From Leucoraja erinacea (Eukaryota), in the NCBI RefSeq assembly GCF_028641065.1, contig NC_073391.1, positions 5,146,001-5,210,000 on the forward strand: a stretch of 64,000 nucleotides of DNA. The letters are read 5' to 3'. Below the pieces are notes generated by a model that was not told where the DNA came from, made no database searches, and saw only the letters and a program-made list of their open reading frames with translations. Below are positions 1 to 64,000 of this stretch, piece by piece (the stretch's first letter is position 1; each line of letters starts with the position of its first letter). Both the position numbers and the translations under genes were made by a program.

Positions 1-144
1 AGCTTCATTTTAAGTAACCTGCACTTACAGATAAGCTCAGTGTGGTTTTTCAGACGTTCATTACAGAATTTAAAAATATTTAAAACAGGCGAAGGTATGT
101 AAATTGGCAATGGTAAGTAAATTACAAAAAAAATGATTACTGAC

Positions 145-190
145 CTGGCTCATGGTCACAAACTTCATATTCATCTTCGTTGTCATCCTC
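145..190 (-). CDS. blnk: blnk exon EDDNEDEYEVCDHEP, phase 0-1
   Basis: Acceptor gatattttaacag, donor CAG/gtcagt, 46 nt; acidic tyrosine motif. Confidence 0.8.
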
Positions 191-3100
191 CTGTTAAAAT
201 ATCAGGTGGCCATTTTTATTTTCGTTCAGATATTTTAATGTAAATAAAATGATTTTGCTGTTTTCTAAAGGTTACTAATTGTTTCCGCAAAGATCAAATA
301 AAAAATGGAATATGGTGTTATTTACTTTCTTAATCAATATTTGCAGGTAATGAAAATAATGCAAATCATTTCAGAAGGTAACATGGTAGACATGGTTTAC
401 ATAGACTTCAATATGGCTTTAGACATGGTAAGATCCAGAAGGCATGAGGTATTCAAGGTGTATTTGCAAACTGGATCCAAAATTGGTTTGACAATAGGAG
501 GCAGAGGGTAATGATAGAAAATAGGTGCAGGGGGAGGCCATTTGGCCCATGATCACAATGAATGGCGGTGCGGGCTTGAAGGGCCAAATAGCCTACTCCT
601 GCGCCTATTGTCTATTGTGTGATTGCAGTCTTTGGACTATTTACCCCTGGATACTGATTTGATGTCAGTTTTTACCAGGATTAAAGCTGTTTCATTCTGT
701 CACGTGTGTAGGATGAAACTGCAGATGCTGGTTTAAACCGAAGATAGACACAAATGCTGGATTAACTCAGCAGATCAGGCAGCATCTCTGGAGAAAAGGA
801 ATAGGTGTAGTTTCGGGTCTAGACCCTTCTTCAGACATAAGAGGTGTCTCGACCACGGACCTTATGAAAAACGTTTGTATGCAGAAGTTACAAATCCATA
901 GCATGATTTTAGTGGTTTTTGCAAATAAAAAAGCTGTCTGTACACGTCAATTAAAAATTAAGCTACATCTAGCACCATTTTTCCCCTTCAATATACTCCC
1001 CTCTTCTATATTGATTATCTGACCAATATAGAATCAATGATCTGGTTTATTGAGTATAGGTGACCACAGGGAGAATGCAGAATTCACTCATCAGGATGTT
1101 GCCTACAATTGAGGGTTGTCCATTCTTGTGCAAATTTATTTAATCACAGGCTGATTTTTGCTATTTTTTCATATGATGAGTTTCCATGTCCACCATTTAT
1201 TCTTATATTTTTCTGAAACCCTATAAATCTCTCTGAAAAAAGTTCTGCTGGTCATTTTCCGTTCTGCAGGTATTCATGTCCAGGGATTTCTGTGAAATCT
1301 CCCGCTAGTTGGATGCATGATACAATATTGAATCAGCCCAGTGTAGTGTAAAAATTCACAACATGGATTTCAAGCAATTCACAAAATGGATATCACTGCA
1401 AGGAGGCGAACAAAGATCATAACCTTGCCTCAACATTGCTTGAAATCACACGAGAGATGACAAAGTTGGAAGGTTTGAGCCCAGCTTCTGTATCCAGAAT
1501 TGTTAGGCAAGGGTTCAAAACCAGATCACTAACACCCAAGAGGACTGGCAGGTTGCGGCTGCAAATGGACAACTCCTCCATGAGATGAGTTGAGGCCTTG
1601 CTGAATCGGAAGTGTCCCAGGAAAATAAGAGATGCCCTGAATAACGATTTGGAGGCAGCAGGAGCCTCAATAAGCTCCAGCACCGTATGCTGATGCCTTA
1701 CTGAAGACAGTCGTATAGCCAGAAGATTTGTGGAAAATCAACTTCTAACTGCTGCGTTGAAGCGAAAAACAATACCAGTGGACCTTAAAATATAAAGATT
1801 GGACAAATGAGGGCTGGTGAAAGATGTTATTCAGTGACGTAAACCATTTCCTGGTTCAAGGCCAACATGTTCGAGATAATTTAGAGAGCTGGTAAGAAAA
1901 TGCCACGTTGACCAGTTTGTCAAACACTCTGGAAAGATGATGTTCTGGGGTTGTTCCAGCTATTATGGTGTTGATCCACTGCACCTTGTTGCAGAATGAT
2001 GGGATTGCTACAATGTATCGATGTATTGGAGAGGAGTGGTACTGGAGATGGCAAAGACTTGAGATAGACACAAAATACTGGAGTAACTCAGCAGGACAGG
2101 CAGCATCTCTGGAGAGAAGGAATGGGTGACGTTTCGGGTCGAAATCCTTCTTCAGACTTTAGATTAGTTTATTGTCACGTGTACCGATGTACAGTGAAAA
2201 GTTTTTGTTGCGTGCTAACCAGTCAGCGAAAAGACAATACATGATTACAATCGAGCCATTTATGGTGTAGAGTGTAGAGATACATGATTGGGAATTCAAC
2301 GTTTCCAGATGTATCTGGGATATTCCAGCAAGACCTTGCACCATGCCACACATCGAAGACGGTGACACTTTTTTTCCAGCAAAAAGGGATAAGTTTATGG
2401 ACTTGCCTGGCAACTGGCCTGACCAGAATCCAATTGAGAATATGTGGTCAATTGTCAGGGGGAGACTGAAATGAAAGGACTGTGGCACAAGACAGAAGTT
2501 CATTGAGGCCATAATTCAACCGTGGTATCAAGATGAAAGGACCCTCAGAAACTGACAGAATCTGGTCAATTCGATGCCAAATCATGACAAAGATTTGATA
2601 AAGAATCGTGGTGGGCATATAATGTACTAAAGACATAATGGTGGGATGATAATGAATAAAAGGCGGTCCTGCAATATGAATGTTGACTCATTTAATCTGA
2701 GTTTCTGCTTAATTCCATTAATATGCACAGTGGTATAGATGTAAAGAGAGATTACATAGGCTGGGTTTATTCTCAATGGAATGTACCAAGTAGGGTAACC
2801 TTAGAGGATTATCAAATTATGAAGGACATAGATGGAAAGATGGTCAGAATTTTTTTCCCAGTTTAGAACTAGAGGGAACAGTTTTCAGATTTAAATTCCA
2901 TATTAGTTTATTGACATATACACCAGGGTGCAATGAAAGTCTTTAGATTATAGCGTTTAGAGATACAGCGCATAAGCAGACTCTTCGGCCCATGGAGTAT
3001 GTGCCGACCAGCGATCAGCCCGAACACCAGCTCTAATCTAAGCATTAGGGACAATTTACAATTTAACCAACAAACCTGGAGTGTTGCAGGAAACTGGGGC

Positions 3101-6100
3101 ACCCAGAGAAAACCCACACGGTCACAGGGAGACATACAAGACAGGGAGACATACATATGAGACATATTATTTTTTTAAATTCAAATCGTTTGCTATGTCG
3201 CTCTTCAAGGGAGATGCTAAATGCATTTCGTTGTCTCTGTACTGTACACTGACAATGACAATTAAATTGAATCTGAATCTGAATCTGATACAAACAGACA
3301 GCACTCGTAGTCCGGATGAAACCAGGACTCTGGCGCTGTTAGGCAGCAACAACTACCACTATGCATTGTGCCACCCCAGGACCAAGTCCTTGTTCACATC
3401 AAACTCATAGAATAGATAGTATACATGAAGCAATTATTATTTTCTCACCTGGGATAAATAAAGTTCTATTGTATTGTATTGTATGACAAATTCAACAATA
3501 AATACAAAATATAATATGAAAAGGGAGAAATGTAAGGGAGATTTGGGGGAGGTTTCTCATACAGATGCTGGTGGTTTTCTGGAATGTGCTGCCAGAGAAA
3601 TTATGGAGGTAAATATGATCACAATGTTAAAAAGGCATTTGATGAGGTAATTAGATACAAATGGCCCAGAGGGGTAGAGACTTGTTGAAGGCAAGTGGGA
3701 TTAGCCAAGATCAGCATGAAACAGCTGGGCAGAGTGGACTTGCACATGATACTATGATACTATGATTATAATTAAGAATTTTATATGGATCTGCATTGAG
3801 ATAGGGAATGAGATTTTGTGTGCTTTATGATCACACTATTGTTCAACAGCATTGCATCATCTTCTACTTCAGTCTGGGTAACCACTCAAGCTTTATCCTG
3901 CTTCCATTTTAAAGCTGCTCCAGAGGGGAAGATGAAATAATTTTTTTCTTAAACTTTGAAACTTACAGTTTTCAAAGCGGGAAATTTTCGGTTCGGTGGT
4001 GGCTCTTTTCTGGAAAAAAAAATATATGTTGACGAACAAATCTGCAGTGTTAATGTTTTGACAACCTGCCCTGCAATCAATGTTTAAGGTGATAGAAGGA
4101 TGAGTTAATAAATGATAGCAGCAGAATTGGGCCATTCGGCCCATCAAGTCTACTCCGCCATTCAACCTGGCTGATCTATCTTATTCTCTCAACATCAATT
4201 GTCCCGCCTTCTCCCCATAACCCCCGACACTCATACAAATCAAAAATCTGTCAACCTCCGCCTTAAACATTTCCATAGACTTGTCCTCCACAGCCATCTG
4301 TGGCAATGAATTCCACAGATTCACCACCCTCTGACTGAAGAAATTCCTCCTCATCTCCTTTCTGAAAGTACGTCCTTTTATTCTGAGGCTATGACCTCTA
4401 GTCCTAGACAGTCCCACTTGGTTAAGATTGAAGGTAGACACAAAATGCTGGAGTAACTCAGCGGGTGAGGCAGCATCTCTGGAGAGAAGGAATGGACGAC
4501 GTTTCGGGTCGAGACCCTTCTTCAGACTAATGTCAGGGGAGGGGGCAGGACAAAGATAGAATGTAGGCGGAGACAGTAAGACTGATGGGAGAACTGGGAA
4601 GGGGAAGGGGAGGGAGAGAGAAAGCAAGGGCTATCTGAAGTTAGAGAAGTCAATGTTTGTGGTGTAGACTACTCAAGCGAAATACGAGGTGCTGTTCATA
4701 AAAGATTAAGATTAAGATCAGGGGGTAATAAAGTTAGCTGCTGAGGCTGACGTTTTGTGATTTTTTCATGTCTGAAGCCATATGCTGGATATGGGACAGT
4801 TTTTGATGATCAGTATCCAGTGTTGTCAGATACTTGCAGATCAAACAAAGAACAAACATTCTTTCACAGTGACAATATACTGTAATTCACCACAATTTCA
4901 AAATACCATTTCCTTTTGAATTTTCTACATAATATAAAGTTCTTTTGTCTTTTGATTTAAAATGTTTAAAACGGCGGGGTTCTCTATCGAATAAAATTAA
5001 TAGCTGATACCATGGAGGAAAAAAATAACAACGATTTTTGTTTTTTGACTTGTTTCTTAGTGACGTGCGTTGGAAACAGCTCAGTATGGTTCAGCATTTA
5101 TGGATAAAGTATAAGACCAAATTGGTCAATATTTTTTTTGTATATTATAATCCTTTTATGACCGTACTTTTCTCATTATAAAAAACAAACCTTGTTAAAT
5201 TCTTTCAACTCATTTTATCAAAATTGGAACGGCAATCAGCAATGTTAACTTTCAATGAAACCAATTTAACATGAAATTCTGGAAATCTTATTCCATTTAA
5301 AGAGTGCAAAAAGGATTTATCTGAGGGTTTCAATTTTAAGGAGAGGCTGGATAGACTAGGACGTTCCCATGGAGTGTAGGAGGCTGAAGGGTGACCTTAT
5401 AGAGGACCATAGATAAGGCAAGTAAACACAGTCTTTTTCCCTGGGGTATTGGAGGCCATAGGTCTAAGGTTAGAGGGGAACGATTTAAAAGGGACTCGAA
5501 GAATAGCTTTTGCACACATCGGGTGGTGCGTACATGGAATGAGCTGTCAGAAGAAATGGTGGAAGCAAATACAATAACATTTAAAAGATACTTGGAGAGG
5601 TACATGGATAGGAAAGGTTTGGAGGGATAAGGGCATTACACAGACAAGTAGGCCTAGCTCGGTTAAGAAACTTGGACATCATTGATAAAGGGCTCATTTG
5701 CATGCTGCTTTGGTCCATGGCTAAAAACACAAGACGACCTAAGGGATGGTCATCTGGCCCTTTACTGATCAACCCATTCTGTATCCTGTGCAGATGTACT
5801 TAGCTCAGCACATCGTAATGTTCAGTTTGCTCCCCTCCTCTTCCACCTCTGTCCCACTATTAACGTTGATACACAGCATGAAACTCCCTCCCGCCCACAC
5901 CATTCCCCGCATCTACCTGGCAATTTGTTAAGTTCGGTTGCAGGCTTTTCAATTTATTTCTACACCTGTTCTTTCTACAAATCTGAATGTCTTTGGCATT
6001 CCTTCTGCTAACTTCCTGTTTGTGTATTGTTTATGATTCATTTGTTCCTTAAAGTTGCACGCTATTTATTGTCAACTGACGCATTGCTGTTTCCCACAAA

Positions 6101-8296
6101 AGCCATCTGAGTATTTATGCAAACAAAGTATTCACAAAAATAGTACCTGAGTGCTTCTGGCGTAATGGCCACTTTGGGAAGAAAGCGAGCAAGGAAAGGT
6201 GGACTCCCTGTTCCTGAAGACCCAGGTTTCGGAAGTTGTGGCTTAGGTCTTCAAACAGAAGAAAAACATTTGTCTGATTAGAATTTTAAGATAAATATAA
6301 GTGGAGAGAATAAACACCAAAAGCTGGAGTAACTCAGCGGGTCAGACAGCATCTTTGGAGAGAAGGAATATGTGACTTTTCAGGCCAGGACCCTTCTTCA
6401 GACTGAGAGTCAGGGGATAGGGAAACGAGAGATACAGACGATGATGTAGAGAGATACAGAACAAATGAATGAAAGATATGCAAAAAAGTAACAATGATAA
6501 AGGAACGGACTATTAACTGAGGGCCAGGTGAAAATGAATTACAGCCAATGAGACTCAACAAGACGACTTTGAAGCTGGTACAACTTGGGTGGAGGGGGGA
6601 TGGACAGAGAGAGGATGCAAGGGTTACTTGAAGTTTGAGAAATGGATATTCATACCACTGAGGTGTAAGCTGCCTGAACAAAATATGAGGTGCTGTTCCT
6701 CCAATTTACGTTTAGCCTCACTCTGACAATGGAGGAGGGCCAGGACAGAAAGGTCAGTGTGGGAATGGGAGGGGGAAGTAAAGTGTTTGGCAACCGGGAG
6801 ATCAAGTCGGTCCAGGCGGACTGGGCGGAAAGCATCTGATGAAGTAGTTGGTGATGCATATGACTCAAGCCCATGTAAGGATTCCCAGGAGCAATGTCGA
6901 ATTCCTCAGCACTGCTTAGGAAATGTGGCTCTTAGAATGGATGGAATTCCAGGACATTTGGAAATTTCTCCAAAAAAGTGATGACAGGCAAAAAGCAAAT
7001 TATCCTCCAAAAGAGAGTGGACGTTTGCAACATTCCTGCTTCATTTTCCTGCCGTTTAAGCTGTAAGGTGATCAATTTGGAGAAATGCTGGGGAAAGTGC
7101 AAGATGAGCATCTGTCCCCCAACACAACACAACTCTGTCCCTCTCCCCATGACTGATCAGAGGTTTGGGGAGAGGCATGCAAGAGCTATGGAGCTGAGTT
7201 GCAGAATCAAATCCGGGATCAGGTTGTACAAAGTTGCAAATCAAATGGCTTAAAGACGGAATTTGTTGGAGAAAGATGACACGCTGACATGAAGGGAAGC
7301 GTCTCGACCTGAAACGTCATCCATTCCTTCTCTCCAGAGATGCTGCCTGTCCTGCTGAGTTACTCCAGCATTTTGTGTCTATCTTCGGTTTAAACCAGCA
7401 TCTGCAGTTCCTTTCTACATTGATGATTGCCTGTTCATTTGAAGCCATGGAAACCCAGTTGCAGCCAATGAGATTGGATGGAGGAAGCCATGTTAGCAAG
7501 ATGACATCTACTGTCACTCGCAGGGGACATGGACATGATAAGGGTCATTCCAAAGCTGAAGATGACTGTGAGTGTTTCAGATGAGGGAATTTTGGACATG
7601 TTGCCAGGATGTAAAGGAATGGAGGATGAATAAAACAATTATGTTCCATGTCCTTGAAGTGTGTTTATGATATTCTGATCAAGGTGAGGATCTGAGGCAG
7701 TCTCTGTCACTTGTGGACGTTGGCTGAGAGAAGATGAAAAGCCTTTGAAAAGGACTGACATTGCCATCATCGCTATGGTTGTGGATGTCTCCTCACTGCT
7801 CCAATGCAAGACTCTAGGTGGGTGCATGGTTATTATAATCAACATCCTAAAAAAGTCTCCATTGTAAACTAAGGCAGCACGATGGCGCAGCGGTAGAGTT
7901 GCTGCTTTATGGCGCTGGAGACCTGGATACGATCTGGACTACGGGTGCTGTCTGTGTGGAGTTTGTACGTTCTCCCCGTGACCTGCGTGGGTTTTCTCCG
8001 AGATCTTCGGTTTCCTCCCACACTCCAAGAGACAGGTTAATTGGCCAGTAATAAGTGTAAAATAATGTGTGGGGATTGCTGGCCGGCGCAGACTCGTGGA
8101 TCGAAGGGCTTGTTTCCGCACTGTATCTCTAAACTAAAAAACTTAAAACTAATGAAGCAACTATGCCTGCCATGCTATTTCTTGCAATATTCTGACAAGA
8201 TATTCTATTCTTTGTCCAATTTGAAATTGCGTGATTGTAAATCAAATGGTTTTGAAAACAAGCAAGCCTCTCTCTATTTCCAGGATGTGGAGAATT

Positions 8297-8345
<49 letters not shown>

Positions 8346-11300
8346 ACAGTTACAGTAAAATGTTATATCTCAGATCATATCATTGGTTTATTTATTCATG
8401 TGTGTATATATTTATATCATGGTATATGGACACATTTATCTGTTTTGTAGTAAATGCCTACTATTTTTCTGTATGCTTAAGCAAAGCAAGAATTTCATTG
8501 TCCTATACAGGGACACATGACAATAAACTCACTTGAACTTGAACTTGGTTAGAAATGGTCAGTATAAAATGTTGATGATTGTGGATGAAAATCTTTAAGG
8601 TGGCCACTTGGGGGCGCTCTTATACAAAGTAGCAAAAAGAAAATGACAACATTACAGGACTGACATTGTAATTTGTTATATTTGGGAGAGACCCCAAATC
8701 ATGTGGAATACAACTGGATGATAAAAAAAAGACAGCACTGTCACGATAAACATATTTATCACTGTGCAGTTCATTTGATTTATGATTTGAGTTATGCGAT
8801 TTACATTAATACGTTCAAATTAATTTTTCCTCCAATTAATATCTGTTGAATTCTTGATTAATTTAATTAGCAGCAATACCTAAAATATGAGTTTGTAAGC
8901 TGGCTGACAGAGCCAGCACAACATTGTTAATATTTAACCTTTAACTCTCTCTTTCATAATCACTGGATGGAATTAAGAGAACGTTAGATAGAGCTCTAGT
9001 GGCTAGTGGAATCAAGGGATAAGGGGAGAAGGCAGGCACAGGTTATTGATTTGGGATGATCAGCCATGATCACAATGAATGGCGGTGCTGGCTTGAAGGC
9101 CCGAATGGCCTCCTCCTGCTCCCATTTTCTGTGTTTCTATAAACGTTATGAAATGTGCCAGGTCAAATAAGGTTGTTGTAGTAGGGGATTTTAACTTTCC
9201 CAATATAGACTGGGAAAACCATAGTGGGAAGGGTTTAAATGGGGTGCAATTTCTCAAAGGTGTTCAGGAGAGTTTTCTGAAGCAGTATGTGGAGGCCCCC
9301 ACATGTGCAAGGGCAATGCTGGATCTAGTGTTGAGAAATTGGGAAGTGCAAGTTAATGAAATGTTTGTGGAGGAGCTTTTTGGGACCAGTGACCGCAGTT
9401 CGATTAGGTTTAAGATAGTTATGGATAGGGACGGAGAGGGTCCACATGTTAAAATGCTCAACTAGGGTAAGGTCAACTTTGAGGTGTATGAGAGAAGGTT
9501 TCGCTCAAGTTGACTGGAATAGGTTATTTGAGGGGAAAGGAACATCGGCCAAGTGGGATGTTTTAAAAAATGTACTGACGAAAGCTCAGGATATGTACTT
9601 CCCTGTTAGAGTGAAGGGCAAAGCAGGCAAATGTAAGGAAGCTTGGCTGATGAGGGAGATTGAGGTGTTGGTCAAAAACAAGAAGGATGCATGGGACAGG
9701 TATAGGCAGCTGGGATCAAGTGCACCCCTGGAGGAGATTTGGGAGCTGAGGAGTAAACTGATAAAAAAAGAGATCAGAAGGGCAAAAAGGGACCAGGAGA
9801 TAGCTCTGGAAGGTAGCATTAAGGACAATCCCAAAAGATTTTATAAATACATGTGGGAAAAGGGTTACTAGAGAGAGAGTGGGACCTCTCAGGGATAAAA
9901 GTGGTCACCTCTGTGTGGAGCCACAGGAGATGGGCAAGGTCCTCAATGAGTATTTCTCTTCTGTATTTACCGAGGAGAAAGACAGTAGGATGGAGGAACT
10001 TGCGGCAGTCAATGGTATTGTCTTGAGAGCAGCCAGTGTTACCGTCGAAGAAGTGCTGAAGGTACTGTTGTGTATGAAGGTAGACAAATGTCCAGGGCCT
10101 GATCAGATATATCCAAGGACATTGCAGGTAACTAGAGAGGAAATTGCGGGAGCCTTGGTTGAAATTTATGAGTCGTCCTTAATACAGGAGAGGTGCCGGA
10201 AGACTGGAGGGTGGCAAATGGGCTGTAGGGAAAATGCTGGGAACTATAGGTCAGTGAGCTTAACATCTGTAGTTGGAAAGTTACAAGAGAGTATTCTGAG
10301 GGATAGGTTATACAGGCATTTGGATGGGCAAGGGCTGTTTAGGGATAGTCAGCATGGTTTTATACATGGGAGGACGTGTCTCACAAATCTGATTGATTTT
10401 TTTGAAGACGCGATCAATTTTGTGTACGTGGATTTCAGTAAGGCATTCAACAAGGTTCTGCATGGTAGGCTGCTCTGGAAGATTAGATTGCATGGGATCC
10501 AAGGAGAGATAGCTGAATGGATAGCACATTGGCTCCATGGAAGGAAGCAGAGGGTGATGGTGGAAGGTTGCTTCTCGGACTGGATGCCTGTGACTAGTGG
10601 TGTGCCTCAGAGTTCGATGCCGGGCCTGTTACTGTTTGTCATCTACATCAATGATTTGGATGAAACCATATAGGGCAAGATTAGCAAGTTTGCTGATGAT
10701 CCCACAGTGAGTGGTTTTCCAGACTGAGAAAGATTACAGCAGGATCTGGATCGATTGGCCAGGTGGGCTGGGGAATGGTTGATGGAATTTAATACAGAAA
10801 AGTGTGAGGTGTTGCATTTTGGGACTTCGAACAAGGGCAGGACCTACACAGTAAATGGTAGGCATTTGGATAGTGTTGTAGAGCAGAGGGATCTAGGAGT
10901 ACAGGTGCATGGTTCCTTGAAGGTTGAGTCGCAGGTAGATAAGGTGGTCAAAAAGGCTTTTGGCACTCTGGCCTTCATGGGTCAGAGTATTGAGTATAGA
11001 AGTTGGAAGGTTGTGTGGCAGTTTTATAAGACATTGGTGAGGCCACATTTAGAATATTGTGTTCAGTTCAGGATACCATGTTATAGGAAAGATATTGTCA
11101 AGTTTGAAAGGGTTCAGAAAATATTTACGAGGACTAGAGGGTGTGAGCTATAGGGAGAGGTTGAGTAGACTGGGTCTCTGTTCCATGGAGTGCAGGAGGA
11201 TGAGGGGGACTCTTATAGAGGTGTATAAAATCATGAGAGGAATAGATCGGGTAGATGCACAGAGTCTGTTGCCCAGAGCAGGGGAATCGAGGACCAGAGG

Positions 11301-14300
11301 ACATAGGTTCATGGTGAAGAGGAAAAGAATTAATGGGAATCCGAGGGGTAACCTTTTCATCACAAAGGGTGGTGGGTGTATGGAACAAGCTGCCAGAGGA
11401 GGTAGTTGACGCTGGGACTATCAGAAACAGTTAGACAGGTACATGGATAGGACAGGTTTGGAGTGATATGGACCAAGCGCTGGCAAGTGGGACAAGTGTA
11501 GCTGAGACATTGTGTGGGCAAGTTGGGCCGAAGGGCCTGTTTCCACACTCTTATCACTCTATGACTCTATATAAAATGCTGGCTAATTCCTCTCCGTTAA
11601 TAACATAGAGAGTAACTCCTCCAATTCATTGTGCAGATAATGTGCAGGGAGAAACTGCAGATGCTGTTTTAAACCAAAGATAGACACAAAATGCTGGAGT
11701 AACAGTGGGATAGGGAGTATCTCTGGATAGAAGGAATGGGTGATGTTTTGGGTTGAGACCCTTCTTCAGACTGAGAGATGGTCTATCTTCTCTCTATCAT
11801 TGTGCAGATACATTATTTGTGTTCTTTACATGCAAAGATTCAGAAAGATTGTCCAGAAACAGATGTTAAAAAGTAAAAGTTGAACACTAAATGAATTTAA
11901 TAACATCCATTACATTTCTGAGGTCTTTCCTACGGGCTATCTCCAGGATAAAACTCATGTCACCCAGTTTCTGTTAAAAATTTGTTTGTTAATATTGTTT
12001 GTGTCAAAATCCCCAACAGCCTCAAATATTGTCCCATGTATGACTGAGGATGTTGTCATCATGCACTGTATTTGGTCTGGGCTTGGGCTCTCTGGACACT
12101 GGAACTCTGGCAGTAACAAGACCAGTAGATCCAGCATAGATCTAACTAAAGTCAAGCTTTGGTTTCTGATATAGAGTCGAAACAGGCCCTTCGGCCCACC
12201 AAGTCCACGCTCACCATTGGTCACCCATACACTAACCATATAACCATATAACAATTACAGCACGGAAACAGGCCATCTCGGCCCTACAAGTCCGTGCCGA
12301 ACAAATTTTTTTTCACCTTAGTCCCACCTGCCTGCACTCATACCATAACCCTCCATTCCCATCTCATCCATATGCCTATCCAATTTATTTTTAAATGATA
12401 CCAATGAACCTGCCTCCACCACTTCCACTGGAAGCTCATTCCACACCGCCACCACTCTCTGAGTAAAGAAGTTCCCCCTCATATTACCCCTAAACTTCTG
12501 TCCCTTAATTCTGAAGTCAGGTCCTCTTGTTTGAATCTTCCCTATTCTCAAAGGGAAAAGCTTATCTACACTAGTTCTGTGTTATCTCACTTCTGCAACT
12601 TACACTGTGTTATCTCACTTCTGCAACTTACAACTGGAGTGACGAGAGCAAATCCACACGCTCACAGGGAGGACGTACAAACTCCACACAGACAGCACCC
12701 GAGGTCAGGATCGATCCTGGGTCTCAGCCACTGTGAGGCAGCAACTCTACTGCTGCGCGATTATGCCATAAAGGATCTGGGGGGATTGCCAGATTCCTGC
12801 TCGGAAACCTGAAGAAAATTGATTTGTTGTGGATGAATGGATCACCTTGTAAATTGCTTATTTGTGTCTAATCAAAAACAAAGTTAAAAGATAAATTCAT
12901 CAAACTCTGTAACGTCTCTCACATTCGCTTTTAATTGTGATGTACCTGAACATTGGTGGTGAAGGCTCCTAAGGACAAAAGAACAAATACCAGGTTACAT
13001 CAGATTTTGGAAAGTGATTGGAGAATTACTGCATTGTACACTCATGTTACAAAACACACCTTTAGTTACAATCAATGTGTGAACCAATATAATGATCAAG
13101 GAGAAAAGCACCATGCTGCAGGCACTTAAAATCTGAAATAATACAGTAAATTCAGGATATACTCTGTATATCCGGCAACATATGTTGGAGACAGAATCAG
13201 AACTAATGCTTCAGGCCAATAAATAAACTCCTGGAAGAATTCAGAGGGTCAAGCAGCAGCTGATTAGTACTAGTGTCAGGGGTGACAGGGAAAAGGCAGG
13301 AGAATGGGGTTAGGAGGGAGAGATAGATCAGCCATGATTGAATAGCAGAGTAGGCTTGATGGGCCGAATGGCCTAATTCTGCTCCTATCACTTATGACCT
13401 TAATGGACATAGTTTTAGACGAAGACCATGTATCAGGACCGAGAGTGTAAGGAAAGGAAGCCGGTATATGGAAATGAGGGGAGAGCTATTTATTTGCTAA
13501 CCCCATCTGATTTACATTATTCTTTTCAGGTGAAATAAGGTAAACCCTATCCTGAAATTTCAGAAGCTTTTTCTGATATATTATGGCCACATTTGTATAA
13601 ATTTGTATAAATACTTGTATAAATTTCACAAATCATTGAAATTAACATCAGAAACTTACCAATTCATCAGGAACTTCGTACACATCTGTGAGAGGAGGAC
13701 ATGTATTAATAAGATGAAAACACAGCTAATATGTTGAGAAGTTTCCCAAAATTGACACAAGGTTCATGTTTGTTTAACAGCAAATTGATTTGCATGTATG
13801 TGTCAAGCTCCCCAATTCAAATATAGAAACAGGGAACTGCAGATGCTGGTCTAAAAAAGACACAAAGTGCTGGAGTAGGTCAGCGGGTCAGCCGGCATCT
13901 CAGGAAAGTGTGGATAGGCAGCATTTTGGGTTGGGACCCTTCTTCAGACCTGAAATGATCTATTTCCATGTTCTACTGAGATACTGCCTGACCCTCTGAA
14001 CTACTCAAGCATTCCGTGTCTTTCCCAATTCAAATTTGGGCGGCACGGTGGCACAGCGGTAGAGTTGGTGCCTTACAGCGCTTGCAGCGCCAGAGACCCG
14101 AGTTCAATCCTGACGACGGATGCTGTCTGTACGGAGTTTGTACGTTCTCCCCGTGACCTGCGTGGGTTTTCTCTGAGATTTTCGTTTTCCTCCCACACTC
14201 CAAAGACGTACAGGTTTGTTGGTTAATTGGCTTGGTACAAATGTACATTGACCCTAGTGTGTGTAGGGTAGTGTTAATGTGGGGGATTTCTGGCCAGTGC

Positions 14301-17300
14301 GGATTCGATGGGCCGAAAGGCCTGTTCCCGTGTTGTATATCTAAATTAAACTAAACTCAATTCCAGTTTGTAGCAACTCACACTGATTAAGCTAAAGAAT
14401 ATACTTTTTTTTAGAAAAAATAGATGCTCTTTGAATTGTGAATTTTAAATTGCATATTGTTTTCTTTGTAAGTTTTTGAGAATAAATATTCTCAAATATT
14501 CGGCGCGGAACCGGTGGGCCGAAGGGCCTGTTTCCGCGCTGTATCTCAAACTAAAACTAAAAACTAAATTGATATTGATGAGAATTCCGGGCCTATTGCC
14601 CTTGTTTTGAATGAATGTGGTGCAGTGCTGTGGACCAATACATCCGAGATTGAGGGGGATCCATACTGCTGCAAACTAAGGTTGACAAAAGTGCTGGAGA
14701 AACTCAGCGGGTGCGGCAGCATCTATGGAGCGAAGGAAATAAGTAACGTTTCGGGCCGAAACCCTTTTTCAGACTAATGCTGAGGGTGACCTTGGCTGTG
14801 GGCTCCCTGTATTGATGCTGCATTTTTATGTACAGCCACCAGAGGGCGGGACAGGATCTGTTGTTGCATTTGTATTTCCAGCTATCGAGGGACTGAATGT
14901 GAGTTCATCTGTTACCACAACCTGGGGCACGAGAAAGGTGGGATCAGCATCATTTAAATAGGCGGCAGGACCAAAGTGCAGAGAATGTGCTGAGATTCTG
15001 AAGAGAAATGTGAATTGCTGTCTTTGTATGTTTCTCGTCGATTGGTGGGACCGGGAGCCCGCCCGAAGTCTCGCTAACACCCGAAGATTCATCGGTCGAT
15101 GGGACCAGGAAACCGCCCGGAGGCTCGGCAGACGCCAAAACCGGGATGGAGCTGGAAAAATGGGACGCGTGGAGCAAGGACCGGTAGGAAGGCGATGCTT
15201 CCAGCCCCTTCCGCTCGGCTTCAGGAGGCGCCCCTGGGACACAAAGATGGCCGGGCGAGGAGAGGAGAGGATGTTGGTTCACGGGAACTGTTGCAGTACA
15301 TCGAGTGTGCGGGTCAACCGGTCTTTGCGCTTTGAATAATGGCGACAATAATGTCGGTGCCTGCATGTGTTATTTACGCAAAATGAATGTCACTGTACAG
15401 TTGCACATGTGACAAATTCTCTTTCTCCTCCCCAGCTAGCCTCTGCTGCGGGGTTCCACAAGGTTCCATCCTTGGCCCCATTCTCTTCTCCCTGTATATG
15501 CTCCCCTTAGCCAAGTCATTCAAAGGCACGGCATTTCCTTCCATCGCTATGCAGACGATACACAACTCTATCTCCCCCTGAAGCCCAACAACCGATCAAA
15601 TCTACTTAACCTTATCCACTGCCTCGAGGATATAAAGTGTTGGATGGCCCAGAACTTCCTCCAACTAAACGAGAGTAAGTCTGAGGTCATCCTTCTTGGC
15701 CCCTCGGACTCAATCAATACTATAGCAGGCAGTCTTGGAAGCCTTACCCCATTACTCAAATCTCACGTCAAAAAACTTGGCGTGATATTTGACTCAACGT
15801 TGAAATTTGCCGTGGTAAAAGCTAGCTTCTTCCAGCTTCGGATGATAGCTAAATTAAAACAATTCCTCCAGTTTGACGACCTCAAAAAGATCATCCATAC
15901 ATTTATCTCCTCCCGCCTCGACTACTGCAACTCCCTTTACACTGGCATCAGCCAATCTTCCCACCTGCAACTGGTCCAAAACGCCGCAGCGAGACTCCTG
16001 ACGGGCACTCGAAAAAGGGACCACATCACCCCGATCCTGGCCTCTCTTCACTGCCTCCCTGTGCGGTTCCGAATAAATTTCAAGATCCTTCTTTATGTTT
16101 ACAAAGCCCTTAACGGGCTTGCCCCGTCCTACATCAAAAATCTGCTTACCCACCACACCACCTCCAGGTCCCTCAGATCGGCCGACTTGGGGTTACTGAA
16201 CATCCCGCGGTCTAAGCATAAGCTCAGGGGCGACCGCGCCTTTGTGGTTGCAGCTCCTAGACTGGGGAACAGCATCCCTCTTCTCATCAGAACTGCCCCC
16301 TCCATCGACTCTTTTAAGTCGAGACTTAAAACTCATCTTTACTCTCAAGCCTTTCTTGACGTCCTCTGAGGGAGGGCTATATGTATGTATTTATGTATGT
16401 ACTTAATCTATGAACCACCGTTAGTAACGTTAGTACCTCCACCAATGTAAAACACTTTTGTCACCGAGAGTTGTTTTTTAAATGTGCTATAGAAATAAAA
16501 GTGACTTGACTTGACGAAATAAATTACTATTGAACTATTTTCCTTTCAACAGTTCCAATATTTGCTGAGTTCAAATTATCGTAAACCATAACCCTCACCA
16601 ATACTGAAAGAATGTTTTTATTCTAACATTGGCACAGTATTAATTTTGGATCAACTGACATTTCCAGGTGGCTTCAGTGAAGCAGTTACACAGAATACTA
16701 ATTAAATGAAAGGTAATAGAATATTCAGCAAAGATTATCTTCATAAGTCACCACCATTAGGAACCAAGGTGCATGGAATTAAGTGCTCATCTGTATCCAC
16801 ATCACTTCTCAGGCTTTGTCCCGACCCTAACAAAAGCTTTTCACTGTACCTTGGTTAGGGATGCCAACCATCTCACTCCCAAATAAGGGACAAAAGGTCA
16901 AAATACGTGACAAATTCACGACGGCAATTCGTTGACCGACTCGGCCGTGGCTGGGTGAATGATGAGTTGAGTGATGAATGATGAATGATGAGGCCGGGTG
17001 CCAGACTGCACACAATCCCCAACTGGCGGGCCAGCTGAGGAGTTTTGGCCTACACGACGTCGCGCACAAAGTCTGGCACCCCATCCAACTCATGAACCGA
17101 TGATCGGCCATGAGAAGTAGGGGTGGTTGTGTCGGCGGTAAGCGAAGGTCTGAAGGTCGGACAGCTGGCCGGGCTGCCGACCGACGGGGCCATGAGCGAG
17201 GCGCTGCTGCTGCACTCCATGGGCTGCACAACGTCGGGACGGGTGAGGTGGGGACCGGACGAGGCGCTCCGACCCGACAGTCCCCTCGACTCGAGTAGTA

Positions 17301-20300
17301 GCAGTCAAATACGGTACATGGGCAGTCCCATATGGGACAAACCAATTTAGCCCAATATACGGGATGTCCTGGCTAATACGGGACAGTTGGTAACCCTAAC
17401 CTTGGTACACGTGACAATAAACTAAACAAAACTAAACCCACTTCTCTTTTCCAACTTTCCTCCCCCAACTACAATCAGTCTGAAGAAGGGTCCTGACCCA
17501 GAATATCATCTGCCCTTTAACTTCTCAAATACTGCCTGACCAGTTGAGTTACTTCCGCAGTTTGTTTTCTGCACAAAATTCAAGCACCTGCCGTTTCTTT
17601 TGTCTGTAATTAAGAATAAGGGACAGGCCATTTAGGACAGAGATGAGGAAAAATGTTTTCACTCAGAGAGTTGTGAATCTGTGGAATACACTGCCACAGA
17701 AGGCAATGGAGGCCAATAATGTATTCAAGAGAGAGTTAGATATAGGGCTAGGGCTAATGGAATCAAGGGATATCGGGAGAAAGCGGGAATGGGGGTACTG
17801 ATTTTGAATGATCAGCCATGATCCTATCGAATGGTGGTGCTGGTTCAAAGGGCCGAATGGCCTTCTCATCCACGTATTTTCTATGTTTCTAAGTTATGGA
17901 AATAATTGTTGGCATGCCATGAAGCTCTCAATCATGAGGGATGTGATGGAAGGATTCATCAGTAGTGCTAGCAAACATGCTTACTCTCCAATAATCTGCT
18001 CATGGATGTCCAACTTGAGATTTGCCAGGATTACTTAGCTTCAGAAATTGTCACAACCTTGTTTCTTGCATGGATCAAAGAACTACATTTCAGAGGCGAG
18101 GTGGGAATGTCTGCCTTGACATCAATGCAATGCTTGATAGAATGAAGATAGACACAGAAAAACAGAGTTACTCAGTGGGTCAGACAGCATCTCTGGAGAA
18201 AAGGAATAGGAGATGTTTCGGGTCTGAAGGATCTTGACCCGAAACATCACCTATTCTTTTTCTCCAGCGATGCTGTCTGACCCATTGAGTTAATCCGGCA
18301 TTTTGTGTCTATCTTCAGTTTAAACCAGCATCTGCAGTTCCTTTCTACACTCTTGACAGAATGAAGCATCCTTTGTTCCTGGTAAAAACTGACATCAATT
18401 TGGCATCAAGGGGTAAATTGTCCAAGATTGGATTCACACCTTGCACAAAGGAGGAGAGCTGCAGTTTTTTTGACACCATTCGCCTCTACCTTGATATCAT
18501 GGCAGAGGGATTCCTTTGGACTGTGTACTAGGCCCAACCATCTTCAGATGCTGCAGCAATGACATTTGTTTGAACATAAGGTCAGAAGTGGGCTTGTTTG
18601 TTGATCCTTGCACAATATGAGGCTTTATGTTTAGTCGAAGCCTGGGATATGCTGCCAGGGGAGGTGGTAGGAGCAGATAAGTGTGACATTTAAGAGGTTT
18701 TTAGATAGACACAATAGACAATAGGTGCAGGTGTAGGCCATTCGGCCTTTCGAGCCAGCACCACCATTCAATATGATCATGGCTGATCATCCACAATCAG
18801 GGAATAAGCAGGGAATAGAGGGACGTGGACCATCTGCAGGTAGATGGGATTGGTTTTGATTAGCCCACCATTTCTGCCCTAACCATAATGCCAAAAGGCC
18901 TGTTCCTGCACTGAACCATTTCATGTTCCATATATTGAAGAGTTAATTATTTCTACATTTCTTACCTTGAAACTGTGGGCTTTCTGACCGTGACTGTGCC
19001 TCAGATGCAGCATGGTCTGGATAAAATAAGGAGGACATATGACCTAAACGTGCATGATTCATGAATGCAGAATTACATATTTTCCAATAACAGTTTACCA
19101 ATAGGCTGATGACCAGGTTACTAGATGACTCCAGATTACAACAGATTACCAGTGCGGCATGGTGGTGCAGCAGTAGAGATGCTGCCTTATGCCCCTGTCC
19201 CACTTAGGAAACCTGAACGGAAACCTCTGGAGACTTTGTGCCCCACCCAAAGTTTCCATGCGGTTCCCGGAGGTTTTTGTCAGTCTCCCTACCTGCTTCC
19301 ACTACCTGCAACCTCCGGCAACCACCTGCAACCTCCGCGAACCGCACGGAAACATTGGGTGGGGCGCAAAGTCTCCAGAGGTTTCCGTTCAGGTTTCCTG
19401 AGTGGAACAGGGGCATTACAGTGCAAGAGACCTGGGTTCGATCCTGACTACGGGTGCCGTCTGTATGGAGTTTGTACATTCTCCTCGTCACCGTATAGGG
19501 GATTCTCCGAGATCTTCCATTTCCTCCCACACTCCAAAGATGTTCAGGTTTGAAGGTTAATTGGCTTGGCATAAATGTAAATTGTCCCTAGTGTATGTAG
19601 GGTGGTGTTAATGTATGTGGATCGCAGGTTGGGGCGAACTTGGTGGACCGAAGTGCCTGTTTCCGCGTTGTATCTCTAAATTAAATTCTCTCAATATATT
19701 CATATTTTCTATACTTAAGCAGAATCTATAATGCTTTTCATTCAATTTTAATTTACACCAATCATAAAGAAAAGTCCTCATGAACCAGTATAATACGCCC
19801 ATGATGTATATTTAAACATTCTTTAAATTGCACATTTATAAATAAAACTGGCATTACAATGTTGCAGAATTTTAGTTAACTGAATCCTACTTTGCAGTTA
19901 TTGTTATTTATAATAGGAACAAAGCAATAACCATTCAATTATACATCTGGATTTTTTGTCAGAACCATAATCGTTCTTCGATCTCCCACCCTCTAACTTC
20001 AACTGGCCTGTCTAATGTTGATGATCTGAGAGGGAGGGAAAATGATGGAGGGGATTGTTGCCTCTCTGTTCTTACCCTGCCTTGTGTCTTTCCTATTGTC
20101 TATACTTGGGAATGCATAACAATGCATTTGCTTGTATATGGGATGGTAAGATAAAATGCAAGAGGAATAGCAGCAGGAGTGAAGCATTTGGCTGTCTGAC
20201 CATACATGCAGATCATAGCCGTTCATTTACCTATGGTCTACTTTCCTGCTTGTTCTACATAATCCAAGAGACGACAAATTTTGTTCTTCAATATTCCCAA

Positions 20301-23300
20301 TAACATACATCCAAAATTCCCTGGGGTAGCAAATTCCCGTGATGAGGAAGTCCTTTATTGTTCTGGTCTTCACCCTTTACATTGAGGCCATGTCTGGATT
20401 CTCACATTCGAGGGAACATCATCAAAGAACCCATTACATCAAACTCCCATAGGTTTTTGTCCATTTCAATAAGTTCACTTCCCAATCTAAATTTCAGATC
20501 ATATAAGGCCCAATCCCCTCAACTTTTCCCAATAAGGTCACTTCAACGCAGCGTTATTCATATAAGTTGTTTCGGTAACAACTCCAAGGAGTATATACTT
20601 CCTTAAATAAGGAGCTCAAATCTGTAAGCAGTGCTCCAAGTGTGGTCTGGATAGTTAAACTCAATTCCACTGGTCTTCCTGATTATCTGCTGTATGATTT
20701 GCTAACTTTTTGAACTGAGGGAAATTTTGAGGAATATGATCTCCAAAACTTTATTCCATTGCTTCATCGTGGCTAAATGAATAATATTTTGGGCCAAGCT
20801 GTTCCACAAAGTGTAATGTACGTTGGAATATATACTTTTGAAGTTATTGCCATTAACGTCAGAATGATGGATTGCATAGACTTAAAGGATTCGTGCAAGT
20901 TTAAGCAAAATGATGGCTTTCTTCCAGGTAGCACAAAGCACAAACTTGCAGTCCACTTTCCACACTTGCCAGAACAAAGGTTTGTTTGCATGTTAGTGGA
21001 AATCCCCAGCAGAAATATATGATACTCCTCGTGAAGGAAGGAACTGCAGATGTTGGTTTAAACTGAAGATAGACACAAAAAGCTGGAGTAACTCAGTGGG
21101 TCAGACAGCATTTCTGGATAGAAGGAATAGGTGACATTTCAGGTCGAGACCTCAGATAACCTTCAGACTGAAGAAGGGTCTCGATCCGAAACGTCACCTA
21201 TTCTTTTTTTCCAGAAATGTTGTCTGACCCGCTGAGTTACTCCAGCTTTTATTGTCTTATCTATTGCGATTCTCCTTTTCAGTTTTTAAAAGATCCCAAG
21301 GATACAACAGTGCATGACTTGCACTACAATTACAAGCTGTTGAATTTTGAACAGCATCTTATAATTTGCATTGAAGGCATTTGAGTACCTGAATCGTGGA
21401 AGTGCCCTGCTTTGGGACTGGATGATGAACCTGTCGGTTTGTTGGGTGGCTTGCCTGCTCTGTTCACTAGAGGAGCTGAAGGAATATGAATAATTTAATG
21501 AAGAGGTAGATAGACACATTTGAAAATCATTTTATGATTAAGATTCAAAAAAATTAAAACGTAGCACAATCATGCCGAACACAAGTAGTCTTTGCAATGT
21601 TCACCTCTAATAGAAAGCCACAGCCCGCTGCGTACACAGGCAACTTGAGAGTGAATGTGAAAGGAACGCACCAGAATTTGTTTACAGTTCTCACATTCAC
21701 GGTTCTCATGAACATTCTCAATATCTTCTTTGAAGTTAGTTTAACATATAAATAGCCCTCTACTTGCTGCCTCTTTTCATTGGATTTTTATTTTAAGGTA
21801 ATTCTTCTGAAATCTCAGTCTGCAAAATCTTTAATACGCACTTTTTTAAATCATGCTGAAAAATTGTCCCACCTATGGCCCAAGTCTGAAGAAGGGTCCT
21901 GACCCAGTTGAGCTTATAGGACTTGATATTACAATCCCTATTATAATTGGCACCTTCTTACTATCTTGAGTGGGGTTAGGGGTAAAGACTTAATTGGGGT
22001 CATCAGGTGGGCACCCTCCTTCCATGGTGTTTTGTTGATAGGCCCACGACACCTCCAGAGGGTTCAACAGCAACACCTGGCATCCCAGGTGCGCTCCCCT
22101 CCGTTTTACCCCTCTTGCTGGTCATGTTGCAGCCCGGTTGGAGTCCTTCCTCTTCAGCCACAGCCAGGTGCTGCTTGGCTCGGCAGCCTCTGACAGCGAC
22201 CTGATGGCTTGCCGGAAGGCCTGCCCTCGAACTCCCATTCCCTTCAGGAGTCTGGTTGTTGTCATGGCTACAAACCCTCTGCAACCAACCTCTACAGGGA
22301 GCACCTGGGTACGCCAGCCACATTGTTCTGCCTCGGCTGCTAAGTCTGAATACCTCAGACATTTGCGTTCATACGCTTCACCAACTGCAGCCTCTCAAGG
22401 CACAGTTAACTCCACGATGTACAGGGACATCTGTGAGGTTGACCACAAGATCAGGTCGGGCCTGAGATTAGTTGTGATGATCTCTGGTGGAAAGATGAGC
22501 TTCTGGTCTAGATCAGCCTGCATTTTCCAGTCCCGGGCAGTGTCCAGGAGGGTCGGTTCCTTTCTTGCAAATGGCTTCTCTGGAAGCTGTCCTGCCTTTA
22601 CAAAAGGGATGGTGATCGAGAAACCAGGCGTTGAGGGAGGGAGGGAATTGGTGGTAGTTCTCCTTCTTTCCAAGGTAATCGCCAGTTGTAGCAGGACCTG
22701 ATTGTGCCTCCAGGTGTAGTGGCCTTGTGAAAGACGGGATTTATGATGTGCCTAATGTTGCTGGGGTTTGGCAGACAGAACATGATGGATCTTCTCCAAG
22801 TCACTGGTTTAGGTTCTTGGGTGTGGGAAGAACATCGTAGGTGGCTCTGATGATGAAGCTAAGATGGCTTCCTTCCATTTCCCACAGATCCTTCCAGGTA
22901 AGCTTACGATGCTCCAGGTTTTCCCAGGTAGTCCACTGGCCCTGTTTGGACTGTGAGGCTGAATTTGCGCATCTTTCTGCCTCCTCTTGCTAACGGACCT
23001 CAGCAACTACCAGCTTTCTTCTCTGGGTGGATGTTGCCTTGTGCCATGTGGGTCGACTTGTCCCGAGTCCAATCCCACCTCTTCCCTGCTGCACCTGTCC
23101 TACAATGTCTCCATGTCTGAGAGCAAATTTTAACCATTAGGGGTGACTCCTATTCACAATTATTACCTGCCCATTAACTTCCCAAATACACATAATGGAC
23201 AGATAATGAGGTGGGCGTTGTAAGACTCTTGCAAATATATTCAGGGATCTCGCACCAATATCATTGCATTGTGTGTGGGGAGCGTGTTACAAGGTGCGGT

Positions 23301-26300
23301 GGTAAAGATGATTGAGGGGGGAGGATTGATCGGGAGCTGATGGAAGTGGGATCTGTGAGTGTTGAGGAGAGGGCGAGAAGATTGTTAGATTTTGAAGCTC
23401 GGATAGCGTGACATTTTGAAATCTAACTAATTATCTAATAGCTGCCCAAGAAAGGCCACAGATTCAATCGTTAAAGTTCCAGTTGGTCTTAACCATTAAG
23501 TTAAACGGCTGCATTCAAGGCTTGCACCTGGTGAGGTCTTGTATGTACACTATCATTTCTTGGAGTCAAACAGGAATGAAACAGAATCTTGGGCCCCACC
23601 TCGTCCTTGCCAACCAAGATGCCCCATCTAAGCTTGTCCCATTGGTCTCCATTTGGCTTCCGTCTAAACCTTTCCTATCCATTTATCTGTCCAAATGTTT
23701 TTTAAATGCTGTTGTGGTACCTGCCTCTGTCAGTTCATTCCACATACCCACCATCCTCTGTGTGAATATGTTGCCCGTCAGATTCCTATTACATATTTCC
23801 CCCCTCATCTTGATGCCTTCTAGTTCTTCCGATTCCCTTACCCTGGAAAAAACACTCTGTACAGTCTCTATTTATTCCATTCTTAATTTTATACATCTCT
23901 ATAAGACTGCTCCACAGCCTCCTGCGCTTCGAAGAATAAAGTCCTAGCCTGCCCAACCGCCCTTATAGCTCAGGCCCCTCGAGTCCTAGCAATATCCTTG
24001 CAAATCTTCTCTGTACTCTTTCCATCTTCGTAGCTTCTTTCCAAGAGTAGGGTGACCAAACTGGAATACAATACTCCGTGCATCCTCACCAATGTTGTAT
24101 ACAACTGCAACATAAAGTCCCAACTTCAATATTCAACTACCTGACTGATGAAGATCATTGTGGCAAAAAGTCTTCTTGGAAAAACTTTTCCACCAGTGAC
24201 AACACTTTCAGGGAACTATGTTCTTGCATTAATGGATCTCTCTATTCTTCAATGGTTCCCAACCCCTTACTGTTCACTGTAGCGGTCCTGCTCGGGTTCG
24301 AATTCCCAAAATGCAATACCTCACACTTAGCTGAATTAAACGCCATTAGCCATTCCTTGGTCCATTGGCCCAGCTGATCAAGATCTTGGTTAACATGAAG
24401 TTAAATTGAATGATATTTGCTGTGTAACATCATCGTGTATGACCTTGGACTTGTATGCATGTGCCATGTGTAGGAAGACAATTATCAAAAATCCATTCCT
24501 TTGCTCTTGATAATTGCATTTGATGATTTCTTTAAAAATATAAGATTGCGCAGTAAACATGCACTTTGCCCTGTTCAACAGAAATCCTAGGCCAATCTGT
24601 TTTAATTCATCCACATCTGTGGGCAATGTAAGGAAATCATAGAATGAATGTGATGCCTGAATGTATAGGTCTGTAAAATACAGTGAGTTAGTCTGCTATC
24701 TGTAATAATCTTTATCCAAAAAGTTTTAAAAGTTTCTTCTTACTTCATTGTCCTCACCACATTGTTCTAATATCTCTGGACGCTTCTGAATTAGGATCCT
24801 ATCATTGACCCTGTCCTCAATATCCAACTTAAATAGATTGCTCACTTTAGATCTTCTCCGATTTTCAAACCTGATCACGTCTTCATTCACTCACATGCAT
24901 GCTAATTACAGAGCTGAGCATAATTGTTTCAAAAGTGATTTCATTTTAACAATTATATCCTGTCAGGTTGGAAGCCCAGAGGAAAAATATCAAATTGGCT
25001 TCAAGAAGATTAAAAAAATCAATTAGTCTGATTTGTATTAACCATTCTAGCTCTCCCTGTCCACCATTGCTAAAAGGATAGAAAGATGACATTCACCCAG
25101 ATTCCATCATAGGAGTTTTTTGTTGTTGTTTCTATGATCATGTCTAGGCTGAATCTCCCTGACAGGTGCAGCGGTAGAGTTGCTGCATTACAGCACTCAT
25201 TCGCTGGAGACCTGGGTTCGATCCCGACTACGGGTGCTGTCTGTACGGAGTTTGTACGTTCTCCCTGTGACCGCGTGGGTTTTCTCCAAGATCTTTGGTT
25301 TCTTCCCACACTCCAAAGGCACATAGGTTTGTAGGTTAATTAGCTTGGTATAATTCTAAATTGTTCCTAGTGTGCATAGAGTAGTGTTAATGTGTGGGGA
25401 TCGCTGGTCGGTGCGGACTCGGTGGACTGAAGGGCCTGTTTACCCTCTTAATTGGCTTGATATGATTGTAAATTGTCCCTAGTGTACGGGGATGGATGGT
25501 CGGCGTGGACTTGGTGGGACAAAGGACCTGTTTCCACGTTGTATCTCTAAACTAGACAGCAGCTGTAAACAGATGTACGTGCTTTGAGAAATCATATTTC
25601 CCAAACTGCCACAATGCATTTAATAACCACGTCAATGCTATTGAAATTCTTTGATGCAATTTTCTTTGATTGCATTTATTATGATGTTGATCTGATTCGG
25701 TTTCTGGTACATAGTGAGTGCTTCAGCAAATTACCCCTTGGACCAGTCATTTACATGAAGATAAATTCTTGTCATCTTGAGTTTGCACGTTGTTCCCCCT
25801 CCATGTAGTGCAGCTGTTTCCACACACATCCCAAGTGCTGTTTGGTGCGTTACTTTAGTGACCTGCCAATGTCATTGGTTAGTAAGGAGTCAAGGAGGCA
25901 TTGATGGGCATGGAAGGGCGAACAGATGCCAGGGATATAAGGCTGACGGGATTGTTGTGAGTTGGCATGGACTAGTTTTATGTTTGAACTATGAGATGCA
26001 AGAACTTACGTTTCAACATTGGTCGCGGGACACTTTGCTCTGTGGGGTCGATGTATGTATCATCGGGTTCACTATCCTTCATGGGGACAATGTAATCACC
26101 CTGCAAATAAATACAGTTTCCCAATAAAACAAAACGCACCAAAATAAAACAAACAACAGTCGTTTACAATCAGCTCACTTCATTCACCAAATACATTTGC
26201 AGGATATGCATGTGATTTTGTATGCTTTTACTACTTTGTGCCATTCTCTAGAGAAATCATTTGTTATAAGAATGGCTATTTTTAATGTTCAGATCTAAAT

Positions 26301-29300
26301 CATTTATAAGCCATAGTCATAGAGTGGTAATGCGTGGGGAAAGGCCCTTCGGCCCAACTTGCCCACACCAGTGAAAATCAAAGTTGCACCGTGCAGATGC
26401 AATCAGGATACAAACAGAATAAGAAAAGATATTATTCTGAAGAAGGGTCTCAACCCGAAATGCCACCCATCTTCTCTCCAGAGATGCTGCTTGACCCGTT
26501 GAGTTACTCCAGCATTTGTGTCTACCTTCGATTTTACCAGTATCTGCAGTTCTTTCTTACTATACTAAGAAATATATAAATGCTTATCCAGAGTGGCATT
26601 TGAATGAAGTCAAATTTGCATTTTTGGCAAGTGAACTGTCTTGGACAATTAGACACAGTAGCAGATTAAACGCTAGCATTCAAAGAGGAATTGGATAAGT
26701 ATCTAAGAGGAAAGAATATGCTGGGCCAGAGGGACTAGCGGGATTGTCCTTACAAGGAGTTGGAAAGGACTCAATGGGCCAAACGGCCACGATCAAAAAT
26801 GCAACTGCTCTGTGATCTGTGTACATTGCTGAGGCTAGTCACCATTCAGAGCCGTCTGTGCCTTACTAGAGGCCCGTCAGCTGTGGAGATTCAACACATT
26901 CAATCCTACACATGCTGAGAAATTAAATGCAGACAGATGATCTGTCCAAACATTTTGGTAGCTTTAAGAATCTAAACGTAACAAGCTGTTGATTCATCTA
27001 TGATATTAATTTACAGTTTTTCTCCCCACAGACACTACCTAATGTGTTGGAATTGTCTTTTTAGTTTCAGGTTTGATAACCAGCATGTCGGTCTCTAAAT
27101 GTCCCCATTAACCCATTGCCCCTGAATCACCACATCAACTCTAACCTTATTGTATCAAAGAGATTCCCTTAATCCCTCCCCAACCCTTTCTGCAATGTAA
27201 AAATAACTACATTTTCCCCCACCTTGTTGGTCCTGATGAAGGGCCTTTGACCTGGAATGTTCACTTTGTTTTGCTTTCCGCAGATGCTGCCTGAGCTACT
27301 GAGTGATTCCAGCATATCTTGTTTTCATTTCAGTTTCTGAGCACCTCATAGAGTCATACAGCATGGAAACAGGCCCTTCAGCCCAACTTGCCCAGGCTGA
27401 CCAAGGTGCCCCATCTACACTATTGCCACCTGCCAGCATTTGGCCCATCCCTCTAAAACATTCCTAACCATGTACCTGTCCAAATGTCTTTTAAATGTTG
27501 TTATAGTACCTGGCCCATTCCCTCTGTGTGAAAAAGTTACCCAGCAGGCAATATTAAATCTTTCCCATCACAACTTAAGCCTAAGGTACACAAAAAAGCT
27601 GGAGAAACTCAGCGGGTGCAGCAGCATCTATGGAGCGAAGGAAATAGGCAACGTTTCGGCTCGAAACATTGCCTATTTCCTTCGCTCCATAGATGCTGCT
27701 GCACCCGCTGAGTTTCTCCAGCTTTTTTGTGTACCTTTGATTCTCCAGCATCTGCAGTTCCTTCTTAAACACAACTTAAGCCTATATCTCCTGGTTCTTG
27801 ATTCCTCTAGTCTGGGTAAAAGACTCTGTGAATTCATTCTATCTATTCCTCTCATGATTTCATACAACTCCATAAGGTCAGCCTCCTGCAATCCAAGGAA
27901 TAAAGTCCTAGCCTGCCCAACTTCTCCCTGCAGCTCAGGCCCTCGTGTTTGTGGCAACATCCTTGCGAATCTTCTCGGTACTCCTTTGCATTGTTGTTTA
28001 ATGTGCTTGGTGCAGGGAAACATGACTAGAATTCCTCCTTTGCAAATCACCAAGCACAGGCCCTTTGATCTCCACTGATACTCCTGACTCTCACTCGCCT
28101 TCTCCTTCTGGAGAAGCCAAGCACTATTGAGGCCACCACCTGTTGAAAAAGTCCAACCCTCTTTCTGTGATGTTGACCTTACCTCATCATCTTCCTTCCA
28201 TCCCCGGGGCTGTGGTGGCGTCTTCCGCTTATTTGGAACCGGAGACGGCTTTGAGCCAGGGACCACAGGCCGGCTTGCTGCTTGATTGTCTATGGGAATA
28301 ATGTGGAGGATTAACTTTAGATTCGGGCAGAGTTACCAACCCAGCACTGATATCTTGCATCGCTTTCAGGGCAAGGCCAGCAGCATAATCAAGGACAAGT
28401 CACACCCTGGCCACTCTTCTCCCCTCTCCCATCAGGCAAAAGGTGTAGAAGTGTGAAAACGCACACCTCCAGATTCAGGGACAGTTTCCTCCCAGCTGTT
28501 ATCAGGCAACTGAATCATCCTACCACAACCAGAGAGCGGTCCTGAACTACTATCTACCTCATTTGTGACCCTCGGACTATCATTGATCGGACTTTGCTGG
28601 CATTACACTGCACTAAACATTATTCACCTTATCATGTATATATACACACTATAAATGACTGGATAGCACACAACAAAAGCTTTTCACTGTACCTCGGTAC
28701 TGCCACTGAACAGGGGGGAACTTATAGATTTCATAATATTTCAGATGTTAGAAATGACTGAAGGGATTCCGTATTTGGGTCAGTTCAGAGATAGGCCCTT
28801 CAGCCGACCGGGTACATGACAACCATTATTGATCCATTCACACTAGTTTAGTTTAGTTTAGTTTGGAGATACAGCGCGGAAACAGGCCCTTCAGCCCACC
28901 AAATCCAGACTGACCAGTGATCCCCGCACACTAACACTATCCTACACACACTAGGGACAATTTACACTTATACCAAGCCAATTATCCTACAAACCTGTAC
29001 GTCTTTGGAGTGTGGGAGGAAACTGAAAATCTCGGAGAAAACCCATGCGGTCCGTACAGACAGCACCCGTGGTCGGGATCGAACCCGGGTCTCCGGCGCT
29101 GCAAGTGCTGTAAGGCAGCAACTCTACCACTGCGCCACATTCCAAGTTATTCCACTTTTGTATCAATTCCCCTTACACCAGGGGCAATTACAGAGGTTAA
29201 TTAACCTACGAACATGGAAATCTTTCAGATGTGAGGGGAAACCGGAGTACCCGGAGAAAACCCACGCGGTCACAGGGAGAATGTGCAACTCCACACAGAC

Positions 29301-32300
29301 AGCATCCGATATTAGGGTCGAACCCGGGTCTTTGGCATTATGGCATCGTGTCACTGTGCCGCCCAAGTCACAGAGAGATACAGTGCAGAAACAGGTCCTT
29401 CGACCCACCTAGTCAACACACTTACACTAATCTTACATTAATACCACATTTTCAATAGGTCCCTTTCAATTCCACCAGTCAGCTACACGAAAGGACCAAT
29501 TTACCCACCAGTCAGTTAACCCACCAACTTGCACGCCTCTGGAATTAGAGAAGGAACCTGAGAACAGGGAGGGAGGTCATGAAGTTATGGGGAGAAAGTG
29601 CAAAGTTCACAGGCAGCACCTGAGGTCAAGGTTGAACCTGGATTGGTGGTGCAGCGACACAGCAGGTCTACAGGCCGCACCCCTCTGCTGCCCTGGAGAT
29701 ATCTTCATGCAAAGCTTGTGCTGAATGTGATAAGAATTTAATCGGAAACTCGATCAATGGGACTTTGACCTGAATTGTGCACTTTTGTTCTATGTTCCCT
29801 CAGGTGTTTAACAGAATGATGCATGGAGACACCTGGATATTGCAAGCACTATCTAACAGCAAGGGCCGGTGACTGCACACCAACCCCATAATATTAATTC
29901 AGGTGCCAGGAGGCAAGCCATCACAACAAAAATCAAACCTCCTTTGGTGAAACTTAATAAAACTTACTTGAACTGACCAGAGTTTGTTCTTGAACTGACA
30001 GCTCTTTGTGTAAAATAAAATCTACCACTTGGTCCAAACATTAGATCGGGATTGCCACCCCTCCCAAAACTCTACTTCAAATCCTTCATCATCTGACTGA
30101 CCCTGACCATACCCCCCCCCCCCCCCCACCCTAAACCTTGTCTCCCACTCCACTCCTCCGCAACAAAATTATCCTCAACCCAGCTATAATCAGGCAACTG
30201 AACCATGCTATCAGACACTAGAGAGCAGTCCTTAGCAACTATCTACCTCATTTGGAGACCCTCGGACTATCTTTGATCTGACTTTACTGTTCTTTATATT
30301 GCACTAAACGTCATTCACAATATTCCCTTTATCATGTATCTGTACATCTTGGATAGTTCCATTACAATCATGTATTATCTTTTTCTGCCGACTGGTTAGC
30401 GAACACCACACGTTTTTCACTGTACTCAATAAGGCCAACTTCTATACTCAAGACTCTGACTGATGTCGGCCAAAAGCCTTTTTAACGAACCTATCTACCT
30501 GTGATTCCACCTTCAAGGAACTTTGTAGCACTTTTCACAATCAAGTCAATTCAGTCAGGACCTGTGAACGTTTCTCCCCATGCATCACTAACTCTGGAAC
30601 GGAGTTTGAGATGGTCAGCAGAAGACCAGTTGTGTTGCCCATGGCACCTTGAGACATGTGCACGATATAATTTTTCTGCAGCAGATACCCCCACAGTGTG
30701 CGTTGGGCCAAGCAGTTAACACACCTTTCCTGGCACCGGTGAATACCCAGCCACTTCTTATATTAAAAAGCAAAGAACAGAACTGATTGGCAATCTCGAG
30801 CAAGGGAGCAAGATACATAGTTTCTTTTCTAAGATGCATGATACAAGTATAAACAGAAATCAAATTACAGCTGAGATGGAAAGAATCTCAGCGGTTCATA
30901 GCCAAGGGAAAGTAATCAATACGTGATTGATCTAAAGATTGCATTTCTGAACGTGCTCACTTTGTAAATACTTTGTGCTTACTAAAGGGCCTGTCCCATT
31001 TAGGCGAGTTTTTGGGCGACTACAGGTGACTGCCGCAAAATTTTCAACATTTTGAAATTTTTTCGGCGACAGTGGCAACAATTTATGCTGTCGTAGGTTG
31101 TCGTAGGAGCTGATGTTGGTTGTCGCCAGTTGATGTAGGTGAATTTCATTCAAATTAGTCCCTGGCAGTTGCCTAAAGAGTCGCCTAAGTGGGACAGTCC
31201 CATAACTTTCAACCATACAAATTCTTGTAACTGTACATTCACAAAAGGTGAAAAACCGAATGGAATTGAAAACATATGAATCATAGAATACCTGCATATT
31301 CACTTTTAAAACCTTGAAAAATGTTTGGAATCATTTTCTTGGGATTTTCACTCGGAGGTGGCTCATAGTTTTCATCACCTTCCCCGTCTTCACGTGGATC
31401 TTCATAAGTGTCAGAGTCTTCAGAATGTCCATCTGGGTTTTCATAATCACAATTATCCTGAATACAAGCAGAAGACTGGCTCTGGATTACAGTTATTTGA
31501 TTTAATACGCTATGTCAATTTGCACAGCATTTGATTTTGAATCAGACTAAAAGAAAATATCCACTCCAAAAGTCCAATCACACTATTATCAAGTGTTAAT
31601 ATTTCATTAGCTGGTACAGCGTTTATTTTCATTTTAAATTGTATCAAGTAATTTTATGGTTAATGTATCATTTTCATCAGCGGAGATTGATGCCAAGAAT
31701 GATTCACGCTGGCAGCAGGGCAAGCAGAGACATACACTTTAGAGGGGTTTGTGCGCATGTTATTCCAAATAAGCTCCAAACTACATAGACTTGAGGGCAT
31801 TGGATTTGTTTTTTTTGCACTATTTGCAAATTTGTGTGTCTGTGTGTATATGTGCGTATATGTATATATACGCACACATAACCTTTTTTTATGCTCTGAA
31901 CTACATAGACTTGGGGTGTATTGGTTTTGCCTTTTTGCACTAATNNNNNNNNNNNNNNNNNNNNNNNNNNNNNNNNNNNNNNNNNNNNNNNNNNNNNNNN
32001 NNNNNNNNNNNNNNNNNNNNNNNNNNNNNNNNNNNNNNNNNNNNNNNNNNNNNNNNNNNNNNNNNNNNNNNNNNNNNNNNNNNNNNNNNNNNNNNNNNNN
32101 NNNNNNNNNNNNNNNNNNNNNNNNNNNNNNNNNNNNNNNNNNNNNNNNNNNNNNNNNNNNNNNNNNNNNNNNNNNNNNNNNNNNNNNNNNNNNNNNNNNN
32201 NNNNNNNNNNNNNNNNNNNNNNNNNNNNNNNNNNNNNNNNNNNNNNNNNNNNNNNNNNNNNNNNNNNNNNNNNNNNNNNNNNNNNNNNNNNNNNNNNNNN

Positions 32301-35300
32301 ACTTTATTTTTGTTTACAGTGTACTATGTTTACATATTCTGTTGTGCTGTTACAAGTAAGAATTTCATTGTTCTATCTGGGACAATAAAATATTCTTGAC
32401 TCTCGAGTGAGCATGTGCTTATGCCTTTGGTTCACATTACTTTATGGATGATTATTGGGGGAGGAGATTTATCTGTGCATGCACTCTCTGCCCCTCTATC
32501 TTGCTCACAGCCCCGGTGTGGAAGGATACTTCACCCAGTGGCTAACATCTTTTAAAATGTGATAAAATGGGATCCATATTTCTTGGATTTCACCTTCCTT
32601 AGTTAAAACACTCTTTGATGTTGGTATAGGTAATTTACAAGTTACAGTTTTCCCAGCCTCAGTATTCAGTGGGTTGAACAAGTTTTCCTTCACAAACCTG
32701 TAATTTTGAGTTAATTTTGAACACATTTATTCTCATTCATCCAGGCAAGCTGCTGATGTGTTTTGGTACTAAGGACATTTCAGGACTCTCTCTATTAGAA
32801 GTGCTTTCTGGCCAGTTGGCCCATTTCTACACAAATGACTAATGCAGTTTCCACATAAGTGGGTGGTTAGGGTTAGCCAGTTGATCCATATTTTCCATAA
32901 AGGAAAACCTAATAAACCTAATAACAGAGACAATGGAAATACAATCATGTTTCTCTGTGATGCTACATCAATGCAATTCTAAGCTTTAGTTTTAGTTTAG
33001 CTTAGAGATACAGCGCGGAAACTGACCCTTCGGCCTTCGGTCCATCGGGTCTGCGCCGACCAGCGATTCCCGCACATTAACACTATCCTACACCCACTCA
33101 GGGCAACTTACAGTTATACCAAGCCAATTAACATACAAACCTTCACGTCTTTGGAGTGTGGGAGGAAACCGGATGATCCCGGGGGAAACCCACGCAGCTC
33201 ACAAGGAGAACATAAACTTTGTGCAGACAGCACCCGTAGTCAGGATCAAAACCGGGTCTCTGGCGCTGCAAGGCAGCAACTCTACCGCTGCGCCAACATG
33301 CCGTGTCAAACTAATTTGACACTTTATATTAAAATTTACATTAAATGTGTAATGTGATTTGTCATGCAGTTTGCGGTTGGTGCAGATGTAATGAGTTGTT
33401 TACATAACACATTTCGTATGAATGTCTGAATTAAATTTCTTGTGCAGTTTTGATTAATTGAATAAGGAACATGTTCATTGTGTCTCGGTAACATGTTGTC
33501 AACTAATTTCCATCTTTCTTTAAATCTCCTCCCTTTGCTTTCAATCCCCATATGAAACAAAAGGCCAGATTTTACTTTCCAAGTACCAGGATTGTAACTA
33601 ACACTCTCTGTTAGTTATGCTTAAAAGGTACAACTGCAGGGGAGAGACAGATATGCTGAAAATCTTGTTGGATTATTTACATTTTAAAATAATTTGAATT
33701 TAACACTTTTTATTTATATTGAAGTACTATAGAAAATAGAGAAATGGATAAAATGAGGAAGACTTTTTAAAGTTTAGCTACAAATCATTGTAATTGTTAT
33801 GTAGAAACAAGGAACTGCGGATGCTGGTTTACAAAAAAGGACACCAGGTGTTGGAGTAACTCAGCAGGTCAGGCAGCATCTCTGGAGAATATGATTAGGT
33901 GGTGTTTTGGAATCGGGTTATTTTTGCATGTCTCTTTCCTCTTGCTCTCTCTCATAATGTAATCTTCCCTTCTTTTTATTTATCTTTCTGCATATGATAA
34001 TGTGCACAGTCTGAAGAAGGGTCTTGACCCGAAATGTCACCTATTCCTTTTCTCCAGAGATGTGATCTGATCCGCTGAACTACTCCAGCTTTTTGTATCT
34101 ATCTGGGATTATATTGAATTCACTTTCCGCTTAGTCCTGGTGATGTTTACTTGGTAACATGTTTGTACTTCTGGTGGCGCTGGTGCCAGCAGCCTCCACC
34201 TACAGCCCGGTATCTTTTTGTTTTTTTGTTTATTTAGTTATGTAAAAGTGTGTTTTTTTGTGTTTTTTTGGTGTTTTTATGTGGGGGAGGAGGGCACGGT
34301 GCGGGGGATACCGTCCTTCAGCCGCTTCCTGGTGAGGACGCGACTATTATTCGAGTCGCGTCCTCCCCCCCCCCCCCCCCCCCACACAGCGGCCTACCTA
34401 CCTGGATTGGCGCGGCCTTTCCTGCCGGGATCGACCGGAGCTCCAGCAGCGGCGGGACAGCGCTGGAACATCGCGGGGCTGGTGATGCCTTACCGGGGGT
34501 CGCCGTTTGGAGCCCGGAGTGCTGGACCTGCTGCACCAACATCACGGAGCTGCGGTTTGCAGAGCTCCCAACGCGGGCGGCGCTGACTAATCAACGCGGG
34601 GTCCTGTGACTCTGCCCGGCTCGACCTGCGGACTCGGGAGCTGCAGACTCCGGCAGCGGGAGGCGGCTGATCAGGAGGTCCGGGCCGCTGAGGAGGAGGC
34701 TGCTCACCGTTGGGGTTCGGCGTCGGCATTCCACCAGCCCGGCGTGAGGGCCTGAACATCGGGCCACCCGGGGCGGCGACTGCGGGTGCTTGGAAGGCCC
34801 CGTCCACGGATGAACACGGAGGGGAGGCTGGCTGGACTATGGTGCCGTCCTCACCTGGGTGCCATTTATGTTATGTTGTGTCGTGGACTTCTGTATTTGT
34901 GCTTTTTTAAAAAATTTTAATTTAATTTCAATTTTATTTTTAATATGTTTTATTATTTATTTATTATTTATTTTTATAATTTCTTTGTGATTTTTTTTTA
35001 ATGATACTGCCTGTATGGAAAATTCATTTCGTTGTCTCAAATTGAGACAATGACAATAAATTGAATACAATACAATGTTTACGGAGATGCACAGATGTTT
35101 TCCCTGTTCTGGTTGTGTAGTTTCCTGCACTGTGATGTTATACGCTTACACGTTTTAGCAAGTTACAACAGAGAAAACGATAAAAAGAATAGATGTAAGT
35201 GCTAATTTATCCAATGACAGATACTAATAGTTATCCAGCTGCAGTGATTAATGGATTTTTGTGGAACTTTTCTACAGCCCTGCTGAACTTTTGAATCATA

Positions 35301-38300
35301 GCCTTTATATTCCCAATTTCGTGCTCATATCTGCCAGTTTGGCTGTAAATTACATCCACTTCGGAGCAAGCAATATGAGAGGGAGAATTTATCAACTTTT
35401 AAGAATGATATCTATTGTACACCATAAAGAAATATTGTTTTTACCCTCCTACATATTATTTTTTGTATTGTTGCTGGGTCAGAATCGATGAAGTCGCCAT
35501 CTCGCACAAAAATGGGAAAACAAGTGGTTCAAAGGGATGACGGACCATCACTTTCTCAGGCCAACCACACAGCAACAATGGTCTAGTCCACTAATAACAC
35601 TCAAAGGAAATTTAAAAGCGCTATCAGCAAGATGTGCTGTAGAATATTAGTTACTTTTCTTTAAAAAGATAGGGCTTAGAAATTTGTGTAAGAAAGAACC
35701 TTCTTCTGAATTTGTAGTCTGAATTTGTAGTCGGCAGGGCAGTACTCTGCATATCGCCAACTTGGATGTGTTGTGCACACTGTTAATGCCCCCCTAAAAC
35801 TGTCAAGCAAAGGTGATTTGACTGTATTGTTGTCTAGTTTATACCATTCCCTTAAGGTTCTTACAAAGAATGAGTTCTTATCAATATCTGTCTTGGCGAA
35901 TGGGGTTTCTATTTGCATATCATTTCTCTTTCTTGTTCTCCTTCCTGTTGAGTATGTTATGTATCTATCTGTAGTTATGTCCACGATCCCCTTTTGAATC
36001 TTGTACAAGATGGCTAGTCTGTTTCTTGCCCTTCATGTTTCCAGCGATTCCCACTCCAGGTCAGACAGCATATGGGTGACACTGCTACCTCTACTGTAGT
36101 TCCCGATGCAAAAGCGTGCTGCTTTCCTCTGTGTACCCGTTCTGGTTTGTTGATATGACCAGTTTTGTATAGGTCCCAGGCGCATGAAGAATATTCCAGT
36201 AAGGGTCTAACCAATGTTGTATATGCTGTAGTTTTCACTTCCTTTGGGCAGAACCAGAGGAAAGAACTGCAGATGCTGGTTTAAATTGAAGGCAGACACA
36301 AAATGCTGGAATAACTCAGCGGGTGAGGCAGCATCTCTGGAGAGAAGGAATGGGTGCCGTTTCGGGTCGAGACCCTTCTTCAGACTTAGAAATTCCTTAG
36401 CTTCTTAAAAATGTTGTTGATTTAGCCATTTTTCAGGGGAGCTGCCTTAGCAAGAATCTACAGATAATGAGGCCCAAGGTGTTGCATTCTAAAGATCAGT
36501 GTTGCACTTTGTGCATTAAAATGCTTCTCCTTCTGGAGTGTGCAAACTAAATTAGAGTTTGGGAGGGGAGTTGTGCAGTTGGTGGGGTAAGGAAGATCAG
36601 GATATGTTGTCACAGAAGGCTGTGGAGACCAAGTCAGTGGATATTCTTAAGGCAGAGATAGACAAATTATTGATTAAAACGGGTGTCAAAGGTTATGGGG
36701 AAAATGACAGATTGACACAAAAAGCTGGAGTACCTCCACGCATTGTTAATGTTTCAGATACACAGAGGGTGAGGTAGGGAGACTTGGTATATCTCAAAGA
36801 GGATAAGCAATTTGCCTTAAAAAGTGCATTTTTATTGCAATTGTATTGCATGCTGCATACGAATGTTGCTCAACATTTGCTAAAAAAACCCAAATTATTC
36901 TATAGCCAAGTTTACATGCCCCTTGAAATCAAAGTTTTATGGGAGTCACCCTGAAATTATGCACATAAGGTCATAAGGTCATGTGATATGAGCAGAATTA
37001 GGCCATTCGGCCCATCAAGTCTACTCCGGCATTCAATCAAAGCTGATCTATCTCTCCCTCCTAAACCCATTCTCCTGCCTTCTCCCCATAGCCTCTGACA
37101 CCTGTACTAATCAAGAATTTATCTATCTATGCCTTAAAAATATCCACTGACATGGCCTCCACAGCCTTCTGTGGCAAAGAATTCCATAGATTCACCACCC
37201 ACTGTCTAAATAAATTTCCCCTCATCTCCTTCCTAAATGAACGTCCTTTGATTCTGAGGCTATGACTTCTAGTCCTAAGCTCTCCCACTAGTGGAAACAT
37301 CCTCTCCACATCCACTCTATCCAAACTTCACTATTCTGTATGTTTTAATGAGAACACCCCTCATTCTTCTAAACTCCAGCGAGTACAGGCCCAGTACCTA
37401 CAAACGCTCATCATAGGTTAACCTACTCATTCCTGAGATCATTTTTGTAAACCTCCTCTGGACCCTCTACAGAGCCAGCACATCCTTCCTTAGATATGGT
37501 GTCCAAAATTGCTCACGATATTCCAAATGGGGCCTTACCAGCACCTTATAGAGCCTCAGCATTACATCCCTGTTTTTGTATACAAGCCCTCTTGAAATAA
37601 ATGCTAGAAAATATATTTTCTTTGATGATTATTATTTGATTTCAACAGCAAAGTGTGAATATCTCAAAATGTCTAATTTCTTATCAGCAAAATCTATGAA
37701 TATTTTCAAAATAACAACATGTTTAATGTACAAGGTGGGTCAGTGCAATTTATAGGTAACAAATTCATAATTTTCATTGGATTGAAAATATTCCTTCCGA
37801 AGACTACAACGGACACCTTTTCCCCAAAGCATGGAACACAATGTTCCACAGCTTCTCATTGATTCTGAAGGCCATTGGGTTTCCATGACGGAGCAGTAAA
37901 AAACAAATGAGCTTTGGTTAATCATGCATTGGGAGCTTACTCTGGCCAAAATGTGACTGATTATATCAAGTGTGCAATGTGAACAGGGACACCAGCAATT
38001 TATTATTAGTGAAAATTGCTTTGTTATATGCAAATTACTGGCTGCAGTTATGTTGAATAAAGGTGTCACCCGTGTGGAAATTTACAGTGCAGGATGACAA
38101 TCTTAATGAGGCAGATCCGATGGGTTCTGTACTTGGCATACATATTTAGTCCTGTGTCAGTTGTACGTTAATACCAGCCTACACGATCTCCCTGTTACCA
38201 AACACTTTAACTCCCCTTCCCATTCCCACACTGACCTCTCTGTCCTGGGTCCTCTCCATTGTCAGAGTGAGGCTAATCACAAATTGGAGGAACAGCACCT

Positions 38301-41300
38301 CCTATTTCACTTGGACAGCTTACACCCCAGAGGTATGAGCATTGACTTCTCTAACATTAAGTAATCTTTGCATCCCCTTTCTCTCCACCCCTCCCTTACC
38401 CTAGTGGCCGTACTCATTTTGCTGTCATCCTGTTGAGTTCCACTGTCTGTCGTGGACTCATTATCACCTAATCCACAACCAACAATGGACCATTGTGGAC
38501 TCCACATTTCCATGGTTATTGTTAGTTTCTGCATATCTACCATTCATTTATCCTAAGTACCGTCTTCATCTCTCATTTCCCTTTCCCCTGACTCTTAGTC
38601 TGAAGAAGGGTCTCGATCCAAAACGTCACCTTTCCTTTTCTCCAGAGATGCTGCCTGACCTGCTAAGTTACTCCAGCTTCATGTGTCTGTCCATCATTAA
38701 ATTATTTATGCCCATGCCTCTAAATGTTAAGAAGTAGTTTTTCAAAAAACTGCCCTGCTGAATGCAAGTTTATGTTAATGTTTACCTGCAGATTGCAGAA
38801 GCTGAGGTCATAGAGTCATACAGCATGGGACCAGGCCCTTCGATCCAACTTGCCCATGCCAAACAAGATGCCTCATCTACTCTAGTCCCANNNNNNNNNN
38901 NNNNNNNNNNNNNNNNNNNNNNNNNNNNNNNNNNNNNNNNNNNNNNNNNNNNNNNNNNNNNNNNNNNNNNNNNNNNNNNNNNNNNNNNNNNNNNNNNNNN
39001 NNNNNNNNNNNNNNNNNNNNNNNNNNNNNNNNNNNNNNNNNNNNNNNNNNNNNNNNNNCCTGCCGTCCGCCTGCCGTCCGGCTGCATTTCTTCCTTTGAC
39101 TCATTGCCACGCCCAATCCAGACGCTCAATCTCCGAGATATTTTCCATTTCGGTAGAGATTTCGCTTTTCTTTCTAAGTATCCGCTCCTCATTTCATTTT
39201 GTCGTGTTGAAGTACGTGTTTTTTAATCAAATCCTTCTCGATCCAAAACCCCCCCCCCCCACCAGAGATGCCCCCTGACCTGTAATTTCAGCTTTTTGTG
39301 TCTGTCCATCTTCTCCATTACATGTCAGCTTCCAACACACTTCGAAACAAAGTTTTGCAAGAGAGGAACACTGAACTTTTCACTGCTGCAGCAGGCAGGG
39401 GAGGGCTGCAAGATTGCAGATTTGGGAACGGGAGCTCAGTTCCAATGGGGAGACGGGTGCATCGATGGAACCTGCCCATGGCCAATCACACCATGGGGGA
39501 GCAGACCTAACGGGTCTGCACTTGGTCTAGTATCCCTCTAAAGCTCTCCTAAATGTGTATCTAGCTAAATGTCTGTTAAATGTCATTATAGTACCCGACA
39601 CAACCACCTCTTCTGGCAGTGCGTTCCACATACCCACCACCCTCTGTGTGAAAACGTTGCCCCTCAGGTTCCTATTAAATCATTCTCCTCAACTTAAATA
39701 TTTATCCTCTGGTTCCTGATTCCTCTACTCTGGGTAAATGACTGTGCATTTACTCTATCTATTTCCCTGATGATCATATACACCTCTATAATATCACCAT
39801 TCATCCTCCTGTGCTCTAAGGATAAAGTCCTAGCCTTCTCATCCTCTACCCAGGCCCCTAGACTGATCCCAGGAATGAGTAGGTTAACCTATGATGAGCA
39901 TTTGTCGGCACTGGGCCTGAACTCGCTGGGGTTTAGAAGAATGAGGGGGGACCTGATTGAAACATAGAGAATAGTGAAAGGCTTGGATAGAGTGGGTGTG
40001 GAGAAGATGTTTCCACCAGTGGGAGAGTCTAGGACTAGAGGTCATGGCCTCAGAATTCAAGGACGTTCTTTTAGGAAGGAAATGAGGAGAAATGTATTTG
40101 TTCGAGGGGGAGGTAATCTGTGAAATTCTTTGCCACAGAAGGCTGTGGAGGCCATCAGTGGATATTTTTAAGGCAGAGATAGATAGATTCGTGATTAGTA
40201 TGGGTGTCAGAGGTTATGTGGAGAAGGCAGGAGAATGGGGTTAGGATGGAGAGATAGATCAGCCATGATTGAATGGTGGAGTAGACTTAATGGGCAAATG
40301 GCCTAATTCTACTCCTATCACATGACCTTATGACCCTGCCAGGGCTGTGCCATTCACTGTGAAGGTCCTGTCCTGGTTTGATTTCCCAAAATGCAACACC
40401 TCACACTTATCTGCATTAAACTCTATTAACCATTCCGCATCACACTTGCCCAACTAATTAAGATTTTTTTGCTGTAATTTTTGATAAAGATCTTCGCTAC
40501 CTGCAATATCAGTATCATCTGCAAACTTATTAATCACGCCTTCTACATTCTCATCCAAATCATTGACATAAATCACAAACGTCAATGGGCCCAGCACAGA
40601 TCCCTGAGTCACATCACTAGTCACAGACCTCCTGCCTGTTAAACAACCTTCCACATCACCCTCTGCTTCCTTCCATGGAACCAATTGTCTATCCACTTGG
40701 CTAGATCTCCCAGGATCATATGTGATCTAACCTCCCAGAGCAGCCTGCCATGTAGAACCTGATCAAAAGCCATGCTGAAGGCCATGGAGACCATACCCAC
40801 AGCTTTGACTTCATCAACCTTTTTAGTTACTTCTTTAAAAAGCTCAATCGGATTAATGAGACATGATCTTCCATGAACAAAACCATGTTGACGATCCCTA
40901 ATCAACCCCAAGTTCATATTTATGGGGGAGGGGAAATTAGATTTATTCTGTAAACCATTTTTGCATTTGGAGTGTGGAGTGGCTTGTGCCTGTTGGACAT
41001 GATGTCTGTACATGATGTGCAGTGTGTGCCTGGAAACACCACAGGCAGTGATTCTTAATGGTGGGCAGAACTATGATTAGATCATAAGATCATAAGTGAT
41101 ACAAGACGAATTAGGCTGAATCATGTCTCTTCCGCCATTCAATCATGGCTGACCTATCATTCCCTCCTAATCCCATTCTCCTGCCTCCTCCTCATAACCT
41201 CTGACACCTAATCCAGAACATATCCTACTTTACATATCCTACAAGAACATTTACAACCCCTTTCCAACATTAGGAGCCTTCTCAGTTGAAGTGTTTTATA

Positions 41301-44300
41301 TAATTAGTGACATTCCAGTCAAATAGTTTTAAACACTTACAAATTCATTGTCAGACCACCGTTCATCACCAGGTCCTTCAGCTCCTTCTAATTAATAGAA
41401 TAAGAAAATATATTTTCAGTAACCAAAATAATGATGTTATTCCATATTTTGGAATGACATCAAGCAAAACAAATCATTAGTAGGGTGGAAGGGCTGCAAT
41501 TTAGATTCTGGAGAACCAAGTTTACTTTTGACAGACACAAAATGCTGGAGTAACTCAGCGGGACAGGCAGCATCCCTGGATAGAGGAATGGGTGACGTTT
41601 CAGGTCAAGACCCTTCTTCAGACTGAGAGAATCTGGACCCGAAACTTCACACTTTCCTTCTTTCCGGAGATGCTGCCTGTTCTGCTGAGTTACCCCAACA
41701 TTCTGTGTTCTACCTTCTGTGTAAACCAGCATCAGCAGTTCCTTCCTTTACAAGTTTAATCAATTGTTTGCTGATAGCCCATTGAGAAATGGAAAACCTC
41801 TGGTCAAAAATTTACATTTTTAAGCAACAATTATAAACAAAGCCAATGGTAGAGTGAGCCTTTCACAATAATAAGTATGATCTGATTTAACTGATAATCC
41901 ATGTTGTTTCCTGGAAGTTCCAACATGGCTAGAATGCGGTGAAGGGTCCATACATGTATTACAAGCAAGGAACATAGCATCTGGGAATTTTTGTACAATC
42001 CACTGGAGGACTCCGTGGGTCGGGCAGCGACTGTGAAGGGAATACATTGTTACGTCTTGGATTGAAAGTAAAGGTTTCAAAGGTCTTTTATTGTCACGTG
42101 TAACCAATTAAGGCACAGCGATATGCAAATTACCACCACTAGGACACCTTTGATACAGTTTCAACCCAAAATGTTAACAATTGCATTCTCCCCACAGATG
42201 CTGCCTGACTTGCTGAGTTCCTCCGGCAGATTGCCTGTTGATCCAGATTCCAATATCTGCAGGATTTTACGTCTTCAAGATTAGTTTTTATATGCATATA
42301 GGGACTAGACTTCTTCCATTTTATAATAATGCAGCTTTAAATCTTACACTTATCTCCTATAAGTTTCTAACAAAACCTAGCATGTTTAGAAAATACAAGT
42401 TTAAGCTGCAGTTGCACCGTGGACTTGTAGGTGGTTTGAAATGAAAAACCTGATTTAACGTTGAGCTTTGTTCACAAACACTCATCAAAATGTTATATCC
42501 ATTGTAAATCTGTGGTAATTCTTTCCAAAGTGATTGAAGGCAGGGGAATTGGTTGTTATGTTATGCATGTGTGCGTTCGTCAGGACCTGCCAAGCATCAG
42601 TTGCAATGAAAATCACTTACATTTTAATGTGTTTCACTCAAAAATAAATAGGGCTTTGTATGTTCAATCATGATATCATTTTTCAAAATTCATAAATCTT
42701 AATCATATCATTCCCTGCTGTGAAAGCTGTGATAAATATTCATGCTGTTGTTCTTGCTATGATCAAGGACTTCACTCCTGAAAGTTTTTGAATTAACTAA
42801 GCAAAATTAAATGATCGTCAAATTTGTCTTACTGTTCTGCATGTTTCCTCTCAGAGTCGGGTAAAAGAACACAAATCCTATTCACTTTTAAAAGTTTAAA
42901 TTCGGACGCAGCCCAGAACACCACATAAACCAACCTCCCTTCTATTGACTTCATTGAAACCTCACGCTGCCTCGGCAAGGCCAGCAGCATAATCAAGGAC
43001 GAGTCGCACCCTGGCCACTCCTTCTTCTCCCCTCTCCCATCAGGCAAAAGGTATAGAAGTGTGAAAATGCACACCTCCCAATTCAGGGACAGTTTCTTCC
43101 CAGCTGTTATCAGGCAACTGAATCATCCTACCACAAGTAGAGAGTGGCCCTGAACTACTGTCTACCTCTTTGATAACCCTCAGACTGTCCTTGATCGGAC
43201 TTTGCTGGCTTTACCTTGCAGTAACGTTATTCCTCATGCACCTGTACATTGTAAATGGATTGATTGTAACCATGTATTGTCTTTCTGCTGACTGGTTAGC
43301 ACACAACAAAAGCTTTTCACTGTACCTCGGCACACGTGACAATAAACTAAACTAAAACAGAAACTGAAACCGATCAAAATTTTTGTAGACAACTTTACCT
43401 GTGTAATCTCTGTGAGGAACAGTAGGTGGTGCTTGTTTAGTGATTCTGCAGCAATTAAGAGAAAAATAGATTAAATAATCATCAAGCCATAAGCTTCAGG
43501 CAATGTGCAGGGAATGGCAGGGAATGTTACATTTCAAATTGTTAGTATTTTCAGTACAACATGCACTAGGCCTTATTCAGCTGTAAAAGCAATTGCAAGT
43601 TAGTCAATGCATTCTAGAAGCATGACAGTATTTGGATCACTGTCAGAGGTCATGTGAGTGAAGTTAGCTCTTTGAATAGCACCTGGTGAGTAAACAAAAT
43701 GAGCCATTGATGTTACACACATATGCTTACAAATTTCTGACCTGACCTTCAAGAGGATGTGATGGAGGTTCTAACGCCAGTTATAGGACGGCGAACCTTT
43801 CCCAAATGATTTGTTGGTTCACCTTGAGGACCATTACTGTCACTACAGGGAAGATTCAGCGATTACATGAACATTCCCCTGCAGTTCATCTGTTTTCTAT
43901 CAACACAGTATCAGCTGATACTGAAGCCAGGAGCCAGGTTATATAAATGGTGGAAAAGGGATACTGAGATATTAATAGCTCCCATTTGTCACTTGGAACC
44001 TAAACTACCAAAACCTCACCTTCACTTTTAAAATGAATTTAGTCAGTTCATTTTAGGAATGGGTTCAAATAGGCCGAGCATGCTAGGAAAGTGGTCCAAC
44101 ATTGCATTAAGATTGGCGTCACATCATGGGATCCTGCTTTTCCAGCAGAGTAATTTGGGAGGAGGCATATAGGTCACCTTATTGAATGTCCTGGTACATC
44201 AGAACAGCAGATGTTGCAAAGCACCAAAGCAAGTGTGGTGATGAATACTGATGTCGGAACATGAGGCCATTAATTTGTTGTGAAATACATCTTCAATTAA

Positions 44301-47300
44301 ACTATTTAATTATGGTTAGTATAAAGATAAATATTTGTCTGAACATTTCGGAGAGGGTCTCTGTTTGTTTGAATTCCGCACCATGTTACTTTCTATCCAC
44401 CTGATCGGCCAGATTGGACCTTGGTTTAATGTGGCACTACACTGACAGCACCTAGTACCATCTGATGTAAAGTGCTCAGTTCTCAAGATCCCAACCGCAA
44501 GGTAGGATCGCTAGCAACTGAGCCAAGACTAATACAAATGTGTGATTTTTTTTTAGATTTTAGAAATTCAGTGTGGAAACAGATCCTTTGGCCCACCGAG
44601 TCTGCGCCGACCAGCCATCCCTTCACACTAACGCTATCCTATACGCACTAGGGACAATTTACAATTTTACCAAGTCATTTAACCTTCAAAGCAGTATGTC
44701 TTTGGAATATGGGAAGAAACCGGTGCACCCGGACAAAACCCACGCAGGTCACGTGGAGAACGTACAAACTCTGTACAGACGGCACCCATGGTCAGGATCG
44801 AACTCGGGTCTCTGGCGCTGTAAGGCAGCAACTCTACCGCTGCGCCACTGTGCTGTAATCTGCAAATAAATCTCACCAGTGACAACTTGTTCTTTTTCAA
44901 GAATACCAGTAAATAATTAATTTTAGTATTTTTACCTATGACGCAAATGACTTGGCTCTTGTCATGCTGTTATGCTCAAGCAATTATGCTTAAGCTTTAA
45001 TCAACATTCTTTAGCAATTTATATGGCATTGACCAATAAAGGCCAGAAGAATAGGCAACATGTGCCCAAAATGATGGTACTGAAGTGTCTTTTCTAACCA
45101 AAGTGTTCTTGTTCTAGAAACTCATTGTAATAGATTAAATAAACCTGCCTAATTTTAAAAGAGGTCACAAAGCATTGAATTGGAACAGAAAGTCTCTACA
45201 GTATTGCATGTAACAGAATCCCACCCATTTCTGGCACGAAAGATATGCCTGGTAAATACGTAGCTGCTGCATTGACTGTGAATAGGACAGAACTGTTATC
45301 TTCGCCACGCTGTACTGATTGTACAAAAGAATAATCACTCAACTTGAAATGGGCAAAGAAATTTAGGCTCTTTAAATCATGGAGGATCTCATTAAATCCA
45401 CCAAAAGACTTTGATAACAATTTCTTGGAAAATTAGCGGAACAATTTTTCTTTTTACAATGTATATGGACACTCACAAAATCGGCATCTTATTGAATTCC
45501 TAAGTGTATGTCCAAATGTACCATATTTCCTTGAATAGCAACTCCTTTCAATATTCACTGCTCAGAGATAAATGCACAGTAGCTCACATATTTGAGGCAT
45601 TTTTTGTTTACCTACATTATTTACTCTTTTAAGATTTACAGGTCATTAATGATATGTTATCATTCAATAACATTATCACCATTATATCCAATGAAAGGAC
45701 TATGTAAAATTGCGAGAGGCAGTATGTATAATCATAAGAGGCATAGATAGGGTAGATAGAACCTTTATTCCTGGGTAGAGATTTCCAACATTAGAGGGCC
45801 CAGCTGTAAGGTGAGAGGGGGAAAGTTTAATGGAGAGGTGCGGGGCATTTTGTTAGTGGTGATTGTCTGGAATGTGCTGTCAGGGTTGGAGGTGAAAGCA
45901 GCGACGATTGATATATTTATGAGGCTTTTAGATAGGCACATGGAAGTGCAGAAAATAGAGGGATATGGTTCATGTGCAGACAGGTGAGATCAGTTTAACT
46001 CGGCATAGTGTTCAGCAAACATTGTGGGCCAAAGGGCCTGTTCCTGTGCTGTACTGTTGTATGTTCTATGAATGCATATAACGAGTTGTACCTTAAGCTT
46101 TGTGTTGCCTATTTGATTCAATAGGCAAGCCTGTACACTAACCCATGTGGACCGATCAGTTATCGATTTATTCCTGGAATAGATACTATGTACTAGCAAA
46201 GTACATTGATATCAAAGTTTAAAATATTTAAAAATATCACTTCCCCATCCTGTAAAAATGCACCTGTTGTTCACTGATGAGGAAGTAGCAACAGTACCAT
46301 CGTAAATATACTTTTGCTGCTGGCTGTGCCAACTTTGTACGGTAAATTAGCAGGAACTAATCTTAAAGAAAAAAAAATTATAAACATTTGCAGTCTACCT
46401 AACAGTAAAACTTAACCCTAAATGTGCTTTTCAATTGAAGATGTGAAATGTTGTACAGCTTCGAGCCTTCTTATAAGCAAAAGTATATTTTAACAGGAAT
46501 GCAATGAATACAATACTCAAGGAAATATGATACCTTTAGACAGAGGGACATAAATGAAGTATTTTGATTCAATTCCAAATTTATACTTTTTTGTCGTTGT
46601 GAATGAAAGTGTTTTGAGAAATTGGCCTCATAATACTTATCTGCTGTGATTATTCCTTTTTCTACAATATTTATTAGTATCAGTAAAGTTAAAAACAAAT
46701 ACACGGACTAAATGCCTGCAGTTAGATACACAGCTTTAAACTGTTCTTGGTTACTGCAACAGACAAATCCTGGAGCACACTGAGAATGAAAAGAATAAGC
46801 AGGCTTTCCGTTCATACCGATCCCAAGTATTTTTCCCAGTTTTACGCATCGCTGCCACTTGCACATTTTGGAACCTATGAGTCGGAGGAAAGGCTCACAT
46901 CTTAACAAACATGGTTTTATTAATTAGCACAATCCCAAAACATGATTTTTTTTCTCGGAATACATTTTTTTCACGGGACAAATCAGGAAGCAGCTTTGTT
47001 AAATTTGGGGAAGATCAAATGGCCATTAAATAACCGTGTCTCATCAATCACTTTGCCATCTTTTCAACAGGAAAATGAAATAAGTTGTAAAGAAACATGA
47101 AAAAAAACAAAGGTAGACAAATATGCTGGAGAAACTCAGTCTGAAGAAGGGTTTCGGCCTGAAACGTTGCCTATTTCCTTCGCTCCATCGATGCTGCCTC
47201 ACCCGCTGAGTTTCTCCAGTGTCTACCTTCGATTTTTCGGCATCTGCAGTTCCTTCTTAAACATTAAAAAAAACAATATACGTTTTAAATGAGGTAGATT

Positions 47301-49002
47301 ATAACAAAACTATTTGTTTTAGTGAAAGATACGTGAGATAGATAAAGGAGTCATAAGATTGAGACCTGGAAAGACAAAGAAAATTTCAATTTTTCAAATG
47401 ACCACCATCGATGATCATCAGAACTAGACTTCAGAAACAATAATAAACAGATAAATATGTTGAAAGAATATTAAATGGGTCAAATAATGACTGACAGTGA
47501 TATTGATTTTTTGAGTGATAATTATTGTTTTAAATTTCAAATATGTTTGATAACAATGAGCATTTCCCTCATAACCAATCACTCCTGAAAAGAAGCATTC
47601 CACAGGATGCAGAATTAGTATTCCAATTTCTAAATATACTGCAATCCCTTAATTTGCAATTCTTTCACATTTGTAAAGTAATCTGTGCCATGAAGAAAGA
47701 CCCGAAAATAGTCAGTGAGTAATCAATTAGAAATTAAATTCAACACTCAGATCCCCCTCAGAACAAAGCAAAGCAGCTTTATTTTCTTGTTTCCTATCCT
47801 TCCTGTAATATAGACATATTGATGTGGGGAATGATAGGCTTGACACCCCATGATTGACCTGCACTATCAAGACCCACAGGAATAACTTGTTTGGCTGAGG
47901 TTCCTTAGAGCAAAACAGTAGGCAAACAGATGGAGGTGGCGTTCCCCAATTATTGCAGAAGAATTCCCAGGAACATTCAGCTACAATGCCAGTGAGTCTG
48001 GTGAAGGGAAGGGTTACGTGAAGGCCATTGCAATAACTGCAATCCATGAATACAATGGTGTCTGGATCTAACATATTCTCAAACCAGGCTCCACTTGAAA
48101 TGAATAAATCAGAGGAAGAGAGGGAAATAAGCTCCATATTTGAACTTAAAAAAGGGATCCATACAGCATTGTAACACCAATAAGACCATTTTAGCTGTCA
48201 GAATAATTGCTGTCAGAATAATTTGTCCCTAGTGTGTGGAAAGGGCATTTGAGAGAAATAATTAGACAATAGAAGCAAGATAAAAAAAATGTGGTATCCA
48301 TAGGAAAAAGAGGGATAAAGGGGCAGAGAAATAAGAAAGATTGATAGTAGTAGGATCCACTAGGGTAGTAGGGTCTAGGCAGCTGAAGACACGGTCAGTC
48401 AATGTGGCGCAAAGGAAACTGGATTTGTTCCAAAGACAAAGGAGGGAGATGTTTGAGAAAGAACTGCAGATGCTGGTAAAATCGAGGTAGACACAAAATG
48501 CTGGAAAAGCTCAGCGGGTGAGGCAGCATCTATGGAGAGAAGGAATTGGCGACATTTTGGGTTGAGACCCTGTCTATCAAGGAGGGTGATATCATTTTCA
48601 AGCAAAACAATTATAAGCTAACAGCAGATATTCAACATCACTATATTTGATACATTTGCTTTCATGATTGGAACGTTCAAGTCTTCATTTACTTGGAAGT
48701 TAAAAAAGCTATGAATCTTGTGAGATTAAAGATACTGTACTCAGCGTAACCAAGAATGCTCAGTCCTTCACCGAGAAAGAAGGAGTGAAACAAAAGAAGC
48801 CATGCATCACCGTTAGTTCAGGAAAATGAGGCGTTCAGATATTGCAGCTAATTCATAACCTTCCTAACATTAGCAGCAATACATGAAAGGTAGGGTTATG
48901 AATGATATAGTTACTTAGAATAAAACATAAACTTACTTTTTAAACTTCCTGATAATCCCACCTTCATTCTTTTTAATGTCATTCACTATTTTTTGTATTT
49001 GC
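145..49002 (-). CDS. blnk: BLNK/SLP-65 B-cell linker orthologue, partial multi-exon gene (13 exons, 902 nt)
   Basis: Exons splice in phase to QIQKIVNDIKKNEGGIIRKFKKITKQAPPTVPHRDYTEGAEGPGDERWSDNEFDNCDYENPDGHSEDSDTYEDPREDGEGDENYEPPPSENPKKMIPNIFQGFKSEYADNQ...GDYIVPMKDSEPDDTYIDPTEQ...PPLVNRAGKP...DVYEVPDEL...EDDNEDEYEVCDHEP. This matches human BLNK motifs QLQKMVHDIKNNEGG, APPSVPRRDY, WSDDF, DYENP, YEPPP, EYID, DYVVP, YIHP and PMVNRSTKP in the same order. Confidence 0.93.
345..618 (+). mobile_element. degenerate CR1 LINE RT fragment plus self-inverted CR1 3' tail piece
   Basis: VDMVYIDFNMALDMV resembles the CR1 motif VDVVYMDFSKAFDKV; tail gggccaaatagcctactcctgcgcctatt. Confidence 0.6.
860..2735 (+). 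mobile_element. degenerate Tc1 DNA transposon (transposase remnant ~1386-2630), interrupted at ~2058-2296
   Basis: Frameshifted motifs FSD.NHF, KMMFWGC, GIFQQDLAPCHTSK, (W)PGN.PD.NPIENMWS and C-terminal KNRGGHIMY*. The 5' border is uncertain. Confidence 0.85.
2058..2296 (-). mobile_element. Penelope-terminus mini-element plus Rex1-type LINE 3' tail nested in Tc1
   Basis: agacacaaaatactggagtaactcagc...cttcttcagac followed by tttattgtcacgtgtaccg...gaaaag, the reverse of the tail at 43300-43355. Confidence 0.75.
2941..3378 (-). mobile_element. HE1/V-SINE interrupted by a LINE-tail fragment ending (gaatct)n
   Basis: tRNA-like head, V-domain-like gtgggttttct and gggccgaag tail; insert at ~3150-3290. 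Confidence 0.75.
3967..4009 (-). CDS. blnk: blnk exon KEPPPNRKFPALKT, phase 2-0
   Basis: Acceptor is a T run followed by ccag, donor gtaagt, 43 nt; restores phase 0. Confidence 0.82.
4115..4700 (-). mobile_element. CR1 3' fragment (4115-4420) fused to Penelope 3' fragment (4421-4700)
   Basis: SRTRGHSLRIKGRTFRKEMRRNFFSQRVVNLWNSLP; Penelope terminus and GIY-YIG tail. Confidence 0.85.
5335..5722 (+). mobile_element. CR1 LINE 3' fragment
   Basis: RLDRLG..SME.RRLKGDLIE and RVVRTWNEL motifs. Confidence 0.8.
6147..6248 (-). CDS. blnk: blnk proline-rich exon PKPQLPKPGSSGTGSPPFLARFLPKVAITPEAL, phase 2-2
   Basis: Acceptor tttttcttctgtttgaag, donor CAG/gtacta, 102 nt, open in the required frame. Confidence 0.78.
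6310..6830 (-). mobile_element. Penelope-like element 3' fragment
   Basis: Encodes HF.SPSHSHTDLSVL.LLHCQSEAKRKLEEQHLIF (GIY-YIG C-terminus) plus the terminal repeat. Confidence 0.85.
7873..8150 (+). mobile_element. HE1/V-SINE (tRNA-derived)
   Basis: A/B-box-like head, V-domain, CR1-like tail ending (aaact)n. Confidence 0.85.
8307..8341. repeat. (TA)n microsatellite
   Basis: Seen directly. Confidence 0.95.
8601..8619 (+). promoter_or_regulatory. candidate CTCF site TGGCCACTTGGGGGCGCTC
   Basis: 16/19 match to consensus TGGCCACCAGGGGGCGCTA; isolated GC-rich word in AT-rich intron. Confidence 0.45.
9145..11570 (+). mobile_element. 5'-truncated CR1/HER1 LINE with frameshifted ORF2 (APE end, RT, C-terminus)
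   Basis: VVVGDFNFPNIDW, NYRSVSLTSVVGK, SQHGF, YVDFSKAFNKV, SGVPQ, KFADD, LVRPHLEYCVQF; tail gggccgaagggcctgtttcc...(ctatgact). Confidence 0.95.
11640..11796 (-). mobile_element. Penelope-terminus mini-element with 14-bp TSD
   Basis: TSD tcattgtgcagata at 11626-11639 and 11797-11810. Confidence 0.85.
12235..12770 (-). mobile_element. CR1 3' fragment followed by a V-SINE fragment
   Basis: RGNFFTQRVVAVWNELP; SINE head at ~12650-12770. Confidence 0.8.
12946..12968 (-). CDS. blnk: blnk micro-exon EPSPPMF(R), phase 0-2
   Basis: Acceptor ttgttcttttgtccttag, donor CAG/gtacat, 23 nt; bridges phase 0 to phase 2. Confidence 0.8.
13660..13685 (-). CDS. blnk: blnk micro-exon DVYEVPDEL, phase 1-0
   Basis: Acceptor tcctcctctcacag, donor TTG/gtaagt, 26 nt; acidic YxxP motif; needed for frame continuity. 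Confidence 0.85.
13823..14023. mobile_element. Penelope foldback mini-element with 12-bp TSD
   Basis: TSD cccaattcaaat at 13811-13822 and 14024-14035; degenerate inverted arms. Confidence 0.8.
14038..14357 (+). mobile_element. full-length HE1/V-SINE
   Basis: gggcggcacggtggcacagcggtagag...gttcaatcc...gggccgaaaggcctg...ctaaact. Confidence 0.9.
14829..15399 (+). mobile_element. probable solo LTR (571 bp)
   Basis: TGTACAG...CTGTACA inverted ends (TG..CA), TATA-like tttaaata near 14953, CpG-rich; no TSD found. Confidence 0.5.
15405..16515 (+). mobile_element. L2-clade LINE, 3' portion (RT and C-terminus)
   Basis: CGVPQGSILGPILFSLYMLPL, YADDTQLY, LQLNESKSE, SRLDYCNSL, VQNAAARLL; tail aaataaaa(gactt)n. 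Confidence 0.93.
16856..17398. mobile_element. non-autonomous hAT element inserted in a Rex1 tail
   Basis: TIRs TAGGGATGCCAAC / GTTGGTAACCCTA; perfect 8-bp TSD accttggt at 16848-16855 and 17399-17406. Confidence 0.9.
17610..17890 (+). mobile_element. CR1 3' fragment
   Basis: FTQRVVNLWNTLP plus CR1 3' UTR. Confidence 0.8.
18000..18620 (+). mobile_element. old LINE RT fragment carrying a Penelope foldback (18148-18351)
   Basis: VCLDINAMLDR resembles ALDIxxAFDRV; near-perfect 15-bp TSD cttga(t/c)agaatgaag at 18133-18147 and 18352-18366. Confidence 0.7.
18966..19016 (-). CDS. blnk: blnk exon DHAASEAQSRSESPQFQ, phase 1-1
   Basis: Strong acceptor cctccttattttatccag, donor AAG/gtaaga, 51 nt, frame-compatible; no recognisable homology. 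Confidence 0.72.
19153..19685 (+). mobile_element. HE1/V-SINE interrupted by a MITE
   Basis: SINE head 19153-19189 resumes at 19416. Confidence 0.85.
19190..19415. mobile_element. palindromic PIF/Harbinger-type MITE
   Basis: Long TIRs TGCCCCTGTCCCACTTAGGAAACCTGAACGG..., TTA TSD at 19187-19189 and 19416-19418. Confidence 0.88.
21033..21255. mobile_element. Penelope foldback mini-element
   Basis: Inverted arms centred on cttcagactgaag. Confidence 0.85.
21389..21475 (-). CDS. blnk: blnk exon PLVNRAGKPPNKPTGSSSSPKAGHFHDS, phase 1-1
   Basis: Acceptor catattccttcag, donor CAG/gtactc, 87 nt; PxVNRxxKP motif as in human PMVNRSTKP (Grb2/Gads-type SH3 ligand). Confidence 0.92.
21985..23130 (-). mobile_element. 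HERO-clade (R2 group) non-LTR retrotransposon 3' fragment with restriction-like endonuclease
   Basis: QGQWTTW, IRATYDVLPTP.NL, CxxC knuckle region, YTWRHNQVL, TNLRPDLILWS...IVELTVP, AYERK.LRY, PVEVGCRGFV, WLWLKR; stop at 22122. Confidence 0.85.
23575..24390 (-). mobile_element. CR1 3' fragment
   Basis: Reverse strand shows KCEVLHFG-type and RMVGMWNEL motifs plus a CR1 tail. Confidence 0.8.
25160..25553 (+). mobile_element. HE1/V-SINE with duplicated 3' half
   Basis: B box gttcgatcc, V-domain, tail present twice. Confidence 0.8.
26010..26100 (-). CDS. blnk: blnk exon GDYIVPMKDSEPDDTYIDPTEQSVPRPMLK, phase 0-1
   Basis: Acceptor tatttatttgcag, donor gtaagt, 91 nt; human DYVVPVEDNDENYIHPTE (Y178/Y189 region). 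Confidence 0.94.
27345..27980 (-). mobile_element. CR1 3' fragment hosting a Penelope foldback
   Basis: MELYEIMRGIDRMNSQSLLPRLEESRTR. Confidence 0.8.
27584..27769. mobile_element. near-perfect Penelope foldback mini-element with 15-bp TSD
   Basis: Inverted arms of about 75 bp; TSD cacaacttaagccta at 27569-27583 and 27770-27784. Confidence 0.92.
28183..28289 (-). CDS. blnk: blnk proline-rich exon DNQAASRPVVPGSKPSPVPNKRKTPPQPRGWKEDDE, phase 1-0
   Basis: Acceptor cattattcccatag, donor GAG/gtaagg, 107 nt; completes EYAD-N as in human EYIDN. Confidence 0.9.
28370..28700 (+). mobile_element. Rex1/Babar LINE 3' fragment
   Basis: KASSIIKD.SHPGH..SPLPSGKR.RSVKTHTSRFRDSF plus tail. Confidence 0.85.
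28845..29365 (-). mobile_element. two adjacent V-SINE copies
   Basis: Reverse-strand tRNA heads near 29138 and 29365; (tttag)n tail. Confidence 0.8.
30986..31202. mobile_element. PIF/Harbinger-type MITE 89 bp from the blnk exon donor
   Basis: TIRs AGGGCCTGTCCCATTTAGGCGA / TCGCCTAAGTGGGACAGTCCCA; TAA TSD at 30983-30985 and 31203-31205. Confidence 0.85.
31292..31457 (-). CDS. blnk: blnk acidic tyrosine exon DNCDYENP...YEDP...YEPPPS...KSEYA, phase 0-1
   Basis: Acceptor cttctgcttgtattcag, donor CAG/gtattc, 166 nt (55 codons + 1); carries the YENP, YEPP and EYxD motifs. Confidence 0.95.
31945..32300. other. assembly gap (356 N)
   Basis: Run of N. Confidence 1.
32985..33305 (-). mobile_element. 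HE1/V-SINE
   Basis: Full reverse-strand copy. Confidence 0.85.
34151..35074 (+). mobile_element. CpG-rich non-autonomous retroelement with Rex1-like tail
   Basis: Ends catttcgttgtctc...gacaataaattgaatacaataca; candidate 8-bp TSD atgtttac at 34143-34150 and 35075-35082; no credible ORF. Confidence 0.65.
35700..36430 (-). mobile_element. Crack/Daphne-like (L2 group) LINE 3' fragment, interrupted by a Penelope mini-element (~36258-36386)
   Basis: KTTAYTTLVRPLLEYSSCAWD, YKIQKGIVDI, KNSFFVRTLREW; tail (gactacaaattca)x2. Confidence 0.75.
36965..37605 (-). mobile_element. CR1 3' fragment
   Basis: DRVDVERMFPLVGELRTRSHSLRIKG...VVNLWNSLP. Confidence 0.9.
38175..38695 (+). mobile_element. Penelope-like element 3' fragment
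   Basis: DLPVTKHFNSPSHSHTDLSVLG.LHCQSEA..KLEEQHL.F; terminal ctgaagaagggtctcg. Confidence 0.88.
38891..39058. other. assembly gap (168 N)
   Basis: Run of N. Confidence 1.
39450..40910. mobile_element. nested CR1 fragments: minus-strand CR1 (39450-39850, 40335-40910) split by a plus-strand CR1 (39858-40335)
   Basis: QGSVLGPLTFVIYVNDL, KFADDT and QHGFVHGRSCL on minus; RRMRGDLIET on plus. Confidence 0.85.
41341..41387 (-). CDS. blnk: blnk exon EGAEGPGDERWSDNEF, phase 1-0
   Basis: Acceptor ttctattaattag, donor gtaagt, 47 nt; human EEQWSDDF. Confidence 0.93.
41530..41752. mobile_element. Penelope foldback mini-element
   Basis: Inverted arms of the same terminal repeat. Confidence 0.85.
42903..43370 (+). 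mobile_element. Rex1/Babar LINE 3' fragment ending about 30 bp from a blnk exon
   Basis: TNLPSID....RCLGKASSIIKDESHPGHS.FSPLPSGKRYRS; tail gacaataaactaaact. Confidence 0.88.
43399..43445 (-). CDS. blnk: blnk exon ITKQAPPTVPHRDYT, phase 2-1
   Basis: Acceptor tttttctcttaattgctgcag, donor CAG/gtaaag, 47 nt; human LKVKAPPSVPRRDYAS. Confidence 0.93.
44550..44852 (-). mobile_element. HE1/V-SINE
   Basis: Reverse-strand head, V-domain and tail. Confidence 0.82.
45705..46070 (+). mobile_element. CR1 3' fragment
   Basis: IRGIDRV motif and gggccaaagggcctgttcc tail. Confidence 0.75.
47111..47261 (+). mobile_element. Penelope mini-element with short inverted 5' arm
   Basis: ctgaagaagggtttcggcctgaaacgttg core; flanks cat(g/t)aaaaaaaacaa resemble a TSD. 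Confidence 0.8.
48937..49002 (-). CDS. blnk: blnk exon QIQKIVNDIKKNEGGIIRKFK (N-terminal basic/leucine-zipper region), phase 2-2
   Basis: Acceptor ttttccttttcacag, donor AA/gtaagt, 66 nt; close to human QLQKMVHDIKNNEGGIMNKIKK. Confidence 0.95.
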
Positions 49003-49094
49003 CTGTGAAAAGGAAAAGACAAGAAATATTTGTTAGTCCAAACATCTTTCTCTAGTCACAGAAAGGTACATTGCAGAGCATTGACCATTTCATC

Positions 49095-49710
49095 TTAAAT
49101 CAAGTCAAGAGTGTTTTATTGTCCTATGTCCTGGATGGGACAATGAAATTCTTACTTGCTGCAGCACGACAGAATATGTGAACATAGTACATAATGGGGG
49201 AAGAGAAAAAAAAAAAAAAATTCAATAAATAACAAATATAGTGCAATAATAATAATAGTCTTTCACAGTTCAGAGCTTATTCGTTGTTGTGTTTAATAGA
49301 TTCATGGCTGTGGGGAAGTAGCTGTTCCTGAACCTGGACATTACAGTATTCAGGCTCCTGTACCTTCTTCCTGATGGCAGTGGTGAGATGAGTGTGTGGC
49401 CAGGATGGTGTGGGTCTTTGATGATGTTGGCTGCCTTTTTGAGGCAGCGACAACGATAGATCCCTTTGACGGTGGGGAGGTCAAAGCTGGTGATGGACTG
49501 GGCAGCGGTCACAACTTTTTATAGTCTTTTTTTGCTCCTGGACACTTAAGTTGCCGAACCAGGCCATGATGCAACCAGTCAGAATGCTCTCTACCGTGCA
49601 CCTGTAGAAGTTTAGGAGAATCCTCTTCGACATGCCGAATCTCCGTAATCTTCTCAGGAAGTAGTCACTGATGTGACTTCTTAATAATTGCATCGGTGTG
49701 CTGTGTCCAC
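49095..49710 (-). mobile_element. Rex1/Babar LINE 3' fragment
   Basis: FLRRLRRFG.....LLNFYRCTVESILTGCI.AWFGN; IIKDPHHPGH...LPSGRRYRS; (cttga)n tail. Confidence 0.92.
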
Positions 49711-50189
49711 TCTACTATTAATGCTGAGGTACTTCAGTGAAGGAAAAAGTGCTCCCCAAAGAATTAGAGCTGATGATTCCAGTCAGGATTAGTAATAACC
49801 CATACCACTTGACAAGACTTCAAATTTATTTGTATATCATCTAATTTTGTCGAAGGAGCGAGCACAATTATAATCAAAACGAGTATTAAAAGGGTGGCAT
49901 AAAGTGATCCAAGCTTCCTGTTGCTCATAAATACGATACAATACCACTTTATTTATCCCAGATTGGTCTGCCACCAGACAAAAGATACGGTTACAAGGCA
50001 TTGAATGTGGCATGTGTATGATAATAATAATGGCATTTAAATGGCCAGTTATTACAGCACAATATTACTCAAACATGAAATTACATTATTGAGTGGAAAA
50101 GACCAGGATGAGGGATATGCATAGATGGGGAGTCAGTCTACCCCACAACAGAAGGGGGAGGAGTTGTACAGTTTTTGAAAAAAGAATCT

Positions 50190-50870
50190 CCCATAGAAAC
50201 ATAGGAAAAGGTGCAGGAGTCTCCTCGAGCCTGTGCCATTTAATATGATCATGCTGCATCCTTGGTGGTACCTGCCTTTCAGTCACCCTCTGATCCCCTT
50301 GCTGAAGGGCCACATCTAACTCCCTCTTAAATATAGCCAATGAACTGTGGCCTCAACTACCCTCTGTGGCAGAGAGTTCCAGAGATTCACCACTCTCTGT
50401 GTGAAAAAAGTTCTGCTCATCTCGGTTTTAAAAGATTTCCCCCTTATCCTTAAGCTGTGACCCATTGTCCTGGCCTTCCCCAACATCGGGAACAATCTTC
50501 CTGCATCTAGCCTGTCCAACCCCTTAAGAATTTTGTAAGTTTCTATAAGATCCCCTCTCAATATCCTAAATTCTAGAGAGTATAAACCAAGTGGCATTCC
50601 TGTGGCGTTCTATGCTGCATCTTGGTGGTACCAGTCTGTTGCTGAAGGTGCTCCTCAGGTTGACCAGTGTGTCATGGAGGGGGTGAGCTGTATTGTCCAA
50701 GATGCTCCACAGTTTGAGGAGCATCCTCCTTTCCGTGACCTCCTCCGATGAATCCAGCTCTACTCCCAGGACGGAGCCAGCCTTCCTGTTGAGCCCCAGT
50801 ACATGACAGTGAAGAAGATGACACTGGCAAATGCCAGCCGGCATCTTTTAGAAACGGTGGATGCGGTGAG
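50190..50870 (-). mobile_element. CR1 3' fragment (50190-50595) inserted in a second Rex1-family fragment
   Basis: LGLYSLEFR.LRGDLIETYKI; VELDS.EEV.ERRML.KL.SILDN..HPLH. Confidence 0.85.
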
Positions 50871-51944
50871 AAAATAGATCTACATTCTTTTGTCACATTC
50901 TCCATGGCACTGTAACCTTGGAGCACGTCTAAAGAATGGGAACTTGGTTGAAGTGTCAGAAGCCAGGGCTGAACATTAAATTGTAATTTGGATACAGTGA
51001 CTTTTGCCAGAATGAATCAAAAAAGGGCAAGGATAATTCAGCTGAGTTTTGAAACAGTCTTTTTTGGAAAAAGAAAATAGAATGTAAATGTATTTAATAG
51101 AATGAAAATTTATCAATTTTCATTATGTAAATAATGAAAAATTATAAAGGGAACCAAGTGAAAAAGCAATCCCCATTAAGATGATAGATTATCCACAAAG
51201 AAATGAGCCTTTGTAACAGAATCTGCCCAGAAAGTAATATGGAAATAAAACCAACACAACCTCTTGTTGTCAGGTATAGAAGAGAAGGGTTAGAGTTTGT
51301 AATTGTATTTTTCACAACATGGGCACATTTTAGTTACTCCCTTTGAGAACAATCCCAATATCTTCCCACTTCAGCACGATTTCAATGTCCTGGCCTTAAC
51401 TACTCAATTTGCAAGCAATTCTACCAGTCTGTGACCGTCAATGTAATATAATGGTTGCTGTTGTGTTTTCTAGATTTGTCATTCACAACTCTCACACTTG
51501 CAGTCACATCCTGCCTGCCCTACACATATTGACTGTCAGCTGTTTAAATTGACACCTATGTTTTCACTCACCAGTAAATCCGTCAATATTTCTGTAGAAA
51601 ATATGAAACTTTGTCAGTGAAATTGGAAACTGTCAGTGATAACTTGCTTAGATGGTAGGGTGCAAGTCTGATTGAATCAGTTGGACAGATATTACTTTCT
51701 CCAGTTGTTAGTTGAACACAACTTATGGCAGGAATGTATTCAGATTGGAGTGTATTGGAGTGTCACAGATAATAAAAGACAAATCAGTAAAGCTTTACTG
51801 CCTCATCTTCTGCGCTGATTCTCGAACGCGGTTGACACTAGGCATGACCTGTAATACACTGGAGGAGTCGGTAGGTCAATTCTAATCCCAAAATTCCTTG
51901 TCAACATTCAGTTGATAATGTCTCAACTAAATGTTAATGGAGAC

Positions 51945-52615
51945 GGAAGGAACTGCAGATGCTGATGTTAATAAAAAGAGACACAAGTGCTGGAGTATGA
52001 TGGGGAAGGCAGCATCTGTGTGGAACATTAGGTTTCTGGCCAGGACCCTTCTTCAGACCAACTGACTGTCAAGTTTCCTTCTGGAGTAACTCAGTGGGAC
52101 AGGCAGCACCTCTGGAGAGAAGGAATGGAAGACCCTTCTTCAGACTTCTAGATTTGTCATTCACAACTCTTAAACTTCAGTCTTGACCCATTCTCAGCCC
52201 ATGAATGGTCTTGACACATTCCTTCTCTCCAGAGCTGCTGCCTGTCTCACTGAGTTACTCCAGCATTCTGTGTCTATCTTTGGTGTCAACCAGCAGCTGC
52301 AGTTCCTTCCTACACAAGTTTCCTTCTGGGTTCGGCATTGGCCAGGTAGATTATGGTCTGGGTGGCGGTTCTAAGACAATCTGGCTCTGCTGTGCTGGTT
52401 CCTTACCACCACGATCTTTAGGATGGGCTGCTAATGGCTTGATTGTCAATGTATGTGGAGGGACACTGGTGATGCTGGAATCTGGTAACTCAGTGGGTCA
52501 GGCATGGGTAGACAAACTCCAGTCTCAAGAAGGTCCCAACCCAAAATGTTGCCTATCCATGTTATCCAGAGATGCTGCCTGACTTGCTCAGTTACTCCAG
52601 ACTTTGTGTTCAATG
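51945..52615. mobile_element. cluster of Penelope-terminus mini-elements
   Basis: Several copies of the gagtaactcag and cccttcttcagac motifs in both orientations. Confidence 0.75.
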
Positions 52616-52880
52616 CTGGTGTACGTATTATTGAGGGGTATCTGTGGAAGCCCTTAAATGATGGTATCTGAGCAGCTTATTTTATCTACCATTGTGCAGC
52701 TCTTCATTGTTAACTATTGAACTGTTCAGCTGCATTTTTTTCCAGAAGACCAGAGAATACGCTGCCATTGAATATGTTTAAGATCAAGTTAAATTTTTGG
52801 ACCAAAAGGAAGTCAAGAGTTATGGGAGCTGGGCAGGAAAAAGCGATTGAGGCCCAGATCAGTTCAACCATGACCTTATT

Positions 52881-53080
52881 GGGACAACAGATGGTGCAAT
52901 GGGCTAAGTGTTTGGCTGGCGACCGGAAGGTAGCCGGTTCGAATCCCGCTTGGAGTGCATACTGTCGTGTCCTTGGGGCAAGACACTTCACCCACCTTTG
53001 CCTGTGTGTAAATGTAATGTCATTATGTGAAGCACTTTGGGGTCAATGCAAGTTGACTAAAAATGTGCTATATAAATAAG

Positions 53081-53122
<42 letters not shown>
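52881..53122 (+). mobile_element. tRNA-derived SINE with CORE-like centre, L2-type tail and (ATT)n end, inserted in a CR1 tail
   Basis: A box tggtgcaatgg, B box ggttcgaatcc, gtgtccttggggcaagacacttcaccc, tail aaaatgtgctatataaataag(att)n. Confidence 0.85.
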
Positions 53123-53124
<2 letters not shown>

Positions 53125-53457
53125 ATGGCAGAGTAGGATAAGGAGTTGTAGAGACTACTCCTGGCCCAACATCCCTTGCACATTTATCATTAGCACAATT
53201 ATTACGTAAGTAAGATAAACCCTGCTGAGGTTTAGTCTCACATTGTTCATATCATGAGCTAAAATATCCTTTAGCTATGGTGTATATCTATTCACCTGAT
53301 CTCATTTGAAATCATTTAATAGTCTCATTTTTGACATACAAACATTATTATGCTATTCAAACACTTACCCACATATAATAATGAGTAATGATATTTTCAT
53401 TTTATTACACGTCACCTTTGTTTCTTAAAGATTGAAGGTTATTTGTTGGGTTATTAG

Positions 53458-53743
53458 GTCACCATGGTGGCACAGCGGTAGAGTTGCTGCCTTACAGCAC
53501 CAAAGACCCTGGGTTCTGTCTGTACGGAGTTTGTACTTTCTCCCTGTGACAGCGTGGGTTTTAGCCGGGAACTCCGGTTTCCTCCCACACTCCAAAGACA
53601 AACAGATTTGTAGGTTAATAGGCTTGGTATAATTGTAAATTCTCCCTAGTGTGTGTAGGATTGTGTTAATGTGTGAGGATGTCTGGTCGGCGCGGACTCG
53701 GTGGGTCGAAGGGCCTGTTTTCGCACTGTGTCTCTAAACTAAA
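53458..53743 (+). mobile_element. HE1/V-SINE
   Basis: Head, V-domain and tail. Confidence 0.85.
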
Positions 53744-54020
53744 ATGGTTACGGTAGGAGGTAGCAAGGCATGAGGGGACTCTTGTTTACACTTTAATTGA
53801 GAATTTGTCATTTGGAAGAAGATCACTGTGTCATATCAGTTGCAAATGTAGAGCACAAATATTTACAATGAGTGTGTGAGATGATACATAATGGCTTTAG
53901 AAAAGATGTCATTACCTGGTGTGACGAAATGTATCGAGACTAAAAAATGGTGTGATTGAGATGGGTTGGACATTGCTTTTAGAGTTTGAGGAGTTAAGAT
54001 TAGGAATTAATATACAAGAA

Positions 54021-55062
54021 GTAGCAATGTTACAAAATTTTGAGATTTAAAAAATCAAGCCTGCAATTTATCCCATCAGATAAAGCATAAAAAGAAGTTT
54101 AATTTGACACCTAATTCACTTTCATATCCCAAGTAATAAAAAAGTTATGGCCATTTTCATACTCAGAAATTAGCATCTTGTTCCCTATTGATTTTCTATG
54201 GACATAACAAAAAAGCTGTGATCGTGGACAGTCAAAAGCCCATAACCTTCTTAAAAATTAAGAGAACTGAATGAAATGTTCAGTTATCATAGATTGAACC
54301 ATTCTGAAACAAATATAAAATAATCTTACTTGGATGACCTGAAATTAAAGCATATAATTAGTTAGTTACCCAATTGTAGCTAATTTCAAACTTCAATTAC
54401 TAGATCTAAACATCTATCCATTTTTTAATAAATGATTAACATTTTTAAATAGACTAAGTGTCCAAATAATATTCACAAATAATTCACAATAAAACATGAT
54501 TTTTAAATCTCATTTACATCAATTTATAGGCCAAATGGAAGGAATTTAGTGTTCAATGGCTGTGAATTAAAGTCCATTTTAAATCAGCTTTCTAGTGGGA
54601 TCCTGTGAACGCGCTGGTTTAGAACGTTCACATTGCGGTGGATTTGTGCCCTCAAATGCCCAGAAAAATACTGCGGGATATAAAGAGCCCAAAATGAACT
54701 ACTCGCTATAGTAAACTTTGTATAAAGGGGTCTTAAGAAGCCCTTTTTAATGTAAAAAAAAGGTACATACCTTTAATCGTTTGCTTTATAAAACCCTGGG
54801 GCTGCGAGAGGTCGCGGGTTGAGAGAGTGATTTTAAAACTATTATAACTATTATTCGAGGCCTATAAAACTAATAATACCTTTTGCGATGGGGTCTTTCA
54901 GCCATTTTTCGTTAATGATTTACTAGGCTGAACATCTCCGATTGGAACAGCCTAGTAAAAATCGCGTTTTAAACCCGCCCCCTCTAAACAGCGCCAAAAT
55001 CACACACACGGGCTGGAGCAGATTCTCAGCGACGATTCAGGTAGGTTTTGCAACATACCTAC
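54021..55062. mobile_element. unclassified non-autonomous TIR element (1042 bp)
   Basis: 17-bp imperfect TIRs GTAGCAATGTTACAAAA / TTTTGCAACATACCTAC; aagaa on both flanks (54016-54020, 55063-55067). Confidence 0.7.
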
Positions 55063-55315
55063 AAGAAACACAATTTATAAAGTAGCCTTATAGAAATGAT
55101 ATCTCAAGGTATTTTCCTGGAATCACACAGCAGAAATGACAGCAAATGTGGCCAAAGAGGCAAGTTTTAACAAACAGAGGGCAGGCTGCATTGAGATTGT
55201 AAAGTTGTCATAAAAAGCATGTGTGAGAGTTTCAGTAGATATTGAACTGGGGCAGAGGTGAAAATAGAAAGGAATTGTCTTTATAATAGAATGGCCATGT
55301 CATGGGGGAATGACT

Positions 55316-55612
55316 GGGCAGCACAGTGGCGCAGCGGTAAAATTGCTACCTTACAGCGCCAAAGTACCTGGGTTCAATCCTAACTATGGGTGCTGGTCTA
55401 TACGGAGTTTGAACATTTTCCCTGTGAAAGCGTGGGTTTCCTCTGGGTGTTCCGGTTTCCTCCCACGCTGCAAAGACGTACAGGTTTGTAGGTTCATTGG
55501 CTTCAGTAAAAATTCTAAATTGTCCCCAGTGTATAGTGTATATTGACTGGCCGGCGTGGACTTGATGAGCTGTAGGCCGTTCCTGCTCTGTATCTCTAAA
55601 GTCTAAAGTAAA
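55316..55612 (+). mobile_element. HE1/V-SINE
   Basis: Head, V-domain and tail. Confidence 0.82.
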
Positions 55613-56728
55613 GTGGTGTGGAAGAGCTAGTACAGGTATTTGTTAACAAATAAATGGAAAGATATGTGGAAACAGGCAACGGACTCTCAAATGAGTGGCA
55701 GCGACGGATAGTATAGACAACCTCTACCAAAAGGATTGAGGAGAGGCATTAGTCCGGATAACAGCCCCAAAGATCATCAACTATAATTTACAAGAGGTTA
55801 AAGAGATGGAGAAGAATTTAGGGAATAGGAAGTGGCAAATTGCCTACTGCTTAATGGTCAACGTAGACATGACGTCAGCATTCATGGTGCACTGGATGGA
55901 TGGAAGGGATAAGGTGCACTCTTTGTGAGCATGTTGACATTTCTACTTGCATAACACTGGTCTGGCCAATCCCAATGATGTTGTTGTTACATTTGTAACA
56001 ACACAACAATCTGTTACATTTAGATGAGCGGATGATTTCAGAGAATTAGTGGTTTATTTATTTAGCATTTACTTATCTCCAAGGAAGACGTTATACATGA
56101 CAGATAAACTGTTAAAATGCAGCTGTTGGCTTTTCATTTTCCTCACCAGACCTTCCCTGACATTAATTCCTTTTGTCAGAAACTTCTTGAGGATGAGAGG
56201 TAGGAGAATTCTTGGAGCTATTTTTGTTTCTTCAACGCTACTTCAACAGAAATCTCATTATCGTGTGACAATTGGTGGTTAAAGAAAAAGGACAGGGCTT
56301 GAGTAAGATTAATTTTATTTCATTTAAATAATTTTGATGAGATGTCCAAAGCTTATTTTAATTCTGCGCTGTGATGTATGCATGAATAATGATGATATTC
56401 AGTGTATCTGTTACAGTACCAAGTTAATTTGAAAGTATTTAAAAAAAAATTATTTCACAAGCACAGCGGGGGTTGCATTATTAGATTGTAGCTTCAGAAG
56501 GATCAATGTCCGTGAGAAGATGTGAGTAACGACATTGAAACAAAATAGGTAACAAGACCAGATCCAGCGGCAGCCAGTCCAGGCTGCTTGTATTCAGCAA
56601 CACATCTGCAACATATTCTTTCAAATAGTGATGCTGATTTCAACAGTCAAGCAGTTTACTAGCAATCTATCTGTGCTGGACCAAGTCATTTTGAGACAAG
56701 TATTTTGTGAGCACTTGTAGAAAACTCA

Positions 56729-59130
56729 TGGGGGCGGCACGGTGGCGCAGCGGTAGGGTTGCTGCCTTACAGCATTTGCAGCGCCAGAGACCCGGGTTCG
56801 GTCCCGACTACGGGTCCCAATTGGGCCTCGCGCCTAAGGGGGCCCCGTGCTAGAGTAATCTACCCTCGGCTCGTCAAGTACACACAACTTATTGCAATAT
56901 ATATGTAACACCACATTGCAGGTTCTACAGAGATTTCTGTGGTTTCTGTAAATATGAGTATAAGATTAAGGGTCATCATATGAGTAAAAGATTAAGGGTC
57001 ATCGGCAGAACATATTTGAGTGGCAATAAGAAGAGGGATGTAGCCAAGGCAAAGAAGGCCAAAGCAGAAAAGGAGAAAGGTGCATTAGATAAGTATTTCA
57101 GCAAAACTATCGCAGAAAATGCAGAAGAGCAAGTGGAGCTACAACACAGTGAAGATAATGACACCGAAGGAAGCCAGTCTGAAGATGTTTTGCAAGACAA
57201 TCAAAGGAGGAATTTATGTACTGAAAATAAGATCGGCCATTTCGAAAGTTAAATTTGACAAACAAGGAAATTCACCTGTTGACATGACTGCTGGTGCCTC
57301 TGAGGCAAGGGAGAACGGGCATTCAAAAGCTGCCAGTTTTGTAGAATTAATAGATGATCCTGCAACATGGCCAGAAATGATAAGTCAGAGTGTTAGGGAC
57401 TATTTGGTGAAAAAAGGACCACCTACAATTATAGTACAATTTTTCCCCAAGAATGAGAGTGGATCACGTTTTTCAAAATTTCACTGCAAAAGAAAACTGC
57501 CAAATGATGAAATTGTAGATCGTCCGTGGCTAATATACTCTGTGTCAAGTGACAAAATCTTCTGTTACTATCGCAAGCTTTTTGATAATAACGCAGCATG
57601 TGCACTTGCAAGTTGTGGTTTTAATAACTGGCCGAACATTCATACAAGAATAGCCAAGCATGAGAACTCCAAAAAGCATTTGCAGGCTATGCTCAGTTGA
57701 TGTGAACTGCAGCAAAGATTATCTGCTGAAAATGCTTGAATTCCTTGCTTGCAACAACAGATCTACCATATTTCCAAATTTATTTATTTCTCTTCAGATT
57801 TTCTTGATAATCCCAGTGACTGTGGCATCTGGAGAAAGGAGTTTTTCCAAGCTGAAAGTGATCAAAACTTACTTGAGATCATCAATTCAGCAAGAACGTT
57901 TGAACAGTTTGGCAATTATGTCCATTGAATCTGAAATTAGCAGGAGTTTAAACGTAGACAAAATTCTAAAAGACTTTGCTGAGAAAAAGGCAAGAAAGAT
58001 AACTTTCTCATAATAAAAGGCAATAATAATATGACTAATTTATAGTTTATGATTGTTAATAGAAATCCAAAAAAGATAATTTGTTTCCAACGATCCACTT
58101 AAATTCTGAAATTTATTTTCTGAAAAAAAAAGTAATATTATTAATAAATCATTTCACAGTATGGGAGGATGGGAGGGCACCAAATAGTTGAAACTGAGCA
58201 ACATATTATGTTGTAATGATGTTTTGAGTATAGACACTGCATCTATATGTGGAAAACACCACTCAACTTTCAATACATGTCTGGATTTGAATTTACCAGC
58301 TTCTGGAGAGAACCGGCCTAATGTAATTTTTTAAATATTTGGTTTAAGCGAGCTCTCGTGGGGAAAGTTGGAGAGAGTCAACTTGGAAGAGAAACCAAGT
58401 AGCTAAATCGTAAAATCCGTGGTTTTATAGCAAGCCTTCCACTCATAAAGGTCTGCAGTAATCAAAGCCCGAAAGGATAGGGTGGGCCTGAAGCCCAAAA
58501 TTTACTGCCTGGACTGGTTTTTCGCCAATGGTTATTAGTTAATTAAATTCCTTTTTTCCTTTTTTTTTCAGTTCGCAGTCACTAAAACAAGTGGTATTGT
58601 AACTCTGTACTTTTCAGAGGTGATCTACACATTTTATTTGTTACTTGTAGGTTTACATGTATGCAATTTTATATTAAAATGTAGCTTAGATCTGTTTGGT
58701 CCATTAACTCGCAGGCACTTTTTAAGCACACATTTTGATTACTTTCCATTCTGCCATAGAGATATGGTCTATAATAGACTTTATTTGTATTTCTATGATT
58801 CTACAGACCTTGGCTGATTTTTATATTTCTATGATTCTACAGACCTGGGGCTCACCAAAATTGCTCCTAATTGGGCCCCGCACCTCCTAAGGCCGGCCCT
58901 GACGGGTGCTGTCTGTATGGAGTTTGTACATTCTCCCTGAGAACTGCGTGGGATTTCTCTGAGATCTTCGCTTTCCTCCCACACTCCAAATACGTACAGG
59001 TTTGTAGGTTAATCAGCTTGGTATGAATGTAAATTGTCCCTATTGTGTGTAGGATAGCATTAATGTGCGGGGATCGCTGGTTGGTGCGGACTTGGTGGGC
59101 TAAAGGGCTCGTTTCCGCGCTTTATCTCTA
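56729..59130 (+). mobile_element. HE1/V-SINE split by a hAT insertion
   Basis: Head 56729-56815 resumes at 58902 (acgggtgctgtctgt). Confidence 0.85.
56816..58901 (+). mobile_element. internally deleted hAT (Tip100/Zaphod, ZMYM1-like) transposon
   Basis: ZnF-TTF-like DPATWP, RPWLIYS..DKIFC, GFNNW, HENSKKH; hAT dimerisation domain FPNL...IPVTVASGERSFSKLK.IKTYLRS..QERL; right TIR ggccggccctg. Confidence 0.92.
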
Positions 59131-59229
59131 TAAAAAAAAGCAGCAGTACTCATGGTAAACCATTCGATTCTCTGGCATGTGGTCTGAAAGCACATATTGC
59201 ACGTTCCATACATCCCACAAAACTGCAAG

Positions 59230-62110
59230 TGGCATCTGCAAATGGAATACAGAGTAGCAGAGAGTACAGCCATGCACTTTGGTAGAAGGAGTAAAGGCGT
59301 GTCGAGACCACTTTCTAAAAGGAGAAAGGATTCAGAAATTGGAGGTGCAAAGGGACTTTGGAGTGCTGTGCAGGATTCTCAAAAGGTTAATTTGCAGGTT
59401 GAGTTAGTGGTAGGAAAAGCAAATGCAATGCTGGCATTCATTTTGAGGGAACTAGAATATAAAAACAAGGATCTAAAGCTGAGGCTTTATCAGGCGCTGG
59501 TGAGATCACATTTGGAATATTGCGAGTCCCGTATTTGAGGAAGGCTGTCCAAAGGGTCCAGAGAAGCTTTATGAGAATAATGCCGGGGATGATTAGGTTA
59601 ATAGACTAAAATGCTGGAGAAACTCAGCAGGTGAGGCAGCATATATGGAGCGAAGGAAATGGGCAACGTTTTGGGTCGAAACCCTTCTTCAGACTGATGT
59701 GAGGGTGGGTGTGGGAAGAAGAAAGGAAGATGTGGAGGGAGGTGCCGTGGTAGTCTGGCCCGCTGAACGTCAACTCTCAGACACCTCCTCCTACTAATCC
59801 TTGGACCATGACCCCACATACGCGCACCAGACGATTATCTCTAGCACCATCAGTGATTTCATCCACTCCGGCTCCCTGCCCTCCCAAGCCTCCAACCTCA
59901 TCGTTCCCCTATTTTACCTTCTCCCCAAAATCCACAAACCTCACTGTCCTGGCAGACCCATTGTCTCTGCCCGTTCGTGTCCTACCGAAGTTATTTTCAC
60001 ATACCTCGACTCCATCCTATCCCCCTGGTTAAATCCCTCCCTACCTATGTTCAAGACAACTCACACGCTCTTCATCTACTCCAGGACTTCCGTTTTCTAG
60101 GCCCCCATTCCCTCATCTTCACCATGGATGTCCATCACTCTACACCTCCATCCCCCACTAGGAGGGTCTCAAAGCCCTCCATTTCTTCCTCGACCGAAGA
60201 ACCAACCAATCCCTGTCTACTACTACTCTCCTCCACCTAGTGGAGCTGGTCCTTACCCTTAATAACTTTTTGTTTGACTCCTCCCATTTCCTCCAAATAC
60301 AAGGCGTAGCTATGGGCACACGTATGGGCCTTGGCTATGCCTGCCTCTTTGTAGGGTACATCGAACAATCCTTGTTCGAGGCGTACCGTGGCCCTATCCC
60401 CGAACTCTACTTCCGCTACATCGACGACTGCATTGGTGCCACCTCCTGCACCCACACACAACTCACTGACTTCATCCATTTCACCACTAATTTCTATCCA
60501 TCGCTCAAATACACCTGGACCATTTCCGACACTTCCCGACCACTTCTTGGCCTCACTATCTCCATCGCAGGTGATAGACTCCTGACCGACATCCACTATA
60601 AACCCACTGACTCCCATGGCTACCTGGACTATACATCTTCCCACCCTGCTTCCTGTAAGGACCCCATCCCCTACTCCCAATTCCTCCGTCTATACCGCAT
60701 CTGCACCCAGGATGAGGTGTTCACACCAGGGCATTAGAGATGTCCTCAATCTTCAGGGAACGGGGGTTCCCCTCTTCTTCTACAGATGAGGCTCTCACCA
60801 GGGTCTCTTCTATACCCCGTGACTCTGCTCTCTCTCCCCATCCCCTCACTCGTAACAAGGGCAGAGTCCCCCTTGTCCTCACCGTCCACCCTACCAGCCG
60901 TAACATACAACAAATAAACCTCCGCCATTTTCGCCACCTCCAATGTGATCCCACCACCTGCCACATCTTCCCATCTCCTCCCCTGTCTGATTTCCGCAGA
61001 GACCCCTCCCTCCATAACTTCCTGATAATTTTTGTCCCTTCGTACCGTACTACCCTCTCTCCGGGGCACTTTCCCTTGCAACCGCTAAAAATGCTACACT
61101 TGTCACTTTACCTCCCCCCTTGACTCCATTCAAGGACCCAAGCAGTCTTTCCAGGTGCGACAGAGGTTCACCTGCATCTCCACCAACCTCATCTATTGCA
61201 TCCGCTGCTCTAGATGTCAGCTGCTCTACATCGGTGAGACCAAGCCTAGGCTTGGCGATCGTTTCGCCGAACACTTTCGCTCAGTTCGCAATAACCAACC
61301 TGATCTCAGCACTTCAACTCCCCCTCCCATTCCGAATCCGACCTTTCTATCCTGGGCCTCCTCCATGGCCAGAGTAAGGACCACCGTAAATTGGAGGAGC
61401 AGAACCTCATATTTCGCTTGGGCAGTTTGCACCCCAGCAGTATGAACATTGACTTCTCCAATTTCAGGTAGTCCCTACTTTCTCCTACCCTTCTCAGCTC
61501 TCCCTCAGCCCACTGGCTCCACCTCTTCCTTTCTTCTTCCCGCCCCCCCACTCTCACATCAGTCTGAAGAAGGGTCTCGACTCGAAACGTCGCCTATTTC
61601 CTTCGCTCCATAGATGCTGCCTCACCCGCTGAGTTTCTCCAGCATTTTTGTCTACCTTCGATTTTCCAGCATCTGCAGTTCCTTCTTAAAGGTTAATGTG
61701 TGGGGAGTGTTTGAATGCTCTGGGCCTGAAATTGCTGAAGTTTAGAAGAATGAGGGGAAATGTCATATAAGATCTGGGTAATGAAAGGCCTAGATAGAAT
61801 GTACGTGGAATGGATGTTTCGATTCAACGGCACAGCCTCAGAATAAAAGGAAGTACCTTCAAAATGGAGATGAGCAGGAATTTCTTTAGGGTGGTGAACT
61901 TGTGGAATTCATTGCCACAGATGGCTGTGGAGGTGAAGACATTGGGTTTTTTTAAGGCAGAGATGGATAGATTCTTTATTAGGATGGGTGTTAAAGGTTA
62001 CAGCGAGAAGGCGGGAGAATGGGCTTGAAAGAAAAAAATTGATCAGCCATGATTAAATGGCAGAGTAGAATTGATGGGCTGAACGGCCTAATTCTCATAT
62101 TTCTTATGGT
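59230..62110 (+). mobile_element. CR1 fragment (59230-59602 and 61690-62110) split by Penelope
   Basis: KANAMLAFI.R.LEYK, LVRSHLEYC; RVVNLWNSLP. Confidence 0.85.
59603..61689 (+). mobile_element. 5'-truncated Penelope-like retroelement (RT plus GIY-YIG) with inverted terminal repeat
   Basis: FYLLPKIHK...PGRPIVS, QIQGVAMGT.MG, YFRYIDD, YKPTDSH.YL, IPYSQFLRL, NLIYCIRC..C.LLYIGET..RL..RF.EH; the 5' ~140 bp is an inverted copy of the 3' end; TSD aggttaat at 59595-59602 and 61690-61697. Confidence 0.95.
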
Positions 62111-63631
62111 ATTGAAAGCGCATCATAGAAAGGCTATATATGTATGACCAGGAAGCGGACTGTAACTTTTATAATTGAGTGAATTGGTTCTGTTAATTGC
62201 CTGCTATCACTGATCTTCCTTTGAGTCCACTGCCACCTTATTCATTTTGACCAGTTAGCAAAGAAACGGCCTTCATGTTTTATGTATATTTTATTATTTA
62301 TAAAATGATAGTTATCACAGTGATAGTATAAATACAAATAAGACAAGAAGGAAAATCTTTTCCACAGGATTTAAAGTGGCAACTGGGATCAGAATTGATA
62401 ATTCATTTAAAAAACAAATAAATGATTAACCTGCCTGAGCAACTTTGCCGGTCTGCTATTTTAATGGAAGGCATTGATCCATTTAATTTGAATGCATTAG
62501 CGCCATGTTGTACCAGTATTGTGAGGAAGGTTATGTCAATTGATCAAACTGTAAAATGTTTTTATTACTAACAGTAATATTTTACTCCATGTTGGGAAAT
62601 GCTTTATTATGGATATATAGTTAATCAGCAATTTAAAAAGACAATATGTTCTTGTTTATGAATAATCATTTGTCAAATTCTCTTCTACATTCTGTTTTGA
62701 TAATATTTTTTATATAATGTCAGTTCCTACAATACACAAGGGTTCCGTTCAGTGAGTCTATAATTTGATTTCTCTGTGTTAGAAACATGTATTTTCCAGA
62801 GCTATCTACATCTTATTGCTCAGCAAATACTTACTATAATTGTTTCATTTCATTGCATATTCACCCGTTAGGGCCTGTTACGCTCCGTATGAGGCCACTC
62901 ACACAGAGATCTGTGGTTCCAGATTGCAGTGGCAAACTCTTACAGTTACTCTAAAGAGGCCAGCAAGCCGGCCAGTTGCATCAGACCAATTATGCTAAAT
63001 AGAGAAAGAAATCCTGGAGCTCCATACTCAACAGTGCAGCTCAATATCCTCTTCTCCACAACAGTTGGGGGAAGTCAGTCGGCTCTGTCCACGGCAGTCA
63101 GACCCACCTCTCAAAAAGTTACAACTATGTTTAAAGAAGGTGAACGATGAGAAACCATGACCCCTGGAGTACTTGTGTCAAGATAAGTCAGAGACAAATG
63201 GAGCATTTCAGTTGTAAATGAACAGGAGTGCAGAGTTATACACTGGTCTCCTGCAGCACTCTTCATTCAACTAATACCACCAGATTTTTACCTATGAGGT
63301 TTTAGTTGCTTTGTCTGGAATGCATGTGAATAATGTGAGGGTCATTTAGTTACTACATTAAAATAGAGTTTTCTACCCTCAAGTAATTTATGTTCATATG
63401 TGACTAAATGGCATCTGTTGAGGCTTCACTCCTCTAAATCTGTTCCCTATGCTGTTGGCAAGAGTCCCCCACATTGTGCCTGCAGTGTGTCAGGCTTTCA
63501 AATAGTACTGAACAAAGCACGCAAGGCTGTACATAAGTGAAGCACTGTGTAACTCTATCTAAAGGGATTTACAATCAGTTTTGGCTGATTTGTCAATATA
63601 ATCCAACAATCTATTTCTGTTCATTTCTCAC

Positions 63632-63813
63632 TTGAAACAGTTCCGTTTTATTCCCAACAAATAATGAGAATAATTCCTTTTAATTCGTCTGTTGATAATT
63701 TTAGCCTCCTCGTAAAGTGTCTGCAAATTTTGTTTCCAAAATATTCTTGGGGTAGATATTTGTCTTTGCCTGCATGCACTAACCACATGATATGGAAGTG
63801 TACGTGTCTTCAT
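63632..63813 (-). CDS. candidate upstream or first coding exon of blnk (MKTRTLP...GIKRNCFK)
   Basis: ATG-started 60-codon frame ending in phase 2 at AA/gtgaga, compatible with exon 48937-49002; internal acceptor tttgcag at 63721; no homology recognised. Confidence 0.3.
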
Positions 63814-64000
63814 TGATTTTCAGTCCTTTCTGAAATTTGGTTGGTCTGAGGTTAAGTGAGCTGAATTTTACATGTCCACAATACTAAACTGCGTTGTTAG
63901 TGCTTGCAACCCAAGATGGATTTCTATGCTGCAAAGTTCTAATTCATTTACATTGAATTTAATTTGCAATTTGAGCATAGAAGCTCTGGGCTCAAAGGAT

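What the first reader, a model, noticed from the sequence alone, without database searches (positions are those of the whole stretch)
27569..27784. Family of ~150-220 bp Penelope-derived foldback mini-elements that move on their own with 12-15 bp TSDs
Seen: more than 20 non-coding units made only of the 3' terminal repeat of the Penelope element at 59603-61689, often as head-to-head inverted arms. At least four have long direct flanks: 15 bp (27569/27770), 14 bp (11626/11797), 12 bp (13811/14024) and 15 bp with one mismatch (18133/18352). They sit inside CR1, Tc1 and other LINEs. Established: Penelope-like elements often carry an inverted 5' copy of their terminus. Inference: this is a SINE-like non-autonomous Penelope class, or a set of extremely truncated insertions, that seeds long hairpins throughout introns.
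Basis: partly seen in the sequence, partly recalled or inferred. Interest (0 to 1): 0.7.

Follow-up and report, generated by a model that had tools for sequence, protein, structure and literature searches.

The report
Folded-back Penelope end stubs
These short mirror-image insertions are real, separately inserted end pieces of a Penelope-type jumping gene, present in thousands of copies, but they are likely dead-end by-products in which two short copies of the parent RNA's front end get joined back to back at built-in palindromes, not a mini-element that spreads on its own.

Summary
The 27569 unit is real: a 76-bp inverted arm, a matching arm, a 33-bp tail and a perfect 15-bp TSD. Thirteen paralogous empty sites of the host repeat hold one copy of the TSD region. 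Its junction recurs at least 3,636 times in the genome, but it lies in a palindrome intrinsic to the parent's hammerhead motif. Among 100 position-ordered young insertions, 15 have this junction, 28 other foldback junctions, 31 are un-inverted stubs and 26 run on upstream. All four classes share the common haplotypes. Arms of one copy mirror each other's variants, and both centre bases occur on several haplotypes. One arm carries the tail and the other does not, matching two reverse-transcription start sites described in vitro. Best reading: by-products of an autonomous Neptune-type Penelope-like element, primed on both target strands and joined at palindromes (inferred). Self-copying is not supported. 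Short pLTR dimers remain possible sources. The scan noted the same class on other DNA several times. A cap-G signal and orthologous empty sites were inconclusive; no host gene was found.

The parts
27569..27583 (+). left TSD, 15 bp
   Evidence: 13 paralogous empty sites of the host repeat hold this region once
27583..27658 (-). inverted, tail-less pLTR arm; outer end at inner start site (site 2)
27659..27661 (.). 3-nt centre of the junction, inside the palindrome of hammerhead stem II; the 5' half of the ribozyme core is absent from this copy
27662..27737 (+). sense pLTR arm
27738..27770 (+). 33-bp tail ending at outer start site (site 1)
27770..27784 (+). right TSD, 15 bp
11626..11810 (-). 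older single-arm stub with tail, 14-bp TSD
13811..14035 (-). older foldback, different junction, 12-bp TSD
18133..18366 (+). older foldback, different junction, 15-bp TSD with one mismatch
21031..21262 (-). older foldback, junction with filler; no TSD found
41530..41747 (+). older foldback; no TSD found
59601..59737 (-). [quoted passage not shown]
59740..61500 (+). 5'-truncated, frame-broken RT, Cys linker and GIY-YIG region of a Neptune-type element
   Evidence: RT and GIY-YIG hits in related copies
61501..61690 (+). 3' pLTR with pyrimidine tract, minimal hammerhead motif (about 61558-61597) and tail; an 8-bp direct flank lies at 59595-59602 and 61690-61697
   Evidence: motif read by eye against PMC4209133, no Rfam hammerhead hit

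Best explanation
The unit is a TSD-flanked end piece of a Neptune-type Penelope-like element, likely made afresh at each insertion when the parent's enzyme cuts both target strands, primes one short cDNA on each, and the two cDNAs are joined head to head at a palindrome of the hammerhead motif. Shown: staggered duplication of about 14-15 bp; one arm ends at site 1 (with tail), the other at site 2, 33 bp inside; in full elements the same repeat precedes the ORF, so both sites lie only about 95 and 128 bases from the spot where un-inverted stubs and several full copies begin. Inferred: priming in this 5' repeat runs out after 95-135 bases; one cDNA gives a solo stub, two give a foldback, a jump to the far end gives a long copy. 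The two cDNAs have the same polarity, so they can pair only at self-complementary spots, which would make those spots junction hot spots; elsewhere they are end-joined with filler. Stubs end at site 1 and lack the downstream RNA that a related enzyme needs, so they are likely dead ends.
For: Class mix among 100 position-ordered young ends: 15 palindromic, 28 other foldback, 31 solo, 26 long by an automated rule (two are segmental duplicates and a few are borderline). Among 30 loci picked only by an identical 99-bp arm: 5, 10, 10, 5 by hand (one is the query). Common haplotypes are shared across classes (73 copies, chi-square p=0.14). In 76 full-arm palindromic copies 66 variants are mirrored in both arms; none of 86 left-only variants recurs more than 4 times. 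Centre base C 917, G 520 genome-wide, both on at least 5 haplotypes, with no age difference (22 vs 21 copies, p=0.94). A second hot spot at the next palindrome has 1,065 copies with both centre bases. Tail on exactly one arm in 15 of 15 palindromic loci not selected for it. Site 2 is used alone: 26 of 43 un-inverted stubs end there. The tail-less arm reaches further upstream than the tail arm in 11 of 29 scorable foldbacks, about 8 cleanly, which one self-copying cDNA cannot give. 29 of 31 solos begin within one 8-base stretch, as do 5 copies that run on into the ORF's start. PMC11167929: two RT start sites bracket the tail, both strands are cut and extended, and ORF sequence past the start sites is required.
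Against: The centre base can change after insertion: a segmental duplicate pair differs only there among the junction bases (L247, L248), so the C/G mix and some mirrored variants could come from later arm-to-arm exchange. A foldback master that was itself twin-primed on its sense arm would give the same symmetric offspring. The need for downstream RNA is borrowed from a Poseidon element in vitro, not this Neptune-type element. None of 30 sampled read-through copies continues more than about 270 bases into the ORF, so the autonomous source of the youngest lineage was not found. No RNA start was seen at the stop point, and an extra-G signal vanishes once foldbacks are removed. The haplotype test has low power, and one common haplotype had 0 of 15 palindromic copies in that sample though it has them elsewhere.
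Confidence: 0.65

Rival explanations
1. Snap-back self-priming: one cDNA folds back at the palindrome and copies itself, and the endonuclease trims one end to leave the tail (after Arkhipova et al. 2013).
For: Junction hot spots are palindromes; 13 mirrored singleton variants fit one arm being copied from the other; PMC3846280 proposes it for palindromic junctions. It could account for the palindromic class, including 27569.
Against: About 8 clean cases in which the tail-less arm holds sequence missing from the tail arm, and junctions with filler; site 2 is used without any inversion; a G centre needs a later change.
Confidence: 0.13
2. Short direct dimers (repeat, tail, about 75 bases of ORF start, repeat) are non-autonomous source elements that the parent's enzyme copies in trans; stubs and foldbacks are their offspring.
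For: 23 of 30 sampled read-through copies are such dimers and none is full length; they keep the downstream sequence; post-tail length clusters at 71-83 bases in 10 of them; two dimers share rare variants between their units. Non-autonomous PLE derivatives are known (PMC8557442; bioRxiv 2026.07.22.740005).
Against: Dimer junctions differ from copy to copy, so no dimer family has amplified; haplotypes are shared with ORF-linked copies; RNA depth past the tail is 2-70 against about 10,000 on the repeat.
Confidence: 0.12
3. A SINE-like foldback master is transcribed and copied end to end.
For: At least 3,636 copies with one junction; 30 top hits are 95-100% identical over the whole unit, 29 of 30 with a TSD (selected by the query).
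Against: Only about 15% of young insertions; the junction is a palindrome of the parent; it occurs on many haplotypes with both centres; no inherited arm asymmetry; a -146 kcal/mol hairpin would be a poor template (inference).
Confidence: 0.06
4. Longer inverted insertions collapsed later by deletion at the hairpin centre.
For: Centres can change after insertion; long perfect palindromes are unstable (recalled).
Against: Copies whose right arm is unmutated already have the junction (4 of 29); non-palindromic junctions with filler are as common.
Confidence: 0.04

Closest known systems
EN+ Penelope-like insertions with inverted pLTR, optional 30-40 bp tail and TSD (Pen2a_Av in PMC3846280; figure 2 legend of PMC8557442)
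   Same: Head-to-head inverted repeat shorter by the tail, tail on one end only, palindromes at inverted junctions, TSD, solo pLTRs.
   Different: Here the ORF is usually absent: about three quarters of young insertions are 110-330 bp. TSDs are mostly 13-16 bp against 8-10 bp in the rotifer. Junction hot spots reach thousands of copies.
PAc (Poseidon, Anolis) internal initiation, PMC11167929
   Same: Two start sites bracketing the tail; both strands cut and extended; hammerhead upstream of the start sites.
   Different: Different clade; the parts read do not describe inverted products. Here the sites lie upstream of the first in-frame Met read by eye.
Dispersed minimal hammerheads of metazoan PLEs, PMC4209133
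   Same: Minimal type I motif with palindromic helix III; mostly single copies; pairs on opposite strands 100-700 bp apart noted in Schistosoma.
   Different: The 27569 copy has lost the 5' half of the core; stubs start upstream of the core, not at the cut site (1 of 10 solos at the cut site).
Non-LTR retrozymes and non-autonomous Chlamys (MRC1)
   Same: Non-coding, pLTR-related, need the parent's enzyme.
   Different: Those are head-to-tail units with their own families; here foldbacks are head-to-head and dimers have no fixed junction.
L1 twin priming (recalled; term seen only in search listing)
   Same: Second target strand primes a second cDNA; inversion joined by microhomology.
   Different: In L1 the second primer anneals at variable internal places; here it would use a fixed second site 33 bases in, so the arms overlap and form a hairpin.

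Membership tests
EN+ Penelope-like element (parent) | RT followed by C-terminal GIY-YIG endonuclease | tested here: met
   GIY-YIG 6.8e-5 above cut-off in L238; RVT_1 3e-4 below cut-off in L240; window pieces alone gave no Pfam hit
EN+ Penelope-like element (parent) | Partial tandems forming pLTRs, tail, inverted 5' copy | tested here: met
   Endonuclease end, pLTR, then ORF start in L238-L240 and L246; inverted pLTR at 59601
Neptune clade | Zn-finger-like Cys motif between RT and endonuclease | tested here: met
   Cys-x4-Cys-x2-Cys read in window and L196; PMC8557442 gives it for Neptune and Nematis
Neptune clade | RT phylogeny separating Neptune from Nematis | not tested
   No reference set at hand; 'Neptune-type' rests on the motif and on recall
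SINE-like non-autonomous family | Fixed structure inherited from a master, with its own diagnostic variants | tested here: not met
SINE-like non-autonomous family | Own transcript from an internal promoter | tested here: inconclusive
   RNA is abundant but 87-96% of laid reads run on into unlike sequence; no pile of starts
Non-LTR retrozyme | Head-to-tail units each with a complete type I hammerhead | tested here: not met
   27569 is head-to-head with half a core; only some dimers fit
Non-LTR retrozyme | Self-cleavage and circular RNA | not testable with these tools
   Stub starts do not map to the cut site
MITE or foldback DNA transposon | Inverted repeats reaching both termini, short fixed TSD | tested here: not met
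   Tail on one side only; TSD mostly 12-19 bp and variable

The most novel reading that the evidence does not exclude
Most insertions of this family come not from the coding element but from short non-autonomous pLTR-75 bases-pLTR dimers, a TRIM-like or retrozyme-like Penelope derivative, and every insertion is twin-primed at two fixed sites, so the thousands of hairpins are a genomic record of the unknown second-strand step of Penelope transposition.
Probability: 0.12. Interest if true: 0.65.

Novelty: new member of a known kind. Interest (0 to 1): 0.33.

Why it matters
How Penelope-like elements make their inverted ends is an open question (PMC8557442 names it). This family links the two in vitro start sites to the two arms of the inversion and offers thousands of junctions with which to tell twin priming from self-priming. 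It also warns annotators that a recurrent junction at a palindrome can mimic a MITE or SINE family. The structure itself is already described, and the scan has met it repeatedly.

Tried and rejected
Rfam scan: no hammerhead hit; six sub-threshold microRNA-like or hairpin hits, not meaningful. Orthologous empty sites: contigs of four related organisms laid on 26300-28300 were swamped by repeat copies; no listed piece bridges the site; one 109-base contig covers the left junction by only 28 bases, too few to count. No RNA holder was listed for the 27569 region. Paralogous empty-site test found nothing for 11626, 13811 and 18133 because at least one flank has no match in the fetched loci. RNA on a tandem junction (three runs, 1-5% of each read): no start or end pile-ups, no splice joint among those listed; A>G and T>C differences cannot be told from copy differences. 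Cap-G test: G 1,536 against C or T 2,333 before the common start (ratio 0.66, about 0.45 expected), but 13 of 30 G loci and 4 of 30 C/T loci are foldbacks, which removes the excess; among TSD-resolved stubs 8 of 11 G loci and 5 of 15 C/T loci have filler, suggestive only. The pooled tally was dropped because duplicate handling mixed selected and unselected loci. No intact young autonomous copy was found. Host-gene search gave nothing. Four literature searches listed no paper on this stub family in cartilaginous fishes; Repbase and Dfam could not be searched, and no supplements were read.

Full report
Observation. The window is G000:C15:5146001-5210000. At 27569-27784 a 15-bp duplication flanks a 76-bp inverted arm, a 3-base centre, a matching arm and a 33-bp tail. 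The flanks belong to a host repeat, and 13 fetched loci hold them contiguous with one copy of the duplicated region, so this is a true insertion. The other three TSDs check out, and 47093/47259 adds one more. The window has 28 terminus clusters, of which 6 short ones are head-to-head, each with its own junction. In a genomic sample, 48 of 74 short insertions have a TSD against 3 of 216 controls; lengths centre on 14-15 bp.

The parent. The element at 59601-61690 is 5'-truncated, with a tail-less inverted repeat at its 5' end, broken RT and GIY-YIG frames and a Cys linker of Neptune/Nematis type (domain hits in related copies). Tandem copies show the full order: endonuclease end, pyrimidine tract, minimal hammerhead motif, site 2, tail, site 1, ORF start. 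So the '3' terminal repeat' is also the front of the next unit, and both sites lie about 95 and 128 bases from the start of the hammerhead motif. The hammerhead was read by eye against PMC4209133 (parts 1-2 of 4 read); Rfam gave no hit.

Is it a family with one breakpoint? A search with the whole unit returns 40 places at 94-100% identity; the 30 fetched share the junction and 29 have a TSD, but the query selects for that. The exact junction occurs 3,636 times among at least 17,101 young tail-bearing ends (the anchors differ, so the ratio is rough). Two samples not selected for junction tell more. Of 30 loci with an identical right arm, 5 have the junction (one is the query), 10 have other foldback junctions, 10 are un-inverted and 5 run into the ORF (sorted by hand). 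Of the first 100 young ends on contig C1, the counts are 15, 28, 31 and 26 (automated; two duplicates and a few borderline calls). The junction lies in a near-perfect palindrome that ORF-linked copies already carry in hammerhead stem II. A second palindrome at the start of the motif gives a second hot spot of 1,065 copies.

Descent or fresh formation? In 76 full-arm palindromic copies (84 after two duplicates were dropped, 8 more skipped for short or odd left arms), 66 variants are mirrored in both arms, 53 of them at four lineage sites and 13 as singletons; arm-only variants (86 left, 82 right) recur at most 4 and 6 times. Arms within a copy differ less (2.5) than arms between copies (3.8-4.0). 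The centre reads C in 917 and G in 520 oriented copies, both on at least five haplotypes, and the common haplotypes also occur in solo and long copies (p=0.14). Against this, one segmental duplicate pair differs at the centre, so later exchange between arms happens; C and G copies show no age difference.

Mechanism. One arm ends at site 1 and the other at site 2 in 15 of 15 unselected palindromic loci; at the second hot spot 11 of 15 had one tail and 4 had none detected. Site 2 is also used alone (26 of 43 un-inverted stubs). PMC11167929 (parts 1-2 of 4 read) shows for a Poseidon element two start sites bracketing the tail, cutting and extension on both strands, a need for ORF sequence past the sites, and no need for ribozyme cleavage. 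I infer that each target strand primes a cDNA in the front repeat. Of 31 solos, 29 begin within one 8-base stretch (this sample required an intact stem II 3' half), and five copies that run on into the ORF's start begin there too. Whether this point is a transcription start, a splice acceptor (PMC4209133 notes one at this place in Drosophila virilis) or a stall is unresolved: the extra-G test was inconclusive and RNA showed no starts. Two cDNAs of one polarity can pair only at palindromes, which would explain the hot spots. Snap-back priming, proposed in PMC3846280 (passages and Discussion read), explains palindromic junctions too, but not the 11 of 29 scorable foldbacks (36 examined, 7 skipped; about 8 clean) in which the tail-less arm reaches further than the tail arm.

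Possible non-autonomous sources. Only 164 places match an exact read-through past site 1. Of 30 examined, 23 are short direct dimers, 3 are partial, 4 stop within about 30 bases and none continues far into the ORF (sorted by hand). Their junctions vary, so they too look freshly formed, but they keep the downstream sequence and could serve as templates. Non-autonomous PLE derivatives are in print (PMC8557442, passages; bioRxiv 2026.07.22.740005, part 1 of 5 and passages). PMC8969392 (passages) treats inverted pLTRs and tails as routine features.

Consequences. The unit folds at -146.3 kcal/mol (z -23.7). The repeat is common in RNA as a passenger (87-96% of reads run on into other sequence) while the ORF start is nearly uncovered. 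No host gene, small RNA or editing was shown.

Earlier notes. Eight notes from other genomes describe the same class; none exists near this window. They agree with the by-product reading, which I had reached before looking. The cap-G claim of one was tested and not confirmed here.

Verdict. Real insertions, known architecture, likely dead-end by-products; the added value is genomic evidence for two-site twin priming and palindrome-guided joining. Interest 0.33.

Noticed in passing
L264-L293 (for example L266, L271, L278): Short direct pLTR dimers with 45-270 bases of ORF start between the units, clustering at 71-83 bases; L292 looks like a 149-bp three-unit array.
   Followed up: partly
L247 and L248 (C1:160973288 and C1:161049356): Segmental duplicate copies of one palindromic insertion differ at the centre base (C versus G), a possible flip of the spacer between inverted arms.
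   Followed up: partly
L238-L240, unplaced contigs C1235, C742, C465: Tandem Penelope-like copies in near-identical surroundings; in L238 an integrase frame of an LTR retroelement lies upstream.
   Followed up: no
window 61501-61563: Long pyrimidine tract followed by CAG just before the hammerhead core, resembling a splice acceptor; a donor-like site follows the tail by about 35 bases in tandem copies.
   Followed up: partly
L374, L378, L381, L392, L393 and window 18143-18352: A further recurrent junction joining the stem II palindrome of one arm to the common start of the other (5 of 30 loci).
   Followed up: no
window 57089-58010: Broken hAT-type transposase; C-terminal dimerisation domain hit at 57654-58010.
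   Followed up: no
window 9804-10670 and 15440-16366: Two LINE RT fragments.
   Followed up: no
L045: The one stub that begins at the predicted hammerhead cut site, with a short duplicated filler.
   Followed up: no
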